Shown here: one piece after another, positions 1-64,000 of the stretch
Layout: the number at the start of each line of letters is the position of its first letter
Numbering within the stretch: position 1 is the stretch's first letter
DNA from: Magnetococcales bacterium
GTDB lineage: Bacteria; Pseudomonadota; Magnetococcia; Magnetococcales; JADFYX01
Assembly (NCBI GenBank): GCA_015232405.1
Contig: JADFZS010000012.1
Coordinates: 276 to 64,275 of the forward strand
DNA length: 64,000 bases
Direction: 5' to 3'
Made by a program: the position numbers and the translations under genes
Notes under the pieces: model-generated
What the model saw: the letters and a program-made list of their open reading frames with translations, nothing else
Told to the model about the DNA's origin: nothing
Databases searched by the model: none

Positions 1-554
1 ATTGCATCTACCTCTCCATTTTGCAGGGCTGTTATTACCCCTTTGGGCAGGGTTTTAATGGGGTCTGCTTGGTAGGCTACAACCTTATCAATTTGATAAC
101 CTGAGCTGGTCAAAATCTCCACCAACTCTTCCCGCCCTTTTTTAGCCCTCGGAAATAGAAGCCGCCCTCCTCCCGGTAGCCAGTTTTTTATTGATTCTGC
201 CAACTCTATACCCCCGGATGGCTGGCTAGGGGTTGTTGAATTGTAGCCAGCATTTTGTATTATTTCTGCGGTTTTTTTGCCAACTGAAAAAATTGGCGGA
301 ACTTTCATATCTGGAGTTAGCTTTTCTAACAACGCTCTAGCCCCGTTGGCACTGGTAATGATGATACCGTTATAAACATGTATATCTTTTACCGCAGATA
401 AAAATGGAGTAGGATCTGTCGGTGGTTTGATTTCAAGAGCTGGAGCAAGTAAAAACCGTCCGTTGCATGAATCAATCAAACGGCAAAAAACCTCCCCTTC
501 TGGTAATGGGCGAGTTACCAGAATGAGACGCTTTTTTAGATTTAACTTTGTCAT
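1..554 (-). CDS. hemD: uroporphyrinogen-III synthase (N-terminal part; 3' end runs off the window)
   Basis: Not in the ORF track because it is open at the window edge. Manual minus-strand translation from the ATG at 554-552 gives MTKLNLKKRLILVTRPLPEGE...GIIITSANGARALL...FSVGKKTAEII...GGRLLFPRAKKGREELVEIL...VVAYQ, which is a HemD-like pattern. The start overlaps the hemC stop (ATGA), as in hemCD operons. Confidence 0.7.
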   Translation of the reverse strand, partial: MTKLNLKKRLILVTRPLPEGEVFCRLIDSCNGRFLLAPALEIKPPTDPTPFLSAVKDIHVYNGIIITSANGARALLEKLTPDMKVPPIFSVGKKTAEIIQNAGYNSTTPSQPSGGIELAESIKNWLPGGGRLLFPRAKKGREELVEILTSSGYQIDKVVAYQADPIKTLPKGVITALQNGEVDA

Positions 555-1489
555 GAATTAGCAGCAGCATTTAATTGGGCAAGAATTTCATCTGCCCCCT
601 GTGCCATAAGACTTTTAGCCAGCCCTACCCCCAATGATATAGGATCGTTGGCACTTCCTTCATGGGTTTCTGTGATACAGGTTTTACCGTCAATAGTAGC
701 AACCCGACCTTTTAGAGTTAGCTTGTCACCATCACGTTTTGCAAAGCCGGCTATTGGAACCTGACAACCTCCCTCTAGTGTTGATAAAAATGCCCGTTCA
801 GCAGCAACACACATCTGTGTTGTTTCATGGTTGAGTATATTGATAAGGTCAGCTGTTCTTTGATCATTTTCTCTTAGTTCAATTCCCACTGCTCCCTGTC
901 CATTGGCAGGTATTACTACATCTGGGTCCAAATATTCAACAACATGTTGGGTCAACCCCAACCTTTCAACCCCTGCAGCAGCTAAAAGTATGGCATCAAA
1001 CTCACCTTTTATCAGTTTGTCAATTCTTGTGTTAACGTTGCCACGAAGGGGAATAATTTGTAAATCCGACCGTATAGCCAATAGTTGGCTCTGCCTACGA
1101 AGAGACGAAGAGCCGACCTTTGCACCTTGGGGCAGCCCATTAATACTCTTATAATCGATTGATAACAGCACATCTCTGGGGTCTGCCCGTTCTAATATCG
1201 GCCCCAATTCCAGACCTTCGGGAAATTCTGCCGGAACATCCTTCATGGAGTGAACAGCCAGATCAGCACGACCATCTAACATGGCCTCTTCCAGCTCTTT
1301 TACAAACAGACCTTTACCACCAATTTTGGCAAGAGGTACATCGAGAATTTTATCACCTTTGGTCTTGATTACTACAAGCTCAATTTCCAGATCTTTATGC
1401 TCTGCTTCCAAAAGTGACTTCACCCAGTTGGCTTGCCACAAGGCCAAAGCACTTCCCCTTGTACCAATTCGTAGCTTTTGCAAATTCAT
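551..1489 (-). CDS. hemC: hydroxymethylbilane synthase (porphobilinogen deaminase)
   Basis: 312-aa ORF. The N-terminus LRIGTRGSALALWQANWV, then VHSMKDVP, and the C-terminal GGCQVPIAG (dipyrromethane cofactor Cys) are typical HemC. Confidence 0.95.
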   Translation of the reverse strand: MNLQKLRIGTRGSALALWQANWVKSLLEAEHKDLEIELVVIKTKGDKILDVPLAKIGGKGLFVKELEEAMLDGRADLAVHSMKDVPAEFPEGLELGPILERADPRDVLLSIDYKSINGLPQGAKVGSSSLRRQSQLLAIRSDLQIIPLRGNVNTRIDKLIKGEFDAILLAAAGVERLGLTQHVVEYLDPDVVIPANGQGAVGIELRENDQRTADLINILNHETTQMCVAAERAFLSTLEGGCQVPIAGFAKRDGDKLTLKGRVATIDGKTCITETHEGSANDPISLGVGLAKSLMAQGADEILAQLNAAANS

Positions 1490-1597
1490 TTCTGCTCCTT
1501 TTTATCTGTTTGCCATTTTTTGTTGCCGTTAAAAAGCGTATACTGCATGGTTTTATCAGAAAAAATTAGCAATATAGTACGCTTCAAGGACAATAGT

Positions 1598-2650
1598 ATG
1601 CGAATTTTGGGTATAGAAACAAGCTGTGACGAAACTGCGGCAGCAATAGTACAAAACGTACCTCACAACAAAAACCGAGGATTTATTATCTCTAACATTG
1701 TCCAGAACCAACTTAAAATCCATGCTGAATATGGTGGAGTTGTTCCAGAACTAGCTAGTAGAGCACATATCACCAACATAAGTGTAGTGGTTAATGCCGC
1801 ACTTCAAAAAGCTGATATAACCCCTGCTGAACTAGATGGCATTGCCGTTACAGTCGGACCAGGCTTGATAGGAGGCCTGCTGGTTGGAGTGGCTGTTGCC
1901 AAGGGGATGGCATTGGCAACAAACAAGCCGCTAGTTGGTGTTCATCATATGGAAGGCCACTTGATGAGCCCCTTTTTATTAGATGACCCAGACAAAACTG
2001 TGGATGATGATCAAGTGGATTTTCCATTTGTTGCCCTATTGGTTTCAGGAGGCCACACTCTACTGTTACATGCTCGCGGTTTTAATGATTATGTTCTTTT
2101 GGGTCAAACCAAAGATGATGCTGTAGGAGAAGCATTTGACAAAGGGGCTAGAATGTTGGGGTTGGATTATCCAGGAGGCCCTGCCATTGCAAAACTTGCA
2201 TTGAATGGAGATAATAAGGCACATAAATTCCCCCGGATTTTGCTGGACAAAAATAGGTTTGATTTCTCATTTTCCGGGTTGAAAACATCACTTAGAACCC
2301 ATTTAATAAAAAATCCACCCAATGAAGAGGACCATAAGAGCAGAAGTGATATTGCAGCCTCATACCAAGAGGCTATTGTTGAAACCCTGACGATAAAGGC
2401 TATCAACGCATGTCGTCATACAAAATGTCCACGTTTGTTGGTTGCTGGTGGTGTTGGAGCAAATAGGCGTTTGCGAGAACTTTTGGTTGAAAATGCTGGT
2501 GATGAGGTTAAAGTAACCTTTCCAAACATGAATGTCTGTACAGATAATGGAGCGATGATCGCCCTTGCCGGATTACATCGTTTAGAAAATGGATATCGTG
2601 ATGGTTGGGAGCTAAATGCTCGTGCAAGATGGCCTTTGGCAGAACTTTAA
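1598..2650 (+). CDS. tsaD: tRNA N6-adenosine threonylcarbamoyltransferase
   Basis: MRILGIETSCDETAAAIV, VGVHHMEGH and LLVSGGHT motifs (Kae1/Gcp/TsaD). I chose the ATG at 1598 over the track start at 1478, because the extra 40 aa are low-complexity and overlap the hemC start region. Confidence 0.92.
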   Translation: MRILGIETSCDETAAAIVQNVPHNKNRGFIISNIVQNQLKIHAEYGGVVPELASRAHITNISVVVNAALQKADITPAELDGIAVTVGPGLIGGLLVGVAVAKGMALATNKPLVGVHHMEGHLMSPFLLDDPDKTVDDDQVDFPFVALLVSGGHTLLLHARGFNDYVLLGQTKDDAVGEAFDKGARMLGLDYPGGPAIAKLALNGDNKAHKFPRILLDKNRFDFSFSGLKTSLRTHLIKNPPNEEDHKSRSDIAASYQEAIVETLTIKAINACRHTKCPRLLVAGGVGANRRLRELLVENAGDEVKVTFPNMNVCTDNGAMIALAGLHRLENGYRDGWELNARARWPLAEL

Positions 2651-2687
2651 AATTTAGCCATGAGATTTGAATTAAGAGAGTATCAAA

Positions 2688-3719
2688 ATGCAGACAAATA
2701 ACTTTAAAAAAAATAGTGTAGCAGTAATAGGTGCAGGCTCCTGGGGTACTGCATTGGCTACAGTTTTGGCAACCAAGCTTGATAAAGTTACCATTTGGTG
2801 TAGAGAAGATGAGGTCGCTGTAGGTATCAATCAACAACATATAAACCCTCTTTATGTATCTGAGCTTTCACTGCCCCACAATATTATCGCCAGCAATGAT
2901 TTGATGGAGGTGGTTGCCAGCCATCGTATTTTGGTGATGGTGGTCCCAACACAGTTTACCAGAAAAGTGCTGGAGTCAATCAAAAGTGTTGTTACCAAAG
3001 AGACAGTGTTTGTATCAGCTTCCAAAGGGGTTGAGGTTGAAACATTAACCCTGTTATCTGAGATTTACAGCGATGTTTTTGCCGAGCAAGGTGACCAGCA
3101 GTCATGTTATCTATCAGGTCCATCATTTGCCCGTGATGTGATAAAACAGCTACCAACAGCTGTTGCCATAGCCGGGAAAAACTCTGATCTTGTCGAAGAG
3201 ATTCAACATCTATTTTCAGCACCATATTTTCGTACATACCGCATGGGAGATGTGGTGGGTCTGGAGTTAGGTGGTGCACTTAAAAATGTCATAGCACTTG
3301 CTGCTGGTATAAGTGATGGATTGGGTTTTGGCAATAGTGCAAGAGCAGCCCTAATTACCAGGGGACTTACAGAAATTATGAGGTTAGGAGTCCATTTAGG
3401 AGCTAAACCTGAGACTTTTTCTGGTCTCTCAGGGCTAGGAGATCTTCTACTAACCGCCTCTTCAGAGATGTCAAGAAACCGAACTGTTGGCTTTAGAATT
3501 GGAAAAGGCGAAAGCTTAGAAGAGATTCAAAAAGGGTTCAGAGAGGTGGCAGAGGGGGTAAAAACAACGTTGAGCGTATACAGATTGGCTGAAAAACTTG
3601 GGGTAGATATGCCAATTTCACGGGCAGTTTATGGGATATTGTACGAACAACGCACCCCACACTCTGTGGTTTCAGAGCTGATGGAACGCACCCTCAAAGC
3701 TGAACACGAAGAGTATTAG
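2688..3719 (+). CDS. gpsA: NAD(P)H-dependent glycerol-3-phosphate dehydrogenase
   Basis: 343-aa ORF with an AVIGAGSWGTALA Rossmann motif, GALKNVIA and GLGDLLLT motifs. Confidence 0.93.
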   Translation: MQTNNFKKNSVAVIGAGSWGTALATVLATKLDKVTIWCREDEVAVGINQQHINPLYVSELSLPHNIIASNDLMEVVASHRILVMVVPTQFTRKVLESIKSVVTKETVFVSASKGVEVETLTLLSEIYSDVFAEQGDQQSCYLSGPSFARDVIKQLPTAVAIAGKNSDLVEEIQHLFSAPYFRTYRMGDVVGLELGGALKNVIALAAGISDGLGFGNSARAALITRGLTEIMRLGVHLGAKPETFSGLSGLGDLLLTASSEMSRNRTVGFRIGKGESLEEIQKGFREVAEGVKTTLSVYRLAEKLGVDMPISRAVYGILYEQRTPHSVVSELMERTLKAEHEEY

Positions 3720-3755
3720 ATCTATTTGTTTAATAACAAAATACTGGACTAAAAC

Positions 3756-3797
3756 AAAAAAACCGCTTTAAGGAGCTTTGCCTTAAAACGGTTTTTT
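3756..3797. terminator. bidirectional hairpin between convergent gpsA and csp
   Basis: AAAAAACCGCTTTAAGG-agctttg-CCTTAAAACGGTTTTTT: 11-bp stem with one mismatch, flanked by an A-run and a T-run. Confidence 0.6.
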
Positions 3798-3815
3798 ATA
3801 TAGAACCTTGGAAGA

Positions 3816-4028
3816 TTATACAGCCACAACCTCCTCAGCCTTTGGTCCTTTGTCGCCTTGAGCAACGCTAAACTCTACACGCTGCCCTTCGGCTAAATTG
3901 CGGAATCCCTCCCCAGAAATTGCGCTAAAGTGCACAAACACATCTCCCCTACCTTCGTCACGCTCAATAAACCCAAAACCTTTGCTTTCATTGAACCACT
4001 TGACTGTCCCATTTTCACGATCTGCCAT
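3816..4028 (-). CDS. cold-shock protein, CspA family
   Basis: 70-aa ORF with [15 protein letters not shown] (RNP1) and VFVHFSAI (RNP2) motifs. Confidence 0.93.
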
Positions 4029-4778
4029 AGCTGAAAATCCCCTACATTGTGTTTAAACATACCCGGCAAGCAACTTTAGAACCTGTAAAAACAAAAAATA
4101 AAGCTCCTACCCATTAGTCGTTTTGTAACATGGAGGAAATGATACGTAAACAATTTTTTTATATTTTTTTATGTTTTAACAATTTTTATCGCCCAACACA
4201 TTGTTTATTTTGAGTTTATTTTAGACAAAAAAATTACGTGCTAATATAATGTTATGATTATATTTATATATCAAGATATAATTTAACTTGTCTAAAACAG
4301 GAGCAAGAACTCTTGTTACCCTATCAATTTCTCTGTTTTAACCAAAAGAGCTACCTTCTTATCAAGCAAAATTGAACTCAGTAACTGTTTGAAAGCTGGT
4401 GATGAAAACATCTATTGGCAAGATCATTGCTTATATCTTTGCTCAGTTATGTTTTTGAGGGGTCTGATTTACTACTTACATTTATAAAAGATTTTTTTAC
4501 TATAATAGGGACGATATAATGACAATGAATGGGAATTTACATGATGTAGATTTAGGGCAGCAGCAGCATGAAACAAATCAAACTATTTTTCTAGCTACAA
4601 GAATGGATCTAATGGCTCACATAATGCCAAAAAGAGAGAAGCCGAAAAAAGGTTTTGCTCCCTCAAAACATTTTTTGAACCCTTCGGATTTGCAGCAAAA
4701 ACCGACTATTCATTAGATCATTACTAGAAGGTATTCTGGCCTTGGGAGCCTTGATTGAATTTGATATTGATTAAGATC

Positions 4779-5471
4779 CTAAGACCAGAATTTCCAATTA
4801 TTTCTTTTGTTCCGCATCAACGCCCGGTTTTTCTTTAGTAGATCAACAACAACTTCTAAAACCCTATCAGCAACAACTGGTGGCGCGCCATACACCCATG
4901 CCCCCTGACTGACAATCAATGTGTATTTGTCGTATGGGCCTGTCAAAGGTTCGTCAGGTAAGTCTGACGTTTCCTTTTTTCTTGTGTAAATTCTGACAAA
5001 ATCACTTTTTGGATGGAATCCAATGGCAATTTTGTTACCGTAAATCTCAACCTCTATATAACATTTATCTCGCACTCTTTTTTCGATTATACATTGCAGC
5101 ATTTCTGAGATACCGAAAACAGTTCTCTTGATCATCAACTCTTTTCTTATATGCCGACATAGCCTGCGGACATCGCCAAGGGGAAAGTGGCCTCTTCTTG
5201 CGCGGAATCTTCTACAGGTACAGGTCTGCAAGAAAAGGTTTACCTTGTAAATCTTGTCATTCTTGTAGCTTGGCACCTCTATAGGAGCATCAAACTTTTT
5301 ATCGATCTCTGGAAGCATTATTGAGGGACAGTAGCTTTGGGCGCGAAGAATTTTTTTCTTTTTCCATGCAGGAACGAAATAAAAGCGTAATATAAATATT
5401 ACAACAGCAAGAATAAAAACGAGAATCATTGCTAGCCTAAGCCAATCTAACACGATTACCAAACCCCCCAT
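4779..5471 (-). CDS. membrane-anchored SWIM zinc-finger protein (function unknown)
   Basis: 230-aa ORF. It has an N-terminal hydrophobic helix (LRLAMILVFILAVVIFILRFYF) and CTC-x18-CRH, which matches the SWIM CxCxnCxH signature. Confidence 0.55.
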   Translation of the reverse strand: MGGLVIVLDWLRLAMILVFILAVVIFILRFYFVPAWKKKKILRAQSYCPSIMLPEIDKKFDAPIEVPSYKNDKIYKVNLFLQTCTCRRFRARRGHFPLGDVRRLCRHIRKELMIKRTVFGISEMLQCIIEKRVRDKCYIEVEIYGNKIAIGFHPKSDFVRIYTRKKETSDLPDEPLTGPYDKYTLIVSQGAWVYGAPPVVADRVLEVVVDLLKKNRALMRNKRNNWKFWS

Positions 5472-5674
5472 CTACTAAACAAAGCTATTTTTTTTAAGAA
5501 ATTTTTGTACATGCTAACAATAATTTTTATTAATGACTAGGATTCAGCCATGATATTTTATAAAATGCAAATAATATGGTACAAAGAATCTTAAAAACTG
5601 GTTGGCTAATTGTGTTTTAATATTCCCTACTCACATAATTTTCATGTTTAAGAGTTCAATTAGAGGTAAAGTGC

Positions 5675-6433
5675 GTGATCAACAACACAAAGAGACCTTT
5701 GTTCGTTATTATAATACCATTAATCCTTTTGCTTACATTGGTAAATTCCCATGCTGCTAGCCGTGGCGACGACCTGTTGCAAGAGATTGACGGCATCATG
5801 AATGCTTCATCTTACGAAAGTTATTTTCAGATAATAAACCATACACCAAATGGCAGTGAGAATCGAATAACAGCCTACTCTGCAAAACAGCGCGATGGCA
5901 AAGCTGTTGTTTTAATTGTTGCCCCAAAAAAATTACAAGGACGTGCTGTTCTACGTCTTGGGGATGATGTCTGGACCCACATACCAGGGGAGCTACATCT
6001 GCGAAAGAGCACCTTGCGCCACTCCTTTGTTGGTGGAGTGTTTAATAACATTGACTTTCTAACAACCTCATATGCCATTGATCACAAAACAGCTATAATA
6101 TCAGAGAACAAAAAACGTTATGTTCTCAAACTTATCCCAAAATCAGATTCGATCCCCTATAAGTTCATTGAGATGTACGTTCCCAAAAAAGATCTGCGAC
6201 CTACAAAGTTAATCCAGTTTGCGGACCATGAACTAATAATAAAAACCATCTATTTTGACTATTCTAAAAAAGCAGCTGATGGCAAAACCGTATTAATCTC
6301 AATGAATACTGTCGCTGAAGATAATCGTAAATATAGCTCCACAATCAAAACTGGTGACATACGAAAAAGAATATTTCCTGACATGACATTTACTAAGGAT
6401 ATTCTTCCGAAGGTTGGCTCAATTCTAAAATAA
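5675..6433 (+). CDS. LolA-like outer-membrane lipoprotein-sorting family protein
   Basis: 252-aa ORF with a GTG start 8 nt after AGAGG and a signal peptide (LILLLTLVNSHAAS). Its overall pattern parallels the RND-linked paralog at 16570-17361. Confidence 0.6.
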   Translation: MINNTKRPLFVIIIPLILLLTLVNSHAASRGDDLLQEIDGIMNASSYESYFQIINHTPNGSENRITAYSAKQRDGKAVVLIVAPKKLQGRAVLRLGDDVWTHIPGELHLRKSTLRHSFVGGVFNNIDFLTTSYAIDHKTAIISENKKRYVLKLIPKSDSIPYKFIEMYVPKKDLRPTKLIQFADHELIIKTIYFDYSKKAADGKTVLISMNTVAEDNRKYSSTIKTGDIRKRIFPDMTFTKDILPKVGSILK

Positions 6434-6683
6434 ATAAAGCACCTTCAGCTTTAAAAAAATTAACTGACAACAAAAAGAGCTAAAAAAACTGTCTGCTTGG
6501 TTTTTTTACGAAAAAACGGTTTATTTATGCCTGGATTTATGCAAACATGACAGGTTACTATTTATTTGCAATATTGTTGTTCACCTTTTGCCCGCTTTTA
6601 CTGGGCATTTAATTAGCTGGAGTTGGTTATAGTTAGCTTAAGAATGCTGGTTTATTTCCAACTTTGTGTTTAAGGATAAGACC

Positions 6684-6902
6684 TTGAGTAAAGAAGATGT
6701 AATCGAAATGGAAGGTACTGTTTTGGAGAACCTTCCCAATGCAATGTTCCAGGTTGAACTGGAAAACAAACATAAGCTGCTGTGCCATATTTCCGGACGG
6801 ATGCGCAAGCATTACATCCGTATTTTGCCTGGAGACAAAGTTACAGTTCAGCTAACCCCTTATGATCTTACTAAAGGTCGGATATCATATCGACACAAGT
6901 AG
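6684..6902 (+). CDS. infA: translation initiation factor IF-1
   Basis: [27 protein letters not shown]...[24 protein letters not shown]. The TTG at 6684 gives the canonical 72 aa and lies 7 nt after AAGGA. The track's GTG at 6666 adds 6 non-conserved residues. Confidence 0.92.
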
Positions 6903-6921
6903 ATTTTATGTTTTTTAGTTT

Positions 6922-8838
6922 ATGACTTACAATGCATCCGACATTGAGGTACTAGAAGGCCTTGAAGGTGTTCGTCGTCGCCCTGGTATGTACATAGGGG
7001 GGACTGACGAAAGAGCCTTACACCATTTAGTCACTGAATTACTAGATAACTCTACAGATGAAGTGGTTGCGGGTCATGCTGACCGGATTACCCTGATATT
7101 AAAACAGGATGGTTCGGTCTCTGTACAGGACAATGGTCGTGGAATACCTGTTGACCCCCTACCCCGCTATCCTGGCAAATCAGCTCTAGAGGTAATTCTT
7201 ACCAAACTACATGCTGGTGGTAAATTCCATAATAAGGCCTATGCTACAGCCGGTGGTCTTAACGGTGTTGGAATATCTGTTGTAAATGCCCTTTCTTCCT
7301 GGACTAAAGTCAGTGTTGATCGTGATGGTTTTAACTGGCAACAACAGTTTGCCAGAGGTAAACCACAAGGGAATCTGGCAAAGCTAGACCCAACCAAAAA
7401 AAAAGGTACTACAGTCACCTTTATGCCCGATGGGGAGATCTTCCCTGAGATCAAATTTCGTCTCGATATTCTACTTAACATGTGTCGGGCCAAAGCCTAC
7501 TTGAATAAAGGGGTTAAAATTGTTCTCAAAGATGAGGCTAGCAATGAATCATACGAATTCAATTATCCCAATGGCCTTGAGGACTTTGTAAATAGTTGGG
7601 TAAAAAACCACGATATTATACTAAAAGAACCATTTGTAGGGCAGGCCGAAAAAATTGGTTTAGATGAGAATATTCGTATTGAATGGGCTATCTCTTGGAC
7701 TTACAACGAAAAAGGCAAACTACTTTCCTACTGCAATACTATTCCAACCGGACAGGGTGGAACCCATGAAACCGGACTTAAAAGCGCACTTTTAAAAGGG
7801 ATTAGAGAGTTTGCAGAGACTCGCAGCCTATTGCCAAAGGGTATTATAATTATTGCCGATGATGTGTTGGATGGTCTTTTTGGTGTTATATCTGTTTTTC
7901 TACCGGAACCCAGCTTTTCAGGGCAAACCAAAGAAAAATTAACCAATACAGGCATTGCTCGCCCCATAGAAGGTGTAATAAAAGATCAATTTGACCACTG
8001 GCTACATGGTCAACCAGAACAGGCAATAAAACTGGTCAGTGCTGTTGTTGAACGCGCCCAAGAGAGACAAAACCGCCGTAAGTCAATCTCCAAAATCAAA
8101 AGAAAATCTGTCACTACCCGTTTAACCCTACCGGGAAAACTAACGGACTGTATAACCTCGGACCCTGAACGCTCTGAACTTTTTATCGTTGAGGGAGATT
8201 CCGCAGGTGGTTCAGCAAAACAGGCCCGTGACCGCCATACCCAAGCAGTGTTACCACTGCGAGGTAAGATACTTAATGTTGAACAGGCCAACCTTAATAA
8301 ATTTGAGAAAAACGCAGAGATTCAAAATTTGGTAACAGCCATTGGAGCCGGATTTGGTAAGCAGTTTGATATAAACCAGATCCGCTATGGCAGTATTATT
8401 ATCATGACCGATGCTGATGTTGATGGCGCCCACATTGCCAGCCTACTCTTGACATTTTTCTACCGTTTTATGCCAGACTTAATTCGTAACGGACACCTCT
8501 ACCTGGCCCAACCTCCATTATTTAGAGTAAACTCCGGTTCAGACAGCTTATATGCTTTGGATGAGATAGAAAAAGAGAAGATAATTGCCAAAATTCGCAA
8601 AAAACGACCCAATGCAAAGTTTGATATTTCTCGCTTCAAAGGTTTGGGGGAGATGGTTCCCATGCAGTTGCGAGAGACAACCATGAGCACAAAAACCCGC
8701 AGGCTTCTTAAAGTATATTTAGATGATGAGATGGTTACCCATGATACTTTTGATCGTCTGATGGGCAAACGACCAATAGAACGGTATAAATTTATTCAAG
8801 AAAAAGCATCTTTTGCCAAAGATAACCTGGATATATAA
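6922..8838 (+). CDS. parE: DNA topoisomerase IV subunit B
   Basis: 638 aa. The N-terminus is YNASDIEVLEGLEGVRRRPGMYIGG, with a GHKL ATPase, a Toprim EGDSAGG motif and PLRGKILNV. The length fits ParE rather than the ~800-aa proteobacterial GyrB. Confidence 0.88.
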   Translation: MTYNASDIEVLEGLEGVRRRPGMYIGGTDERALHHLVTELLDNSTDEVVAGHADRITLILKQDGSVSVQDNGRGIPVDPLPRYPGKSALEVILTKLHAGGKFHNKAYATAGGLNGVGISVVNALSSWTKVSVDRDGFNWQQQFARGKPQGNLAKLDPTKKKGTTVTFMPDGEIFPEIKFRLDILLNMCRAKAYLNKGVKIVLKDEASNESYEFNYPNGLEDFVNSWVKNHDIILKEPFVGQAEKIGLDENIRIEWAISWTYNEKGKLLSYCNTIPTGQGGTHETGLKSALLKGIREFAETRSLLPKGIIIIADDVLDGLFGVISVFLPEPSFSGQTKEKLTNTGIARPIEGVIKDQFDHWLHGQPEQAIKLVSAVVERAQERQNRRKSISKIKRKSVTTRLTLPGKLTDCITSDPERSELFIVEGDSAGGSAKQARDRHTQAVLPLRGKILNVEQANLNKFEKNAEIQNLVTAIGAGFGKQFDINQIRYGSIIIMTDADVDGAHIASLLLTFFYRFMPDLIRNGHLYLAQPPLFRVNSGSDSLYALDEIEKEKIIAKIRKKRPNAKFDISRFKGLGEMVPMQLRETTMSTKTRRLLKVYLDDEMVTHDTFDRLMGKRPIERYKFIQEKASFAKDNLDI

Positions 8839-8908
8839 AAATTAAGATCCAAGCATAAGCCATTTATTATTGCTTTGATCTTTTGTACTCAATGGACTTT
8901 TTACCTCC

Positions 8909-10213
8909 TTGAATAAAAAACCTACCACTCCCCTTTTAAAAAATATCGCCGCTTGCTTTGACTGGCTTGATGAGGATGACCTCATCCCAAAAGAACCTTT
9001 AATAGAGGCTCCTCCCTCCCCTGTATTTACCCTTGATGGTAGAAAGATAGTATCATTTTCATCCAACAACTATTTGGGGATGAGCCGTCGTCCTGAAGTT
9101 ATCAATGCAGCTAGAAATGCCCTATCCAAGTTTACCATGGGAACATGTGAATCGCGAAAACTTGGGGGGAACATAGCCCTTCTAGAAGCTTTGGAAGCTA
9201 GAATTGCCAGCTTTAAAGGAGAAGAGGCAGCTATGATTTTTGCCACAGGTCTGTTAGCCAATGTGGCAACAATTCCTGGTTTAATTGATGCTGAATGGTA
9301 TTGTAACAAATTTTATGGCAAAGATTGGTCTAAAGAACCCGGTACAATTTTTTCTGACTCTCTCAACCATAGAAGCATTCAGATGGGAATTAAACTATCC
9401 CATGCCAATGTGGTTAAATACCACCACGCAGATATGGACCACCTAGAACAGGAACTTGCAAGCTGCAAAAGCAACAACAAATTAATTGTTTCAGATGGTG
9501 TCTTTAGTATGGATGGAGATTTAGCCCCCCTCCCTGAACTAACCACTTTAGCCAATCGTTATCAGGCAACAGTCATGATAGATGATGCCCATGGTACAGG
9601 AGTATTTGGTGAAAATGGTCGTGGTGTGGCAGAACATTTTGGTGTGGAAAAAGATATTTCTATACATATGGGAACATTGAGTAAAGCAGTTGGAGCTATG
9701 GGCGGGTTTGTTGCAACTGACCGTAAAGTTATTGATTTTTTAAAATCCACAGCTTCAGGATACCGCTTTACATCCAGCCTGCCAGCAGAACAGGCAGCAG
9801 GGATAATCTGTGCTATTGATATAATGGAGAATGAACCCCAGCTAAGAGACAAATTATGGCAGAATGTTACTTTCTTATTAAATGGACTAAATGATCTTGA
9901 TATCCCATTTAACTATCAATGGTCTCCAATTATTCCTCTTCATCTAGGAAGTGCCCATAAGGCATATAGAGCAGAGAAGTTATTACTTGATAGAGCCATA
10001 TCATGTATCGCTGTGGTTCCTCCACTTGTTGCAAACAACTGTTCACGTTTAAGAATTACCGTTAATTCTACACATACACAGGAGCAAATAGAGCAACTTT
10101 TGGCAGGATTAATAGTTGCAGAGAGAGAGATAGGGTTTAGTCAACCAGGCAATAGCCAGCAAACCTGGGAGGAGTTTTCAAAAAGATCTCCTAGCTATAT
10201 TACCAAAACCTGA
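8909..10213 (+). CDS. alpha-oxoamine synthase family PLP enzyme (BioF/Kbl/serine palmitoyltransferase-like)
   Basis: 434 aa with SNNYLGM, DDAHGTGVFG and GTLSKAVG (PLP lysine) motifs. The start is uncertain: the TTG at 8909 has no clear SD. Confidence 0.8.
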   Translation: MNKKPTTPLLKNIAACFDWLDEDDLIPKEPLIEAPPSPVFTLDGRKIVSFSSNNYLGMSRRPEVINAARNALSKFTMGTCESRKLGGNIALLEALEARIASFKGEEAAMIFATGLLANVATIPGLIDAEWYCNKFYGKDWSKEPGTIFSDSLNHRSIQMGIKLSHANVVKYHHADMDHLEQELASCKSNNKLIVSDGVFSMDGDLAPLPELTTLANRYQATVMIDDAHGTGVFGENGRGVAEHFGVEKDISIHMGTLSKAVGAMGGFVATDRKVIDFLKSTASGYRFTSSLPAEQAAGIICAIDIMENEPQLRDKLWQNVTFLLNGLNDLDIPFNYQWSPIIPLHLGSAHKAYRAEKLLLDRAISCIAVVPPLVANNCSRLRITVNSTHTQEQIEQLLAGLIVAEREIGFSQPGNSQQTWEEFSKRSPSYITKT

Positions 10214-10230
10214 TATATCAGATAATATCA

Positions 10231-10266
10231 ATATGAATACAAATAATTGTATTCGTATATTTTTTT
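10231..10266 (+). terminator. rho-independent terminator candidate
   Basis: GAATACAA-ataa-TTGTATTC hairpin with extendable AT pairs, followed by a T6 run. Confidence 0.55.
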
Positions 10267-10404
10267 CACAATCAAAAATATCTTCTTGCCTGACTGTTAT
10301 AATGCTGATAATGTTCGCACCTTAATCTTGAGTTAATTTTACAGAACTGCCCTGCACAACTGTTACTATATTTGTCAGGACTAACAGTGGAATTCAAAAA
10401 GTTT

Positions 10405-10935
10405 ATGAAAAAACAACTGATAATACTTCGTCATGCAAAATCGGCATGGGATACTGATGCCACCACCGATTTTGAACGTCCACTTGCTAAACGAGGTAAG
10501 GGTGATGCACCCAGAATGGGACGATGGATGCTGGAGCACGGCTTGCTTCCAGACCACGTTGTCAGTTCTCCAGCTCTTAGAGCCAAGCAAACAGCTGTAA
10601 AAGCCTGCAAGGCCATGGATATTGGCAAGGGCAAGATCAATTGGGACCCCCGTGTTTATGGTGCCGGAACCGAAGATCTCCTGGAGGTTTTGGCAGAGGT
10701 TCCCAGCAAAGCATACAGAGTTATGATAGTTGGTCACAATCCGGGAATGGAGTTTCTATTCAACTATCTGGCAAAAAAAGACGGTAAAGATCAGCTGGAA
10801 GATAGCCCTATTAAAACCGCAACCGCTGTTGTATTGGATATACCAACAAGCTGGAAAAACCTACAGGCTGACTGTGCCAAAATAGTTAAAATCCAATATC
10901 CCAGAGAGTTAGCAGCACAAGAAAATTCTGAATGA
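10405..10935 (+). CDS. sixA: phosphohistidine phosphatase SixA-like (histidine phosphatase superfamily)
   Basis: LIILRHAKSAWD...RPLAKRGKGDA...VVSSPALRAKQTA...VGHNPG. I prefer the ATG at 10405 (MKKQLIIL) to the track start at 10372. Confidence 0.78.
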   Translation: MKKQLIILRHAKSAWDTDATTDFERPLAKRGKGDAPRMGRWMLEHGLLPDHVVSSPALRAKQTAVKACKAMDIGKGKINWDPRVYGAGTEDLLEVLAEVPSKAYRVMIVGHNPGMEFLFNYLAKKDGKDQLEDSPIKTATAVVLDIPTSWKNLQADCAKIVKIQYPRELAAQENSE

Positions 10936-10938
10936 TAA

Positions 10939-12300
10939 ATGGAAGATATTTTTAGTTATTTAAAAGATAATCAGTCCGGTTCCCTTAAAGATTTAGTTGA
11001 TTATCTTGAAATTCCTTCCATTTCTAGCGATCCCAACCATAAACAAGAGATGGTGAACTGTGCTGAATTTACGGCTCATCTTCTCAAAAATGCTGGTCTT
11101 GATGAAGTAACTGTACATCAAACCAAAGGACACCCAATTGTTACTGGTTCTTGGCGTAAAGCTCAAAACAAGCCAACCGTTCTGATTTATGGTCACTATG
11201 ATGTTCAGCCAGTTGATCCCATTCCTCTTTGGACCAACCCACCTTTTTCACCGCATATAGAAAACCAACGAATTTATGCCAGAGGCTCTGCGGATGATAA
11301 AGGGCAGATCCTTATGCACATTCAAGCCATAAAGGCGATTTTGGCAGTCAAAGGCGAACTTCCGATTAATGTCTGTTTTGTTATTGAAGGCGAAGAGGAG
11401 TTTGGTAGTGCCAACCTACCTCAGTTTTTGGTTGATCATGGCAACGAACTAAAAGCTGATGTGGCCTTGGTTTCTGATTCATCCATGTGGGAAGAGGGAT
11501 TTCCTGCCATCACAACATCTCTACGTGGTCTTCTATTTCTTGAAATGACACTTACTGGCCCTAATAGAGACCTCCACTCTGGTACCTTTGGTGGTGCGGT
11601 TGCAAACCCTTTAGAGATACTCTCAAGAGCTTTGGCCCAGGTTAAGGACCAAGATGGGCGTATTTTGATACCTGGCTTTTATGACTCTGTAAAACCAATT
11701 CCAGATTCCATAAGAGAACAGCATAAAACCCTACCATTTGATAAAAATAGCTATTTTACCAATATAGGCGTAGATGAGGGTTGGGGTGAGAATGGATATT
11801 CAACTTTAGAACAGCTGTGGTTACGTCCAACCTTTGAGATAAATGGTATATGGGGTGGTTTTATTAATCCAGGTGCAAAGACAGTATTGCCATCTCAAGC
11901 ACATGCCAAGCTATCTCTTCGTTTGGTAGATGGACAAGATCCTGATAATATTGAAAAACTAGTTACAGGTTTTTTTAAGGCTACTCTACCAAAAAGTGTG
12001 AAACTTACAATGAGCCGAGTAACAGGTGGCGGCAGAGGAGTTTCGGTTCCCAATGATTTTCCTCCATTGATAGCAGCAAAAAAAGCCTTGATGGAGACCT
12101 TTAACCAGGAACCTCTATTAGTTGGTGAAGGCGCTTCAATTCCCGTTGTAGCAGACTTTAAATCAACATTGGACCTTACCACCCTATTAATAGGCTTTGC
12201 CCTACCCGATGCCTGCCCCCACTCCCCCAATGAAAACATGCACATACCTACTTTCCACAAAGGTACAGAGAGCTTGGTTCGCTTACTTTATTATCTGTAA
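10939..12300 (+). CDS. M20 family dipeptidase/metallopeptidase
   Basis: 453 aa with YGHYDVQP, RGSADDKGQ and EGEEEFGS metal-ligand motifs. Confidence 0.85.
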   Translation: MEDIFSYLKDNQSGSLKDLVDYLEIPSISSDPNHKQEMVNCAEFTAHLLKNAGLDEVTVHQTKGHPIVTGSWRKAQNKPTVLIYGHYDVQPVDPIPLWTNPPFSPHIENQRIYARGSADDKGQILMHIQAIKAILAVKGELPINVCFVIEGEEEFGSANLPQFLVDHGNELKADVALVSDSSMWEEGFPAITTSLRGLLFLEMTLTGPNRDLHSGTFGGAVANPLEILSRALAQVKDQDGRILIPGFYDSVKPIPDSIREQHKTLPFDKNSYFTNIGVDEGWGENGYSTLEQLWLRPTFEINGIWGGFINPGAKTVLPSQAHAKLSLRLVDGQDPDNIEKLVTGFFKATLPKSVKLTMSRVTGGGRGVSVPNDFPPLIAAKKALMETFNQEPLLVGEGASIPVVADFKSTLDLTTLLIGFALPDACPHSPNENMHIPTFHKGTESLVRLLYYL

Positions 12301-12370
12301 AAAACCATTAGAAAAAACTTCTAGAAGGTCTTAACTCGCTGAAAAAACAGATTTCCTCTACCTAAAAAAC

Positions 12371-12400
12371 AATTTTGTTGAAATTTAATTCAACAAAATT
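12371..12400. repeat. 12-bp perfect inverted repeat (AT-rich hairpin; terminator or operator)
   Basis: AATTTTGTTGAA-atttaa-TTCAACAAAATT, between the M20 gene and the stand-alone cNMP-binding gene. Confidence 0.4.
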
Positions 12401-12539
12401 TCTTGAATGATGAATGATTTTAAAATTGCAAACTACATTACAATAATCTATAATAAATGAACAGTTGTTTATATTATGTGTTTATGGATAACAAGCTGAC
12501 AAATTTCTCTTAAAGATCAATTAACTAAGGAGAGCAAAA

Positions 12540-12992
12540 ATGACTCTCATACAAGAGGAAATCACCTTAGAAAATCTAGTCAGTTTCCTGGCAACAATTC
12601 CTGGATTCAAGGATCTCTCTGCTGAAGAGATGATAGAGTTTGTTGCACCAATTATCAGTATCACAACCTATGAGCCAGGACAAACTATGATTAAACGCGG
12701 TACTGAAGGCAGTACAGTACTGTTTTTATTTAAAGGTAGGGCAAGGGTAAATGTTCAGCTGGATCCTGATGATAATATAAATTTTTTTATCAATGAAGGT
12801 GAGATACTTGGTGAGATGGCTCTCGTAACCAAGGAAAAACGCAGCGCAGACGTTTTTGCTGTTACTGCTGTTATCTGTTTAACCATTGATATTGAAACGT
12901 TTCAGACCCTTATGGCTAGCAATTGGAAAGTTACCAAAGCTGTTGCTGGTTTAATAGGCGAGAGAAGAATAAAACGGCTTGCCTCAAGATAA
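12540..12992 (+). CDS. stand-alone cyclic nucleotide-binding domain protein
   Basis: 150 aa with ...GQTMIKRGTEGSTVLFLFKGRARV...EGEILGEMALVTKEKRSADVFAVT, the FGE-type PBC motif. A strong SD (AAGGAGAG) lies upstream. Confidence 0.8.
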   Translation: MTLIQEEITLENLVSFLATIPGFKDLSAEEMIEFVAPIISITTYEPGQTMIKRGTEGSTVLFLFKGRARVNVQLDPDDNINFFINEGEILGEMALVTKEKRSADVFAVTAVICLTIDIETFQTLMASNWKVTKAVAGLIGERRIKRLASR

Positions 12993-13079
12993 ATAATAAA
13001 ATAGTGACTGAGAAAACTTCAAACCATTAATATCTACGCTACCAATTGGTTTTTTTAATAAAAGATAAATGGCAGATCC

Positions 13080-13436
13080 ATGGCAAAACCCAGTAACAAA
13101 TCCTTGAAAATTGATAATATTGGGTTTGAACAGCTTGATATTGATACCCTGATCCTCTACAAACAAAAAGTAGAAATCATCATTAGACATAAACAAAACA
13201 AACAAAAACAAGAACTAAAAAAAAGATTACAGACTAAAGCGGCAAAATTGGGTATCGATTTAAAGCAGTATTTTACTGAATCTTCTCTGGCGTTAAAAAA
13301 ACCTCAATCTACTGTAAGAAAGAAATACATTTATAAAGGTATAAAATGGTCTGGACGTGGTAGATGCCCAAAAGTTTTCCAGCAATATTTTATTTCTGGT
13401 GGCAACAAAGCCGACCTACTAATTGAAAAGCAATAA
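13080..13436 (+). CDS. H-NS family nucleoid-associated DNA-binding protein
   Basis: 118 aa. The N-terminus is coiled-coil-like. The C-terminal RKKYIYKGIKWSGRGRCPKVFQQYF...ADLLIEKQ matches the H-NS (T/S)W(T/S)G(Q/R)GR-P DNA-binding loop. Confidence 0.82.
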   Translation: MAKPSNKSLKIDNIGFEQLDIDTLILYKQKVEIIIRHKQNKQKQELKKRLQTKAAKLGIDLKQYFTESSLALKKPQSTVRKKYIYKGIKWSGRGRCPKVFQQYFISGGNKADLLIEKQ

Positions 13437-13518
13437 TAACATATTGTTTTGCTTTGAAAATTTTCTAATTATTGATAATCCGATATAATCAAAAACAAAA
13501 AAAAATAATTATTCACTT

Positions 13519-13576
13519 GCATACATACCGGTTGGTATGTTTTCTTATATCACAACATACCAACCGGTATGTATGC
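13519..13576. promoter_or_regulatory. perfect 22-bp inverted repeat with a 14-nt spacer; candidate TetR operator
   Basis: GCATACATACCGGTTGGTATGT (13519-13540) and its exact reverse complement ACATACCAACCGGTATGTATGC (13555-13576), ending 40 nt upstream of the TetR start codon. Confidence 0.55.
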
Positions 13577-13616
13577 CATTAGATGAAACTTAATTTGTTA
13601 TCTATCAGGTGAACAC

Positions 13617-14219
13617 ATGAACGCTAAACGTACTCCCGATGAAACTCGAGACTCTCTTTTAGAAGCGGCTTTTGATGAGATGTTTGTCAACGGCTTCCAA
13701 GCAGCTAGTATTTCAAATATTCTGGCTAAAACTCACCTCACAAAAGGTGCGCTATATCATCATTTTAAAAACAAAAAAGCCTTAGGATACGCTGTTGTTG
13801 ATGAGTGGATACCACAAAATATCGACAACGCTTTTTTTCGTCCAGTTAGGGATGAAGGTGATTTTTTCAAGGGTTATGAGAGGGCATTCAATGAGTGTCC
13901 ATTAGATAAAAGAGAGATGCTGGTAAAATATGGCAGCCCTGTCTTTAAGTTAGCACAAGAAATGTCCCATCTAGATGACGGTTTTAAAGTACGTTTAGAA
14001 AAAATCATGAAATGGTGGCGAGATGGTATTGCTGAAACCATTAGGACAGCCCAGAGCAAAGGACAGATAAAAGCAGACGTGAATGCAGAAGAACAAGCTT
14101 TTGTTTTGCAAGCATTTTTACTAGGTGGAGTCAGTCTAACCATGGTGGCTCAATCACCTGAAATGTTGATGGGAGCAACAAAACTATTTCTTGAATATAT
14201 CGAAACTTTAAGGGCATAA
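13617..14219 (+). CDS. TetR/AcrR family transcriptional regulator
   Basis: 200 aa with an N-terminal HTH: RDSLLEAAFDEMFVNGFQAASISNILAKTHLTKGALYHHFKNKKAL. Confidence 0.9.
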   Translation: MNAKRTPDETRDSLLEAAFDEMFVNGFQAASISNILAKTHLTKGALYHHFKNKKALGYAVVDEWIPQNIDNAFFRPVRDEGDFFKGYERAFNECPLDKREMLVKYGSPVFKLAQEMSHLDDGFKVRLEKIMKWWRDGIAETIRTAQSKGQIKADVNAEEQAFVLQAFLLGGVSLTMVAQSPEMLMGATKLFLEYIETLRA

Positions 14220-14281
14220 GGCAGCCATTTGTTGGTTATGTCAGATCCTTTAAAAATACAATTAGCTAGGAGTTTAACAAA

Positions 14282-16573
14282 ATGAGAGAAAATTTCTTCC
14301 TTAACATCATGCGTTGGCGATGGCTGGTGTTAATACTGTTTATTGCTTTGGTAGGAGGTATTGCCAGTGGAGCAAAACTCCTGCGATTTGAGACCAGTTA
14401 CCAGATATTTTTCTCTGATGACAATCCTCAACTACTAGCCTTTGAACATCTGCAAGATACCTACACAAAAAATGATAACGTTCTATTTGTGTTGGCCCCT
14501 AAGGATGGCAAGATTTTTACTAAAACAATGTTAAAAGTAGTAAAAGATCTCACCAAAGCATCTTGGCAGATCCCCTACTCCATACGGGTTGATTCCATAA
14601 CCAATTTTCAGCATACCGAAGCAGATGGAGATGACCTGCTGGTACAAGACCTTGTGGAGAAAGTTGATAGTTTAACTGATTCTGACTTGGAGCGGATAAA
14701 ATCTATCGCTCTTAATGAGCCACTGTTACTCAACCGAATGATTCCACCAACAGCAGATGTAACTGGGGTAAATGTAACTATTCAGCTACCAGCAAAAGAT
14801 CCTGTTTCGGAAGTTCCAGAAGTTGCAGCTTATGTCGAAAAAATGGCTGCCGACCTCCGCCTTGCTCACCCAGATGTTGATGTCTATTTAACTGGCGTGA
14901 CCATGATGAACAACGCTTTTCCAACTGCGGCCCAAAAAGATATGGCCACATTGGTTCCTACTATGTTTCTAGTGGTCATCATCACCCTGGGGATTATGTT
15001 CCGCTCATTTTCTGCTACCTTTGCTACCGTTGTGATAATCATGATGACTGTGGCCACGACCATGGGGCTTACAGGCTGGCTGGGAATACCACTCACGGGA
15101 CCATCATCATCAGCTCCAACCATTATTTTAACAATGGCAGTTGCTGACTGTGTACATATTATCATCTCCTTTCTCTATCTACTTCGCCAAAATGGGGGTA
15201 CTGATAAACGAGCTGCAATAATGGAGAGCCTACGTATTAACCTGCACCCGGTATTTTTGACAACAGTAACAACAGCAATCGGCTTTTTGAGTATGAACTT
15301 TGGTGAAGTTCCCCCATTTAGAGATTTAGGTAACATGGTTGCAATGGGTGTTGGAACTGCTTTTATTCTCTCAATAACTGTACTACCTGCCCTGCTTATT
15401 ATACTACCGATAAAGGTAAAACAAGATACATCCCGTACCGGCAAGATGATGGATAAATTTGGTGAGTTTGTAGTACAAAAACGCAATATGCTTGCTTTTA
15501 GTATGGTTGGCATTGTTGCCATACTTGCAGCGTTTATCCCGAACAATGAACTAAACGATGAATTTGTTAAATATTTTAGCCGTGATATTCCTTTCCGTGT
15601 AGCTTCTGATTTTTCCAATGATAGACTCACAGGTATCTACAACATTGACTATTCGTTGGACTCAGGTGAAGAAAATGGTGTTTCATCCCCTGAATTTTTA
15701 CAACATGTGGAAGATTTCGCCAACTGGTATCGCAAACAGCCAGAAGTGGTACATGTAAATTCAATAACTGATATTTTCAAACGTCTCAATCGCACCATGC
15801 ATGGAGATGATCCTGCTTGGTATCAACTACCCCAAGCAAGGGATCTTGCTGCTCAGTATCTACTTTTATATGAGATGTCACTACCCTATGGGTTGGATCT
15901 TAACAATCAGATCAATCTTGACAAGTCGGCTACCAGATTTGTGGTTACCATGAAAAATATATCTACTAATCAGGTATTGGATATTGCTGATCGGGCCAGA
16001 AACTGGCAACAGGCAAACCTTCCACCCTCTATGCAAGTTGAAGGTTCAAGTCCAACTGTGATGTTTGCCCATATTGGCTATCGTAATATTCGCAGCATGT
16101 TGTTTGGTATGTCAGCTGCTTTGGTATTGATATCAATGATAATGATGATATCTCTACGGTCAGTAAAGATCGGCCTTATTAGCCTGATACCTAACCTTGT
16201 TCCCATGATAATGGCCTTTGGCTTGTGGGGTATGCTTGTGGGTGAGGTTGGATTGGCCCTCTCAATTGTGACAGGTATGACTCTTGGTATTGTTGTTGAC
16301 GATTCGGTCCACTTTTTAAGTAAATATCTACGTGCACGTCGTGAACGCGGAGCATCATCCCAAGATGCCGTACGCTATGCATTTTCAACTGTAGGTACAG
16401 CCCTCTGGGTTACATCTGCGGTGTTGGTCTGTGGCTTCTTTGTCCTGACATTTTCTGACTTTAAACTTAATTCTGGCATGGGGTTGTTGACTGCTATAAC
16501 CATATCCTTTGCTCTTATTGCTGACTTTCTACTTTTACCACCCCTGCTGATGAAATTGGAGAAAAACTCATGA
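14282..16573 (+). CDS. RND superfamily exporter, MMPL/COG1033 type
   Basis: 763 aa with two 6-TM bundles, each preceded by a large periplasmic loop, and duplicated motifs (AVADCVHII / IVVDDSVHFL). Confidence 0.85.
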   Translation: MRENFFLNIMRWRWLVLILFIALVGGIASGAKLLRFETSYQIFFSDDNPQLLAFEHLQDTYTKNDNVLFVLAPKDGKIFTKTMLKVVKDLTKASWQIPYSIRVDSITNFQHTEADGDDLLVQDLVEKVDSLTDSDLERIKSIALNEPLLLNRMIPPTADVTGVNVTIQLPAKDPVSEVPEVAAYVEKMAADLRLAHPDVDVYLTGVTMMNNAFPTAAQKDMATLVPTMFLVVIITLGIMFRSFSATFATVVIIMMTVATTMGLTGWLGIPLTGPSSSAPTIILTMAVADCVHIIISFLYLLRQNGGTDKRAAIMESLRINLHPVFLTTVTTAIGFLSMNFGEVPPFRDLGNMVAMGVGTAFILSITVLPALLIILPIKVKQDTSRTGKMMDKFGEFVVQKRNMLAFSMVGIVAILAAFIPNNELNDEFVKYFSRDIPFRVASDFSNDRLTGIYNIDYSLDSGEENGVSSPEFLQHVEDFANWYRKQPEVVHVNSITDIFKRLNRTMHGDDPAWYQLPQARDLAAQYLLLYEMSLPYGLDLNNQINLDKSATRFVVTMKNISTNQVLDIADRARNWQQANLPPSMQVEGSSPTVMFAHIGYRNIRSMLFGMSAALVLISMIMMISLRSVKIGLISLIPNLVPMIMAFGLWGMLVGEVGLALSIVTGMTLGIVVDDSVHFLSKYLRARRERGASSQDAVRYAFSTVGTALWVTSAVLVCGFFVLTFSDFKLNSGMGLLTAITISFALIADFLLLPPLLMKLEKNS

Positions 16574-17361
16574 AACCATATAAGCAAACAATAATTTTAG
16601 CTTTATCATTAATGCTTTTACCACTATCCGGTTTTGCCCAAACCCCAGCAGAAAAGGGTTTGGCAATTGCCAAGGAGATTGACAAACGTGATGAGGGTTT
16701 TGGTGATTCAACAGCAGAGTTGACCATGACACTTAAAAACAAAGCTGGCAGAGAGAGCTACCGCTATATTCGTTTTAAAACCCTTGAGGTTAAAGGAGAT
16801 GGTGATAAGAGCCTCTCAATATTTGACAAACCTAGAGATATCAAAGGTACGGCAATGTTAACCTTCTCTCACCCTATTGCACAGGATGACCAGTGGATGT
16901 TTTTACCTGCTTTAAAACGGGTAAAACGTATCTCCTCCCGCAACAAATCTGGACCTTTCATGGGTAGTGAGTTTGCTTTTGAAGATTTAGGCTCCCAAGA
17001 GGTAGCAAAATATCACTACAAATGGATGCTTGATGAAAAATACAACGGTCTAGATTGCTTTGTGTTGGAACGTCGCCCAGCTTATGAATATTCTGGCTAT
17101 ACCAGACAGGTTGTTTGGGTTGATAAAGAGGAGTACCGCATCCAACAAGTGGAATATTATGATCGTAAAAATAGTCTACTTAAAACCCAAACATTCGGTA
17201 ACTATAAACAGTATCTAGACAAATACTGGCGACCAGGGCATATGGATATGATCAACCATCAAACAGGAAAAAGCACAAAATTGCTCTGGAACAATTATAA
17301 ATTCCGTGTTGGTCTCAAAGAGTCTAACTTCAACCGCAACTCATTAAAAAGAGCAAGATGA
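16570..17361 (+). CDS. LolA-like outer-membrane lipoprotein-sorting protein
   Basis: 263 aa with a signal peptide. Its start overlaps the RND gene stop (ATGA). It contains the pattern ...QWMFLPALKRVKRISSRNKSGPFMGSEFAFEDL... Confidence 0.75.
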   Translation: MKPYKQTIILALSLMLLPLSGFAQTPAEKGLAIAKEIDKRDEGFGDSTAELTMTLKNKAGRESYRYIRFKTLEVKGDGDKSLSIFDKPRDIKGTAMLTFSHPIAQDDQWMFLPALKRVKRISSRNKSGPFMGSEFAFEDLGSQEVAKYHYKWMLDEKYNGLDCFVLERRPAYEYSGYTRQVVWVDKEEYRIQQVEYYDRKNSLLKTQTFGNYKQYLDKYWRPGHMDMINHQTGKSTKLLWNNYKFRVGLKESNFNRNSLKRAR

Positions 17362-18563
17362 ACATTAAATACATTTTACTTTTTGCAGCCATCGCTTTTG
17401 CTATAAGTAAACCGGGGAACCTGATAGCTTCTACTGGTGAGTTTACCGGCTATATAGCAACTGAAATGAGGTTGTTTCCTGAATCCCCAGCCTCTTCACA
17501 ACAGGGTGACGGCCAGGTATCACTTAGCATTCAACCGGAATATTTTAAAGATTGGGATGAGGGAAAGCAGAGCTTTACTTTTGTTCCATATATCAGGTTG
17601 GATAGTATGGACTCTCAACGAACCCATTGGGATATTAGGGAATTAACCTGGGTGAAAGTTGGTGAAAACTGGGAAGTTAGAGCAGGGTTGAGAAAACTGT
17701 TTTGGGGGGTTGCTGAGTCACAACACTTGGTGGATGTGATCAACCAGACAGATTTAGTTGATAGCTTGGACGGTGAGGAAAAGCTGGGACAACCCATGGT
17801 AAATGTCTCATTTATGGGTGATAACGGTACTCTTGACCTCTTCTTACTCCCCTACTTTAGAGAGAGAACTTTTCCAGGGGAAAAAGCTAGACTACGAACC
17901 GGATTATATATAGATACCGACCAAGCCCAGTATGAATCTGGAGCCGAAAAAGAGCATATAGATTGGGCGGTGCGCTGGTTTCAATCGTTGGGAGATTGGG
18001 ATGTAGGTCTTTCTCACTTTTCTGGTACAAGTCGTAGCCCCACCTTTAACATGGGGACTGACAGTGATGGAAACTCAGTACTTGTACCTTATTATGCTTT
18101 AATGGAACAGACCGGGATTGATCTACAAGCGACAAAGGGGGCTTGGTTGTGGAAGCTCGAAGCAATTACCCAACGTAGTCAGGGTGATCGCCACCAAGCC
18201 TTAACAGGTGGTTTTGAATACACATTTGTGGGAGTATTTGATTCAGCTGCAGACATGGGTTTAATATCAGAATATCTCTATGATGATCGTGGGGAATCTG
18301 CACCAACCCCTATGGAGAGTGATTTGATGGTTGGTATGCGGTTAGCCCTTAATGATGAAGCAAGTACAGATTTTCTTGTGGGAGCAAGCATTGATGTTAA
18401 CCAACAAAATTTTAATGTTAGTTTAGAAGGCTCTAGACGGATAAAAGAAGATTGGAAGCTCTCCATTGAAGGTCGAATTTTTATCGACCCTCCCAAAGAG
18501 GACCCTATATATTCCATGCGTCGTGATAGTTTTGTACAACTTGAATTAGCACGATATTTCTAG
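17358..18563 (+). CDS. putative outer-membrane beta-barrel protein (function unknown)
   Basis: 401 aa with an ATGA overlap with the upstream gene, a signal peptide, alternating-hydrophobic strands, and a C-terminal ...LELARYF typical of an OMP terminal aromatic residue. Confidence 0.6.
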   Translation: MNIKYILLFAAIAFAISKPGNLIASTGEFTGYIATEMRLFPESPASSQQGDGQVSLSIQPEYFKDWDEGKQSFTFVPYIRLDSMDSQRTHWDIRELTWVKVGENWEVRAGLRKLFWGVAESQHLVDVINQTDLVDSLDGEEKLGQPMVNVSFMGDNGTLDLFLLPYFRERTFPGEKARLRTGLYIDTDQAQYESGAEKEHIDWAVRWFQSLGDWDVGLSHFSGTSRSPTFNMGTDSDGNSVLVPYYALMEQTGIDLQATKGAWLWKLEAITQRSQGDRHQALTGGFEYTFVGVFDSAADMGLISEYLYDDRGESAPTPMESDLMVGMRLALNDEASTDFLVGASIDVNQQNFNVSLEGSRRIKEDWKLSIEGRIFIDPPKEDPIYSMRRDSFVQLELARYF

Positions 18564-18618
18564 TTAACTAACTTTAAAGACAACAGAGAAAATTTAGTAA
18601 AACAGCCATGAGTTTTTT

Positions 18619-18679
18619 AGCAGAACAAACCACTGAATGATATATCACTTCACATATTATCCTGGGGGTTTGTTCTGCT
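18619..18679 (+). terminator. long-loop hairpin downstream of the RND operon
   Basis: AGCAGAACAAACC ... GGTTTGTTCTGCT: 13-bp perfect stem with a 35-nt loop. The T7 run starts about 10 nt downstream, so this is not a canonical terminator. Confidence 0.35.
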
Positions 18680-18733
18680 CCAAAAGCTGTTTTTTTAAAT
18701 TTCTCGCCAATTCTATTTTTTTTAGGAAGAGTT

Positions 18734-19453
18734 GTGAAAATAATTATCCGTATTGCTCTGTTATTAATTCTATCTGGATGTAGTACAAAACATCTAGATG
18801 GGGCATGGACACAAACCAAAAAAGCATCCTATAACGCCGTAACTGACACCATGACCTGGGCTCCAGCAATTGCAGCTGTACCCCTATATTTGACAAAAGC
18901 TGATGATGAGATTACCGACTATTTTATGGATAACAACTATATTAACGAAGGTAGTCACGAAACCTATACCCATATCAGTGAAGCTATAACTCTATCCACA
19001 GCTTTACTAGTACCAGATGATAAACTAGAGACAAAAGCCAAAAGGTTTGCTGTTGAAACAGGTGCTTATGCCGTAGCTAGACAGAGTACGGATTTGTTGA
19101 GTAAAAATATTCATAAAGAATCTCCCAACGGTAAACATAATGGCTCCATTGGCTCACACCATGCCATTAGCCCTTTTGCCGGGGTAGCAATGACTAGAAG
19201 GAATGTTGAACAGATGAATATTCCTGAATGGGGGAAAAATAGTATTGTCGGTACGAACTACCTTTTTGCATCATCCTATGCCCTAATGAGAGTACAACAG
19301 GGTGGTCACTCTTTTGCAGATCAGCTTATCAGCATGTCAGTTGGAAATTTCATAGGACTTTTTGTTCACGATCTTTTTATGATGGAAGATAAAGAAATCG
19401 CTGTCGGAGTATCACAAAACAGTGCTTATATGAGTGTCGGAGTAAAGTTCTAA
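18734..19453 (+). CDS. lipoprotein with partial class-A acid phosphatase (PAP2) motifs
   Basis: 239 aa with a GTG start and lipobox LLILSGC. GSHH and R-x5-H-x3-D (MRVQQGGHSFAD) resemble PAP2 motifs C2 and C3. Motif C1 is poor. Confidence 0.5.
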   Translation: MKIIIRIALLLILSGCSTKHLDGAWTQTKKASYNAVTDTMTWAPAIAAVPLYLTKADDEITDYFMDNNYINEGSHETYTHISEAITLSTALLVPDDKLETKAKRFAVETGAYAVARQSTDLLSKNIHKESPNGKHNGSIGSHHAISPFAGVAMTRRNVEQMNIPEWGKNSIVGTNYLFASSYALMRVQQGGHSFADQLISMSVGNFIGLFVHDLFMMEDKEIAVGVSQNSAYMSVGVKF

Positions 19454-19454
19454 C

Positions 19455-20588
19455 TTACCTACGTTTAGGATCTATTTTGGATGCTGTATAAAGCTTATCA
19501 ATACCACCTTTTGCAATAACCCTGTTTACAACAGGCAACAGATCAACATCACCCATTGCTACAACATAGGCATCGTTATTTGTTAACAGCCTTTTTTTAT
19601 CAACATATACCATTCTACTATCGGGCCATCGGCTGGCTATTAGCTCATCTGTAATAAAATAGACATTCTCTCTACTTGGGTCGGCCATTAGTTCATGAAC
19701 ATAAGCTGGAATTTCTGTACTGGTGGTGGTAGTTACTATATTACTTTTAGGAAAATTATTAATAATATATTCCACACTGTTAGAGCCATGAACGGCTACT
19801 ATGGTGTTTTTGGCAGAGTTAAGATTATCTCTTGTTCGTGACAAATAACTCTCTTTACCAGATACAAAAGTCCCAAGAGCCAAGCCAGTTGTATAATATG
19901 GTTCAGACAAATATGCTATTTCGGCTCTCTCTTTTGTATGAGAAATCAAGCTTATGGTTAAATCAGCTACACCATAACTCAAAGCTGTAAAGCGTGATTC
20001 AAGGCTTTTTAAACGGGTGAATACTGCTTTTTTACCCATCTCTTTGGCAATTAAGCTACCAAAATCTATTGCTGCTCCATGCCACATTCTTGTTTTTGGG
20101 TTAATTTGGCTGATAAACCCCTGATTATCACGGACCCCAATACGTAGAATTTTATCATCTTGAAACAGGTGGGATATTTGATCATCCCCCAAGTCGGTAT
20201 TTTGCAAATTGGTGTGGTTTTTTAGTTGAGTTGATAAATCCTGACAGCGACCATCAGCTCTGTATTCCTCTTTTATCAGATTTTCCGAATCTAAAGATAT
20301 TGCCTCAACACGCCACACATTTTTATTTGATTTTGCTCGGGACCTTTTCTCAATAAGTTTTGCCAGTGTATTGCGATATAGTGATTTTAATTCGCTGTTT
20401 TTACTGCTTTTTTCATAGAACCAAAAAGGGGGACAGACCTTCATACGCACCAAAAGCTCATCCCCAGCTTCCTGCTGGGAAGTCACCTTGGTTTTGGCTT
20501 TGGTTAATGAAGGAGATATTGAAAAAATGTATACAAATAGAGTAGCAACAAGAAAAATTACTACATGACTTAGATATTGATTGCTCAT
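19455..20588 (-). CDS. periplasmic substrate-binding protein, SBP_bac_3-like, with an N-terminal anchor and a ~130-aa extension
   Basis: 377 aa with an N-terminal hydrophobic segment and ILRIGVRDNQGF...WHGAAIDFGSLIAKEMGKKAVF...GVADLTISLISHTKERAE...YYTTGLAL. It lies 23 nt downstream of the MBL/CNB gene. Confidence 0.7.
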   Translation of the reverse strand: MSNQYLSHVVIFLVATLFVYIFSISPSLTKAKTKVTSQQEAGDELLVRMKVCPPFWFYEKSSKNSELKSLYRNTLAKLIEKRSRAKSNKNVWRVEAISLDSENLIKEEYRADGRCQDLSTQLKNHTNLQNTDLGDDQISHLFQDDKILRIGVRDNQGFISQINPKTRMWHGAAIDFGSLIAKEMGKKAVFTRLKSLESRFTALSYGVADLTISLISHTKERAEIAYLSEPYYTTGLALGTFVSGKESYLSRTRDNLNSAKNTIVAVHGSNSVEYIINNFPKSNIVTTTTSTEIPAYVHELMADPSRENVYFITDELIASRWPDSRMVYVDKKRLLTNNDAYVVAMGDVDLLPVVNRVIAKGGIDKLYTASKIDPKRR

Positions 20589-20611
20589 TAACTGATGCCT
20601 GGATATCTCAG

Positions 20612-23242
20612 TTAGAAAATCTCTATCGCATTCAATATTCCCCCACAGCGGTGGTCATCAGTTAGAAAATGTTTAACCAACCTACTTTGAAAATAGCGGG
20701 AGAACTGTTTGGCTACTGTTGCTGGCTGAGTGTCGATTAAAATTAACATCTCCTGGAATGTATCTATTATTACCTTATGTTTCTTTTTATGGTTGTCAGC
20801 TTCAGGGGTAGAGGCTTTTGTATAGAGCTTCTCTTCAGCTTTGAAACATGACTCCATCTGTTTAATAAATTTTTTCAGGCTTGTTTTCTGTTTGGTTATC
20901 TTTGCCGACTCTTCCACAGCAACTGTTAGATACTCGCTGCCTAGTTCAAAAAGATTGTGATGTCGATCATCAATGCTCTTTACCCCTACCCGATAGGCAT
21001 CACGCCATAAAAGTGTTGTCGATGTGTTTACATCCGGGTTTAATATGGAACGGCGACGTCTCTCAGATCTTTCAAGTAGTTTCCATCGCACAATAGGAAT
21101 ATCACGAACCAACTTTGAAGGAATTGTATAAATTTCCACATCTCCATTGGTTTTAACGTCATAAGTTTGTGGTCTTTCAAAAAGAGCCGACTCCTCACCA
21201 AAATAATCACCAGGCCCTAATGATTCAATGATATCATTATCCACCATACATGAGACCTGTCCCGATTTAATCAGGTTTAAGGAGTGTTTACCTTTCAGTT
21301 TTATTAATTTGTTACCTTTAAAGTTCTTAACTTCTATAGACTGGGCAATTTGACTCTGCTTTGGATAGGAGATAGCTTCACCAAATAACTCTGTATTTTG
21401 CAAAAATTCACGAAGTTGATGAATAGCTTTAATCTGGTTGTAGTAGTTGTTTTTCTTCACAAAACCAAGATAGAGACGACCGGGCAGGCGTATAGCCCTT
21501 ACAAAACTAGAAGCCCTATATGTCTGTTGAGATATGCTACGGTATAAACAGGATAGTTCTCCAAGTAGACTACCAGCAGAAAGAACGCCGGAAACCCCTA
21601 AACCACCGTGTAAAGTCTCCACTGTACCAGTTAGAACAAGGTAAATATCGTCACTTATCTCCTGCTCTTTATATATAATACTGCCAGGATTAAATGTAAT
21701 TACCTCATTATTTAATAGGCTTCTGATCTGATTTTGTGGTGCATCAGGAAAATATGAGCACATATAATCAATGGCCTCTCTCATGGCCGACTCGGTATAA
21801 TCAGGTATCAATATGTCAGTAGTACCAAAGGAGGCACTTGATCCTATTTTCCGTTGCTCACCAGTAAGTGGCGTAGAAGTGTGTGAAAGAATTATTTTTT
21901 TTGATTTATCACCTCTGAAATCTGTGGCAAACCCATGAATCATACCACCGCCAATATCAATTTTTTTAAGATTCGCTGGCAGTTGGTATTTCTCTAGAAC
22001 CTGCTCATAAAACTCCTTTGTCACCCCTTGTTTATCATCATCTTTACTTATCATGCCTTCTAGAACACTCAAGGAGACTATATCGGCATAGTGGGCATAA
22101 GAGTGGTAGCCATCCTCTGCCAAAGTACGAAAAACAAATATATTGGTCTCAACAGGGTGCGGTGAATAGAGAGGTTTAATTTCTAAACCCTCAAAATCAT
22201 TCCATTCATCAGCTTCCAAATCGTGTGTTTCAAAATAGTGATAGAAATCTTCCTCTTCAATTGAAAGAAGTACCGCAAGTTTTTTGGCGACAGAAGCTCG
22301 AACTAGAGGAGTGGAAAAATATTTAATCCTATGACCTGCCCTGATAAGGGCGGTGATACCACAAAAATGGTCATCATGGGCATGGGTATGAAAGATACCT
22401 TTAATCTCACTTATGCCAATTCCCAGTGATTCCAAGCTGTAGAGAATATTGGGGCCAGCATCAATAAGATATAACTGTCCCTGATACATAAGAATACTGG
22501 ACATACAGGGACGGTTGATATCCCAACCATCACCTTCACCTGAGTGGATAACCCCAAAGTACTCTCTTTTAAATTGATATTGGCCAAGGGGGTATGGGGG
22601 TGTGTAACTTTCACCAGCAGCAAGATTTAAATCAACAGATACAGTCTCATCCTTATAACTGATTTCAAAAATATTCAGTTGAACCCTACGAATTTCCACC
22701 CCTTCACAAATTTCAATGGTTGTATTCTCAAGAGGAATGGAATCCAGCAAGCTATCTGAAGGGCGGATACTACCAAAAGCAAATTTTAATTTAAGCCGCA
22801 TCATCTCATCGGCCTGCTCTTCAGATATACCAGTCTCAAGTATCTCCTCTTTGGAGATCAAGCCGTAGTTACCACGATAGATATAACCCATCTGTGCTTG
22901 CACCTGATCTGGTGCACCAATTAAACGGGGTTTTACCCCGGTATTATTGGGATGGTTGGGTATGATCATACCTTGACGGTAGAGCATTTGCAGCACCGGA
23001 AACTCAGCCAAATTGGAAAAGTGACCATTTTGTACTAGAACATCAGACAATAATATGGTGTTGGGGCCAGTCTCAAATGTTGCACCGTCCTGCTCTGTGT
23101 TGACTATTAAACCCCTTTTCATCAAATGTTTAACAGAATCTGCCGGACAGCCACAGAGCATATAAAGATCAACTTCAGGTACTGCGATCCAGTACATACC
23201 ATTTGTAATGTTAATTTTTGTTATTCTTTTGATTTGTTTCAT
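20612..23242 (-). CDS. multidomain protein: N-terminal unknown domain, MBL-fold hydrolase, 2x cNMP-binding, hemerythrin-like; candidate cNMP-regulated phosphodiesterase
   Basis: HTHAHDDH (HxHxDH). Two CNB domains (GSLLGELSCL...; GDYFGEESALFERPQTYDV). The C-terminal LLWRDAYRVGVKSIDDRHHNLFEL...CFKAEE...HKKKH...VKHFLTDDH is hemerythrin-like. I chose the ATG at 23242, 8 nt after GGGAGGA, over the track start at 23281. Confidence 0.82.
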   Translation of the reverse strand: MKQIKRITKINITNGMYWIAVPEVDLYMLCGCPADSVKHLMKRGLIVNTEQDGATFETGPNTILLSDVLVQNGHFSNLAEFPVLQMLYRQGMIIPNHPNNTGVKPRLIGAPDQVQAQMGYIYRGNYGLISKEEILETGISEEQADEMMRLKLKFAFGSIRPSDSLLDSIPLENTTIEICEGVEIRRVQLNIFEISYKDETVSVDLNLAAGESYTPPYPLGQYQFKREYFGVIHSGEGDGWDINRPCMSSILMYQGQLYLIDAGPNILYSLESLGIGISEIKGIFHTHAHDDHFCGITALIRAGHRIKYFSTPLVRASVAKKLAVLLSIEEEDFYHYFETHDLEADEWNDFEGLEIKPLYSPHPVETNIFVFRTLAEDGYHSYAHYADIVSLSVLEGMISKDDDKQGVTKEFYEQVLEKYQLPANLKKIDIGGGMIHGFATDFRGDKSKKIILSHTSTPLTGEQRKIGSSASFGTTDILIPDYTESAMREAIDYMCSYFPDAPQNQIRSLLNNEVITFNPGSIIYKEQEISDDIYLVLTGTVETLHGGLGVSGVLSAGSLLGELSCLYRSISQQTYRASSFVRAIRLPGRLYLGFVKKNNYYNQIKAIHQLREFLQNTELFGEAISYPKQSQIAQSIEVKNFKGNKLIKLKGKHSLNLIKSGQVSCMVDNDIIESLGPGDYFGEESALFERPQTYDVKTNGDVEIYTIPSKLVRDIPIVRWKLLERSERRRRSILNPDVNTSTTLLWRDAYRVGVKSIDDRHHNLFELGSEYLTVAVEESAKITKQKTSLKKFIKQMESCFKAEEKLYTKASTPEADNHKKKHKVIIDTFQEMLILIDTQPATVAKQFSRYFQSRLVKHFLTDDHRCGGILNAIEIF

Positions 23243-23594
23243 TTTAATCGTCCTCCCACTCTTCCCTCGGACAAACTCCACCTATTTTACAAGGCCCTTA
23301 AGCATAAAAATGATGTAACTTACTGTAACCAGACAAATTACATCCATCAACATCTATTAGACCAGTATACACAATTAATAATCAATTAGAAATTTTTCCT
23401 GATTTTTTATATATAGATGAAGCAAATTTATCATTTAGAATAAAAAAATAAAAATTCGACAATAATCTTTACATTTCCCTGTTACCAAGATGGAAAACAA
23501 GATATGCTAAAGATAACATGGGAATGGAGCATCTATGATAAAGATCATTATTGTAAAGTAACACTCTTTTTTTTAAGTCCAACGTGACAATATT

Positions 23595-24893
23595 ATGGAA
23601 CCAAGATCTGAAGAAGAGTCTCAACTAGCTCAGGCTAACTTTGAACTGCGCCACCTCCGGGAGACTGTCCAGGCGCAACAGGAAGCCATGGCTGACCTAT
23701 CCCACAAAAGTGGGCGAGAAATTCAAAAAGTTATCAGCAGCCAAGCAGGTGAGATGCGTCAGTATAAAGATACAATTGCATCCTTACGTAAAGAGTTAGA
23801 AGAGTTACAGTTTGAAAAAGGAAAAAGTGTACAAATAGCAATTGCTGAAGGTAATCGTGAATCAACCAACCTGCAATCCACAATCTCGGCCCTGCGAGAT
23901 GAGATGGAGAATATCAACTTTGATAAGCAGAGTGAAGTACAAACAGCAAAAAGCTATGGCACTTTGGAGATCAAACAGCTTAAAGAGACTGTGGCTGCCT
24001 TGCGTGATGAGATGGAAAATGTCCGTCACGAAAAACATACTGAGATTCAATCAGCTGTGCAACAGGGTAAGATGCAAGCATTGCAACTAGAAAATACCAT
24101 TGCAGCATTAAGAGTAGAACTTGACGAACTAGCCCATAGGATGCGCGCTCAGGTTCAGGAAGCATTGGCAAGTGGTCACCAAGAAATTTTACAATTAAAA
24201 GATACCGTAACAGCCCTTAGAGACAAAGTTGAAGAGGTGCAGTTTGAAAAACGCCAAGAAGTACAAAACACCCTGATAAAAGGCCATCGAGAGGCAACCC
24301 AACTACAGGAGACTATCTCTTCACTGCGGGATGTGTTGGATGACCAAAAACATGAACAACGCAAAGAGGTTCAAGCCACTTTGGTACAAGGACACCAAGA
24401 GGCAGTACAGCTACAGGCTACCATATCTTCTTTAAGAGTTAATATGGATGAGCTGCAATATTCAAAACAGCGTGAGGTTCAAGAGGCCGTTTCAATCGGT
24501 CACCGGGAAGCGCAGCACCTTCAAAGCACAATCACCGCCATTCGGGACGGAATGGATAATATGAGCTATGAAAAAGGCAAGGAGGTACAGTCGGCAAAAC
24601 TGTTTGGTCATACCGAAATAAATCAACTAAAAGAGACCACTTCAGCACTGCGTGACCAACTCGACGAACTGAACTACCAAAAGAGTCGTGCTGTCCAAGC
24701 TACACAAAAAGATGCAAGTTTAGAGATAGATCAGCTTCACAATACTGTATCTTCTCTCCGTGATGAGATGAACAACCTACAGACATCATACGAAAAAGAG
24801 ATAGAGTCCATGAAACAGGTCGCTCAGGGGGAGCGTCGGCAATTACAAGAGATGATAAGCGTCCTACGAGATAAATTGGAGCAGAGAGTATGA
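23595..24893 (+). CDS. 36-residue tandem-repeat alpha-helical protein (function unknown)
   Basis: 432 aa, made almost entirely of units such as VQxxxxxGHxExxQLxxTIxxLRDxMxxxxxEKxxE. The stop overlaps the cyclase start (ATGA). Confidence 0.8.
   Translation: MEPRSEEESQLAQANFELRHLRETVQAQQEAMADLSHKSGREIQKVISSQAGEMRQYKDTIASLRKELEELQFEKGKSVQIAIAEGNRESTNLQSTISALRDEMENINFDKQSEVQTAKSYGTLEIKQLKETVAALRDEMENVRHEKHTEIQSAVQQGKMQALQLENTIAALRVELDELAHRMRAQVQEALASGHQEILQLKDTVTALRDKVEEVQFEKRQEVQNTLIKGHREATQLQETISSLRDVLDDQKHEQRKEVQATLVQGHQEAVQLQATISSLRVNMDELQYSKQREVQEAVSIGHREAQHLQSTITAIRDGMDNMSYEKGKEVQSAKLFGHTEINQLKETTSALRDQLDELNYQKSRAVQATQKDASLEIDQLHNTVSSLRDEMNNLQTSYEKEIESMKQVAQGERRQLQEMISVLRDKLEQRV
23721..24890 (+). 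repeat. in-frame 108-bp (36-aa) tandem repeats: 10 full units plus a partial unit
   Basis: The units start at IQKV, VQIA, VQTA, IQSA, VQEA, VQNT, VQAT, VQEA, VQSA, VQAT and IESM. Each is exactly 36 residues with no indels. Confidence 0.85.
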
Positions 24894-27181
24894 CAACACC
24901 AACTAATAAAACCACTGAGACCAGAAGCACAACTTCACAGTATAAAAAGCAACTACACCAAATGGAGATGCTCCTTGATATCTCCAAACAGGTTGCTTCT
25001 CACGATACCCTTGATGAGATGTTGCGCACTATTGTGGAACTTATAACAGATAAAACTGATTCTGAACGTGGTTCTATATTTCTCAACGACAATCTAACCA
25101 ACGAACTCTATTCTCGTTATGCCCAAGGCAATATCCAGAGAGAAATCAGGATTCTCAATGATCACGGTATTGCTGGTCATGTTTTTCAAACTGGTGAAGG
25201 GGCCATCATACTAGATGCCTATAACGATGAAAGATTTGACTCTGCTACCGACCAAGAGACAGGGTTTACGACAAAAAGCATAATCTGTGCTCCCATACGA
25301 ACAGCAAAAGGCCAAATTATTGGTGTTGTACAGGCTCTAAACAAAAAAGAGGGTGATTTTACCGAGAGTGACCTCAAACTTGTTGAGACAATGACCACCC
25401 AAACAGCGGTCATTCTAGAAAGCACGCAAAACTTGGAGCGGATGGAGATTACCAGAAAGCAAGAACTGCTATTTTTGGATATGGTTTCTGACATCACCTC
25501 TGAAATTGAAATTGACTCCCTGCTACAAAAAGTTATCAGCGAATCAACAAAAATGCTCAGTGCCGATAGAGGTACTCTTTTTATAAACGATGAAAAGAGC
25601 AACGAGCTATTTTCTCGTGTTGCCATGGGTAACTCAATTGGCGAGATTCGTCTTCCAAATACCGCCGGTATTGCTGGTGCTGTTTTTACATCTGGAGAGA
25701 CAATCAACATTCCCTATGCCTATGCTGATCTCCGTTTCAACCCATCATTTGATAAGCAAACTGGTTATTTCACTCGCTCTATTCTCTGTGTGCCAGTTGT
25801 AAATAAAGAGGGTAAAACTATCGGTGTTACCCAGATGCTCAATAAAAAAGGTGGTACTTTCACACCAGAAGATGAAGCAAGACTAAAAGCCTTTACCGCT
25901 CAGGTATCCATAGCCTTAGAGAATGCCAAGCTCTTTGAAGACATACAAAACATGAAAAACTACAATGAAAGTATGCTTGAAAGTATGTCAAATGGTGTTG
26001 TAACGATAAATGATGAAGGTATAATAGCTACGTGCAATGCTGCCGGTTTGCGCTTACTAAAAGTTCACCATACAGAGATTCTTAAAAAAGAGGCAAAGGA
26101 GTTTTTTGTTGGTGATAACCTCTGGATAATGGAGAAAGTGGAACAGATATCAGAAAACCCAGAGGGATTCAACATGATGGATGTTGATGTTATGGCTGGT
26201 GGTGAAAAAATGTCCACCAACATGACCATACTGCCATTGGTAAGTGGCGAAGAAAAAGCCCTTGGTACAATGATAATGATTGAGGATATTAGTGGCGAAA
26301 AACGTATGAAGTCCACGATGTCCCGCTACATGGACCCTGGCCTTGCAGATCAGCTAATGGATGGTGGAGAGGATCTATTAGGTGGTAAAAGTGTGGAAGC
26401 TACTGTTGTATTTACAGATATCCGTAGTTTTACCACTTTAACTGAAGAGCTCGGTCCTCAAGGAACAGTTCTTCTGCTGAATGAATATTTTACTATCATG
26501 GTGGAATGTATATCCAAAGAGGGTGGCATGTTGGATAAATTTATCGGTGATGCCATGATGGCTGCCTTTGGCCTGCCACTAGCCCACGATGATGATGAAG
26601 ACCGCGCGGTACGTGCAGCAATCGATATGATTGTTAAGCTAAATGAGTATAATGCTGCCAGAGCTAAAGAAGGTAAAATGCCAGTATTAATGGGCATTGG
26701 TTTAAATACTGATACCGTAGTATCTGGTAACATTGGCTCACCAAAACGTATGGATTACACTATGATTGGCGACGGCGTTAATCTGGCCGCTCGTCTGGAG
26801 AGTGCCTGTAAACAGTATTCGGCCCAGATATTGGTCAGTGAAAGAACAGTTAGCAAACTCAAAGGAACCTATCGTATCAGACCAGTAGATTTAGTTGTTG
26901 TTAAGGGTAAAACCAAGCCTGTTGCAATTTTTGAGGTTCTCGACTACCACACTGAGGAGACCTTCCCCAACCTTATGGAGGCTGTCAACCATTTCAAGAG
27001 CGGCCTAGATCTCTATCGTAAAGGTAACTTTACTAAGTCAATTCAGGCATTTAATGAGGCAATTAAACTGAACCCCAATGATAAACTTGCGGATATGTAT
27101 ATTGGTCGCTGCAACGATCTTATTGCGGACCCTCCACCAGCAGATGAGTGGAACGGTGTTTGGGTAATGAAATCTAAATAA
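24890..27181 (+). CDS. GAF-GAF-PAS class III adenylate/guanylate cyclase with a C-terminal TPR-like tail (CyaB1-like architecture)
   Basis: 763 aa with two GAF domains (GIAGHVFQTGE..., GIAGAVFTSGE...), a PAS-like segment, and a cyclase core: VVFTDIRSFTTLTE...DKFIGDAMMAAFG...GNIGSPKRMDYTMIGDGVNLAARLES. Confidence 0.9.
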   Translation: MTTPTNKTTETRSTTSQYKKQLHQMEMLLDISKQVASHDTLDEMLRTIVELITDKTDSERGSIFLNDNLTNELYSRYAQGNIQREIRILNDHGIAGHVFQTGEGAIILDAYNDERFDSATDQETGFTTKSIICAPIRTAKGQIIGVVQALNKKEGDFTESDLKLVETMTTQTAVILESTQNLERMEITRKQELLFLDMVSDITSEIEIDSLLQKVISESTKMLSADRGTLFINDEKSNELFSRVAMGNSIGEIRLPNTAGIAGAVFTSGETINIPYAYADLRFNPSFDKQTGYFTRSILCVPVVNKEGKTIGVTQMLNKKGGTFTPEDEARLKAFTAQVSIALENAKLFEDIQNMKNYNESMLESMSNGVVTINDEGIIATCNAAGLRLLKVHHTEILKKEAKEFFVGDNLWIMEKVEQISENPEGFNMMDVDVMAGGEKMSTNMTILPLVSGEEKALGTMIMIEDISGEKRMKSTMSRYMDPGLADQLMDGGEDLLGGKSVEATVVFTDIRSFTTLTEELGPQGTVLLLNEYFTIMVECISKEGGMLDKFIGDAMMAAFGLPLAHDDDEDRAVRAAIDMIVKLNEYNAARAKEGKMPVLMGIGLNTDTVVSGNIGSPKRMDYTMIGDGVNLAARLESACKQYSAQILVSERTVSKLKGTYRIRPVDLVVVKGKTKPVAIFEVLDYHTEETFPNLMEAVNHFKSGLDLYRKGNFTKSIQAFNEAIKLNPNDKLADMYIGRCNDLIADPPPADEWNGVWVMKSK

Positions 27182-27208
27182 ACTATTTTCAAGCAATTTT
27201 TATTAAAA

Positions 27209-29269
27209 GTGGAAAATAGTTTAGAACAGGCTGTCTCTTTTCATAAAGCAGGACAGTTAAAAAAAGCTGGGATCTGTTACAAAAAAGTATTAGATAAGCA
27301 ACCAGATAATATTATAGCCCTTAGCAATTATGGGACAATATTATATGGGAATGGTAGGCTTGATGAGGCTGTTAACTGTTTTATAAAAGCCACTGAGGTC
27401 AAACCAGATTATGCAGATGCGCATTTTAACCTCGGGGCAATTTTAAAAGAACAGGAAAAGTGGGAAGGTGCAATTGCAAGTTTAAAGAGAGCAATTGCTA
27501 TAAAGCCAGACGTTATACAGGCATATTTCTATATTGCTACTATTCTAACCAAACAGGAAAATTTGCCCGAAGCAATAGGGTATTATAAAAAAACCATTGC
27601 TTTAAAACCAGACCATGTAGATGCTAACAACAACCTGGGAATTTTACTCCATAAACAAGGCAACCTCCCCGACGCTATTACCAGCTTTAAAAGAGCGTTA
27701 GCAATTCAACCAAATCATTTAGCAGTCCACAACAACCTTGGCAATACATATAAAGATCAAGGCAGTTTTGACCTTGCTGTTGCTAGTTTCAACAAAGCAA
27801 TAACCTTAAACCCCGCAATTTTTGAACTACATGTGAATTTAGGGAATGTTCTAACAATTCTTGGGCGAGTTGATGAAGCTGTTAAATGCTTTAAAAAAGC
27901 AATAACTATTAAACCTGATAACCCTGAACTATTTAATAACTTGGGAGCTGCATTAAAAGATCAAGGAAAGATAGAAGAGGCTATCTTAAATTTTAAAAAA
28001 GCAATCTCACTTCAAAAATATTATCCAGCTGCTCACTGTAACTTGATTTTTACAACAGACCTACTAACTGACTCTACTACCACAAAACTACAACAAATGC
28101 GCAGAGAGTGGGCAAAAAAATATGCCGATCCACTTATGGTGTTATGGACACCGTTCAATAATATTCCAGACCAAACAAGAAAACTAAAAATAGGTTATGT
28201 AGGAGCTGACTTTAGACGCCACTCAGCAGCTATGATATTTGGGCCTGTGATTTTCAATCATAATCCAGATAGATTTCAAATATACTGCTATGCTGGCAAC
28301 CTTGATAGCGATGATCTAACGGCTAAGTTTAAAAGATATGCCTATAAATGGCTGCAAACATCACACCTTGATGATGCACAATTGGCGGAGCAGATTAAAA
28401 ATGATGGCATTGACATCCTAATTGACCTAGCTGGACACACCCGTGGCAACCGTCTTCTAACCTTTGCAAGAAAACCTGCTCCTATACAGATAACTGCTTG
28501 GGGATATCCACTTGGCACAAGCATGAAAGCCATGGATTATATCTTTTCAGATCCGCTATCCATACCATACAATGATAGAGAGCAATATATTGAAACAATT
28601 ATTGATTTAAAATGTATTTTGCATCTAGACTCTGACAATTTTGTTAAATTTCCACCTGTAAACAAACTACCTGCTACAACAACTGGGACTGTAACTTTTG
28701 GAACCTTTAACAGATTAGAAAAAAATAGTAACGAGTCCTATTCTACCTGGGGAAAAATATTACAAAATATACCCAATTCAAAACTTCTGCTTAAAGCCCC
28801 ACAGCTTGACTCACTCCAACAAGTAGAAAAAATAAAAACAACGTTCAAAAAAATTGGTATAGCTGAAAGTCGAATTATTACCATGGGTAAAAGCTCACAA
28901 GAAGAGCACCTAGCAGCCCATCATCTCATAGATATCATGTTAGATCCATTCCCCCACAGTGGTGGAGTAACCACTTTAGAATCTTTAAAAATGGGTGTTC
29001 CTGTTCTTACCTGTATTGAAAAAAGCATTTTTTGTGATTCTGGAGGAATGTTGCAAATCATGGGTTTAGACAATTGGTGTGCAAAAGATGAGGTAGACTA
29101 TGTAAATCTAGCTAAAAAGTTTGCTGCTGATATAGATTCTTTAGCTCTACTTAGGGCAAATTTAAGGGAACGTTTTGAAAAATCTTTGGTAGGAAATTCA
29201 CCCCTGTATACAGCTCATATTGAAGAGATATATCGAAAACTATGGCAGGAGTGGTGCAATAAACAATAA
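27209..29269 (+). CDS. TPR-repeat protein with a C-terminal SPINDLY/O-GlcNAc-transferase-like glycosyltransferase domain
   Basis: 686 aa with a GTG start and about 8 canonical TPRs (...AIxxxKKAIxIKPD...). The C-terminus is KIGYVGADFRRHSAA...DILIDLAGHTRGNR...TFGTFNRLEK...LDPFPHSGGVTTLESLKMGVPVLT. Confidence 0.82.
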   Translation: MENSLEQAVSFHKAGQLKKAGICYKKVLDKQPDNIIALSNYGTILYGNGRLDEAVNCFIKATEVKPDYADAHFNLGAILKEQEKWEGAIASLKRAIAIKPDVIQAYFYIATILTKQENLPEAIGYYKKTIALKPDHVDANNNLGILLHKQGNLPDAITSFKRALAIQPNHLAVHNNLGNTYKDQGSFDLAVASFNKAITLNPAIFELHVNLGNVLTILGRVDEAVKCFKKAITIKPDNPELFNNLGAALKDQGKIEEAILNFKKAISLQKYYPAAHCNLIFTTDLLTDSTTTKLQQMRREWAKKYADPLMVLWTPFNNIPDQTRKLKIGYVGADFRRHSAAMIFGPVIFNHNPDRFQIYCYAGNLDSDDLTAKFKRYAYKWLQTSHLDDAQLAEQIKNDGIDILIDLAGHTRGNRLLTFARKPAPIQITAWGYPLGTSMKAMDYIFSDPLSIPYNDREQYIETIIDLKCILHLDSDNFVKFPPVNKLPATTTGTVTFGTFNRLEKNSNESYSTWGKILQNIPNSKLLLKAPQLDSLQQVEKIKTTFKKIGIAESRIITMGKSSQEEHLAAHHLIDIMLDPFPHSGGVTTLESLKMGVPVLTCIEKSIFCDSGGMLQIMGLDNWCAKDEVDYVNLAKKFAADIDSLALLRANLRERFEKSLVGNSPLYTAHIEEIYRKLWQEWCNKQ

Positions 29270-29280
29270 GATATCTCAGC

Positions 29281-29907
29281 TTAATCCAACCCCCCAACAT
29301 GCCAGAAAAGCAGTCGTGGAATTGGGGTGTCCCCAACATAATCAATACGTACCCGGGAAAGGGCAGCAAATGGTATTAACAATCGGGATAGATTTTCAAG
29401 TGGTATACCCAACAACATCCCGATAGTTACCCGAATTACCCCACTATGGGCAACTAACAGAATATGTTCACCTTCTGAATTATTGAGCATTTTCTGCCAT
29501 GCATTGGCAATTCGGTTGTGCACGTCTATTATTGGCTCCCCTTGTGGTGGAGTATGGTCCCTTGGGTTGCGCCAAAAATTTTGCACATGTTCGCTATACA
29601 GCTCATCATTAAGAAGTTCTTGTCTGGTTTTGCCCTCCCAAAGTCCAAAATTCATCTCACGGAAATCCTGTTCTATCTCAACAGGTATAGATAAGGTATC
29701 CCCAGTTTTTACGGCAAATTGTGAACAACGTTTTAAGGGTGATGTAACAATCTTTTGCCAGGGGGCTTGATACTCGTCAATGGTTTTTTGCATCTGTTGC
29801 CAACCAAGATCAGATAGAGGATCATCCAATGTTCCTCTATATTTTGAGCCACCTTGGGGTTCTCCATGACGAAGAAAATCTATGGTTGTCGTTGCGCGTT
29901 CGTTCAT
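29281..29907 (-). CDS. histidine phosphatase family protein (phosphoglycerate mutase/alpha-ribazole phosphatase-like)
   Basis: 208 aa with IDFLRHGEPQGG, PLSDLGWQQM and LLVAHSGVIR. The start overlaps the upstream stop by 1 nt (TAATG). Confidence 0.82.
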   Translation of the reverse strand: MNERATTTIDFLRHGEPQGGSKYRGTLDDPLSDLGWQQMQKTIDEYQAPWQKIVTSPLKRCSQFAVKTGDTLSIPVEIEQDFREMNFGLWEGKTRQELLNDELYSEHVQNFWRNPRDHTPPQGEPIIDVHNRIANAWQKMLNNSEGEHILLVAHSGVIRVTIGMLLGIPLENLSRLLIPFAALSRVRIDYVGDTPIPRLLFWHVGGLD

Positions 29908-31562
29908 TATTTTATGTATGCTGTGACAAATGAGTCTCGTTTGAACTTGTTGCTAAACTCTTTTTGAGCCTTGCGAGCCAGATTTTTATTTTTATAGTTA
30001 CCAAATCGGACCAAGTAAAGAGTCTTGCCACTTTTTTTATCTACACGTTGTTGAATAAACAGCTCTCCACCCTTTTTATTAAGACCATCTCTTACCAAGA
30101 CTGCCTCTTTTTCATTATGTAATGCAGCTATTTGTATGGTCCAGCGAGGTTGATTGTTTTCTATAGGAAATAGAGTATCAATTTGATTCACAATTTGTGG
30201 TGATGACTCCTCATCATGAGCCATGGGGTGTGGTACACCCTCTTCCCTGTCTAGAATAAGATCAAACCCATCACCCTGTGGTGTTAGCCTACCTAGTACT
30301 TGCAGAAGTTCAAACATAGCTAGGTTAACAGCAAACTGGCTTTTGACCTGCTCTATCTGGGCGGAAAAGAGTTCATTTTGAGCATCAAGTAGATCCAAAG
30401 ATGTTCTAGAGCCAACCTGATACTCCTGGTCTACACCATCCTTTGCCTCTTGTGCAGCAGTTACTGCAGTTTTTAAAGCAAGATCAGTAGCTTTAGCACT
30501 ATCAATTTTTGCTAAAACCTGTTTCAACTCTCGCTCAGCCTGTATACGTAATAGATCTAGATCGGCCTGTTTATTATCCCGGTTGGATTGTGCCTGTTTA
30601 ACTTGTGCGGTGGTTAAACCACCTGAATATAGCGGTAGTGATGCGGCAACTGTGACAGTAAAAGCATCTGTAGAATTGTCGGTTAGTGATGTAGCAGGAT
30701 TCCATGTTCTAGAACCACTTGCTTTTAGAGATACTGTTGGATAGTGACCAGCTTTTGTTACCTCTACCAGCTTCTTCTCCCCTTGTAATCTATATTGAGC
30801 AGATAGTATATCAGGGCGAGTTTTAACAAGTGGTATTAGCTTATCAAGATCTAAAGTTGGTAGATCAGATAGCACAATGGGAATTTGCAATCCTGTTGGA
30901 AAAGGAATTCCAGCAATTTCCTGGAATTTAGCAGCAAGAATTAAGCTATCCCCATTCTGACGTATCCAGGCAGCTTTTGCTATGGCAACCCTGGAAATAG
31001 CTTGGCTAACATCTGTTTTTGTAACCTCTCCTACAGAAAACCTTGCCTTGGTCGCCTCCAAATGGTGTTCGGTTACTTCTAGATTATTTTTTGCTAACCT
31101 TGCTACCTCTTTAGACTCAATAAGGGCAGTTGCTGCCTGTATCAGAGAAAAATAGACCTGCTGTCTCACACCTTCTAAATCAAGTTCCAATGATCTTACT
31201 TGAGGGTCAACCCGATCCATTTCTCGAATAGCAGAAAGGTTATAGAGTGTCTGGCTTGCAGAAAGAGTTAAAGAGTGTGGGTCATAGTTACTACTACCAT
31301 CCCGCCAGTCACTATTTGTATATGATGACTGCCAATCCAATGAGACAGTTGGAAGAACAACTGCTTTAGCTTGGGCATATAGGGTCATGGCAGCTGCAAG
31401 TCGAGCTTCAGACTGCTTTATAAGGTTGTTGGAAGCCAAAGCTTCTTGTACTGATATGTAGAACAGTGCTAACGGTTTTTCGTTAGTTGCATGCGTCACA
31501 CCTGAATACAGAACAAAAAGGCCAGCTAAACCCCATATTTTAAGCATTTTTTTAATGGACAT
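29907..31562 (-). CDS. TolC-family outer-membrane channel fused to a C-terminal SPOR domain
   Basis: It has two TolC repeat halves (SLDWQSSYTNS..., LKASGSRTWNP...). The C-terminal ~80 aa, RWTIQIAALHNEKEAVLVRDGL...LYLVRFGNYKNKNLARKAQKEF, has the SPOR pattern. The ATG at 31562 gives the signal peptide MSIKKMLKIWGLAGLFVLYSGVTHA. Confidence 0.82.
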   Translation of the reverse strand: MSIKKMLKIWGLAGLFVLYSGVTHATNEKPLALFYISVQEALASNNLIKQSEARLAAAMTLYAQAKAVVLPTVSLDWQSSYTNSDWRDGSSNYDPHSLTLSASQTLYNLSAIREMDRVDPQVRSLELDLEGVRQQVYFSLIQAATALIESKEVARLAKNNLEVTEHHLEATKARFSVGEVTKTDVSQAISRVAIAKAAWIRQNGDSLILAAKFQEIAGIPFPTGLQIPIVLSDLPTLDLDKLIPLVKTRPDILSAQYRLQGEKKLVEVTKAGHYPTVSLKASGSRTWNPATSLTDNSTDAFTVTVAASLPLYSGGLTTAQVKQAQSNRDNKQADLDLLRIQAERELKQVLAKIDSAKATDLALKTAVTAAQEAKDGVDQEYQVGSRTSLDLLDAQNELFSAQIEQVKSQFAVNLAMFELLQVLGRLTPQGDGFDLILDREEGVPHPMAHDEESSPQIVNQIDTLFPIENNQPRWTIQIAALHNEKEAVLVRDGLNKKGGELFIQQRVDKKSGKTLYLVRFGNYKNKNLARKAQKEFSNKFKRDSFVTAYIK

Positions 31563-31873
31563 TTTGATAAACCTGTGTAATTCAATAATTTTTATTAACC
31601 ATGCAATCATATCACATCATTTCGACAAAAGAAATCTATCGTAAGATAATGAGACAAACCTTGCGAAGTAAAAATAAAAAATAGTACAACAATCTTGCTA
31701 AAGAAGGTTTATGTGAATAACAAGTCAGTTAGTTCACATTTATGATTACTTAGGAAGATATTCCACACTTATTGATAAGCGACCCTTTCAATAAGTTCCT
31801 CATATTATGCATATTATAAATTTCAGATAATTTTTTAAAAAATTAATTCACTATTTATGGTTAATGAATAACA

Positions 31874-32845
31874 ATGTCTACAAGCCAATCTTTGCACCAA
31901 CTTTTTAATAATGTAAGCAGTAAAATTATAGGGCAGGAGATACTTGTAAAGAGGTTGTTGATTGCTCTGTTAGCAGATGGACATCTTCTGGTTGAGGGAG
32001 CACCTGGCTTGGCAAAAACTAGGGCTATCAAGGTGTTAAGCAGTTGCATTGATGGTGATTTTCAACGTATTCAATTCACCCCTGACCTACTACCTGCGGA
32101 CTTAACTGGTACAGATATTTTCCGCCCACAAGAGGGAACATTCAAATTTCAACCTGGCCCACTGTTTCACAATCTTATTTTGGCAGATGAAATAAATCGT
32201 GCTCCTGCCAAGGTACAATCAGCCCTTTTAGAAGCTATGGGTGAGCGGCAGATAACTGTCGGCTCCACAACATACCATCTTCCTGACATGTTTCTAGTGA
32301 TGGCAACCCAAAACCCTATTGAACAGGAGGGAACACATCCCTTACCAGAGGCCCAATTAGATCGATTTTTAATGTTAATTCGTATCGACTATCCCAACTA
32401 TGAAAGTGAAAGACAAATATTGCAACTAGTTAGAAAAGAGGTTCTAACAAATAGAGATGATTATACCCCTGCCGAAGAAGAGGCAATTGACAAAGAGACC
32501 ATATTTGCTGCACGACAAGAAGTTTTAGACCTCCATATGAGTGAAAACCTTGAGACCTATCTAATACAGATAATAATGGCTACCAGAGAGCCAAATGTAC
32601 TTGGTGGAAAATACAGTAATATAATCCAATATGGAGCAAGTCCTAGAGCAACAATAGCTCTGGATCGCTGTGCCAGAGCAAATGCTTGGCTAGAAGGGAG
32701 AGATTTTGTAACCCCGGAAGATATTCAATCTTTAGCATATGATGTACTAAGACACAGAATTTTATTAACTTTTGAAGCTGAGGCAGAAGGCATAACAACA
32801 GATCATTTGATCAGCAAACTTTTAGCAGCAGTTCCAGTACCGTGA
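31874..32845 (+). CDS. MoxR-family AAA+ ATPase
   Basis: 323 aa with LLVEGAPGLAKT (Walker A), LILADEINRAPAKVQSALLEAM and VMATQNPIEQEGTHPLPEAQLDRF. Confidence 0.92.
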   Translation: MSTSQSLHQLFNNVSSKIIGQEILVKRLLIALLADGHLLVEGAPGLAKTRAIKVLSSCIDGDFQRIQFTPDLLPADLTGTDIFRPQEGTFKFQPGPLFHNLILADEINRAPAKVQSALLEAMGERQITVGSTTYHLPDMFLVMATQNPIEQEGTHPLPEAQLDRFLMLIRIDYPNYESERQILQLVRKEVLTNRDDYTPAEEEAIDKETIFAARQEVLDLHMSENLETYLIQIIMATREPNVLGGKYSNIIQYGASPRATIALDRCARANAWLEGRDFVTPEDIQSLAYDVLRHRILLTFEAEAEGITTDHLISKLLAAVPVP

Positions 32846-33810
32846 GTATTAGCAGTCGATTTTTAAGTGGAAAAAGGTCAAGCACCACTCCCTTTAAAGA
32901 TAGTGCAGTATCCGTACATGCCAAGGAATTAATTGCTCTACATCAAGAGGCTAAAGGGGTTAAGTTAAAGCCAACACGAATACGCTCTACAATGAGCGGG
33001 CAATATATTTCACCATACATAGGTAGAGGTATGACCTTTGCTGAAAGTCGCCCATATCAAAGTGGTGATGATGCAAGACATATGGATTGGCGAGTGACAG
33101 CACGTACTGGCAAAGCATATACCAAACTATTCCAAGAAGAGCGGGAACGTTCAATATTTATCTTTGTAGATTTTCGTTCTCCCATGTTTTTTGCTACCAA
33201 AGGTCGCTTTAAATCGGTACAGGCAGCAAGAACTGCTGCATGGGTTGCTTGGGCAGCAAGGAATAATAACGACCGTATTGGTGGGTTGATATTCTCAGAG
33301 CAGCAGCATTGGGAGTTGCGCCCAAAAACTGGAGACAAATCAGTATTACGGCTAATCCATACCCTAAGCAGTGCCGCGAGTTTCAGTTTTAATGGTGGAA
33401 AAGATAGAACCACTAATGGTGAAATTCCTTTAACCCAATCTCTGGTACGTCTAAGACGTGTGGTAAAACCGGGCAGCCAATTATTTCTCTTGAGCGATTT
33501 TCGCAATCTTGACCACACCGGTGAGGCCCACTTAAAACAACTCGCCAAACACAATGAGATTGTAATAGTTTTTTACTATGATCCTTTGGAGAGATCACTC
33601 CCCAAACCAGGTCTATATCCAGTAGATTTTGGTAGGGGGATACAGACTCTCAACACCAGAAACACCAAAAGTAGAGACCATTACCAGTCGCAATTTAATC
33701 ATCGGCAAGAACATCTAATGGAGCTATGCCGAAAGCTGAACGGGTATTTTTTAACTATCTCTACAACAGATGATGCTATAACTACTCTTAAAACAGCTTT
33801 TCAGAGTTAG
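32842..33810 (+). CDS. DUF58 (VWA-like) protein, MoxR partner
   Basis: GTGA overlap with the MoxR stop. It contains GRGMTFAESRPYQSGDDARHMDWRVTARTGKAYTKLFQEERE, the DUF58 signature. Confidence 0.82.
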   Translation: MSISSRFLSGKRSSTTPFKDSAVSVHAKELIALHQEAKGVKLKPTRIRSTMSGQYISPYIGRGMTFAESRPYQSGDDARHMDWRVTARTGKAYTKLFQEERERSIFIFVDFRSPMFFATKGRFKSVQAARTAAWVAWAARNNNDRIGGLIFSEQQHWELRPKTGDKSVLRLIHTLSSAASFSFNGGKDRTTNGEIPLTQSLVRLRRVVKPGSQLFLLSDFRNLDHTGEAHLKQLAKHNEIVIVFYYDPLERSLPKPGLYPVDFGRGIQTLNTRNTKSRDHYQSQFNHRQEHLMELCRKLNGYFLTISTTDDAITTLKTAFQS

Positions 33811-33820
33811 CCAGATAGTC

Positions 33821-34330
33821 ATGAACCAAACTAATACCCCACCCCTACCACTCCATGATATTCACCTACCACAAGGGATATCTTGGTGGCCACTTGCACC
33901 TGGTTGGTGGTACTTGTTGGGGTTGATAATAACTCTATCTGGTTTAGTTTATCTGTTGAGAAGTTGGCATAGAAAAGGAGCTTTAAGGAGAGAAGCATTA
34001 AAAAATCTAGTTAAAATTGAAGAGAGTTACAAGCAGACTGGTGACCATGCAATACTAGCACAGGATATATCAGTGCTTTTACGTCGTATCGCCATTTCAA
34101 ACCAAAACAAAACCCTTACAGCAGGTTTAACTGGTGAGAAATGGCTACAATTTTTGGATGCTAATAATCCCATAATTGATGCTAAAAGTAACAATAGTTT
34201 CCAAAATGGAGTGGGAAAAATTCTCATTACCGCCCCATATATGCAACATGTTGATAGGCAAGAGGTAGAAAATCTGCTGGAGCTGTGTAGATTGTGGATA
34301 AAAAAGAGCCGTTTAACACCTGTAAAATAA
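33821..34330 (+). CDS. DUF4381-like membrane protein
   Basis: 169 aa with LHDIHLPQGISWWPLAPGWWYLLGLIITL, the hallmark N-terminus of DUF4381 in Bat/MoxR operons. Confidence 0.68.
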   Translation: MNQTNTPPLPLHDIHLPQGISWWPLAPGWWYLLGLIITLSGLVYLLRSWHRKGALRREALKNLVKIEESYKQTGDHAILAQDISVLLRRIAISNQNKTLTAGLTGEKWLQFLDANNPIIDAKSNNSFQNGVGKILITAPYMQHVDRQEVENLLELCRLWIKKSRLTPVK

Positions 34331-34563
34331 CAGAACACTCAACCTACAAAACCAACATTGTTAATAACTTGTTTAAAATTTTAAACTAAACACAAACATG
34401 AATCCATTCATAATAATCCTAAATCAAAACCATCCAAAGCTATAAAAGAGTGATAGCACATAAAAATTTAGAATTCATCGGTGACCTTGTCAAATTTAAT
34501 CAATCTTTGCTAACCTTCATAAAATAAAATGTTATCTGCCTCTTAAATATGGGACCAGTAAAT

Positions 34564-36543
34564 ATGAGAATTCTCATAGTTATGCCAAGATTTTCCAACA
34601 GTGTGTTGCAATCATATGAGATTCCACTTGGTATTCTTTATATCTCCTCAGCATTAAAGAGTGCAGGAAAAGAAGTTCACACTCTTAACCTTAACTGTTT
34701 AGAAGGTACTGTTGAAGATGAGATTGCCAAAGCAATAAAAGAGGTTGATCCAGATGTGTGCGCTAGTGGTGGCCTTTCAGATAATTTTCAGATTGTTCAG
34801 TCCGTATTTGTAAATGCCCGTAAATATAAGCCAGAAATTATTAATATTGCTGGTGGTGGTTTGGTGAGTGCAGATCCGGAGATGGCAGCAAAACTATGTG
34901 ATTTTGACATAGGGGTTAGAGGAGAAGGAGAGCTGGCAATTGTTGAAGTTATTGATGCTTTAAGCAACAATTTGCCACTTCAAGATGTTACAGGTTTGGT
35001 TATAAAAAGAGATAAGGAGCCTCCTCTACTTACTCAAGCTAGAAAAGTCAACTTTGATATTAGCACCCTACCTTGGCCAGATTATGAAGGGTTCAATATG
35101 GACAAGTTATTGGAAATACAGATTCCACAAAACTTGTATATATTTCACCCATATGACAACCCAAGATCCATCCCAATGATAACAAGCCGTTCATGCCCAC
35201 TACAATGTACGTTCTGCTACCACCCAACTGGGCAAGTTTATAGAGAGAGAGATTTTGATGATTTTTTTGCTGAATTAGACCATCTAATTGCAACTTATAA
35301 CATCAATTTAATTTCTATTTCTGATGACCTTTTATCCCTAAAAAAAAGGCGGATGATAGAGTTTTGTGAACGCATAAAACCTTATAACCTAAAATGGGAA
35401 TGCCAGATACATGAAAAATCAGTTGATATAGAGACCCTCAATTTACTTAAAGAGGCAGGATGTTTCGCAATTAGTATCGGTATTGAAAGTATGAGTGAAC
35501 CGATATTAAATAGTATGAAAAAACGTACTTCACCAGAAAAACTGGCTAAAGCACTAAAGCTCATTTATTCCTCAGATTTACTCATTCAGGGCAATATTTT
35601 ATTGGGTGATCCAGCAGATACATTAGAAACAATAGCTGAATCCTTCAATTTTATGGTCCAACACCCTGAATATGGAATAAACTACTCTAGACTAAGAGTT
35701 CTTCCAGGTAGTGAGATTTATAAAAATGCGGAACAAAAAGGACTATTTGGGGATCAAGGTGTAGTATTTGCCAACCCAGAAATACAGGTAAATCTAACCC
35801 ATATGACCAATGAGGTGTTTAACTCATTGTGTATGCGCTTTAACTTTTATACAAAAACACTCATATATAAGGGATCTGTATTATCAATTGACTTAGAAAA
35901 AGAAGCTCATCCAATCTTTGGTAAGGGAAAAACCTGCCAATGGCTCTGTCCTAAATGCAATAAAATTAGCAAGTATGGTAGTATTTTTATAGATAAGGGT
36001 AATATTCGTCTCTCTTGTCGACACTGTTATGCTTTGGCCTATATACACATTTGGAGCTTTAACCCACCTTTAAGCAACCCTAAGGAAGATATACAGCTAG
36101 CTATTGCGCAAAAACATGAAGAGATCTATTTGCACAACAATTCAACCCAAGCAAAACAGAACGCAGCTATTGAGTATCATAAGCTACTAACAAACCACTG
36201 TTTACCGCCTAATAATACCAATAAATCTTGGGCTTGTGACAAAGCTGCTTTAAAACTAGGTCAATTTAAGCTTGAAAATGGAGAACAAGAAGAAGCAATG
36301 CAACTGATAATGTATGCATTGGAAAATAATGTCTGGAATCCTGATAGCCATGCTACTTTTGCAATAGCACTAAAAAAGGAGGGAAGTCTTGGGGCAGCTT
36401 TACTTTATTTAGATAAGGCGATAGAGCTAAGCAATGACCCACCGCAATCTTGGATCAATTCTCGCGAAGAATTGGATAGTTTGATTGATGAAAAAGGGTT
36501 AAGGAATAACAATTCAGTACTATATTTCAACTCATTTTATTGA
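34564..36543 (+). CDS. B12-binding-domain radical SAM protein with a C-terminal Zn-ribbon and TPR-like tail (paralog 1)
   Basis: The N-terminal MRILIVMPR...LGILYISSAL is B12-binding-like. SRSCPLQCTFC is the CX3CX2C motif. It also has CPKC...CRHC and a helical-repeat C-terminus. The alternative start at 34549 adds 5 aa. Confidence 0.85.
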   Translation: MRILIVMPRFSNSVLQSYEIPLGILYISSALKSAGKEVHTLNLNCLEGTVEDEIAKAIKEVDPDVCASGGLSDNFQIVQSVFVNARKYKPEIINIAGGGLVSADPEMAAKLCDFDIGVRGEGELAIVEVIDALSNNLPLQDVTGLVIKRDKEPPLLTQARKVNFDISTLPWPDYEGFNMDKLLEIQIPQNLYIFHPYDNPRSIPMITSRSCPLQCTFCYHPTGQVYRERDFDDFFAELDHLIATYNINLISISDDLLSLKKRRMIEFCERIKPYNLKWECQIHEKSVDIETLNLLKEAGCFAISIGIESMSEPILNSMKKRTSPEKLAKALKLIYSSDLLIQGNILLGDPADTLETIAESFNFMVQHPEYGINYSRLRVLPGSEIYKNAEQKGLFGDQGVVFANPEIQVNLTHMTNEVFNSLCMRFNFYTKTLIYKGSVLSIDLEKEAHPIFGKGKTCQWLCPKCNKISKYGSIFIDKGNIRLSCRHCYALAYIHIWSFNPPLSNPKEDIQLAIAQKHEEIYLHNNSTQAKQNAAIEYHKLLTNHCLPPNNTNKSWACDKAALKLGQFKLENGEQEEAMQLIMYALENNVWNPDSHATFAIALKKEGSLGAALLYLDKAIELSNDPPQSWINSREELDSLIDEKGLRNNNSVLYFNSFY

Positions 36544-36727
36544 TTTTCATACTTTATTGACAGTAATAACTGGAAAACATTGTTCAATAAACCTTACATA
36601 TTTATTAAGAACAAATGATCCCTATAAACATAACGAGTTACAAAGGTGAACTTGTTAATTTAATGAAACTTTGTTAGTTTCTACTAGGAATAATGACCCT
36701 CGCCATTTTGATTCAGGACCAAATAAT

Positions 36728-38707
36728 ATGAGAATCCTCATAGTAATGCCACGGTATACAAACAATATTCTTAATTCATATGAGATGCCCCTTGGTATTC
36801 TATATATCTCCTCAGCACTAAAAAAAGCAGATAAAGATGTTCACACTCTCAACCTTAACTATTTAGAGGGTACTGTTGAAGAGGAAATGGCTAAAGCCAT
36901 CAAGGAAATTGATCCAGATGTCTGCGCTTGTGGTGGACTATCAGATGATTTTCATATTGTTCAAGCTGTATTTTTAAATGCTCGTAAATACAAGCCGGAT
37001 ATTATCAATATTGCGGGTGGCGGTATTGTGGGTTCAGACCCTGAGATGGCTGCCAAGCTATGTGAATTTGACATAGGAGTGATAGGTGAGGGAGAGGTTA
37101 CAATTGTAGAAATTATCGATGCCCTCAGCAACAACACGCCCCTACATGAGGTTGAAGGTTTGGTTTTGAAACAACCTGGCAAACCTTCCCTACTCACCCC
37201 AACCAGAAAAGTAAATTTTGATATCAGTTCTCTGCCTTGGCCAGATTATGAAGGGTTTAACATAAATAGGTTACTGGAGGTTCAGGTTCCGCAAAATATG
37301 TATCTGTTCAACCCATATGACGACCCAAGATCCATCCCCATGATAACAAGTCGTTCGTGTCCTCTCCAGTGTACATTCTGCTACCATCCAACTGGTCAGG
37401 TCTATCGAGAGAGGGATTTTGATGACTTCTTTGCTGAGCTGGACCATTTGATCGCTACTTATAAAATAAATTTAATTTCGATAAGTGATGATCTGTTATC
37501 CATTAAAAAAAGAAGGCTATTGGAGTTTTGCGAACGTATTAAACCATATAATTTGAAGTGGGACTGTCAAATACACGAAAAATCAGTAGATCAAGAGACC
37601 CTCAATACACTTAAGGAGGCTGGTTGTTTTGCCATTAGTATCGGTATAGAGAGTATGAGTGAACCGATTTTAAAAAGTATGAAAAAACGCACATCACCTG
37701 AAAAACTTGCTCAAGCACTAGATCTTATCTACAACTCTGACTTATTGATACAGGGAAATTTCTTGTTGGGAGATCCAGCTGACACAGTGGAAACAACAGC
37801 AGAATCTTTTGACTATTGGGCGCAACACCCTGAATATGGAATAAATTTTTTCAGACTAAAAGTTCTTCCCGGTAGCGAGATTTATAAAAATGCAGAAAAA
37901 AAAGGGCTTTTTGGTGATAAAGGGATAGTTTTTGCCAACCCAGGAATTATGGTAAATCTAACTCAAATGCCCAATGAGGTTTTTAATTCATTATGTGATC
38001 GTTTTGAATTTTACACAAAAACCTTGATCCATCAGGGCCAAGTAGTTTCCATGGGGGCAGACAAAGATCCCCATCCAATATATGGTCATGGAAGAACCTG
38101 CCAGTGGCGTTGCCCAAAATGCGATAAGATCAACGAATACGGCAGTATTTTTATAGAGGCAGACAATGTTCGTATATCATGCAGACACTGTTGGGCCAGA
38201 GCATTTTTATATATTTGGAACTTTCAACCTCCAACTAACAACCCCGAGGCCGACACTCAGCTAATTAATGCAGAAAGGCAAGAGGAGTTAAACCTACTCC
38301 ACCACTCAGCCCAAGCCAAACATAATGCCGCAGTTGAGTATCATAAACTGCTCAAAGACCACTGCGCACCACTTGAAGATAGCAACAAGCCTTGGGCTTG
38401 TATTCGAGCGGCTTTGAAACTTGGTATTTATAAGCTAGATAATAATGAACTTAATGAGGCAATGATACTATTAAAGTATGCTCTAGAAAGAAACGTATGG
38501 AACCCTGATAGCCATGCAGCTTTCGCTAGAGCGCTAACCATGGAAGGCAGTCTAGGTGCAGCATTACTTTATTATAAAAAAGCTATAGAGTTAAGCCGTG
38601 ATCCTGCTCTTTCTTGGATTAAATCAAGTGAAGAGCTAGAACGCATTATAGATGAAAAAAAGTTACGGCAAAACAAAGCAGCACTCTATTTTAACTCTTT
38701 ACGATAA
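36728..38707 (+). CDS. B12-binding-domain radical SAM protein with a C-terminal Zn-ribbon and TPR-like tail (paralog 2)
   Basis: It has exactly the same length (1980 nt) as paralog 1 and is collinear with it. I chose the ATG at 36728 to match paralog 1, since the track's TTG at 36671 lies inside a promoter-like block. Confidence 0.85.
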   Translation: MRILIVMPRYTNNILNSYEMPLGILYISSALKKADKDVHTLNLNYLEGTVEEEMAKAIKEIDPDVCACGGLSDDFHIVQAVFLNARKYKPDIINIAGGGIVGSDPEMAAKLCEFDIGVIGEGEVTIVEIIDALSNNTPLHEVEGLVLKQPGKPSLLTPTRKVNFDISSLPWPDYEGFNINRLLEVQVPQNMYLFNPYDDPRSIPMITSRSCPLQCTFCYHPTGQVYRERDFDDFFAELDHLIATYKINLISISDDLLSIKKRRLLEFCERIKPYNLKWDCQIHEKSVDQETLNTLKEAGCFAISIGIESMSEPILKSMKKRTSPEKLAQALDLIYNSDLLIQGNFLLGDPADTVETTAESFDYWAQHPEYGINFFRLKVLPGSEIYKNAEKKGLFGDKGIVFANPGIMVNLTQMPNEVFNSLCDRFEFYTKTLIHQGQVVSMGADKDPHPIYGHGRTCQWRCPKCDKINEYGSIFIEADNVRISCRHCWARAFLYIWNFQPPTNNPEADTQLINAERQEELNLLHHSAQAKHNAAVEYHKLLKDHCAPLEDSNKPWACIRAALKLGIYKLDNNELNEAMILLKYALERNVWNPDSHAAFARALTMEGSLGAALLYYKKAIELSRDPALSWIKSSEELERIIDEKKLRQNKAALYFNSLR

Positions 38708-38746
38708 TTTTACATTTCACATAATTAAGTAGATTATCCTAATATC

Positions 38747-39340
38747 TTACACACCAATGATAAAATTGCACCTGGAATTGTCATATGATGGTAACTCAGC
38801 ACTGAATGTTACTTGCAACTGACATAGAGTTTCTAAGTATGGTTTAACTTGTGATGGAGCACTTTCATGGTCATCAAAAAATGGTGTTAATTCGTTGGGA
38901 TAATATATTGTAACTCTATGATTGCAACCTGCTAACCCTGTCGCAACTCTCAAACCTTCTATGGTTAGCCTAATGCTTTTATCAATTATTATACCTATAT
39001 CTTTTTGCTTTGTTAAAACATGTTTATCCGGCTTAAATATATGGGGGACAGAGATAAAATAGTCACTTTTTTCAACCATTTTTCCTAAATCCAAAAGACC
39101 ACCGGCAACAATATCAGCCATAGGATTGGGACCATTTAGCTCTCTGTGGCTATGGGCACAATAAACTGACTTGGTAAACTTAATGGTGTCAGGTATGTCT
39201 CTTACTAACATTGTACCATTATCGACGTAAAAAATTTGAAATTGCACTCTATTTGATAGCAGTTTTAGAATAGTATTCTGCCATGAGCCTGGAAGATTGT
39301 GTTGAGTTATCAAGATAGTTGCTAGATCACTCTTCATCAA
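38747..39340 (-). CDS. hypothetical protein (weak DsrE/TusD-like pattern)
   Basis: 197 aa. The start (TTG at 39340 or ATG at 39337) overlaps the stop of the upstream TPR gene. FQIFYVDNGTMLV...VYCAHSH...GGLLDLGKMVEKSDYFISV loosely resembles DsrE-family proteins. Confidence 0.55.
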   Translation of the reverse strand: MMKSDLATILITQHNLPGSWQNTILKLLSNRVQFQIFYVDNGTMLVRDIPDTIKFTKSVYCAHSHRELNGPNPMADIVAGGLLDLGKMVEKSDYFISVPHIFKPDKHVLTKQKDIGIIIDKSIRLTIEGLRVATGLAGCNHRVTIYYPNELTPFFDDHESAPSQVKPYLETLCQLQVTFSAELPSYDNSRCNFIIGV

Positions 39341-41058
39341 TCTATTCTGACTTTTGCTACTCTAAATTTCTCTAGTAGTATAGCCAACCCCTCTATCAAT
39401 TCGTCCATATTATTATACTGACTTTCTCTCTGGGGAAGTTGAGGCTCCCCTGAACCATCTCTGGTTGGTTTTTTATTTTTCTTTATCAGTTGATAGTGTT
39501 CATACTCATCATCATATTTTCTTTTTTTATCAACATCACTCCCCCATAAATGTGCCTGTTTAAGCCAAGCGTTATAATGGCTCTCCCAGACTTTCTCTAC
39601 AGCTGTCAACTCCCAAAATGCAGACAAATAATTTGATGTTTTTTCATGTAATGTAGTTACGTGTACACGGTAAGGATCTAACCTTACATTCATGGCCTGC
39701 GCCTCCTTTAGTCGCCCCAAGCGACACAACAGATCATAAACATAATCAGTTACCTCATAATCTTTTGGTGTTATTAGCCAACGGGGTAGAGATGGTGACG
39801 ATTGCTCATTCTCAAGTAATTCAATAGTTTTTTGTACTGTTATTTTACCAAAAAAAGCAGCAAGAGTGCTCTGATTACGTTGATCTAATACTTTTGTGAC
39901 AGCAAATTGTATAACTGGTAAATAATCAGCATTACCTGAAGATGCTAATAAAGACCATGATTTTAATAATTTATCCCAAACTTGCTCATAGTCATTTTTT
40001 TTACAATCCAACAAAACACTGTTATATAGACAAACTGCCGCCTCAATCCTGTGACTTAAAGTAAATTTTTCTGCAATTACAACTGCCATAAAAAAATATA
40101 CTTCTGCCTGTTCAAGCTGCTCTCTTCTTGCAGCTATCCAACCAAGTTGGTTAAAAAATACACCAATAAAACGATGTTCTGGCCCATAGTTATGAGATAA
40201 AATTTCCATACAGCGGTTAAACACAGGCTCACTTTTATTATATTCTCCAATATCTGAGTAGAAGTTACCCAAAGCAAACAACGCAGATATTACACCAACA
40301 TGCATTTCACCTTTTGAATCCTCACGTATCTTGACAACCTGTAGAAACAGCGCTTCGGCTCTTTCAAATTCTTGTAAATTAAATGCTGCAACTGCTAGCA
40401 ACTCCAAAGTAGTTATTACCTCTGGTGACTCTTTAACCATCATCTTGCCTTCAATCTCTATTGCCCGATTTAAAATTTTTTCTGACTCTTTATATAATTT
40501 CAGACGGTTAAAGGCTCGAGCCATATTGTTTAATACATAGACAAGAAGTGGCGAATCATTACCCACACTTTTTTCTAGAATTTTCAAAGACTCCTTGATC
40601 ATCTTCTCCGCGCGTACCTCTTCACCAATTTCAAGAAGTAATAACGCATAGTTATTCATGGTGTATGCAGTGCTACTACCACGAAAAATACTCAATTTTT
40701 TATAGGTTTCAAGAGATAGCTCATAGTACTCTTTAGATTCACCATAGTTGCGGTTTCTATAGTTGCAGTAGCCAATTTCATTATAAACATTTGCGAGAAA
40801 ATCAAGACGGGGGTCGCTACTATCAGCCTCAAATTTGGCCGAGTCAGCCCACTTAGATAGTGCTTTAACAAAATTACCGCTATTCTGTAACTCTACAGCC
40901 TCTTTCCACAAAACCTCAGCTTTACGGCGTTTCCAATCTTGAGCATCAGATACTTTTTCTTTAAGTATAAAGCGTTTCTTAACATAGTTAATTAACATCC
41001 CAACTATTCGTTTGAATGCTTTATAAGCAGTACTACTTTGATTTATATCGGATGCCAT
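39337..41058 (-). CDS. TPR (TPR_12/kinesin-light-chain-like) repeat protein with a non-TPR C-terminal region
   Basis: 573 aa with repeated ...A...Y..AL.I.EK..G..HP.. style helical pairs over residues ~90-350. The C-terminal ~200 aa are unassigned. Confidence 0.75.
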   Translation of the reverse strand: MASDINQSSTAYKAFKRIVGMLINYVKKRFILKEKVSDAQDWKRRKAEVLWKEAVELQNSGNFVKALSKWADSAKFEADSSDPRLDFLANVYNEIGYCNYRNRNYGESKEYYELSLETYKKLSIFRGSSTAYTMNNYALLLLEIGEEVRAEKMIKESLKILEKSVGNDSPLLVYVLNNMARAFNRLKLYKESEKILNRAIEIEGKMMVKESPEVITTLELLAVAAFNLQEFERAEALFLQVVKIREDSKGEMHVGVISALFALGNFYSDIGEYNKSEPVFNRCMEILSHNYGPEHRFIGVFFNQLGWIAARREQLEQAEVYFFMAVVIAEKFTLSHRIEAAVCLYNSVLLDCKKNDYEQVWDKLLKSWSLLASSGNADYLPVIQFAVTKVLDQRNQSTLAAFFGKITVQKTIELLENEQSSPSLPRWLITPKDYEVTDYVYDLLCRLGRLKEAQAMNVRLDPYRVHVTTLHEKTSNYLSAFWELTAVEKVWESHYNAWLKQAHLWGSDVDKKRKYDDEYEHYQLIKKNKKPTRDGSGEPQLPQRESQYNNMDELIEGLAILLEKFRVAKVRID

Positions 41059-41209
41059 TTATTGCAATTAATCCATTACTGTTTAGTTAACCATTGATAT
41101 TATTAACCAAACAATATCCAAATATCCATTGATATTTTATAAATATGCTAGATTCAATATAATGTTTCAGAATTTGTTGGATGCAAAATAACCATAAATA
41201 AATAGCTAA

Positions 41210-42820
41210 TTACATAGCGATATAGTTTGGCCCGCTACCACCTTCTGGTGGTTTCCAGGTGAAATCTTCATCAAAATCTTTAATATCACATGTTTTACAA
41301 TGGATGCAGTTTGTCGGGGTAAAAGTTGGAGTAAATACTCCAGCAGGGCAGTAAATACGTAATTTGTTATCTTTTGCTGTTGAAAATTCAGTTTGCAGAT
41401 GGCTAGGTTGATTTTCTTCCGATACTACACCTGCTAGATTGAGCGATGTTGGTTTATCAAAAACCAAAACTCCATCCACTTGGGGATAACCAGATAATGG
41501 CTCTAATATTGAAAAATTTCGGTTGATACGACAATTTAGCTTATCAACTGATAAAGTCCATGGAGAACCACCCTTTAGTAGCAGTTGATCCAAAGCACCA
41601 TTTAACAGGCCAGGTATAAGCCCCCATTTAAAACCTGGACGTAAATTACGAGATTTATTTAGATCTTTGCCAACCCAACTATTTAATAAATTTGTTTCAT
41701 AATCGGTAATGGCTAATGCACCGTTTGTTTTTTTGTTAATACCATGGTCAGAGTTATCATCAAAAAGAGCAAAAAAAGCTGCTTCAGCTCCAAGCTTTCC
41801 AGAGTAGATAGCTGTATGAATACCTTTCATTCTACCTACATCAAGCAAACCAGCACCATCTCCCAAAAGCATACCGCCTGGAAAGGAGAGCTTTGGCAAA
41901 GCTTGCAGCCCCCCCTCTACCACACTTCTTGCTCCAAAACCTATAGCTCTACCACCCCTTAAAAGCTCTTTGTTATTAGGATGGGACTTGAATTTTTGCA
42001 ACTCAAAAAAAGGGTCTAACAGCTGGTTTTTATAATCTAGACCAACAAAAAAACCAACTGCAACTCGGTTGTTTGTTTGATGGTAGACAAATCCCCCACC
42101 ATAACAGTCCATTGAAAGAGGCCAACCAATTGCGTGGGCTACAGTTCCACTACAATATTGTGGTGAGTCCACCTCCCAAAGCTCTTTTATCCCTATGCTA
42201 TAACTGGGTTTTTGACTTTCTTTATCAAGTTTGAAGCGATTGATAACTTCTTTACTCAAATGGCCCCGACATCCTTCGGCAAGCAGTGTATGTTGGGCTG
42301 TAATATGTAAACCAGGTTGAAAATTGGCTCTTTTGCTCCCATCTTTACCAACCCCTAAATCACCAGTAACAACACCAACAACTTTACCTTGATTGTTGGT
42401 TAATAGCTTGCTGGCAGCAAAGCCTGGGTATAATTCAACCCCTAAACCTTCTGCTTGGGTTGCCAACCATTTTGTAAACTCTCCTAAACTTATAATAAAA
42501 CAGCCACTATTATTAAAACCAGAACTTGGCACTGTGTATGATTTATCATGGGTTAAAAACTGTAGCTTATCCTCTAAAACCTGTTGAGTGACTGGAGCAC
42601 CATCATTTTTCCAGTTTGGTAGTAGCTCGGTTAAAGATAACGGATCAATTATTGCCCCAGAAATAATATGCGCTCCTATCGTTGCACCTTTTTCTAAAAG
42701 ACAGACCTTCAGATCACAATTAGCCGCAATTGCTAACTGTCGCAACCGTATGCTAGCAGACAATCCAGCTGGTCCACCACCAACAACTACTACATCATAA
42801 TTTAACGTGTCATGAGACAT
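41210..42820 (-). CDS. electron-transfer flavoprotein-ubiquinone oxidoreductase
   Basis: 536 aa with DVVVVGGGPAGLSA (FAD), a C-terminal CIHCKTCDIKD (4Fe-4S) and ...WKPPEGGSGPNYIAM. Confidence 0.92.
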   Translation of the reverse strand: MSHDTLNYDVVVVGGGPAGLSASIRLRQLAIAANCDLKVCLLEKGATIGAHIISGAIIDPLSLTELLPNWKNDGAPVTQQVLEDKLQFLTHDKSYTVPSSGFNNSGCFIISLGEFTKWLATQAEGLGVELYPGFAASKLLTNNQGKVVGVVTGDLGVGKDGSKRANFQPGLHITAQHTLLAEGCRGHLSKEVINRFKLDKESQKPSYSIGIKELWEVDSPQYCSGTVAHAIGWPLSMDCYGGGFVYHQTNNRVAVGFFVGLDYKNQLLDPFFELQKFKSHPNNKELLRGGRAIGFGARSVVEGGLQALPKLSFPGGMLLGDGAGLLDVGRMKGIHTAIYSGKLGAEAAFFALFDDNSDHGINKKTNGALAITDYETNLLNSWVGKDLNKSRNLRPGFKWGLIPGLLNGALDQLLLKGGSPWTLSVDKLNCRINRNFSILEPLSGYPQVDGVLVFDKPTSLNLAGVVSEENQPSHLQTEFSTAKDNKLRIYCPAGVFTPTFTPTNCIHCKTCDIKDFDEDFTWKPPEGGSGPNYIAM

Positions 42821-42823
42821 TTT

Positions 42824-44017
42824 TTATGTGCTACCTGAGTTTGCACTTTGGAAATAGAGTTTTTGGTAGTTATTTGCCATCTTTTGGGAGGAAAAATCCC
42901 TCTGTATAAACTTACCAAGCTCTTTTCCAGAGTGTTGGAGCTTTTCTGGTCTGGCCATTACTTGAAGTATAATGTCGCTTAAAGAGATATGATCATCTTT
43001 AGTAAAAAGATAACAACCTTCAACCCCATTGAACTGATTAATAAACGGTGGAATCGCTGAAGCAATTACAGGCTTATTCAAAGCCCCGCCCTCTAACAGT
43101 ACATATGGCAACCCCTCAGACCGGGAAGGAATAATTAGAGCATGTGCATCTTTGATGATTGGCAAAAGTACCTCTTGTGGCTGTATACCTAAGAAATGGA
43201 TATTACTACTAGCCTTACCATTTTTAGCCAAAGACAAGACCTCTCTGGCAAACTCACCTGCCTCCTTATCTCCTGCTTTTTGGCCAATAATAATCAAGTG
43301 TAAATCAGCTCTCGTATCTACTAACTCATGCCATGCAGATACCGCAATATCATGACCCTTTACAGCAAAAATATGACCAACTAAAACAAAATAATTTGCA
43401 GGAAGTGAAGGCAATGAGCTAGCTAATGGTTTACGGCTAACATCTTGAACTGTTTCAATATCAATACCGTTGTATATACTGCTCGCCTTAATATCTGGTA
43501 TCTCATGGTTTAATGCTTGCAATACTTGCTCTGAAACACAAGCAACACCATCAACTTTATGTAACAGCCAATTGTTTAACCTTTTTGTTTTGTCTGATCG
43601 TTGTGAAAATTTTAATATTTCAGAACCGTGTAGGGTGATCACACAAGGAATACCAACATAACGAGATAGCAACCAAAAGACCAGTTGATGATCGTGGAGA
43701 CTGTGAAGATGGATAACCTCTATCTTTTCATTACGAATCATACGTACTAGCTGCCACCATGTTTGTGGAAATTCCCATAGCCAACCAAAAAAACCACGGA
43801 TATACCTTGAACTATCCCAGGGCATACGAATACGTTTAAAATAGCAGCTGTTTTTACCATGTTTAGAACTCCCCCACTCTGCCTCATTCCATCTTCCTAC
43901 ACGAAACAAAACTGCTCCTGGGCCATTTGCCATAGAGGATGCCAAGGTTTCAACCATTGCGTTGATGCCACCTGTAGGATTTTCATACATCAGGTGATAG
44001 ACAATTAACGGCTTCAT
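42824..44017 (-). CDS. glycosyltransferase family 4 (GT-B)
   Basis: 397 aa with ...PSRSEGLPYVLLEGGALNKPVIAS (EX7E motif). Its stop lies 3 nt from the ETF-QO start. Confidence 0.82.
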   Translation of the reverse strand: MKPLIVYHLMYENPTGGINAMVETLASSMANGPGAVLFRVGRWNEAEWGSSKHGKNSCYFKRIRMPWDSSRYIRGFFGWLWEFPQTWWQLVRMIRNEKIEVIHLHSLHDHQLVFWLLSRYVGIPCVITLHGSEILKFSQRSDKTKRLNNWLLHKVDGVACVSEQVLQALNHEIPDIKASSIYNGIDIETVQDVSRKPLASSLPSLPANYFVLVGHIFAVKGHDIAVSAWHELVDTRADLHLIIIGQKAGDKEAGEFAREVLSLAKNGKASSNIHFLGIQPQEVLLPIIKDAHALIIPSRSEGLPYVLLEGGALNKPVIASAIPPFINQFNGVEGCYLFTKDDHISLSDIILQVMARPEKLQHSGKELGKFIQRDFSSQKMANNYQKLYFQSANSGST

Positions 44018-44315
44018 CTTTAATTTATTCCAGGAATAAAACGGTATACAGTTGATTTTTGTTTATAATCAATACGGGCTGTATGGTTAAACTAATAAAC
44101 AAAAATTAAAAATTCTTTTACTGTCTATCAGTTAATTATAACAAAATAATTAACTATCAAAAGTCAGAAAAATCAAAAAAACTTATAATTTCCGCAACCT
44201 TAACTAAAAATCCGAGATAACCGTCAATTCTTTCTAAAGGGGAACTAAATCATCAGCATAGAGTCTTAAAGTACAACGAGCCGGGTTTTTTCCCTCTCCT
44301 CCACTCGGTCTCGTA

Positions 44316-44359
44316 CGGTTGGGCTTCTATCCCTTCCCCCCCCATCAGAAGCCCAACCG
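44316..44359. other. 13-bp perfect stem hairpin with an 18-nt C-rich loop containing a C8 run
   Basis: CGGTTGGGCTTCT-atcccttccccccccatc-AGAAGCCCAACCG, in the 397-bp gap downstream of uvrB. No flanking U-tract. Confidence 0.5.
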
Positions 44360-44414
44360 AACAACGTGCTATTATACTTCATCGGCAGTTCTATGTTGGG
44401 CGAATGGTGTGCAA

Positions 44415-46454
44415 CTATAGTGTCAATTCAGCTTTTTCAAGAGCTAGCAAACGATCTCGATAAGTTGCTGCAAGCTCAAACTCCATCCTCTTGGCAGCCT
44501 CACGCATTTTTTTCTCTAACTGTTTAATCTCTTTTGCCAGATCTTTTTTACCTTTATTTGCAACTCCATACACCACATCTTCAGATGCCACTCGTAGGGG
44601 TTCAGAGTCATCATCTACATTATAGCTCACCACTTTATTATCTTCATCCATACCTGGGAAGTTAGGTAGAGGTGTAGAAACTGATTTTGGTGTAACACCA
44701 TACTCCCTATTATAGGTTAACTGTATTTTTCGGCGACGTTCTGTCTCATCTATGGCACGCTTCATGGAGTTGGTCATTCTATCAGCATAGAGAATAACAA
44801 AACCATCTACATTTCTAGCAGCTCTACCAATGGTCTGAATCAGAGAGGTTTCCGAACGTAAAAACCCCTCTTTATCTGCATCAAGAATAGCAACCAACCC
44901 AACCTCTGGGATATCCAATCCTTCTCTTAAGAGATTGATCCCAACCAGAACATTAAACACACCAACTCTTAAATCTTTAATAATCTCCAATCGATCCAAG
45001 GTATCTACATCAGAGTGAAGATAGCGAACTTTCACCCCAAGATTTTCCATGTAGTCGGTGAGATCTTCTGCCATACGTTTAGTGAGTGTTGTCACTAACA
45101 CCCGATAACCTTTTGCAGTAACACAGTTAACCTCTTCTAAAAGATCATCAACCTGATTCTCAACAGGCTTCACAACAACATCAGGCTCTAAAAGCCCAGT
45201 TGGTCTTACAATTTGCTCAACTATCACCCCATCACTACGCTCAATCTCCTTAGCTGAAGGGGTAGCAGATACATAAATTGTGTCAGGACGAATTTCATCA
45301 AACTCTTCCATTGTCAAAGGGCGGTTATCCAAAGCTGATGGCAGACGAAATCCATGCTCTACAAGAGTGGTTTTACGTGATCTATCCCCTTTGTACATGC
45401 CACCAATTTGTGAGGTTGTTACATGGCTTTCATCAATAAACAGTAGAGCATTTTTTGGTAGATATTCCATTAACGTTGGCGGCGGCTCCCCAGCTTTGCG
45501 ATCTGTCAGATAGCGGGAATAGTTTTCAATACCTGTGCAGTATCCAACCTCCTGAATCATCTCTAGGTCGAAAAGTGTCCGCCCTTCAATACGTTGTGCC
45601 TCAACATGTTGTGACCCATCACGAAAATAATCTACCCTTTGGTTCATTTCACTTTTTATCTGGTCCATAGCTCGCAACAAAACGGCCCTTTTGGTGGCAT
45701 AGTGGCTAGCGGGAAAAAAATTCATCCGTTCCAGCTTTGCCCCACTTTGACCTGTCAATGGATCCATAAAACCCATACGATCAATGATGTCGCCAAACAT
45801 CTCAATGCGAACCCCCTGTTCCTCTTCGTGGGGAGGAAATACCTCTATAGTATCCCCCCTAACCCTGAAAGTTCCTCGCTGGAAATCTACATCGTTACGT
45901 TTAAACTGAATCTCCACTAATTTTTTTAGCAGATCCCTTTGATCTATCTCCTGCCCAACATATAGTTCCAATGACATGCTTTGATATGAGTCTGGAGAAC
46001 CAATACCATAAATACATGAGACTGAACTTACGATTATCACATCTTTGCGACTTAAAAGAGAGCGGGTTGCAGAGTGCCGCATACGATCTATCTGTTCATT
46101 TACTGAAGAATCTTTTTCAATAAATGTATCGGTTCTTGGAACATAGGCTTCTGGCTGGTAGTAATCATAATAGGAGACGAAATACTCCACAGCATTATGA
46201 GGAAAAAAACCTTGCATCTCGCTGTATAGCTGTCCTGCTAATGTCTTGTTATGGGCTAGAATCAGAGCCGATCTGCCAGTATCACGAATGATATTTGCCA
46301 TGGTAAATGTTTTACCAGAACCGGTTACTCCCAACAAAACTTGATCGTGTTTTCCTTGGTCCAGGCCAGTTATCAGGCTTTTAATCGCTTTTGGTTGGTC
46401 CCCTTGGGGTTTATAATTGGATACAAGATTAAAAGGGGATTTAATTTCACTCAT
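44415..46454 (-). CDS. uvrB: excinuclease ABC subunit B
   Basis: 679 aa with [18 protein letters not shown], helicase motifs and a C-terminal UVR domain ([15 protein letters not shown]). Confidence 0.97.
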
Positions 46455-46493
46455 TTGTCTTTATAGATATTCTGGATAATTTTTGGCAACTTG

Positions 46494-47366
46494 TCATTGC
46501 AGATCTTTTTTTCTTGTTTTGAGTAGTTTTTTCAACTTTTTACGGTATATTTTTTCACCACCAGACCAATACATCTCACGAAGATTGATAAACTTAACCC
46601 AACCATCTTTTTTCAATACTGTAGCACCCAACTTAGAAAGACGAGCTTTGTTATCGTTGTTAATAAATCGTATGCCAGGAACCTCCAACTTAAACTCAAA
46701 ATCTTGTTGCACCATCATGTTGGGCCTATGCCCGTGGATAACAGTATCTATACCTAGTTTTTTTAGTAAATTACTTATTTTTATCCCTTTGGTCTGACCT
46801 TTTGAAGATTTTGAACGATAATAGGCTTGAGCTTGGCGAATATCACCCAAAAGTGCCATTCCCTCCTTCTCACGAAATAGTGCGTATTCACCTTCATAAA
46901 AAGCCTTGCGAAACCTGTCATTAAAATCATTCATACAGCCGGACTCATCTTTAACATGGGCCAGCAGACGCAACAGCTCAAATGTAGGATAACCATGGAT
47001 AAAAAGGTTGTTACCACAGACATACATAATATCTTGGTTACGAATAAAATCTACCTCGTTATTACTCAACCCCAGGGTGTAGTGGTTCTCAACTTTCTGG
47101 AGAATTTCCACCTCATGGTTGCCATTCAAGATATACATTTTTGCGCTGTCAGGGAGGGTGTTTTTTAAATTTGACAGTAGGGAAATCACCTCCTGCTTAG
47201 GGTGGGTTTTATTTAACCAGTCACCAGTATGAACAAGATGAAAATCTTTCAAACCATCTTTCCATACCCCACTCTTATCGACCATACCAAGCATCCAAAG
47301 GGAGTATTTTATGGATTTAATATCATTATCTGTGTCAGACAGAACAACAGTAAAACAGGGACTCAT
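46494..47366 (-). CDS. PPP/ApaH-like metallophosphoesterase, divergent motif I (paralog A)
   Basis: 290 aa with LSDTDND, HTGDWLNK, LNGNHE, IHGYP and IHGHRP, plus a polybasic tail GGEKIYRKKLKKLLKTRKKDLQ. Confidence 0.78.
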   Translation of the reverse strand: MSPCFTVVLSDTDNDIKSIKYSLWMLGMVDKSGVWKDGLKDFHLVHTGDWLNKTHPKQEVISLLSNLKNTLPDSAKMYILNGNHEVEILQKVENHYTLGLSNNEVDFIRNQDIMYVCGNNLFIHGYPTFELLRLLAHVKDESGCMNDFNDRFRKAFYEGEYALFREKEGMALLGDIRQAQAYYRSKSSKGQTKGIKISNLLKKLGIDTVIHGHRPNMMVQQDFEFKLEVPGIRFINNDNKARLSKLGATVLKKDGWVKFINLREMYWSGGEKIYRKKLKKLLKTRKKDLQ

Positions 47367-47611
47367 CGTAACCTTGTTAATTGTGTAGTTATTTAAAAAC
47401 AGTAATCTACAAAAGCTAAATTAACGCATTTTACACCCTTCTACATACTCAGGCACAGGGTTTGCAAAACAAACCCAGAAGCAACTGCATAATTCTAGCA
47501 AAATCATAAAGAAAAAGCCAAACATTTGCCATAAATAGTGCCAACATTGTGCATTATTGATTAATACTTTGACGTTTTATAAGAAGAATCTATCAAGGAT
47601 GGAGTAACAAT

Positions 47612-48763
47612 ATGTCCACACAACAACTATCTCTAAAAAATATAAAACAATCAAAGCCAAAAAACATGTCTCCTACATTTTGGAGCAAAGTTCACAGAGG
47701 TATAAAAGCGACTATCGATCAATATCAAACCCGTGTCGACCATCCGGTGTTTTTAGAGATAAGAGAGAGCAACTCGCAAAAGACAATACAAACTCATGCA
47801 GATTTATCAACAGATGTAAAAAAACCATCTCCTCAACCAAAGCCAGATTGGACCTTGGTTATTTCTGATACAGATAATGATATTCAAACTACAATTTATT
47901 CGCTCTGGTTAACAGGTTTATGTGATCAATATGGTAATTGGAAACCTGGATTACCAAATATCCAGGTTGTACATACAGGTGATTGGCTAAATAAATGGCG
48001 ACCAAGCCGCCAAGCGGTAGCTTTTTATAAAAATTTACAACAATCAGCTCCAACACAATGCCCAGTAACATTGCTTAATGGCAACCATGAGCTAGAAATT
48101 TTACATATGTATGATAACAAGTTCTCATCCCCACTAAAGGATGATGATATAGATTTCATTCGCAATCAGGGGATCATCCACATTACTGCAAACACACTGT
48201 TTTTACATGGTTATCCAACCTTAAACCTAGCAAATATTTTGATGCAAATGAAACGTGAAGAGTTGGCTTTGGTTGATTTTCCCACCCGTTTACATAAAGT
48301 TTTTTATGAAAACAAACGCCCCCTGTATTCAGAACCCCAAGGTATGGAGATAATTGGTGATCTACGTAGACCTAAATATTATTATGAAAAACAGGTCGAA
48401 AATCATAAAAACAGTCAAGGACAAGAGATCGCAGGGATTTTACAAAGTCTAGACATAAATTCGGTAGTACATGGTCACAAACCTAACAATAGTGTACAGA
48501 TAGATCAAGAGTTGGCAAAACAATTACCTGGTATCCGCCTAATTAACAATGATAACCGCATCAAACAGACTGGCCTGGGTGGCATGCTTATCAGTAGTGA
48601 CTCTGAAGTGATATTATTAAACCCTGAAACCATGAAAGATGCTGGAGGAGAAAAAGGGTTCCGTAAACAGCTAAAAAAACGGCTGAAAACCAGACGCAAA
48701 GATCTAGGTCTACCCAGCAAAAAACTTATCAAACAAAAACCAAAACTTATGCTGGTAGCTTAA
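47612..48763 (+). CDS. PPP/ApaH-like metallophosphoesterase, divergent motif I (paralog B, ~95-aa N-terminal extension)
   Basis: 383 aa with ISDTDND, HTGDWLNK, LNGNHE, LHGYP and VHGHKP, plus a tail GGEKGFRKQLKKRLKTRRKDLGLPSKKLIKQKPK. Confidence 0.78.
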   Translation: MSTQQLSLKNIKQSKPKNMSPTFWSKVHRGIKATIDQYQTRVDHPVFLEIRESNSQKTIQTHADLSTDVKKPSPQPKPDWTLVISDTDNDIQTTIYSLWLTGLCDQYGNWKPGLPNIQVVHTGDWLNKWRPSRQAVAFYKNLQQSAPTQCPVTLLNGNHELEILHMYDNKFSSPLKDDDIDFIRNQGIIHITANTLFLHGYPTLNLANILMQMKREELALVDFPTRLHKVFYENKRPLYSEPQGMEIIGDLRRPKYYYEKQVENHKNSQGQEIAGILQSLDINSVVHGHKPNNSVQIDQELAKQLPGIRLINNDNRIKQTGLGGMLISSDSEVILLNPETMKDAGGEKGFRKQLKKRLKTRRKDLGLPSKKLIKQKPKLMLVA

Positions 48764-48846
48764 ACTAGATTCGGCAGTTGGACGTATTGCTAACATTGAA
48801 TCCCATAAGAAGCTTTTTTTAGAGTTTTTTTAACTAAGCAGAACAG

Positions 48847-50961
48847 TTATGGTTTGTTATTATCTCCTATTTGTACAGTTATAGCTGCATAATCAATTTT
48901 ACCAACCCCATTCATTGGTATTTCATCAAGATAGATTATTTGGCTTGGGATATATAACTTACTAAGACCTATACTGTTTATGTGGGAGAGCAGATCATTT
49001 TTCGCTGCACCTTGTTTTGTCGTTGCCAAATAGAGGCTTTCACCTTTTTTTGCATCTGGTTGTGCCACAACGGCATGTTGATGATCAGGCCATACAGTTG
49101 CAGCTATGGATTCCAACCCTGCCAAAGAGACCATCTCCCCCCCTATTTTAGCAAACCTTTTTACTCGCCCAACTATTTTTACAAACCCCAACTCATCAAC
49201 CACTACCACATCACCACTATTATACCATTCTGGCCCTAGCTCATTCTTAGGCATAACAGGTATGCAGCCACCCCCGATTTGTAAATAGCCCTGCATGATG
49301 TTGGAACCTTTTACCAACAATAACCCACCCTCTTTTATTCCCATTACTGGCATTAATTTATATTCAATACCAGGCAAAAAACGTCCGACTGTTGTTGCTT
49401 GATTGAAGACCTCACAATTAACCGCCAACACTGGGCTAGCTTCTGTAGCACCATAACCTTCAAAAATTTTGATACCAAACTTATCAAACCAATATACTCT
49501 TGTCTCTTCTCGCAGAACCTCAGCTCCTGCGACTACCACTCTTAGGGTTTGAAAGTCATGGGGTTCAGCATTTCGACCATAACCAGATAAAAAAGTATTG
49601 GTCCCAGCTAAAATTGTTACTTTTAGCTGGTTTGCTAGCTCTGGGATTTTTTTATAATCAAGAGGTGATGGATGATAGTGACAACGTACCCCTGCTAACA
49701 GAGGAGCAAGTGTTCCTACTGTAAGACCAAAAGCGTGGAATATTGGCAGTACGTTTAAAAATTTATCATCACTATTAAGTGCTATTCTGGCTCTTATCTG
49801 TTGTAGGTTGCTAAGAATATTGTCATGGGATAATGCCACACCTTTGGGGTCTCCCTCAGACCCTGAAGTAAACAAAACAACGGCAGTATCATCTGCTTTT
49901 GCAGAATTGTGGTTCACCCTTCTTTCTGGCCAAAAAGAGCCTAGTAGACCCAACAATTTGTCTTTTAAAGATATTTGTGGACGAAGTTCTTCTAAATAAA
50001 CAACGTTCACACCACGGCTTAACTGCTCAACCATTGTGGTTAATCCAGCCTTTTCCACAAATGTACGTGATGTTAAAACTGTTTCAATCTCTCCTGTTTT
50101 ACAGGCAGAAAGTAGTAACTTAGCTCCACTGGTAAAATTTAACAAAGCTGGAATACGCCCAAAAGCGTGGAGGCAAAAAAATGTTAGCAAGCCTCCTGCT
50201 GATGTTGGCATCAAAACACCCACCAACCTACCCGGTTTAGTTATTTTTGCAACCAAACGTCCAAGAATAAGGCTACGCATATAGATCTGCCTATATGTTA
50301 GCTCTACTCCTGTAGAGTCACTTACAACCCTATGGGTATGACCGTATATTCTTCCAACTCGACATAATGCTCCCCATAAACTGCCCTGCCCTTGAAAATG
50401 GGCCACCAATGCAGTGCCTAACAGGTCATAAAAGAGTTCACCAGGTGGCTGAACGGGAAGAATGGTAACGCTTATTTTAGGAAAAAAATATCTAGGCAGA
50501 GATTTTTCCCGATTAGAGCTGTTGTGATATTGCGAACCGCTCAAATAACACGGAATTATCCCTGCCGAAATCTGTTGCAATGTTTTTATGGGAGTTTCAG
50601 CAATTTTAGCAAAAGATCCATTATTAGAAGGAATCAATTCTGGAAAAAAAGCTGCTAAACCTCCACTATTTAGATGATCTTTGACGGGTATCCAATCTTG
50701 ATCAATCATATCCTCATAAGAGATAAATTCAACCCAAGAGAAAAGCCATCTAAAAAAAGCAGAAGGAAAAACACTATTTGCAACAATAAAACGACTATTT
50801 GCTGGCAAAAGGCTGGCTAAAATTGGCAAATCGATTTTTGCTTGATGGTTGCAAATCACCAAACAGCCCTGCCTGTTATTGGTCAAATTGTTCGCATCTC
50901 GACAATGTAGCCGAAATATCAACCTCATAAATAGACCGATTAATTTCTGCTTCAAACTCAT
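48847..50961 (-). CDS. aas: bifunctional acyltransferase / acyl-ACP (AMP-forming) synthetase, Aas-like
   Basis: 704 aa. The N-terminal PlsC-type motif is CNHQAKID (HX4D). The C-terminal adenylation domain has LFTSGSEGDPKGV and YGATE. Confidence 0.78.
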   Translation of the reverse strand: MSLKQKLIGLFMRLIFRLHCRDANNLTNNRQGCLVICNHQAKIDLPILASLLPANSRFIVANSVFPSAFFRWLFSWVEFISYEDMIDQDWIPVKDHLNSGGLAAFFPELIPSNNGSFAKIAETPIKTLQQISAGIIPCYLSGSQYHNSSNREKSLPRYFFPKISVTILPVQPPGELFYDLLGTALVAHFQGQGSLWGALCRVGRIYGHTHRVVSDSTGVELTYRQIYMRSLILGRLVAKITKPGRLVGVLMPTSAGGLLTFFCLHAFGRIPALLNFTSGAKLLLSACKTGEIETVLTSRTFVEKAGLTTMVEQLSRGVNVVYLEELRPQISLKDKLLGLLGSFWPERRVNHNSAKADDTAVVLFTSGSEGDPKGVALSHDNILSNLQQIRARIALNSDDKFLNVLPIFHAFGLTVGTLAPLLAGVRCHYHPSPLDYKKIPELANQLKVTILAGTNTFLSGYGRNAEPHDFQTLRVVVAGAEVLREETRVYWFDKFGIKIFEGYGATEASPVLAVNCEVFNQATTVGRFLPGIEYKLMPVMGIKEGGLLLVKGSNIMQGYLQIGGGCIPVMPKNELGPEWYNSGDVVVVDELGFVKIVGRVKRFAKIGGEMVSLAGLESIAATVWPDHQHAVVAQPDAKKGESLYLATTKQGAAKNDLLSHINSIGLSKLYIPSQIIYLDEIPMNGVGKIDYAAITVQIGDNNKP

Positions 50962-51169
50962 TTATCACCCCAACAAACCAAGTATTAACAATCTTGCTTA
51001 GATAACTCGCCCAAGTTCAAGGCAATTCACTGTAATTTATCCAACCCAAGAACTAGGTACAAAACACAAAATAGCTTATATGGCCCCAAATTTGCTTTAA
51101 TTTTACTTAATTTACAACATCTAAACCAATATATCACACATACTGGTTAGTCATCATGGGGGAAACATT

Positions 51170-51427
51170 ATGAACTCAGTTGGAGTTGCTTGGTCAAACA
51201 GCAAGTATACACCGGAACAGATGCTCTGGTCAGCAGTGCTTGAAACAGCGTTGAATGATGCCCTAACTCACAAAGACCCAGCAGAAAGAGATCGAGCTAT
51301 TCGCTGGTTCAGGGATGGAGGACAACACTTTCAAATGGTTTGTGACATGGCTAACTATGAACCTAGCTTTGTCCAAACAAAAGTGCTGTCACTGGTTGAG
51401 GCTGAGAAACTAAAATCAGTACACTAA
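51170..51427 (+). CDS. small hypothetical protein (phage/plasmid-like)
   Basis: 85-aa ORF with an ATG 6 nt after GGGGGA. It is followed by a hairpin. I recognise no family. Confidence 0.45.
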   Translation: MNSVGVAWSNSKYTPEQMLWSAVLETALNDALTHKDPAERDRAIRWFRDGGQHFQMVCDMANYEPSFVQTKVLSLVEAEKLKSVH

Positions 51428-51485
51428 GTTTGTCATTCCTGATACTTCAAATTTTGCAGACTATAATCTGTCCACTAGGAATTAA

Positions 51486-51526
51486 GTCTGGTAGCTTGGT
51501 CTAACATTTATCCCCTGCTACCAGAC
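51486..51526. terminator. hairpin between convergent genes
   Basis: GTCTGGTAGC-21 nt-GCTACCAGAC: 10-bp perfect stem. Confidence 0.4.
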
Positions 51527-51556
51527 ATAACAAAACAAATCCAGCATGCAATATTG

Positions 51557-52555
51557 CTAGTTGGTATTAACCAACCTCTCTGATTTCGCCTCATCTCTCT
51601 GAACCTTTTTATTTACCCTATCAAGAAGTGATGACCACTGGACACCATTTTCTAGTTGAAATAGTGAGTCAAAGTTATCTCCACTCCATTTCACAAAATT
51701 AGCAGGGTCCAATACTTTATTTAGGAATCTTACTTCATAGTGAAGGTGGGGGCCGTTTGTTACACCACTGTTTCCAGACAAAGCGATAACATCACCTTTT
51801 TTTATAAAATCACCTTGCTTTACGACAAATTTTTGCAAGTGTCCATAAATTGTTTTAAAACCATGATTATGATCAACGACAACAGAGAGACCAAGTGCTC
51901 TTGAACTATCAGTTACTCCTGTAAATTCGACAATACCATCAGCCGCACTTATAACTGGAGTGCCTATTTTTGCCCGCAAATCTAAACCGTTATGTTTCTG
52001 TTTTAAACCGTGTATAGGATGGACACGCATACCAAATGGGCTAGTCTCACCTTTAAATGATACAGGAGAACCATTAGGTATCTCTTTGAGCAACTGCTCT
52101 CTCATATAGTCACTTTCACTCTCTAAAGAGACCATATAATTTACAAGCAGGGTATCGATAATATTTTTAATATCAGGATCTGATGGTATATGCGTTGGAA
52201 TCTTGACATTAAACAAGCTAAATATATCTGTTATAGCGTCAAGAGTCGGAGACAAATCTGAATGGTCTACGGAAGGGGATAAATTATTATTAACTGTTTG
52301 CTGTTCTGACAAAAACCTGACGTCATGTTTTGGTTCACTAACTTGCAGCTGATCAGTAGCAAGTTTCTCCGTAACAACAACCTCTGGTTTTGGGTTAAAT
52401 TTATCTGTGATTACAAACAGTAAGACTAATATGCAAAGAGAAACAACAAACAACAATGTAGCACTACCAAGCTGTTCGACCACTCTATTTTTTACTTCAC
52501 TTTTTACTTTCACGATCTGCATATAACTTTCACTGCGATCATTATTATTATTCAT
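51557..52555 (-). CDS. M23 family (LytM-type) metallopeptidase with an N-terminal membrane anchor
   Basis: 332 aa with HNGLDLRAKIGTPV and GNSGVTNGPHLHYEV (HxxxD / HxH motifs). Confidence 0.85.
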   Translation of the reverse strand: MNNNNDRSESYMQIVKVKSEVKNRVVEQLGSATLLFVVSLCILVLLFVITDKFNPKPEVVVTEKLATDQLQVSEPKHDVRFLSEQQTVNNNLSPSVDHSDLSPTLDAITDIFSLFNVKIPTHIPSDPDIKNIIDTLLVNYMVSLESESDYMREQLLKEIPNGSPVSFKGETSPFGMRVHPIHGLKQKHNGLDLRAKIGTPVISAADGIVEFTGVTDSSRALGLSVVVDHNHGFKTIYGHLQKFVVKQGDFIKKGDVIALSGNSGVTNGPHLHYEVRFLNKVLDPANFVKWSGDNFDSLFQLENGVQWSSLLDRVNKKVQRDEAKSERLVNTN

Positions 52556-52694
52556 TAATCCGTCTCTAATTAAAATTTACTAAAAACCTGTATACTAATA
52601 TTCGGTATAATGAGAAAACTGCTGAATAGTTTTTATACTCTTGATCAATTATAACATGGTAAAAACAGGAGAAATTCTTATCATTAGCACGTGC

Positions 52695-52871
52695 CTAACT
52701 ATTTTTTGAATCTGTCATTAAAGGTGCTGCTTTACCAGAACCATGACACCATTCACAAGGTAAAAGTTCACTATCCAAATCAAGAGATAATCTAGTTCCG
52801 GTTCCATTACACTCTTCACACTCTTCAGACTGTAAACCTAGAATATCTTTAGTAGAAATACCTTGTTCCAT
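52695..52871 (-). CDS. 58-aa DnaJ-type zinc-finger (2x CXXCXGXG) protein; not in the ORF track
   Basis: Manual translation gives MEQGISTKDILGLQSEECEECNGTGTRLSLDLDSELLPCEWCHGSGKAAPLMTDSKNS. GGAGG lies 7 nt upstream of the ATG. The ORF falls below the 60-aa cutoff of the track. Confidence 0.6.
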   Translation of the reverse strand: MEQGISTKDILGLQSEECEECNGTGTRLSLDLDSELLPCEWCHGSGKAAPLMTDSKNS

Positions 52872-53238
52872 TTACCAACCTCCACTCTTGTAAACAACCG
52901 TTGTTAGCCACAAAAAAGTGATTTTTAAATAGAGAACATCGGTTCGATTTATTTTTGGCCTCAACATTGCAAACATCACACATTGTCAGCATGAGCAACA
53001 CGTAGCATAGCTTAAAGAGAGCAGGAAATCTTTAACAAACAAATAATTTTTTTTAAAGCCGTGCTAATAACGTAATTCAGCAGAAATCAAACTCGTTAAC
53101 ATGTAATAACGAGTAGGTTAAGTTAAATAACCAATTGAATAAAATAAGAGTGCTCGCAAGGCTCTACCTAGGGTGTGATAAGAGTATACTTATATTCTAT
53201 TGCATTGTTTATTAATAAGAGTAAGAATGGAGTTTTAA

Positions 53239-54078
53239 ATGGGTGCTTTTCCTTCCCCCCCTTCAGAGATTAATGACTTACCACCTCAAGTTCAGGCGTA
53301 TGCTCAGGCTGCGGCATTGGCAGACAATACAAGAGCTGCTTATTTGGGTGACCTCCAGCGTTTTATTGATTGGGGAGGAGCTGTTCCTGCTTCATCAAAA
53401 ACAGTCGCTTCATATTTGGTTTCTCATGCCAATTCACATAAGTATGCTACCTTGGCTCGTTGGAAGGTATCAATAGGAAAATCCCATACATCACAGGGGT
53501 TTCCTGATCCAACCAAAACTGAATTGGTGCACGCTGTATTAAAAGGCATCAAACAAAAGCATGGTCAAGATCAACGACAGGTTGCTCCACTTACCAAAGA
53601 GAAAATCATCGCCATGGTCTCCAATATGGGTGACAGACTAAAAGACAAAAGAGATAAAGCACTAATTCTTGTCGGCTTTGCAGGTGGCCTAAGACGTTCA
53701 GATCTTATCTCATTGGAGCGTGAAGATCTTATTGAAAAAGATACAGGTTGGGAAGTCATGCTCCCTAAAAGCCAGGTAGCTATTCCAGCAGCCAGCGGCC
53801 CTGTGTGTGCAGCAAAAGCTCTTAAAGAGTGGTTGGAAATCTCTGAGATTACTGAAGGGGCTGTTTTTCAAGGCATAAACCGCCATGGCAAACGTTCTGG
53901 CAAACCACTAACAGGTCATGGCGTTGCACTAATTGTTAAAGAACGTGTACAATCCATAGGTCTGGACCCTGCCCACTATAGCGGCTTTAGTTTACGCGCT
54001 GGTCTAATTTCCAGTGCCGCTGATCAAGGTATATCCTTAGGTCATGCCACATCACTGAATGGTAATGGTGTTCTGTAA
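53239..54078 (+). CDS. tyrosine recombinase/integrase family protein, C-terminally truncated and probably inactive
   Basis: 279 aa with NTRAAYLGDLQRFIDW (core-binding) and LILVGFAGGLRRSDLISL (Arg I). SGFSLRAG replaces the usual SGHSLRxG. The ORF ends at ...LGHATSLNGNGVL, before the catalytic Tyr segment. Confidence 0.7.
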   Translation: MGAFPSPPSEINDLPPQVQAYAQAAALADNTRAAYLGDLQRFIDWGGAVPASSKTVASYLVSHANSHKYATLARWKVSIGKSHTSQGFPDPTKTELVHAVLKGIKQKHGQDQRQVAPLTKEKIIAMVSNMGDRLKDKRDKALILVGFAGGLRRSDLISLEREDLIEKDTGWEVMLPKSQVAIPAASGPVCAAKALKEWLEISEITEGAVFQGINRHGKRSGKPLTGHGVALIVKERVQSIGLDPAHYSGFSLRAGLISSAADQGISLGHATSLNGNGVL

Positions 54079-54094
54079 AAAGTATTAAAAATAC

Positions 54095-54135
54095 AACGGC
54101 ATCATGATAGCCATTTTTATCATGATGCCGTTTGT
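54095..54135 (+). terminator. 15-bp perfect-stem hairpin after the integrase remnant
   Basis: AACGGCATCATGATA-gccatttt-TATCATGATGCCGTT, followed by TGT. The T-tract is weak. Confidence 0.55.
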
Positions 54136-54250
54136 AAATTGCATCTTATTTTTAAAAAACCTGCTCTCTCCCCAAGACATTTAAAGATAACTCGGTTAAT
54201 TTGTATCTTTCTTGATCGGTTATAACAAATCTTCCTTCAAGCAGGTATCC

Positions 54251-55600
54251 ATGTCGCTGTCTGGCTTTCAACGATGGTTTTGTTCTCTAGCCGTCTATCG
54301 TGAACCTCGTGTCATAGCTATTTTGTTTCTGGGTTTTTCCAGTGGAGTTCCTCTGGCTCTTACCTTTGGTACTCTTACACTTTGGTTGGCAGAATCCGGC
54401 ATAGATAAGACATCCATCGGGCTTTTTGCTCTTGCTGGTACTCCCTATACTTTCAAGTTTCTCTGGGCTCCACTTCTTGATCGTACATCAATTCCCTGGC
54501 TTACCACTATTTTTGGTCGTAGACGTAGTTGGATGCTTTTCACCCAATTTGCCTTGGTACTATCAATATTGGCACTTGGTGTTTCAAACCCTTCTGTTAA
54601 TCCTTTACAAATGGGCCTTTTTGCACTGTTAACAGCATTTTGGTCAGCAAGCCAAGATATTGTGATAGATGCCTACAGAGTAGAGATTTTAGCAGAGAGG
54701 CAATATGGCGCAGGTGCAGCCATGGTGGTATTGGGTTATCGTTTGGGAATGTTAGTCTCAGGAGCCGGGGCATTATATTTGGCAACATATCTAGGATGGT
54801 TTTATACCTATGCTATAATGGCAGCAACAATGTCAGTTGGTATTATTACAGTATTATTAAATCCTGAACCACCACAACAAGAAAGCTTGGAATCCCAAGA
54901 ACAAGAGACAAAAATTGCAGAATACCTAAAAGCTCGACCCTGGCTGCAAGGTTGGAAAAAAGATGTAGTTGCATGGTTTTCTGGTGCTGTTATAGCTCCT
55001 TTTGCTGAATTTATGACTCGCAAAGGTTGGCTATTAACCCTATTGTTTATATTGCTTTATAAGTTTGGCGATGCCTTGGCTGGTGTAATGAGCAACCCTT
55101 TTTATGTAGAATTGGGTTTTTCAAAAATTGAAATTGCAAATATTAGCAAGCTATTTGGTTTGGCGGCATTGATTATTGGAAGTTTTATAGGAGGAGCACT
55201 GGTCAATAGAATTGGTATTATGAAAGCACTTTTATGGTGTGGGCTATTGCAGATGCTCTCCAACCTTATGTTTGTATGGCTAGCACACACCGGATATAAC
55301 ATGACAATGTTAACCTTGACCATAGCTATTGAAAATTTAAGCAGTGGAATGGGTATGGCCGCATTTGTCTCCTATCTCTCCATGTTATGTAATGTGGCAT
55401 ATACCGCTACCCAATATGCACTACTTTCTTCTTTAATGGCGTTTGGACGCACACTGCTATCTTCTACTGGTGGCTGGTTTGCTGACCATATGAGTTGGGG
55501 TCCTTTTTTTCTTCTTACTACAGCAGCTGCCCTGCCGGGGCTTGTTCTATTGCTCTGGATGATCCGTAAGTTTCCTCTCACAAAAAGAGTAAAAAGTTAG
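54251..55600 (+). CDS. ampG: AmpG-family muropeptide MFS transporter
   Basis: It contains FKFLWAPLLDR and a multi-TM MFS topology. I prefer the ATG at 54251 to the track's TTG at 54212. Confidence 0.83.
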   Translation: MSLSGFQRWFCSLAVYREPRVIAILFLGFSSGVPLALTFGTLTLWLAESGIDKTSIGLFALAGTPYTFKFLWAPLLDRTSIPWLTTIFGRRRSWMLFTQFALVLSILALGVSNPSVNPLQMGLFALLTAFWSASQDIVIDAYRVEILAERQYGAGAAMVVLGYRLGMLVSGAGALYLATYLGWFYTYAIMAATMSVGIITVLLNPEPPQQESLESQEQETKIAEYLKARPWLQGWKKDVVAWFSGAVIAPFAEFMTRKGWLLTLLFILLYKFGDALAGVMSNPFYVELGFSKIEIANISKLFGLAALIIGSFIGGALVNRIGIMKALLWCGLLQMLSNLMFVWLAHTGYNMTMLTLTIAIENLSSGMGMAAFVSYLSMLCNVAYTATQYALLSSLMAFGRTLLSSTGGWFADHMSWGPFFLLTTAAALPGLVLLLWMIRKFPLTKRVKS

Positions 55601-55697
55601 CTTGACAACAATAGACAAAACAATCCCTATGCTATATCTGAGGTGCAGTGTACAATTGTTATTCTTCGGTTTTTATAAATTATGAGGATATTTAAAC

Positions 55698-56798
55698 TTG
55701 GCAACCACAAAAAGAAAAAAAGCTTTAATAACTGGTGTAACTGGTCAGGATGGAGCGTATTTAGCTGAGTTTTTACTACAGAAAGGTTATGAAGTTCATG
55801 GTATCAAACGCCGTGCTTCACTTTTTAACACCGATAGAATAGACCATCTTTATCAAGATCCTCATGTAGAAAATAAACTTTTTTTTCTCCACTACGGTGA
55901 TTTAACAGACAGCACAAACTTGATACGTATTATTCAAGATGTCCAGCCAGACGAAATCTATAATCTTGCTGCCCAAAGCCATGTAGCTGTCTCTTTTGAA
56001 TCTCCTGAATACACTGCCGATTCCGATGCTTTAGGAACCTTACGACTTTTAGAGGCGATTCGTATTTTAAAGTTAGAAAAAAAAGTACGCTTTTACCAAG
56101 CATCAACATCTGAACTATTCGGAAATGTTCAGGAGACACCGCAAAACGAAAACACTCCATTCTACCCACGTTCTCCCTATGCCGTTGCCAAATTGTATAG
56201 TTATTGGATTACCATCAACTACCGTGAAGCTTACGGTATGTACTGTTGTAACGGTATTCTGTTTAACCATGAATCTCCAATAAGAGGCGAGACATTTGTA
56301 ACCAGAAAAATCACCAAAGGGTTAGCTAGAATTAAACTAGGTCTGCAAGATTGCCTATACCTTGGCAACATGAACTCAAAACGTGACTGGGGCCATGCAA
56401 AAGATTACGTTGAAATGCAGTGGTTGATGTTGCAACAAGATAAACCAGAAGATTTTGTAATTGCTACCGGAAAACAGTATTCAGTGCGAGATTTTGTCAA
56501 TGCTGCAGCCAAAGAGCTAGATATGAAGATTAGCTGGCAAGGAGAAGGTCTTGACGAAATAGGCTATCTTGAAGGTAAAGATGAAGCGATTATCAGGGTG
56601 GATAAACGTTATTTTCGCCCAACAGAGGTGGATACCCTGTTGGGAGATCCCTCTAAAGCACAGAAAAAGTTAGGCTGGACCCCCAAAACCAATTTCGCCC
56701 AACTAGTTGCTGAGATGGCAAGAGAAGACCTTGTTTTAGCTAAAAGAGATGAGTTGGTTCGTGGTGAAGGATATAAAGTATTCAGCTTTCATGAATAA
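55698..56798 (+). CDS. gmd: GDP-mannose 4,6-dehydratase
   Basis: 366 aa with [42 protein letters not shown] and [17 protein letters not shown]. The TTG start lies 9 nt after GAGGA. Confidence 0.93.
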
Positions 56799-56819
56799 AA
56801 CCTACATTTACAAGTTTGC

Positions 56820-58670
56820 TTAAAAGTCCATCTGATAGAACTTCATACCCTCTTCCATATAGCTAGTTACTTTTAAACCACAAGTTTCAAAAACATGCTG
56901 CATTGAGGTATTGCTAGGTAGCGTTTCGGCAGTAAACCCACGTATACCATTTCTTATAGCTGCGGTAATTAGTAACTGAAGGGAAAAACGAGCCAACCCC
57001 TTACCCTGCCAATCGTCTCGCACCATAAAAGCTATCTCAGCCCGGTTTGTTGCAGGTTCTAGATAATAACCCGCTACGCAGACAATCTTTTCCCCCTTTT
57101 TTTTCTTGGGTACCACACCAACTACAACTTCATCGCCACGATGGTCTACATAGAGAAAATTCTTGATTCTCTGAAATGGAAACTGCTCCACATGGGAGAT
57201 AAACCGTTTGTAAATTGAATCGTTGGACAAAGAGTAGAGCATCTCTTTGATAGCTCGTTTATCTGAAGGGTGGGAAGGACGAAATGATATTTTCTTTTTG
57301 TCCTTTAGTACCTTGGTTGCTTTTAAGGCAGGAGGACCAACAAAAACCATACCCTCAACCTCAGCCATCTCCTTTCTAAGATATCGGGCTTTAATTGCTG
57401 CCTTCATTAGCTGACGACGAAAATCTGGATGGGCTATACTTATCATGGCAACGGCTCGTTCTTGAATAGATTTGCCATGTAGGTATGCGACACCGAACTC
57501 TGTAACCACATAATGGATACCTCCACGGGTAATAGCTACACCGGAGCCAGTATTCAATTGACATGTTATACGGGATACCGTGCCTTTCTTGGCAGTGGAC
57601 GGCAGAACAATAATAGACTTTCCACCTTCAGAATGTGATGCTCCAATATTGAAATCTACCAATCCCCCCAAACCAGAATAGAAAATATCTCCCAATGAAT
57701 CTGCGCACACCTGACCAGTCAAATCCACTTCTAAAGCTGTATTTATAGCAACCATTTTTGAGTTGGCACTAATACGTGTTGGATTGTTTACGAACTCGGT
57801 TGATTCAAATGAAAAAGCTGGATTGTTATTTATAGAGTCATATAAACGACGTGTACCCAAAGCAAAGCTGGAGATTATTTTTCTATCATCTTTGCCTCCT
57901 GTTTCAATTGCTCCCGATTCAATGAGCGGCAAAATTGCATCGGAGATCATCTCAGTATGAATTTTTAGCCCGGTTTTATGCTTCAAATAAGGCCACACTG
58001 CTTGTGATGCGCGTCCTATTCCCACTTCAATGGTAGATCCACTCTCAACTAAAGCAGCAACCTGATTACCTATACGTTTTATAGTTTTAGAGGCAGATTC
58101 AAGCTTAACCTCGGCAATTGGTTCCTCAACAAAAACCATTAAATCAAGATTGTCTACATGTACCAGAGCACCTCCCAGAGTTCGTGGCATAAGAGGATTT
58201 ACTTGAGCAATAACAAGGTCAGCATTTTTAATTGCACTAGTGTTGACATTTACCGAAACACCAAGACTAACCATTCCATTTTCGTCAGGCGGAGAAACCT
58301 GTACCATAGCTACATCTAGAGGCATCTGACCACTGGAAAATAGTTCTGGTATATCAGACAGATAAATTGGAGTGTAATCTCCCATACCATCTTGAATTAC
58401 CTGTCTTACATTGTCAGCTATAAAAAAAGAGTTTACCGAAAATGTGTTTTGAACCTTCTCATTGGCATAATGGGCATCTCCCAATGCCAAAACATGGACT
58501 ATCTCAACATCAGCTAGTTTATTCGCCCTTTTAACCAACGCCTCGACCAATGCATTAGGAACTCCACAGCCAGAACCTAAAAAAACCCGTTGACATGAAC
58601 GAACCTTTTTTACGGCATCTTTTGCTGTAGTAATCTTATCTGACCATTTTTCCATCATTATTTTATCCAC
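56820..58670 (-). CDS. acetyl-CoA hydrolase/transferase family domain fused to a C-terminal GNAT acetyltransferase domain
   Basis: 616 aa. The N-terminal ~430 aa are CoA-transferase-like (...GSGCGVPNAL..., GGLVDF...). The C-terminal ~160 aa contain RDDWQGKGLARFSLQLLI (GNAT motif A). Confidence 0.8.
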   Translation of the reverse strand: MDKIMMEKWSDKITTAKDAVKKVRSCQRVFLGSGCGVPNALVEALVKRANKLADVEIVHVLALGDAHYANEKVQNTFSVNSFFIADNVRQVIQDGMGDYTPIYLSDIPELFSSGQMPLDVAMVQVSPPDENGMVSLGVSVNVNTSAIKNADLVIAQVNPLMPRTLGGALVHVDNLDLMVFVEEPIAEVKLESASKTIKRIGNQVAALVESGSTIEVGIGRASQAVWPYLKHKTGLKIHTEMISDAILPLIESGAIETGGKDDRKIISSFALGTRRLYDSINNNPAFSFESTEFVNNPTRISANSKMVAINTALEVDLTGQVCADSLGDIFYSGLGGLVDFNIGASHSEGGKSIIVLPSTAKKGTVSRITCQLNTGSGVAITRGGIHYVVTEFGVAYLHGKSIQERAVAMISIAHPDFRRQLMKAAIKARYLRKEMAEVEGMVFVGPPALKATKVLKDKKKISFRPSHPSDKRAIKEMLYSLSNDSIYKRFISHVEQFPFQRIKNFLYVDHRGDEVVVGVVPKKKKGEKIVCVAGYYLEPATNRAEIAFMVRDDWQGKGLARFSLQLLITAAIRNGIRGFTAETLPSNTSMQHVFETCGLKVTSYMEEGMKFYQMDF

Positions 58671-58778
58671 TTGACTATTATGAAAATCTTATTTAGCCGT
58701 TATTAATTGCAATAATACTCACAATCAAAATTTTACCTGTTTTTTATATTGGCATACTCAATCAACTATTTAATTAAA

Positions 58779-59990
58779 CTACTTAGTTATCAGATCATGA
58801 TTATAGCATAAATAAGATGCTATTCTTTGACTGGCAATTAGATGTCCATTTTCATTCCAATGGCCGATTCCCTTTGCTGAGTTTTTAAATCCATGGAGCC
58901 ATACACCTGTTTCACTTGCAAATCTTTGCAGATCAGCTCCAAGATTTAGAACATCAAAACCATATTTTATACCAATCTGTTTAATTCTTTCATCTGCATA
59001 AAAAAGGTTGGGGATATTGAGATTTTTTTTAAACTGCTCCCTAAACTCCCTGTATGGATGAACCTGCGCTCCATTGGTCATGGTAACAAGCAAAAATTTT
59101 GCACCATGATTTTCAACCTCTTCATACATCCTTTTAAGTAGAGCCTCGGTTAATTCCCATGTATCTCGCCATTTTTTATCAATAGGTGGAGCATAGATGG
59201 CAACATCAATACCTGGCTCTGTCTGAACACTGTTCACAGGACTATTGTTACTTTTACTTATTTCACTTAATAAACGATATTTATAGTGTGCCAATGCAAC
59301 TGCTTGAGCCAATCTAAAACTACCTAACACCCACATTTCAAACCTTCCAAACATGCTACTTTTAGCTAGATATTCTGGTGATGTTAAAAAGTCCATGTTT
59401 TTGTGTAAAACACCATTTTTGATATCAAATACAGGTCGCATGGCATCCCCACCCAGAACTCTGCTGTTTTCTAAAAGATCGTTTCCAGTAAAAAAACCAA
59501 GAACAATCAGATCTGGCTGATATTTCCATACCCGATTCTCCAATACCAGCAGCTCTTGGGCCGTACTATAACCACTCACCCCAAAACCTATTATTTCAAA
59601 GTCTTTTTTTGCTATTGCTGGGACGCATTGAGGCAATAGTTTTTCCAATAATCTCCAGTAGCTATCATCAAGATCAATCTGAACCGCCTCTGTAAATGAG
59701 TCTCCAATAACCGCTATGCGATAACTCCCCTTTTTTGGTTTTATTGAATGGTCAACATCTCGCCATCCATCACTATTTATCTCTACATACCCTGCCCCCT
59801 CAATTCTTTGCCATCCTTTTGTACCAGGCTTTGCCGACCAACCAGTTATTGGGTCTGGAGATCTTGATTGTGGCCAATAAAAAGAAAAATCCACCAAGCG
59901 TAACCCCAATTCGGCGACCACAAGACAAATAAATATTGATGCTATGACTAATATAGATGTGAAAAGAGCGTTTGTTGAAGATTGCTGCAT
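58779..59990 (-). CDS. SGNH/GDSL-like hydrolase with an N-terminal membrane anchor
   Basis: 403 aa with a TM helix, then IAVIGDSFTEA (block I GDS), GFFTGNDL (block III) and a C-terminal ...GHWNENGH. Confidence 0.62.
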   Translation of the reverse strand: MQQSSTNALFTSILVIASIFICLVVAELGLRLVDFSFYWPQSRSPDPITGWSAKPGTKGWQRIEGAGYVEINSDGWRDVDHSIKPKKGSYRIAVIGDSFTEAVQIDLDDSYWRLLEKLLPQCVPAIAKKDFEIIGFGVSGYSTAQELLVLENRVWKYQPDLIVLGFFTGNDLLENSRVLGGDAMRPVFDIKNGVLHKNMDFLTSPEYLAKSSMFGRFEMWVLGSFRLAQAVALAHYKYRLLSEISKSNNSPVNSVQTEPGIDVAIYAPPIDKKWRDTWELTEALLKRMYEEVENHGAKFLLVTMTNGAQVHPYREFREQFKKNLNIPNLFYADERIKQIGIKYGFDVLNLGADLQRFASETGVWLHGFKNSAKGIGHWNENGHLIASQRIASYLCYNHDLITK

Positions 59991-60180
59991 TTATAATGAT
60001 CCTATATCCAACTTTAAATATTAGATCAGAAGGTTGTTATTCTTTGAAAATCACCCAAATTATTTTATTAATGATGGTCAGTTATCAGGGATAATGGGTT
60101 GACCACAACAAGTTTTAGATAATATAATATTGGCGCTGATATTAAGATGAAAACTTCATTAATGCTGATGGTTTGACCTC

Positions 60181-62148
60181 ATGACAAAGCTCAAAGATGG
60201 TGAATATCAAATATACGACCCCGCCATCCTAAATAACATGAGGCTCTTTTGTGATATAAAAGATCCTAAAAAACGTACAATCCTCGTCAGCAAACACACC
60301 CTCATTACAGAAGAGTTAATAGAACAGCTCTACAAGCATAACATTAAAACTGTTTTTGCCGAAGTGGTGATGGAAGAACCCACTAAAAAAGCAGTCAAAG
60401 CATCCATCAAATATATGGAAGAGACATTTGAACTAATTGAAGGTGTCTTTACTAAAGATGATGGTGGTCTGGATGATGTTACTAAGACTTTAACTAACAG
60501 AAAACAGATGAAGTCTCTTGAAAATCTCATTAGGGAAAACCTTGATGAGATTGAAGAGCTGTTTAGCACAAACTCCATTAAAAAGCTTGTAATGCTAACC
60601 GAACACCATAACGGTACTGTACGTCACAGCCTTATTGCTGCTTTTCAACTTATGGCTATAGGCCGAGAATTAAAGTGGAATAATTCAAAAATTGTCAAAG
60701 CAACAATGGCATTGATAAACCATGATATTGGCAAAGCCAAGGTTAAAATTGACACCCTAGATTGCCCAAACAAACTCAATAGTAAACAGTGGAAAGAGAT
60801 CCAGTTCCACCCCCTATTTGGCTGCCGCATGCTATATAGGGAGGGGAAAGACCCTGATTTAATGATGTTGGCTGCACTTTTACACCACGAGTGGTACGCA
60901 ACTGTAGAGGGTAAAGGTTATGGCGGTTTAACTCTCTATGGTGATTTTGTACAGCGTGCTATGAAATTTGATGTAAAAGAGGTGGTTGATAACCTATCCG
61001 ATGATGAACGGGAAATAATCCAGTTGACCAGCTTGGTAGATATGGTTTCAGCTCTAGAAGAGAGACGAGCTTATAAACGGGAATTAGACCCATTTAAAGT
61101 TTTAATCATCATGAACTCAGATGCCAAAATGGGTCACTTTCATCCCGTACATTATCAAGCTTGGCATAAAATCTATCATCGTCAAAACCCCTATCTCCTT
61201 CGACTTGGACTGCGAATGGCTCTGCCAAGGGAGAAAGAAGAACGTATATTTACAGCCCAACCAGCTATAACAATTGCCCCAACCCCCCTATTGACTTATT
61301 ACGAAATGGAAACTCTTGGTTTTCTAGGTATTTTGCGCAATGTGGGCATTGATATGGAGCGTATACGTCGCCGGGGAGGGTTATCAATTAAAATATTAAC
61401 AAAAATCAATAAAGAGAAATCTTTAGATCTAGACCTCTCTTACAGCAACTTTGAAAATAGTAATATCACTATTGTTAAGACAAAATTGGTTCGTGAAAGA
61501 CAGTTTATCAAGTTAGAAGCTTGGCAGAAGTGGTTGACTGTAGCAGAACTTAAAAAAAGCGGTCTATTAGCTAGAGCAAAACAGCTAAATTTCGATTTGG
61601 CTCTCATTGATAAACAGGGCGGCATAAATCCTGAAAGACTTGAAAAACGTGGTATTAAAGTTGCGAAAAGCAAACTGGACAGTTTAGGTATAAAAACCCT
61701 AAAAAAATTACCTGTTCAATTACCCGGAAGTGAAAACCGCCTAACCTCAATGGATCTCGAAAAACTTGGTATTACTGATAGGCTTTTAGAAAAAGCTGGT
61801 TGTCTAGAACAGGTAAAAAAGGTTAAAAGCGGTATCCCACTAGAGCTTTTAAAAAGACAGGGAATAAAAATCACAGACAGCATGATGGCGAAGAATGGTA
61901 TAGACTCTATTAGAAAAATCTTCTATGACATTCAGGTAGTTGAAGAGATAAGCTCTTCAAAAGCCATTTTCCGTATTCTACGTGAAGGTGATGACCCAGA
62001 AGAGCTAGATTCCATAAGCGAAAAAAACCAACTAAGCCAAATTCAAGATCTGCTACTAAACCAAGTAGGCCACGTGATAATGGACTTCTCAGACCTGCTA
62101 GAGCTACCGGATCTAAGCCATATAGTTTGTGGTAAACATTGGAGTTAA
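60181..62148 (+). CDS. HD-GYP-like (degenerate GYP) domain protein with a ~290-aa repeat-containing C-terminal extension
   Basis: 655 aa with NHDIGKAKV, FHPLFG and LLHHEWYATVEGKGYGG, the last in place of HHExxDGxGYP. Confidence 0.75.
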   Translation: MTKLKDGEYQIYDPAILNNMRLFCDIKDPKKRTILVSKHTLITEELIEQLYKHNIKTVFAEVVMEEPTKKAVKASIKYMEETFELIEGVFTKDDGGLDDVTKTLTNRKQMKSLENLIRENLDEIEELFSTNSIKKLVMLTEHHNGTVRHSLIAAFQLMAIGRELKWNNSKIVKATMALINHDIGKAKVKIDTLDCPNKLNSKQWKEIQFHPLFGCRMLYREGKDPDLMMLAALLHHEWYATVEGKGYGGLTLYGDFVQRAMKFDVKEVVDNLSDDEREIIQLTSLVDMVSALEERRAYKRELDPFKVLIIMNSDAKMGHFHPVHYQAWHKIYHRQNPYLLRLGLRMALPREKEERIFTAQPAITIAPTPLLTYYEMETLGFLGILRNVGIDMERIRRRGGLSIKILTKINKEKSLDLDLSYSNFENSNITIVKTKLVRERQFIKLEAWQKWLTVAELKKSGLLARAKQLNFDLALIDKQGGINPERLEKRGIKVAKSKLDSLGIKTLKKLPVQLPGSENRLTSMDLEKLGITDRLLEKAGCLEQVKKVKSGIPLELLKRQGIKITDSMMAKNGIDSIRKIFYDIQVVEEISSSKAIFRILREGDDPEELDSISEKNQLSQIQDLLLNQVGHVIMDFSDLLELPDLSHIVCGKHWS

Positions 62149-62226
62149 ATACTATTTTTTAGCATTTCAAACTTTATCCTACATCTTCCAACTTAAAAAT
62201 ATAATCACATCCACCATACATATTAT

Positions 62227-62256
62227 TTAATTGGGGTGCATTCGCACCCCAATTAA
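62227..62256. terminator. 13-bp perfect palindromic hairpin between convergent genes
   Basis: TTAATTGGGGTGC-attc-GCACCCCAATTAA. There is no clear U-tract on either strand. Confidence 0.5.
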
Positions 62257-62289
62257 TAAAATACTCAATATGTTGTAGTCTGTGACAAG

Positions 62290-62703
62290 CTAGAATCTAG
62301 CCCTTTGCTTGTCCAACAAACCTTCTACCTCTTTTAGCTTTGCTATAGCATACTCATCACCAAGAGCAGCACTTCTCACCCATCTAGGTTCAATAGTGGC
62401 TTCCAACTTGGCAATCTGGGATTTAACAATACGATCATTATTAATTTTCACCTCTTCCTCAGTGAGCTTAACCACACCCCAAGTGCATTTTACAGGAGTA
62501 GAAGTTAAATCCTCAGTATATTCTCCTCTCTTATGTGTACTAGGGTCAAAAACAGGTTCAATAACTTCTGCCTCTACAAAACCATACTGTTTTGCATTTT
62601 GGGGATCATTACGAAGATTACTACACTGTTTAATATTCTTTGGTAGTACTCCTGGCCCATATGTTTTTATATTGTTCTGTATTCTTATATATTTTTTAGA
62701 CAT
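62290..62703 (-). CDS. hypothetical protein
   Basis: 137-aa ORF with normal-looking composition. The fully overlapping plus-strand ORF (62309-62707) is Ser/Leu-rich junk. It lies downstream of the RCC1-repeat gene on the same strand. Confidence 0.55.
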   Translation of the reverse strand: MSKKYIRIQNNIKTYGPGVLPKNIKQCSNLRNDPQNAKQYGFVEAEVIEPVFDPSTHKRGEYTEDLTSTPVKCTWGVVKLTEEEVKINNDRIVKSQIAKLEATIEPRWVRSAALGDEYAIAKLKEVEGLLDKQRARF

Positions 62704-62845
62704 TTAACTATTCCTAAATAAATTAAAAGGTATCTCCCGACTTACAAACTCTGTTTGTCAAAACAATTTCAATAGAACGCATCAAGGAGTTTCTTCTGGT
62801 AATAAATTGTTATGACATTCTTTTTTTTGCTTATAAATAGCCATG

Positions 62846-63970
62846 TTATACAGCCTTTAAAAAGAAACCAAAATTACCTGAATGATCAGAAGACACCCAA
62901 TTAGTTTCATTACCTAATTGAACAGGTACACTAACAAGGGTGTTTGTTCCCAAACCACACTCGCCAGAACTATTCAAACCCCAAGCCCAGAAAGTACCAT
63001 CAGTCTTGATGGCATGACCTGTATAACTCATACCCATAAACAACTTTGACCAGTCATTATCTGTACCCAGTTGAGTTAGGTTGCTTACATCGTAAGCAGA
63101 GGTTACGCCGTTACCAAAACATGCTTCGGCACATCTACCTGTGGCAAACAGTTCATTATTTGTATTTTTGAGCCAAATTGAATTATAGCCAGGTGTTATT
63201 GCTGCCCAAGTTGTACCAGCCCCAACTTGGACTGGTGATGATCTATTAGTTATATCATTTTGTCCCAGCTGACCTAAATGATTCAGCCCCCAAGCAAAGA
63301 CATTTCCTGCACTATTTATAGCAAGTGATCCGCTTTTTGTTACACCAATATCAGTCCAGTTAGTTTCAGTACCAATCTGAATAGGCGATGATGTATGAGC
63401 TGTACTTGAGTTTCCTAATTGTCCATGATTATTATATCCCCACGCCCATAATGTGCCATCTGTCTTGAGTGCCAATGTATGGCCTGCACTTGATATCTTT
63501 ACGTTAGCCCAATCAGTAAGTGAGCCAACTTGAACTGGACTTGATCTATTAGCAGTATCACCAGTACCTAATTGACCACTGTTATTTATACCCCAACTCC
63601 ACAATGTGCCATCTTTCTTTATTGCCAAAGTCGATCCAGTCAAAATATCAACTAAAGCCCAATTTTCTTCTGTTCCTACCTGAACGGGGCTACTATATCC
63701 TGTGGTATTATTTAGACCTAATTCACCAGAAAAATTATTTCCCCAAGCATACAGCTTTCCGGCATGAATACCCATTGCACTTGCAGCACCACCAACACTT
63801 GATGCTGAGATATAACTCCAAGACTCACCCGTACCTACTTGTGTAGGCGAATTTCTTGCAAGTGTATCTCCCAAACCAAGATTACCAGATGAATTAGAAC
63901 CTGTTGCAAATAAAGCATAACCAGAGTTTCCAGCAGCCCCTCCCATAATAAGCTTTTGTAAAATAGTCAT
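62846..63970 (-). CDS. RCC1/BLIP-II repeat (seven-bladed propeller) protein
   Basis: 374 aa with about 7 repeats of ...G.L(W/Y)AWG.N..GQLG.......SSPVQVG... The start appears to overlap the stop of an upstream ORF running out of the window (TAATG). Confidence 0.85.
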   Translation of the reverse strand: MTILQKLIMGGAAGNSGYALFATGSNSSGNLGLGDTLARNSPTQVGTGESWSYISASSVGGAASAMGIHAGKLYAWGNNFSGELGLNNTTGYSSPVQVGTEENWALVDILTGSTLAIKKDGTLWSWGINNSGQLGTGDTANRSSPVQVGSLTDWANVKISSAGHTLALKTDGTLWAWGYNNHGQLGNSSTAHTSSPIQIGTETNWTDIGVTKSGSLAINSAGNVFAWGLNHLGQLGQNDITNRSSPVQVGAGTTWAAITPGYNSIWLKNTNNELFATGRCAEACFGNGVTSAYDVSNLTQLGTDNDWSKLFMGMSYTGHAIKTDGTFWAWGLNSSGECGLGTNTLVSVPVQLGNETNWVSSDHSGNFGFFLKAV

Positions 63971-64000
63971 TATTTAGAATCCGCAATAGCTAGATTACCA

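Follow-up and report, generated by a model that had tools for sequence, protein, structure and literature searches.

What does an enzyme do when it carries an MBL domain, two cNMP-binding (CNB) fold domains and a C-terminal hemerythrin domain in one polypeptide? A single gene in the 64,000-nucleotide stretch of Magnetococcales DNA analysed here (the window) raises this question. The original prediction had given its span as 20612-23242 together with the order of its domains, and both were borne out, the gene lying on the minus strand. The open reading frame runs from 23242 to 20615 and is closed by a TAA stop codon (20612-20614), so that the whole coding sequence (20612..23242, minus strand; ORF list and translation) specifies 876 amino acids (aa) with an N-domain, the MBL domain, CNB-A, CNB-B and the hemerythrin domain. 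This is a genuine gene and not a chance ORF, since homologues of 92-48% identity align with the protein end to end. The ATG at 23242 is favoured over an upstream GTG at 23281 because a Shine-Dalgarno-like GGAGG, read in the sequence at 23252..23256 (minus strand), lies 9 nt upstream of it and because the homologue N-termini begin at the same point. A scan for promoters and terminators gave counts equal to the shuffle background. The AF2 model of the full-length protein has a mean pLDDT of 88.7 and a pTM of 0.87; CNB matches dominate when this model is searched with Foldseek against the PDB, and the viral library was uninformative. The protein contains no hydrophobic segment, which indicates a cytoplasmic location. 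Our preferred answer, held with about even confidence on the strength of sequence comparison and models, is that it may be a soluble cytoplasmic, sensor-regulated second-messenger phosphodiesterase with a putative substrate and a putative allosteric ligand.

The MBL catalytic domain (aa 228-482; 21797..22561, minus strand) scores above the Pfam thresholds for Lactamase_B (PF00753, 32.8 bits against a cutoff of 22.7) and Lactamase_B_2 (PF12706, 28.4 against 27), and both models are matched by 16 of 16 family members. The HTHAHDDH motif that the original prediction gave for its MBL core was confirmed at residues 285-292 (22367..22390, minus strand; codons checked); it contains the HxHxDH zinc motif and is invariant. 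With HxHxDH and the downstream His, Asp and His ligands present, the domain belongs to the MBL superfamily. The candidate metal ligands (D261, H287, H289, D291, H292, H362, D387, H436 and H454) do not vary across 72 homologues and are kept in 72-73 of 73 cluster representatives at 50% identity; judged by these residues the MBL metal site is intact. When the PDB was searched with a profile of the domain, the top matches were Apyc1 cyclic-mononucleotide phosphodiesterases (PDEs) (7u2s, E 8.8e-8; 7t28; 7u2r), with ELAC1/RNase Z ranking next; the similarity to Apyc1 is limited to profile positions 8-135 of 255, the N-terminal half of the domain. The Apyc1 Pfam model (PF23023) was matched by all 16 members tested, in every case below threshold (threshold 50 bits; the window protein scores 20.4-22.8 bits and its relatives reach about 28 at most). 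By these comparisons Apyc1 is the closest solved relative and not a member of the same family.

The original prediction had appealed to class II cAMP phosphodiesterases. A canonical enzyme of this kind (yeast PDE1 or V. fischeri CpdP type) finds no match here: at E values up to 1, Pfam PDEase_II matched neither the window protein nor the family members tested, and yeast PDE1 is absent among the 60 listed of the 70 matches (E up to 10) in the PDB profile search. The broader idea of an MBL-fold phosphodiesterase is the best available reading, the nearest solved structures being the Apyc1 enzymes. We propose that the catalytic core would consist of the N-domain (aa 1-227) and a binuclear-metal MBL hydrolase (aa 228-482) of the Apyc1/RNase Z (Lactamase_B_2) branch, and that the most likely reaction of the MBL domain is hydrolysis of the phosphodiester in a second messenger of the cyclic-nucleotide type, a substrate that we infer.

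At the other end of the protein, the hemerythrin domain (aa 744-872; 20627..21013, minus strand) is a four-helix bundle according to TIGR02481, PF01814 and the AF2 model, which has four long helices at 755-872. Failure at the HMM thresholds had been named in advance as an outcome that would speak against a hemerythrin domain; it scores 66.9 bits against 51.75 for TIGR02481 and, when scanned alone, 30.9 against 25.3 for PF01814, and stays below the cutoff of the bacteriohemerythrin subfamily NF033749 (57.1 bits against 84). In the proposed mechanism this bundle would be a second module that probably sets activity as an iron-based oxygen or redox sensor, with its iron binding and the direction of its regulation both putative. 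The di-iron ligand positions are H761, C799 (normally His), E803, H818, H822, H858 and D863. Six of the seven residues of the full ligand set (H, HxxxE, HxxxH and HxxxxD; five His, one Glu and one Asp) are thus present, the exception being the His of HxxxE, which is Cys799. In the HFxxEE box it is the second His ligand that is replaced, and the sequence reads CFKAEE from residue 799 onward; a codon check and the ligand columns agree on a TGT codon at 20846..20848 (minus strand), two bases away from the His codons CAT and CAC.

How much this substitution means depends on its distribution. His occupies the column of residue 799 in 64 of 75 sequences overall, and the family outside the Cys clade carries the full hemerythrin ligand set; within the clade, nine of ten members have Cys and one, the 90%-identical relative L001, has Ser. 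In the sequences compared, the His-to-Cys change is restricted to this one Magnetococcales paralogue clade. The substitution noted in the original prediction is therefore real, and the special metal or gas chemistry suggested for it is only possible: since Ser takes this position in a relative with 90% identity, a specific Cys-iron chemistry is not secure. We propose that in the Magnetococcales clade Cys in place of His at the O2-binding iron probably alters or weakens that site. A more radical view of the same data is that the clade's hemerythrin is degenerate, senses no O2 through a di-iron centre and has only a structural or dimerising role or holds another metal. This is possible, and unlikely enough that we do not adopt it. 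It would fit the loss of His799 in all ten clade members, the co-varying replacement W854R, by which the pocket Trp854 has become Arg throughout the clade, the standing of the domain as the least conserved part of the protein (25% identity to distant homologues), and the presence of a canonical His-type paralogue in one MAG of the Cys clade (L048 and L051). Against it, six of the seven ligands are kept, Cys799 persists in members of the clade whose overall identity is as low as 70% and the HMM thresholds are still passed. A sensor with a modified iron site, as part of a regulated phosphodiesterase, is the reading that we retain.

The N-domain (aa 1-227; 22562..23242, minus strand) is the part of the proposed catalytic core that had been left unassigned (given as about 260 aa), and zero Pfam or NCBIfam models match these first ~227 residues. 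It is as highly conserved as the MBL domain, with a mean identity of 62% to distant homologues and 40% of its columns at least 90% conserved. A profile search with the N-domain reached 302 clusters; in all eight of the checked clusters that hold the whole domain an MBL match follows directly after it, and among the clusters checked it is seen only alongside an MBL domain. The Foldseek search proposed for this region did point to the MBL fold, nearly all matches being MBL-fold proteins, at a weak level only (E 9e-4 to 0.1; TM 0.35-0.40). The idea that the N-domain arose as a second copy of the MBL domain was rejected, since hhalign between the two was negative (probability 0.35%); the weak Foldseek support remains. 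On the alignments and searches made here, this is a previously undescribed, highly conserved domain, possibly with a degenerate MBL-like fold.

Between the catalytic core and the hemerythrin domain lie CNB-A (aa 483-610; 21413..21796, minus strand) and CNB-B (aa 611-735; 21038..21412, minus strand). Pfam cNMP_binding (PF00027) matches in two stretches with 71.3 bits against a cutoff of 27.5. For the tandem, Foldseek returned the tandem CNBs of PKA-R and PKG as best matches (E 1e-15), which identifies the CNB fold, and phmmer also matches the region to PKA-R and PKG. The original prediction of two CNB domains was correct in this respect; its claim that both phosphate-binding cassettes are intact was not. 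In the canonical cassette, as in PKA, the Arg lies ten residues after the Gly. CNB-A keeps G561-E562 and T574 and has Ser571 (21530-21532) in place of this Arg, while CNB-B keeps G682-E683, has Gln692 (21167-21169) instead and has also lost the Thr/Ser three residues further on; HMMER places both Ser571 and Gln692 opposite the Arg in the cassettes of Plasmodium PKG. Position 571 is S, A or C in 69 of 72 homologues. The cassette Arg is absent at both CNB positions in 72 of 72, none of which has a canonical cassette, and it is kept at CNB-A in one of 73 cluster representatives (P0126). Because the Arg is missing in the window protein and in all 72 close homologues, neither cassette can be called intact, and classical gating by cAMP or cGMP, the "cNMP-gated" element of the original prediction, is doubtful. 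The CNB domains provide a weak, putative link to cyclic nucleotides. The tandem without the phosphate-binding Arg would probably act as an allosteric transducer, or may bind a non-classical ligand other than cAMP or cGMP.

The same regulated MBL scaffold could act on another phosphodiester, such as a cyclic di- or oligonucleotide, a 2',3'-cyclic nucleotide or, like RNase Z, an RNA end, with CNB domains that bind a ligand other than a cNMP, for example a nucleoside. We think this improbable, without dismissing it. RNase Z models are the top NCBIfam matches for the MBL domain, over motifs I-II only, and ELAC1 and RNase Z/J turn up in sequence and fold searches; the family-wide loss of the cassette Arg and a nucleoside-binding trypanosome PKA-R among the Foldseek matches of the tandem would suit a non-cNMP ligand, and the highly conserved N-domain could enlarge the substrate site or make it more specific. 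The RNase Z score, however, is far under the equivalog cutoff (TIGR02651, 42.5 bits against 292.95) and covers profile positions 15-74 of 302, which reflects the shared His motif only. With a pI of 5.1 for the N-domain and 5.2 for the MBL domain, both are acidic, unlike RNA-binding exosites, which argues against a nucleic-acid substrate, and the best sequence match to the MBL domain is a cyclic-mononucleotide PDE, Apyc1. We keep cyclic-nucleotide hydrolysis as the putative activity.

Less still can be said for a classical cAMP- or cGMP-gated PDE, in which both CNB domains bind 3',5'-cNMP through working cassettes and activate catalysis as in GbpA and GbpB; we regard this as quite improbable. 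The domain order is the same as in those enzymes (PMC11988041). Both cassettes conserve their Gly-Glu and CNB-A its Thr574, and P0126, in retaining the Arg, hints at an ancestral cNMP site. The cassette spacing is also identical to that of PKA, by the textbook PKA numbering. However, the residue that binds the cyclic phosphate is Ser571 or Gln692 here and Arg in none of the 72 homologues, only one of the 73 cluster representatives has a canonical cassette at the CNB-A or CNB-B position, and another relative (P0219) has added a third, canonical CNB domain to the pair, as if the intrinsic pair did other work.

The domain combinations seen in the family are consistent with a signalling enzyme of the kind we prefer. 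Relatives occur in at least 469 species genomes from many phyla, and no form is as frequent among the 120 best matches as the one that bears hemerythrin, so that the addition of a hemerythrin domain, called unusual in the original prediction, is so among characterised proteins and not in genomes. The core of N-domain and MBL domain is found with REC, CHASE2, SBP_bac_3, GAF, an extra canonical CNB or hemerythrin, or with no added domain; interchangeable sensors around a common core are a typical mark of enzymes that form a signalling output. Magnetotactic bacteria, Gallionella, sulfate reducers, anammox bacteria, Nitrospinota and Campylobacterota stand out among the 80 best loci. The named top matches had suggested a family specific to magnetotactic bacteria; this was rejected, as Gallionella, Campylobacterota, Kuenenia, Nitrospinota, Desulfovibrionales, Telmatospirillum and further groups also carry relatives. 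Many of the host groups have been reported from oxygen or redox gradients, which makes the family a candidate link between oxygen/redox sensing and nucleotide second-messenger turnover. The architecture already has an automatic annotation, and each of its domains is of a known kind; a literature search found no paper on the family or architecture and no enzymology of any member.

The neighbourhood of the gene adds little to this picture. The downstream gene (19455..20588, minus strand) begins 24 nt after the stop codon, encodes a 377-aa protein with a Pfam SBP_bac_3 match and an N-terminal hydrophobic anchor, and is probably co-transcribed with the enzyme gene. It adjoins the enzyme gene only in four close Magnetococcales loci. 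P0136 combines the core of the family with an SBP_bac_3 domain in one fusion; a Rosetta-stone link to the downstream gene was rejected, since the fusion shares the Pfam family but has a direct similarity of only E 0.007, and the link between the two genes is weak. When the neighbours at 80 loci were clustered, no family occurred in more than five loci, and neither a conserved operon nor a conserved partner gene emerged; the upstream GAF-GAF-PAS cyclase is missing from the closest relatives (L001 and L003), and a class III cyclase adjoins the gene in three of the 80 loci and in the window, about the background rate by a rough estimate. A defence role in a Pycsar/Apyc1 context was rejected because the PADLOC matches are weak and all fall within the CNB domains. 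A regulated metabolic enzyme whose MBL domain has non-phosphodiesterase chemistry (sulfatase, lactonase, thiolesterase or PqqB-like oxygenase) is very improbable: arylsulfatase 8gyg and PqqB are among the sequence and fold matches, but these are weaker than Apyc1 and confined to the His-motif region, fusions to REC, GAF, CHASE2, CNB and hemerythrin are typical of signalling enzymes, and metabolic operon context is absent at the locus and among the 80 loci.

A second-messenger phosphodiesterase under hemerythrin control would have wider consequences, since an MBL-type hydrolase controlled by hemerythrin would be a new output class. In its boldest form, which is speculative and which we hold to be distinctly unlikely, the family would be an unstudied, widespread signalling class with a pseudo-MBL/MBL pair, a CNB tandem repurposed for another ligand or as a pure transducer, and a Cys-ligated hemerythrin iron with altered gas, redox or iron sensing. 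If true, O2 or iron status would be tied to the turnover of second messengers in bacteria that live in gradients, magnetotactic ones among them. The points that the protein raises are the ligand of an Arg-less CNB fold, the part played by the N-domain in the MBL active site and the effect of Cys at the O2-binding iron.

Among known systems, Apyc1 belongs to the class II MBL PDEs and has cyclic mononucleotides as substrates, and both Apyc1 and RNase Z function as homodimers (PMC9117128). The window protein has the MBL fold with HxHxDH in common with Apyc1 and with B. subtilis YhfI and similar MBL PDEs of bacteria. Apyc1 is a stand-alone homodimer of about 250 aa and is often phage-encoded, whereas the window protein has 876 aa, lies outside a defence context and carries in addition the N-domain, two CNB-fold domains and the hemerythrin domain. 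A possible analogue of the pairing of N-domain and MBL domain is the long-form tRNase Z (ELAC2), which we take to combine a pseudo-MBL and an active MBL in one chain: the N-domain always precedes an active MBL and its fold matches are almost all MBL proteins. It differs in that the N-domain and MBL domain have no detectable sequence similarity, the Foldseek TM reaches 0.40 at most and the acidic domains suggest no basic RNA-binding surface. The Dictyostelium enzymes GbpA and GbpB (PdeD and PdeE, "class IIb") are cNMP-stimulated PDEs in which an MBL domain is followed by two CNBs (PMC11988041). The window protein likewise has MBL and then two CNBs in one cytosolic polypeptide (Pfam and AF2 model), a likeness of domain order, with GbpA/B taken by description. 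Binding of cGMP or cAMP to the CNBs activates GbpA/B, whereas both cassettes of the window protein lack the Arg and keep only the Glu of a cNMP-competent Glu and Arg pair; as described, GbpA/B also have no hemerythrin domain. Hemerythrin-coupled signalling as proposed here is known from V. cholerae Bhr-DGC and Ferrovum Bhr-HD-GYP, and also from the DcrH chemoreceptor. A 2022 review counts four characterised bacterial hemerythrin sensors, only one of them a PDE, and the activity of Bhr-DGC, like that of Bhr-HD-GYP, is expected to follow the diferrous or diferric state (PMC9388753). These two proteins have an N-terminal hemerythrin with a full ligand set and GGDEF or HD-GYP outputs that act on c-di-GMP, whereas in the window protein the hemerythrin is C-terminal, one of its His ligands is Cys and the predicted output is an MBL hydrolase.

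The enzyme gene lies on the minus strand at 20612-23242 as one intact ORF, the plus-strand frame being full of stops. Its ATG at 23242 coincides with the N-termini of aligned homologues and, by sequence reading, is preceded by GGAGG 9 nt upstream; the alternative start of the ORF is GTG 23281. The 876-aa product is acidic (pI 5.9) and contains no hydrophobic segment, and it is therefore expected to be cytoplasmic. In Pfam, the MBL region (aa 228-482) matched Lactamase_B (32.8 bits) and Lactamase_B_2 (28.4 bits), and the CNB region (aa 483-735) matched cNMP_binding in two stretches (71.3 bits), all above the curated thresholds. The C-terminal hemerythrin call (aa 744-876) was borne out by TIGR02481 (66.9 bits vs. 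a 51.75 cutoff) and, when the domain was scanned alone, by PF01814 (30.9 bits, threshold passed). The first ~227 residues (N-domain) have no match in Pfam or NCBIfam. An AlphaFold2 model of the full-length protein with 72 homologues as input is confident throughout (mean pLDDT 88.7, pTM 0.87) and shows four long helices at the C-terminus. The HMM thresholds and the model thus uphold the domain order and identities of the original prediction, which, however, left the strand unstated and misjudged the state of the CNB cassettes.

The window protein and its distant homologues share, on average, 62% identity in the N-domain and 64% in the MBL domain; the mean is 44% in CNB-A, 41% in CNB-B and 25% in hemerythrin. 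When an N-domain profile was searched against 1.8 billion representative proteins, 302 clusters were found, and an MBL match directly follows the N-domain in 8 out of 8 checked clusters that hold the whole N-domain. N-domain plus MBL (aa 1-482) is the catalytic core. This core occurs alone (~480 aa, some of these possibly fragments), with two CNB domains, either lacking hemerythrin (~735 aa) or followed by it (~870 aa), with an N-terminal REC, GAF, CHASE2, or SBP_bac_3 domain, or with a third, canonical CNB domain. The sensor modules differ between family members, and exchange of sensor domains around a constant enzymatic core is what characterizes a signalling output enzyme. The candidate metal ligands of the MBL domain (D261, H287, H289, D291, H292, H362, D387, H436, and H454) are unchanged in all 72 close homologues and in 72-73 of 73 diverse representatives. 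Judged by this conservation, the core, which includes the conserved N-domain, has an intact binuclear-metal MBL site, and because the ligands are invariant the enzyme is predicted to be almost certainly active.

The best solved-structure matches of the MBL-domain profile are three Apyc1 proteins (7u2s with E 8.8e-8, 7t28, and 7u2r), followed in the same PDB search by ELAC1, an arylsulfatase, PNGM-1, and RNase Z. Apyc1 is a homodimeric class II MBL phosphodiesterase that cleaves cyclic mononucleotides (PMC9117128). The matches thus suggest that the MBL domain belongs to the superfamily's phosphodiesterase branch, with a cNMP PDE nearest, and to this extent they favor the MBL phosphodiesterase originally proposed. 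On the other side, the Apyc1 Pfam model was matched by 16 out of 16 members tested but always below its 50-bit threshold, and PDEase_II is absent from the Pfam matches up to E 1. Yeast PDE1 is absent among the 60 listed of 70 PDB matches of the MBL-domain profile (E up to 10). NCBIfam RNase Z models reached 42 bits, restricted to the His-motif region. By HMM thresholds, the enzyme belongs to no curated PDE family.

A separate model of residues 1-245 (pLDDT 74) gave weak Foldseek matches (E 9e-4 to 0.1, TM 0.35-0.40); among the 40 best, almost all are MBL-fold proteins (arylsulfatase, Apyc1, PqqB, INTS9, RNase J/Z, and CPSF73). Read by eye, 'LYMLCGCPADSVKHLMKRG' in the N-domain looks like a counterpart of 'LYLIDAGPNILYSLESLG' in the catalytic domain, and 'ILLSDVLVQNGHF' occupies the place where 'IFHTHAHDDHF' would be. 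The N-domain may be a degenerate MBL partner that forms an intramolecular pseudo-dimer with the catalytic domain; since hhalign detected no similarity between the N-domain and the MBL domain (probability 0.35%), we offer this as a hypothesis and not as a result. The acidity of the N-domain (pI 5.1) would argue against RNA binding. Its invariant residues include D35, K38, S66, D67, Q71, N77, E80, H97, R123, and K151.

Both CNB domains have the CNB fold: the top Foldseek matches are the PKA-R and PKG tandems (E 1e-15), and in phmmer the region matches Plasmodium PKG (E 9e-15). The cassette Gly-Glu is kept in CNB-A and CNB-B. In PKA, the Arg that binds the cyclic phosphate is located ten residues past the cassette Gly. 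At this position CNB-A has Ser571 and CNB-B has Gln692, in an alignment free of gaps, and HMMER pairs both residues with the Arg of PKG cassettes. Among 72 homologues, S, A, or C occupies position 571 with very few exceptions, and most have S, Q, G, P, A, or D at position 692; Arg is never found at either, so that the phosphate-binding cassettes, contrary to the first claim, are not intact. A regular-expression search detected the canonical cassette in 0 of the 72 close homologues, while 73 diverse representatives contain one at the CNB-A position (cluster representative P0126) and one more in an extra domain of another representative, P0219. The latter protein (1167 aa) carries a third CNB domain with the fully canonical cassette (GEVGILEHKPRSAT) and an unassigned C-terminal extension of ~300 aa. 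This gives the impression that a true cNMP sensor has been grafted onto a core in which the built-in CNB-like pair is missing the Arg. Because the Arg is missing from both cassettes family-wide, classical cAMP/cGMP gating of the enzyme is unlikely on sequence grounds. Possible roles of the tandem are allosteric transduction and the binding of another ligand.

The seven di-iron ligand positions of the hemerythrin domain are conserved across the family (75 sequences): H761 in 74, His at 799 in 64, E803 in 75, H818 in 67, H822 in 73, H858 in 73, and D863 in 72. In the close Magnetococcales clade (≥70% identity overall, window protein included), position 799 is Cys in 9 out of 10 sequences and Ser in L001, a 90% identical relative, and Trp854 is changed to Arg in all members. 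Codon 799 (TGT) is two bases away from a His codon, so Cys799 is no single-base error, and the predicted His-to-Cys ligand change is confirmed. In the Magnetococcales MAG ER1bin7 (PEAM01), a Cys-type copy (L048) coexists with a canonical His-type one (L051), which identifies the Cys form, by sequence, as a diverged paralogue. Two family paralogues are also present in Magnetospirillum sulfuroxidans J10 (L045 and L065). By hemerythrin convention, the His at position 799 ligates Fe2, the O2-binding iron; this site is thus altered in the close clade, and may be either a Cys-ligated iron or a decaying site.

More than 100 full-length relatives (~870 aa) were recovered by protein search; nearly all have the same domain set, and their sources annotate them only as 'bacteriohemerythrin', 'hemerythrin', or 'cyclic nucleotide-binding domain-containing protein'. 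The nearest, both from Magnetococcales MAGs, are L003 (93% identity) and L001 (90%); relatives outside the close clade show 48-54% identity. Magnetotactic bacteria are the source of many named matches. However, when one genome per species was scanned, relatives were confirmed in at least 469 genomes. A restriction of the family to magnetotactic bacteria is ruled out by the hosts in this set, among them Gallionella, Campylobacterota, Kuenenia and other anammox bacteria, Nitrospinota, Desulfobacterales, Desulfovibrionales, Telmatospirillum, and Phaeospirillum. The single domains are all of known kinds, and their combination, first regarded as unusual, is common in genomes.

No conserved neighbourhood of the enzyme gene was found across 80 loci. 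In the window (39% G+C; ordinary chromosomal genes such as hemC, tsaD, gpsA, a gyrB-like gene, and uvrB), an SBP_bac_3-like gene (19455-20588, minus strand; 377 aa, anchored by a hydrophobic N-terminus) begins 24 nt past the enzyme stop codon, an adjacency seen only in four close Magnetococcales loci. Its product is weakly similar (E 0.007) to the SBP_bac_3 domain of cluster representative P0136, which is fused directly to the N-domain plus MBL core. A divergent block upstream (23595-27181, plus strand) encodes a 432-aa ORF with no confident Pfam match and a 763-aa class III adenylate/guanylate cyclase of GAF-GAF-PAS type that carries a TPR at its C-terminus; the two reading frames share 4 nt. 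L001 and L003 lack this block and have a TPR-GT41 or His_Phos_1 gene directly next to the enzyme gene, so the block is a recent insertion or deletion. A cyclase neighbours the family gene in only 3 out of 80 other loci, by rough estimate about the chance rate. PADLOC assigned no defence-system membership. Elsewhere on the plus strand are a second LolA-like gene (5675-6433), a string of TetR regulator, MMPL/RND-type transporter, LolA-like protein, and a 401-aa protein that lacks any Pfam match (13617-18563), a MoxR AAA+ ATPase-DUF58-DUF4381 string with overlapping or adjacent starts (31874-34330; kept in L001 and L003, partly in L048), and a tandem pair of paralogues, both B12-binding radical SAM proteins (664 aa at 34549-36543 and 678 aa at 36671-38707). 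On the minus strand, 29907-31610 encodes an outer-membrane efflux protein (OEP) with a SPOR peptidoglycan-binding domain fused at its C-terminus.

We consider it quite probable that the enzyme is a sensor-regulated MBL hydrolase of signalling type; that it is specifically a cNMP PDE, a reading drawn from analogy, we regard as an even call. No paper on the MBL, CNB tandem, and hemerythrin architecture was found, and a 2022 review of hemerythrin sensors names just DcrH, Bhr-DGC, Bhr-HD-GYP, and P1B-5 ATPase (PMC9388753). By analogy with Apyc1 and with the cNMP-stimulated Dictyostelium enzymes GbpA/B, the core would hydrolyse a second messenger of the cyclic-nucleotide class, a 3',5'-cNMP being the likeliest, and the CNB-fold tandem would pass on or integrate an allosteric signal. 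Long-form tRNase Z serves as the model for the pseudo-dimer to which the N-domain and MBL domain are likened. For a CNB tandem with a non-cNMP ligand, a precedent is trypanosome PKA-R, which binds nucleosides and is itself among the Foldseek matches of the CNB domains.

What the first reader, a model, noticed from the sequence alone, without database searches (positions are those of the whole stretch)
23595..24893. Protein built from exact 36-residue tandem repeats, translationally coupled to the cyclase
Seen: ten full and two partial 36-aa units with no indels. The consensus is roughly VQxAxxxGHxExxQLxxTIxxLRDEMxxxxxEKxxE, with a conserved Gly-His pair, a Leu-Arg-Asp and a Glu-Lys. The DNA copies differ mostly at synonymous or conservative positions, so this is not a recent slippage expansion. 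The stop overlaps the cyclase ATG (GTATGA).

Inference: 36 residues equals ten turns of an ideal 3.6-residue alpha-helix. The repeat is therefore not heptad-based, and may form long straight helices or helical hairpins such as a scaffold, ruler or filament. The periodic His could ligate metal or heme. The tight coupling implies a fixed stoichiometry with the cyclase. I do not recognise the repeat family.
Basis: partly seen in the sequence, partly recalled or inferred. Interest (0 to 1): 0.72.

Follow-up and report, generated by a model that had tools for sequence, protein, structure and literature searches.

The report
Coiled-coil rod partnering an adenylate cyclase
This gene encodes a long, rod-like helical protein built from exact 36-residue modules. 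It belongs to an undescribed family that, in about 200 bacterial genomes from many phyla, always sits directly in front of one highly conserved cAMP-making enzyme, so it is very probably that enzyme's dedicated partner.

Summary
ORF 23595-24893 (+) encodes 432 aa, exactly 12 x 36 residues in one register with no indels, and its TGA overlaps the ATG of a GAF-GAF-PAS-class III cyclase-TPR gene.

It is not an oddity of this genome. The window is a Magnetococcales chromosome. A 36-column profile finds 936 cluster representatives in 1.84 billion proteins. In 204 distinct homologues, 831 of 839 inter-unit distances are exactly 36, and 637 internal units contain no proline. Copy number runs from 1 to 20.

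Linkage to the cyclase is essentially absolute in both directions: every cyclase locus with room upstream (about 78 of 80), and 105 of 105 loci found from the repeat alone. No other neighbour is conserved.

No Pfam, NCBIfam or PDB family matches, and databases call these proteins "hypothetical".

Hydrophobic periodicity is 3.60 (36/10). AlphaFold predicts one continuous helix. The core and flank pattern fits a parallel, unsupercoiled two-stranded rod of about 5.4 nm per unit.

The Gly-His pair is lineage-specific, so metal or heme binding is unsupported.

In some lineages the repeats are fused to, or encoded next to, an Apyc1-like metallo-beta-lactamase, a likely cyclic-nucleotide phosphodiesterase.

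Best reading: a dedicated scaffold or spacer subunit of a CyaB1-type adenylate cyclase. Physical binding is untested.

The parts
23595..24893 (+). Gene for the 432-aa repeat protein (12 x 36 residues, all helical). It is a member of an undescribed family.
   Evidence: ORF and periodicity; family; AlphaFold2: helix 7-291 and 333-431
23595..23702 (+). Unit 1, the N-terminal cap variant of the repeat. The window reads ..SQLAQANFELRHLRETVQAQQEAM..; the family cap reads ..L-x-x-A-Q-x-E-I-R-[QH]-L-K-x-T-[IV]-x-A-L-R-E-E-L-E.
23703..24782 (+). Units 2-11, the ten internal 36-residue modules. The family consensus is F-E-K-[DE]-x-A-V-Q-E-A-V-A-x-[GAS]-x-D-E-I-x-Q-L-K-x-T-[AIV]-x-A-L-R-D-E-L-E-x-L-R. 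Arg29 is 99% conserved, Leu21 94% and Glu17 94%.
24783..24890 (+). Unit 12, the C-terminal cap variant (TSYEKEIESMKQVAQGERRQLQEMISVLRDKLEQRV). The family cap reads x-x-[YH]-E-x-K-[ILV]-Q-x-x-E-R-x-A-R-D-E-..-Q-L-x-x-T-I-x-x-L-R-x-x-L-E.
24878..24893 (+). Gene junction. A Shine-Dalgarno-like GGAG (24878-24881) lies inside the repeat gene. The cyclase ATG (24890-24892) overlaps the repeat-gene TGA (24891-24893).
   Evidence: Overlaps of -4 and -11 nt recur in homologous loci.
24890..27181 (+). The partner gene: a 763-aa GAF-GAF-PAS-class III nucleotide cyclase with a C-terminal TPR. It is 62-74% identical over its full length to orthologues in many phyla. The catalytic-domain motifs VVFTDIRSF, LDKFIGDAMMA and YTMIGDGVNLAARLE are all present. 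I read the Lys...Thr substrate pair as a class IIIb adenylate cyclase.
   Evidence: The reading of the catalytic residues is from the sequence plus my own knowledge of class III cyclases.
20612..23281 (-). Divergent neighbour of 889 aa: metallo-beta-lactamase domain, two cNMP-binding domains and a C-terminal hemerythrin domain. It may be functionally connected, as a cNMP-responsive hydrolase. It is not part of the conserved module.
   Evidence: domains; no homologue in the other loci

Best explanation
The ORF encodes the dedicated partner protein of a CyaB1-type, GAF-regulated class III adenylate cyclase.

Structure (inferred):
- The protein is a proline-free, continuous alpha-helix built from 36-residue (ten-turn) modules.
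- Each module reads as four heptads plus one 4+4 stretch, so the hydrophobic seam runs straight along the helix with a period of 36/10 = 3.6.
- Core positions carry beta-branched residues at 'a' (V11, I18, V/I25) and Leu at 'd' (L21, L28, L35).
- Glu sits at 'g' (E17, E31) and Lys/Arg five residues later at 'e' (K22, R36).
- This pattern fits a parallel, in-register, essentially unsupercoiled two-stranded rod of about 5.4 nm per unit, or about 64 nm for the 12 units here.

Anatomy (shown):
- Conserved N- and C-terminal cap units flank a variable number of internal units; total copy number runs from 1 to 20.
- On the outer face each unit presents a conserved patch made of an aromatic residue at position 1 with Q8, D30 and E33.

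Proposed mechanism (inferred):
- The rod is made together with the cyclase from one operon, and here the two genes are translationally coupled.
- It acts as a scaffold or spacer that docks the soluble cyclase dimer and organises it into a defined assembly.
- In some lineages the same rod carries an Apyc1-like cyclic-nucleotide phosphodiesterase domain, so that cAMP synthesis and breakdown are held together.

What is shown and what is not: the repeat anatomy, the family, the obligate gene linkage and the fusions are shown. The oligomeric state, binding to the cyclase and the effect on activity are inferred.
For: Periodicity:
- The window protein has exact 36-residue periodicity.
- In 204 distinct homologues, 831 of 839 spacings are 36 and no Pro occurs in 637 internal units.

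Linkage to the cyclase:
- Starting from the cyclase, the best 80 loci (62-74% identity) were examined. Every locus with enough upstream DNA has a same-strand repeat ORF ending at the cyclase start.
- Starting from a repeat-only DNA motif, 119 of 119 hits are family members. All 105 with room downstream have the cyclase adjacent on the same strand.
- Eight of eight contexts looked up from protein hits show the same arrangement.
- Clustering all neighbouring ORFs finds no other conserved gene.

Structure:
- The hydrophobic Fourier peak is at 3.60.
- Core and flank residue usage was measured, and the helical-wheel positions.
- AlphaFold2 gives a continuous helix 7-291 with pLDDT above 90 where the alignment is deep. 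In the fusion protein it gives a single 135-residue helix projecting from the globular domain.

Phosphodiesterase link:
- About 17 clusters of 613-643 aa carry an N-terminal MBL domain fused to 3-4 repeats. The two whose surroundings were read lie directly upstream of the cyclase.
- The stand-alone version of that MBL lies directly downstream of a repeat-cyclase pair in L210.
- A second, unrelated MBL type is also found fused (P0121 and P0018).
- The best structural matches of the fused MBL are the Apyc1 cyclic-nucleotide nucleases 7u2r, 7u2s and 7t28, with E 4e-11 to 2e-9 and TM 0.71-0.75.

Cyclase:
- Its GAF tandem is closest to PDE5/PDE2 and to Anabaena CyaB2 (1ykd).
- cAMP binding to the CyaB2 GAF domains raises cyclase activity (PMC4411481, abstract as listed).
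Against: - There is no direct evidence of a physical interaction; the tools do not offer multimer prediction.
- The MBL association is limited to a minority of lineages. It is absent from nearly all of the roughly 200 loci.
- If every unit were a docking site, stoichiometry would vary about 20-fold between species. That sits badly with operon or coupled expression.
- The conserved polar residues could serve the rod's own structure rather than a ligand.
- Despite constant adjacency, no repeat-cyclase fusion appears among the 150 strongest database hits or the 204 locus proteins. This is unexplained.
- The cyclase's C-terminal TPR, an obvious candidate docking site, is shared with CHASE2-cyclase paralogues that have no repeat gene of their own.
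- The AlphaFold model of the window protein is low-confidence for residues 288-339, where the alignment is empty.
Confidence: 0.55

Rival explanations
1. Direct allosteric regulator. The helical protein binds the GAF/PAS or catalytic domains and switches the self-activating cyclase off or on. It would act as a brake on the cAMP positive-feedback loop, as the small gamma subunit does for the GAF-containing PDE6. It would not act as a scaffold.
For: - The gene linkage is obligate and the cyclase is extremely conserved.
- The part of the cyclase specific to this orthogroup, as opposed to the CHASE2 paralogues, is the GAF-GAF-PAS region.
- The conserved cap units could be the regulatory contacts.
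Against: - A regulator does not need 2-20 strictly phased 36-residue units or a 10-100 nm rod.
- The fusions to an MBL hydrolase fit a carrier or scaffold role better.
Confidence: 0.2
2. Self-assembling cytoskeletal filament or ruler. The strictly periodic rods pack side by side with a 36-residue stagger into filaments or bundles, as myosin rods or intermediate-filament-like proteins do. The cyclase is merely positioned on this structure.
For: - Exact periodicity is maintained over hundreds of units.
- An outward-facing conserved aromatic residue and an acidic patch recur every 5.4 nm.
- Length is variable and expanded in some lineages to 10-20 units.
Against: - Most members have only 3-6 units (16-32 nm).
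- There is no strong long-range charge alternation; power at periods 36 and 18 is low.
- There is no link to cell-shape or division genes.
Confidence: 0.12
3. Surface-binding amphipathic helix. A straight 3.6-period hydrophobic stripe would let the helix lie flat on a membrane, lipid or inclusion surface, like phasins or apolipoproteins, and tether the soluble cyclase there.
For: - The 3.60 periodicity gives an untwisted apolar stripe.
- There are weak sub-threshold Pfam similarities to ApoO and ApoLp-III, and automatic 'phasin' and 'gas vesicle protein' labels on some members.
Against: - The apolar stripe is narrow (only a/d positions, with Ala/Ser/Gly at one of them).
- It is flanked by the Glu(g)/Lys-Arg(e) pattern typical of helix-helix pairing.
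- All those Pfam hits are far below threshold.
- No phasin, gas-vesicle or lipid genes are nearby.
Confidence: 0.06
4. Metal- or heme-binding helical protein using the periodic Gly-His.
For: His follows Gly in units 6-10 of the window protein.
Against: - His at position 15 occurs in only about 10% of family units, and Gly14 in 19-29%.
- Most homologues have none.
- There are no Cys or paired-His motifs.
Confidence: 0.02
5. No protein function. The ORF is a chance or leader reading frame that only serves translational coupling. Alternatively, the pair is a Pycsar-like anti-phage cyclase system.
For: - The ATGA overlap.
- The catalytic domain matches PADLOC PycC models, which reflects generic class III homology.
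Against: - The protein sequence and 36-residue phase are conserved across phyla while third codon positions are saturated.
- Two thirds of loci have no overlap.
- The repeat protein has no PADLOC hit, and no TIR or TM effector is present.
- The cyclase has sensory GAF-PAS domains, and I read its Lys/Thr substrate pair as an adenylate cyclase.
Confidence: 0.02

Closest known systems
Anabaena CyaB1/CyaB2 adenylate cyclases (tandem GAF, PAS, class III catalytic domain; PDB 1ykd). This is the closest known relative of the partner gene.
   Same: The domain order GAF-GAF-PAS-cyclase is the same. The GAF tandem is closest to CyaB2 and to PDE5/PDE2. In CyaB2, cAMP binding to the GAF domains raises cyclase activity (PMC4411481).
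   Different: To my knowledge no partner protein has been described for CyaB1 or CyaB2. The orthogroup here is proteobacterial and multi-phylum, not cyanobacterial. Whether the cyanobacterial genes have such a neighbour was not tested.
Scy/FilP of Streptomyces: bacterial coiled-coil proteins with a long non-heptad (51-residue) repeat. This comparison rests on my own recollection of Walshaw et al. 2010; it was not retrieved here.
   Same: Both are long bacterial coiled coils whose sequence repeat is a multiple-heptad unit with built-in discontinuities, giving a periodicity near 3.6.
   Different: The repeat length differs (36 vs 51). There is no detectable sequence similarity. Scy and FilP are polarity or cytoskeletal proteins and are not linked to a cyclase.
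Tropomyosin, nebulin and gas-vesicle GvpC: helical proteins whose exact repeat length matches a partner lattice.
   Same: All have strictly phased helical repeats and a variable repeat number that sets length. The 36-residue unit spans about 5.4 nm.
   Different: No periodic partner lattice is known here. The Pfam Halo_GVPC match is 13 bits against a cut-off of 22. No gvp genes are nearby.
Eukaryotic AKAP scaffolds and the cyclase-associated protein CAP/Srv2.
   Same: This is an analogy of function. AKAPs hold cyclase, phosphodiesterase and effectors together. CAP binds yeast adenylate cyclase through a coiled-coil segment. Both statements are from my own knowledge.
   Different: There is no homology, and the bacterial case has no experimental support yet.
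Apyc1 / YhfI-type metallo-beta-lactamase cyclic-nucleotide phosphodiesterases. This is the closest known relative of the domain fused to the repeats in some lineages.
   Same: The best Foldseek matches of the fused domain are Apyc1 structures. Pfam PF23023 is recorded for the whole family.
   Different: The fused domain is about 480 aa, with an extra beta-rich C-terminal part. Sequence identity to Apyc1 is about 14-15%. Activity is untested.

Membership tests
Canonical heptad coiled coil | Hydrophobic a/d pattern with periodicity 7/2 = 3.5 throughout | tested here: not met
   The Fourier peak is at 3.60 = 36/10. Core spacing within the unit is 4,3,4,3,4,3,4,3,4,4. It works like a coiled coil, but with one periodic 4+4 discontinuity per unit.
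Canonical heptad coiled coil | Continuous alpha-helix without helix breakers | tested here: met
   Pro is 0% in all 36 columns of 637 units. AlphaFold2 gives a continuous helix.
Canonical heptad coiled coil | Defined oligomer (dimer, trimer or tetramer) and orientation | not testable with these tools
   A parallel dimer is inferred only from beta-branched residues at 'a', Leu at 'd', Glu at 'g' and Lys/Arg at 'e'. No multimer prediction was available.
GvpC gas-vesicle protein repeat (PF05465) | Match to the repeat profile above the Pfam threshold | tested here: not met
   13.3 bits against a cut-off of 22.4, E = 0.1.
GvpC gas-vesicle protein repeat (PF05465) | Location in a gvp gene cluster | tested here: not met
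   The only conserved neighbour in about 200 loci is the cyclase.
SMC / intermediate-filament / apolipoprotein-type helical proteins | Profile match above the curated threshold | tested here: not met
   SMC scores 31 bits against 729. Filament scores 12 against 40. ApoO scores 20 against 31. These are generic helical similarity only. PDB sequence searches find nothing significant.
New 36-residue repeat family (defined here) | Two or more units matching xEKxxxVQxAxxxxxxEIxQLxxTxxALRDELExLx spaced exactly 36 residues apart | tested here: met
   The window protein has 12 units and scores 514 bits with profile A1.
New 36-residue repeat family (defined here) | Gene directly upstream of, and co-directional with, a GAF-GAF-PAS-cyclase orthologue | tested here: met
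   The window has a 4-nt overlap. The same arrangement is found in all informative loci.
Class IIIb adenylate cyclase, CyaB1-like (the partner gene) | Tandem cNMP-type GAF domains, PAS and a class III catalytic domain | tested here: met
   Pfam finds GAF x2, PAS and Guanylate_cyc. The closest PDB chains are PDE5, PDE2 and CyaB2 GAFs, plus bacterial class III cyclases.
Class IIIb adenylate cyclase, CyaB1-like (the partner gene) | Catalytic residues present and a Lys/Thr substrate-specifying pair; cAMP synthesis | tested here: inconclusive
   The motifs VVFTDIRSF, LDKFIGDAMMA and YTMIGDGVNLAARLE are present in the translation. Assigning roles to them rests on my knowledge of class III cyclases. 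Enzyme activity is not testable here.
Apyc1-like MBL cyclic-nucleotide phosphodiesterase (the domain fused to repeats in P0004-type proteins) | MBL fold with the HxHxDH metal motif and closest structural similarity to Apyc1 | tested here: met
   THCHDDH is invariant in alignment A4. The top Foldseek hits are 7u2r, 7u2s and 7t28, with TM 0.71-0.75.
Apyc1-like MBL cyclic-nucleotide phosphodiesterase (the domain fused to repeats in P0004-type proteins) | Hydrolysis of 3',5'-cyclic mononucleotides | not testable with these tools
   This needs an enzyme assay.
Pycsar anti-phage system | PycC cyclase next to a TIR or transmembrane effector | tested here: not met
   Only the generic catalytic domain matches PycC. 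There is no effector. The repeat protein has no PADLOC hit.

The most novel reading that the evidence does not exclude
The rod is a multivalent, length-tunable platform for a bacterial cAMP 'signalosome'. Each 5.4-nm unit would present the same conserved outer patch (aromatic residue 1, Q8, D30, E33) and dock one enzyme. The docked enzymes would be the GAF cyclase, its CHASE2 paralogue that shares the same C-terminal TPR, or an Apyc1-like phosphodiesterase. The number of units (2 to 20) would then set how many self-activating cyclases are clustered, and so set the sharpness of an all-or-none cAMP switch. This would be a prokaryotic counterpart of AKAP scaffolds, built on an unprecedented 36/10 straight coiled coil.
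Probability: 0.15. Interest if true: 0.85.

Novelty: new variant of a known kind. Interest (0 to 1): 0.62.

Why it matters
Class III adenylate cyclases with tandem GAF domains are textbook self-activating cAMP switches. They have been studied as stand-alone enzymes.

This analysis shows that one very conserved orthogroup, 62-74% identical across Proteobacteria, Nitrospirota, Planctomycetota, Verrucomicrobiota, Acidobacteriota and others, is never found without an uncharacterised helical partner. The partner's architecture is itself unusual: hundreds of repeats held to exactly 36 residues.

If the partner binds the cyclase, three things follow:
- Biochemical work on such cyclases in isolation may miss half of the system.
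- It would give bacteria a scaffold for local cAMP synthesis and breakdown.
- It would give protein designers a natural straight (3.6-period) modular coiled coil of adjustable length.

At the least, it defines a new protein family that currently has no Pfam or NCBIfam model and is annotated only as 'hypothetical protein'.

Tried and rejected
- Tandem Repeats Finder on the DNA found no 108-nt array, because the copies are too diverged.
- Pfam, NCBIfam, PADLOC and PDB sequence searches were run with the window protein, several homologues and a 144-column profile. They gave only sub-threshold generic coiled-coil hits.
- The search for related loci with the single protein found no close relative among GTDB species genomes. 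The 36-column alignment was too short for the search for homologous proteins.
- Literature searches for a 36-residue repeat, or for a coiled-coil partner of GAF cyclases, found nothing relevant. Two papers opened for wording on periodicities did not contain it.
- Conservation of the window's flanking genes (MBL-cNMP-hemerythrin, SBP_bac_3, TPR-GT41, histidine phosphatase) was tested. They are not conserved in other loci.
- Long N-terminal extensions of some homologous ORFs have no domains. They are mostly stop-to-stop artefacts of GC-rich DNA.
- Unit-by-unit orthology between the window protein and the 10-12-unit Magnetococcales homologues was tested. Only the two caps correspond, so the history of the expansion could not be resolved.
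- Charge periodicity that might drive staggered filament packing shows no strong 36- or 18-residue term.
- No Rfam family or tRNA occurs anywhere in the window.
- The promoter/terminator scan was uninformative.
Full report
**1. The observation**

ORF 23595..24893 on the + strand encodes 432 residues. Printed in blocks of 36, the twelve blocks align in one register without a single insertion or deletion. The protein length is exactly 12 x 36.

Residue identity at lags 36, 72 and 108 is 0.36-0.38, against about 0.07 at other lags. This is 21.8 standard deviations above shuffled sequence.

The stop codon overlaps the start of the next gene (GTATGA). A GGAG lies 9-12 nt upstream of that ATG. The next gene encodes a 763-aa GAF-GAF-PAS-Guanylate_cyc protein with a C-terminal TPR.

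- The Gly-His pair is present in only five units.
- The copies are old and strongly diverged. They average 35% protein and 47% DNA identity, third positions are near saturation, and the same codon is used at only 38% of identical residues. Tandem Repeats Finder sees nothing at the DNA level.

**2. A real and widespread family**

The first word-indexed protein search found only four relatives. All had units spaced exactly 36 apart.

I built a 36-column profile from 27 units (A1). Run exhaustively against 1.84 billion cluster representatives, it found 936 proteins at E <= 0.001 and 416 at E <= 1e-10. Most are 70-250 aa with 2-5 units.

I collected 204 distinct members from genomic loci. Their properties:
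- 831 of 839 inter-unit distances are exactly 36.
- None of 637 internal units contains a proline.
- Copy number ranges from 1 to 20, with a mode of 4-5.

The internal unit consensus is F-E-K-[DE]-x-A-V-Q-E-A-V-A-x-[GAS]-x-D-E-I-x-Q-L-K-x-T-[AIV]-x-A-L-R-D-E-L-E-x-L-R. Arg29 is 99% conserved, and Glu17 and Leu21 are 94% conserved. The first and last units are distinct, conserved cap variants.

The window's Gly-His is not conserved. Gly14 is 19-29% and His15 is about 10%.

No Pfam, NCBIfam, PADLOC or PDB entry matches above threshold. Source annotations are 'hypothetical protein' or inconsistent automatic labels.

**3. The link to the cyclase**

*From the cyclase side.* The window cyclase has 576 relatives among GTDB species genomes. 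The best 80 are 62-74% identical over the whole length. They come from Magnetococcales, Rhodospirillales, Scalindua, Desulfobacterales, Nitrospirota, Verrucomicrobiota, Bryobacterales and Burkholderiales.

In every one of these loci with enough upstream DNA, a same-strand ORF with 2-12 repeat units ends at the cyclase start. Three loci have too little upstream sequence to judge.

*From the repeat side.* I scanned the same collection with a degenerate DNA motif derived only from two consecutive repeat units.
- All 119 encode family members.
- All 105 with room downstream carry the cyclase adjacent on the same strand.

*From individual protein hits.* Eight contexts looked up this way agree.

*Other neighbours.* All-against-all clustering of neighbouring ORFs shows the repeat gene in 191 loci and the cyclase in 190. 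Nothing else is conserved beyond local synteny. The next-largest clusters are antisense shadow ORFs inside the cyclase gene. The window's own flanking genes are not conserved elsewhere.

*Spacing.* Stop-to-start distance ranges from about -44 to about +390 nt by my rough start-codon calls. Roughly a third of loci overlap or nearly abut; -4 and -11 are the commonest values. Operon-like adjacency is therefore universal, but the translational coupling seen in the window is not.

*No fusion.* No repeat-cyclase fusion protein appears among the 150 strongest database hits or the locus set.

**4. Structure**

The hydrophobic moment spectrum, averaged over 81 proteins, peaks at 3.60 residues, the tenth harmonic of 36.

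Within a unit the apolar positions are 7, 11, 14, 18, 21, 25, 28, 32, 35 and the next 3. The spacings are 4,3,4,3,4,3,4,3,4,4, which is four heptads plus one 4+4 stretch.

On a 100-degree helical wheel the apolar positions fall in one stripe at 160-280 degrees. The seam is therefore straight, not the left-handed stripe of a 3.5-period coiled coil.

Residue usage by position:
- 'a' positions hold V, I and A.
- 'd' positions hold L.
- 'g' positions hold E17 and E31.
- The 'e' positions five residues later hold K22 and R36.

By the usual rules, as I know them, this pattern favours a parallel in-register two-stranded structure. It disfavours an antiparallel one, which would pair like charges.

AlphaFold2 on the window protein gave a single helix from residue 7 to 291, with pLDDT above 90 where the alignment has depth. 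It gave a low-confidence kink at 288-339, where the alignment is empty, and a helix at 333-431. I read the kink as an artefact.

At about 0.15 nm rise per residue, a unit is about 5.4 nm and the 12-unit protein is about 64 nm.

On the outer face, each unit keeps a conserved patch: an aromatic residue at position 1 (0 degrees), with D30, E33 and Q8 around it. This could be a recurring contact site.

**5. A recurrent link to metallo-beta-lactamase hydrolases**

*First MBL type.* One of the first hits, P0004, is a 633-aa protein. It has an N-terminal MBL-type domain of about 480 aa followed by 3-4 repeat units, and it lies directly upstream of the cyclase.

A search with that domain found about 17 clusters of 613-643 aa with the same fusion. 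It also found hundreds of stand-alone proteins of about 485 aa. Three contexts were read:
- In L211 the fusion overlaps the cyclase start.
- In L210 the order is repeat protein (3 units), cyclase, stand-alone MBL.
- In L209 the MBL is not near a cyclase.

AlphaFold2 on the fusion (pLDDT 84.6, pTM 0.74) shows a globular domain plus one 135-residue helix. Foldseek places the globular domain closest to the Apyc1 anti-Pycsar cyclic-nucleotide nucleases 7u2r, 7u2s and 7t28, with E 4e-11 to 2e-9. Next come YhfI and RNase Z/ELAC proteins.

*Second MBL type.* A different MBL type of about 290 aa is also found fused to repeats, in P0121 and the fragment P0018. It lies a few kb from the pair in three loci.

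*The window.* The divergent neighbour (20612..23281, minus strand) carries yet another MBL domain, with two cNMP-binding domains and a hemerythrin domain.

These associations are a minority and are lineage-restricted. They are independent of one another, and they point to cyclic-nucleotide turnover.

**6. Interpretation**

The gene pair behaves as one mobile, strongly conserved two-gene module. The upstream protein is almost certainly a functional partner of the cyclase.

The cyclase is of the CyaB1/CyaB2 type. Its GAF tandem is closest to PDE5/PDE2 and CyaB2. For CyaB2, cAMP binding to the GAF domains raises activity (PMC4411481). From the sequence, I read the catalytic residues as present, with a Lys/Thr substrate pair.

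I propose that the partner is a parallel dimeric rod that docks the cyclase dimer and sets its spatial arrangement. In some lineages it would also carry the opposing phosphodiesterase.

Conserved caps with a variable middle favour a spacer or ruler with terminal docking sites. The conserved outer patch on every unit keeps a multivalent platform possible.

Rivals, scored in the form:
- a direct allosteric regulator;
- a self-assembling filament;
- a surface-binding amphipathic helix.

Metal or heme binding, a mere coupling leader and a Pycsar-like defence system are contradicted by the data.

**7. Context and limits**

The window is chromosomal DNA; UvrB, a GyrB/ParE-like gene and others are present. 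It comes from a Magnetococcales bacterium: its UvrB is 87-89% identical to Magnetococcales MAGs.

Magnetococcales homologues carry 5-12 units; four of the seven examined have 10-12. Other lineages mostly carry 4-6, though Opitutales and another lineage reach about 20. Internal units of the window protein have no one-to-one counterparts in the nearest 12-unit homologue.

Nothing here demonstrates binding, oligomeric state, expression or enzymatic effect. Those need the experiments listed under next steps.

Noticed in passing
window 20612-23281 (-): An 889-aa protein with an unusual architecture. It has an N-terminal region of about 250 aa without a Pfam match, a metallo-beta-lactamase domain, two cNMP-binding domains and a C-terminal hemerythrin domain. 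It is divergently transcribed from the repeat-cyclase operon. It could be an O2/NO- and cNMP-responsive hydrolase. It has no homologue in the other roughly 200 loci.
   Followed up: partly
window 12540-12992 (+): A small stand-alone cNMP-binding protein of 150 aa lies about 10 kb upstream. The neighbourhood therefore holds several cyclic-nucleotide signalling genes.
   Followed up: no
window 27209-29269 (+): A 686-aa protein with eight TPR repeats plus a GT41 (O-GlcNAc-transferase-like) domain starts 28 nt after the cyclase stop. It may be in the same transcript here. It is found near the pair in only three other loci.
   Followed up: partly
about 30 loci, e.g. L053:7322-9631 (-) and L081:10548-12788 (+): A CHASE2-domain membrane cyclase is encoded just downstream of the GAF cyclase, usually convergent to it, mostly in Rhodospirillales. 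Its catalytic domain and C-terminal TPR-like tail are homologous to residues 464-763 of the window cyclase. FecR and outer-membrane efflux (OEP) genes often lie nearby. The window also has an OEP-SPOR gene at 29907-31610.
   Followed up: partly
L004:28-1491 (protein P0003): A truncated malic-enzyme/phosphotransacetylase C-terminus runs directly into five repeat units, on a 1.7-kb metagenome contig. The cyclase N-terminus follows it. This is either a real gene fusion or an assembly or gene-calling chimera.
   Followed up: partly
L142 (Opitutales) and L171: Family members with about 18-20 repeat units, which would be rods of about 100 nm. These are the longest seen.
   Followed up: no
loci L005-L084: The cyclase is 62-74% identical over 760 residues between very distant phyla (Magnetococcales, Scalindua, Nitrospirota, Verrucomicrobiota, Acidobacteriota). 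This suggests horizontal spread of the two-gene cassette, unusually strong constraint, or both.
   Followed up: no
window 34549-38707 (+): Two adjacent paralogous B12-binding radical-SAM proteins of 664 and 678 aa.
   Followed up: no
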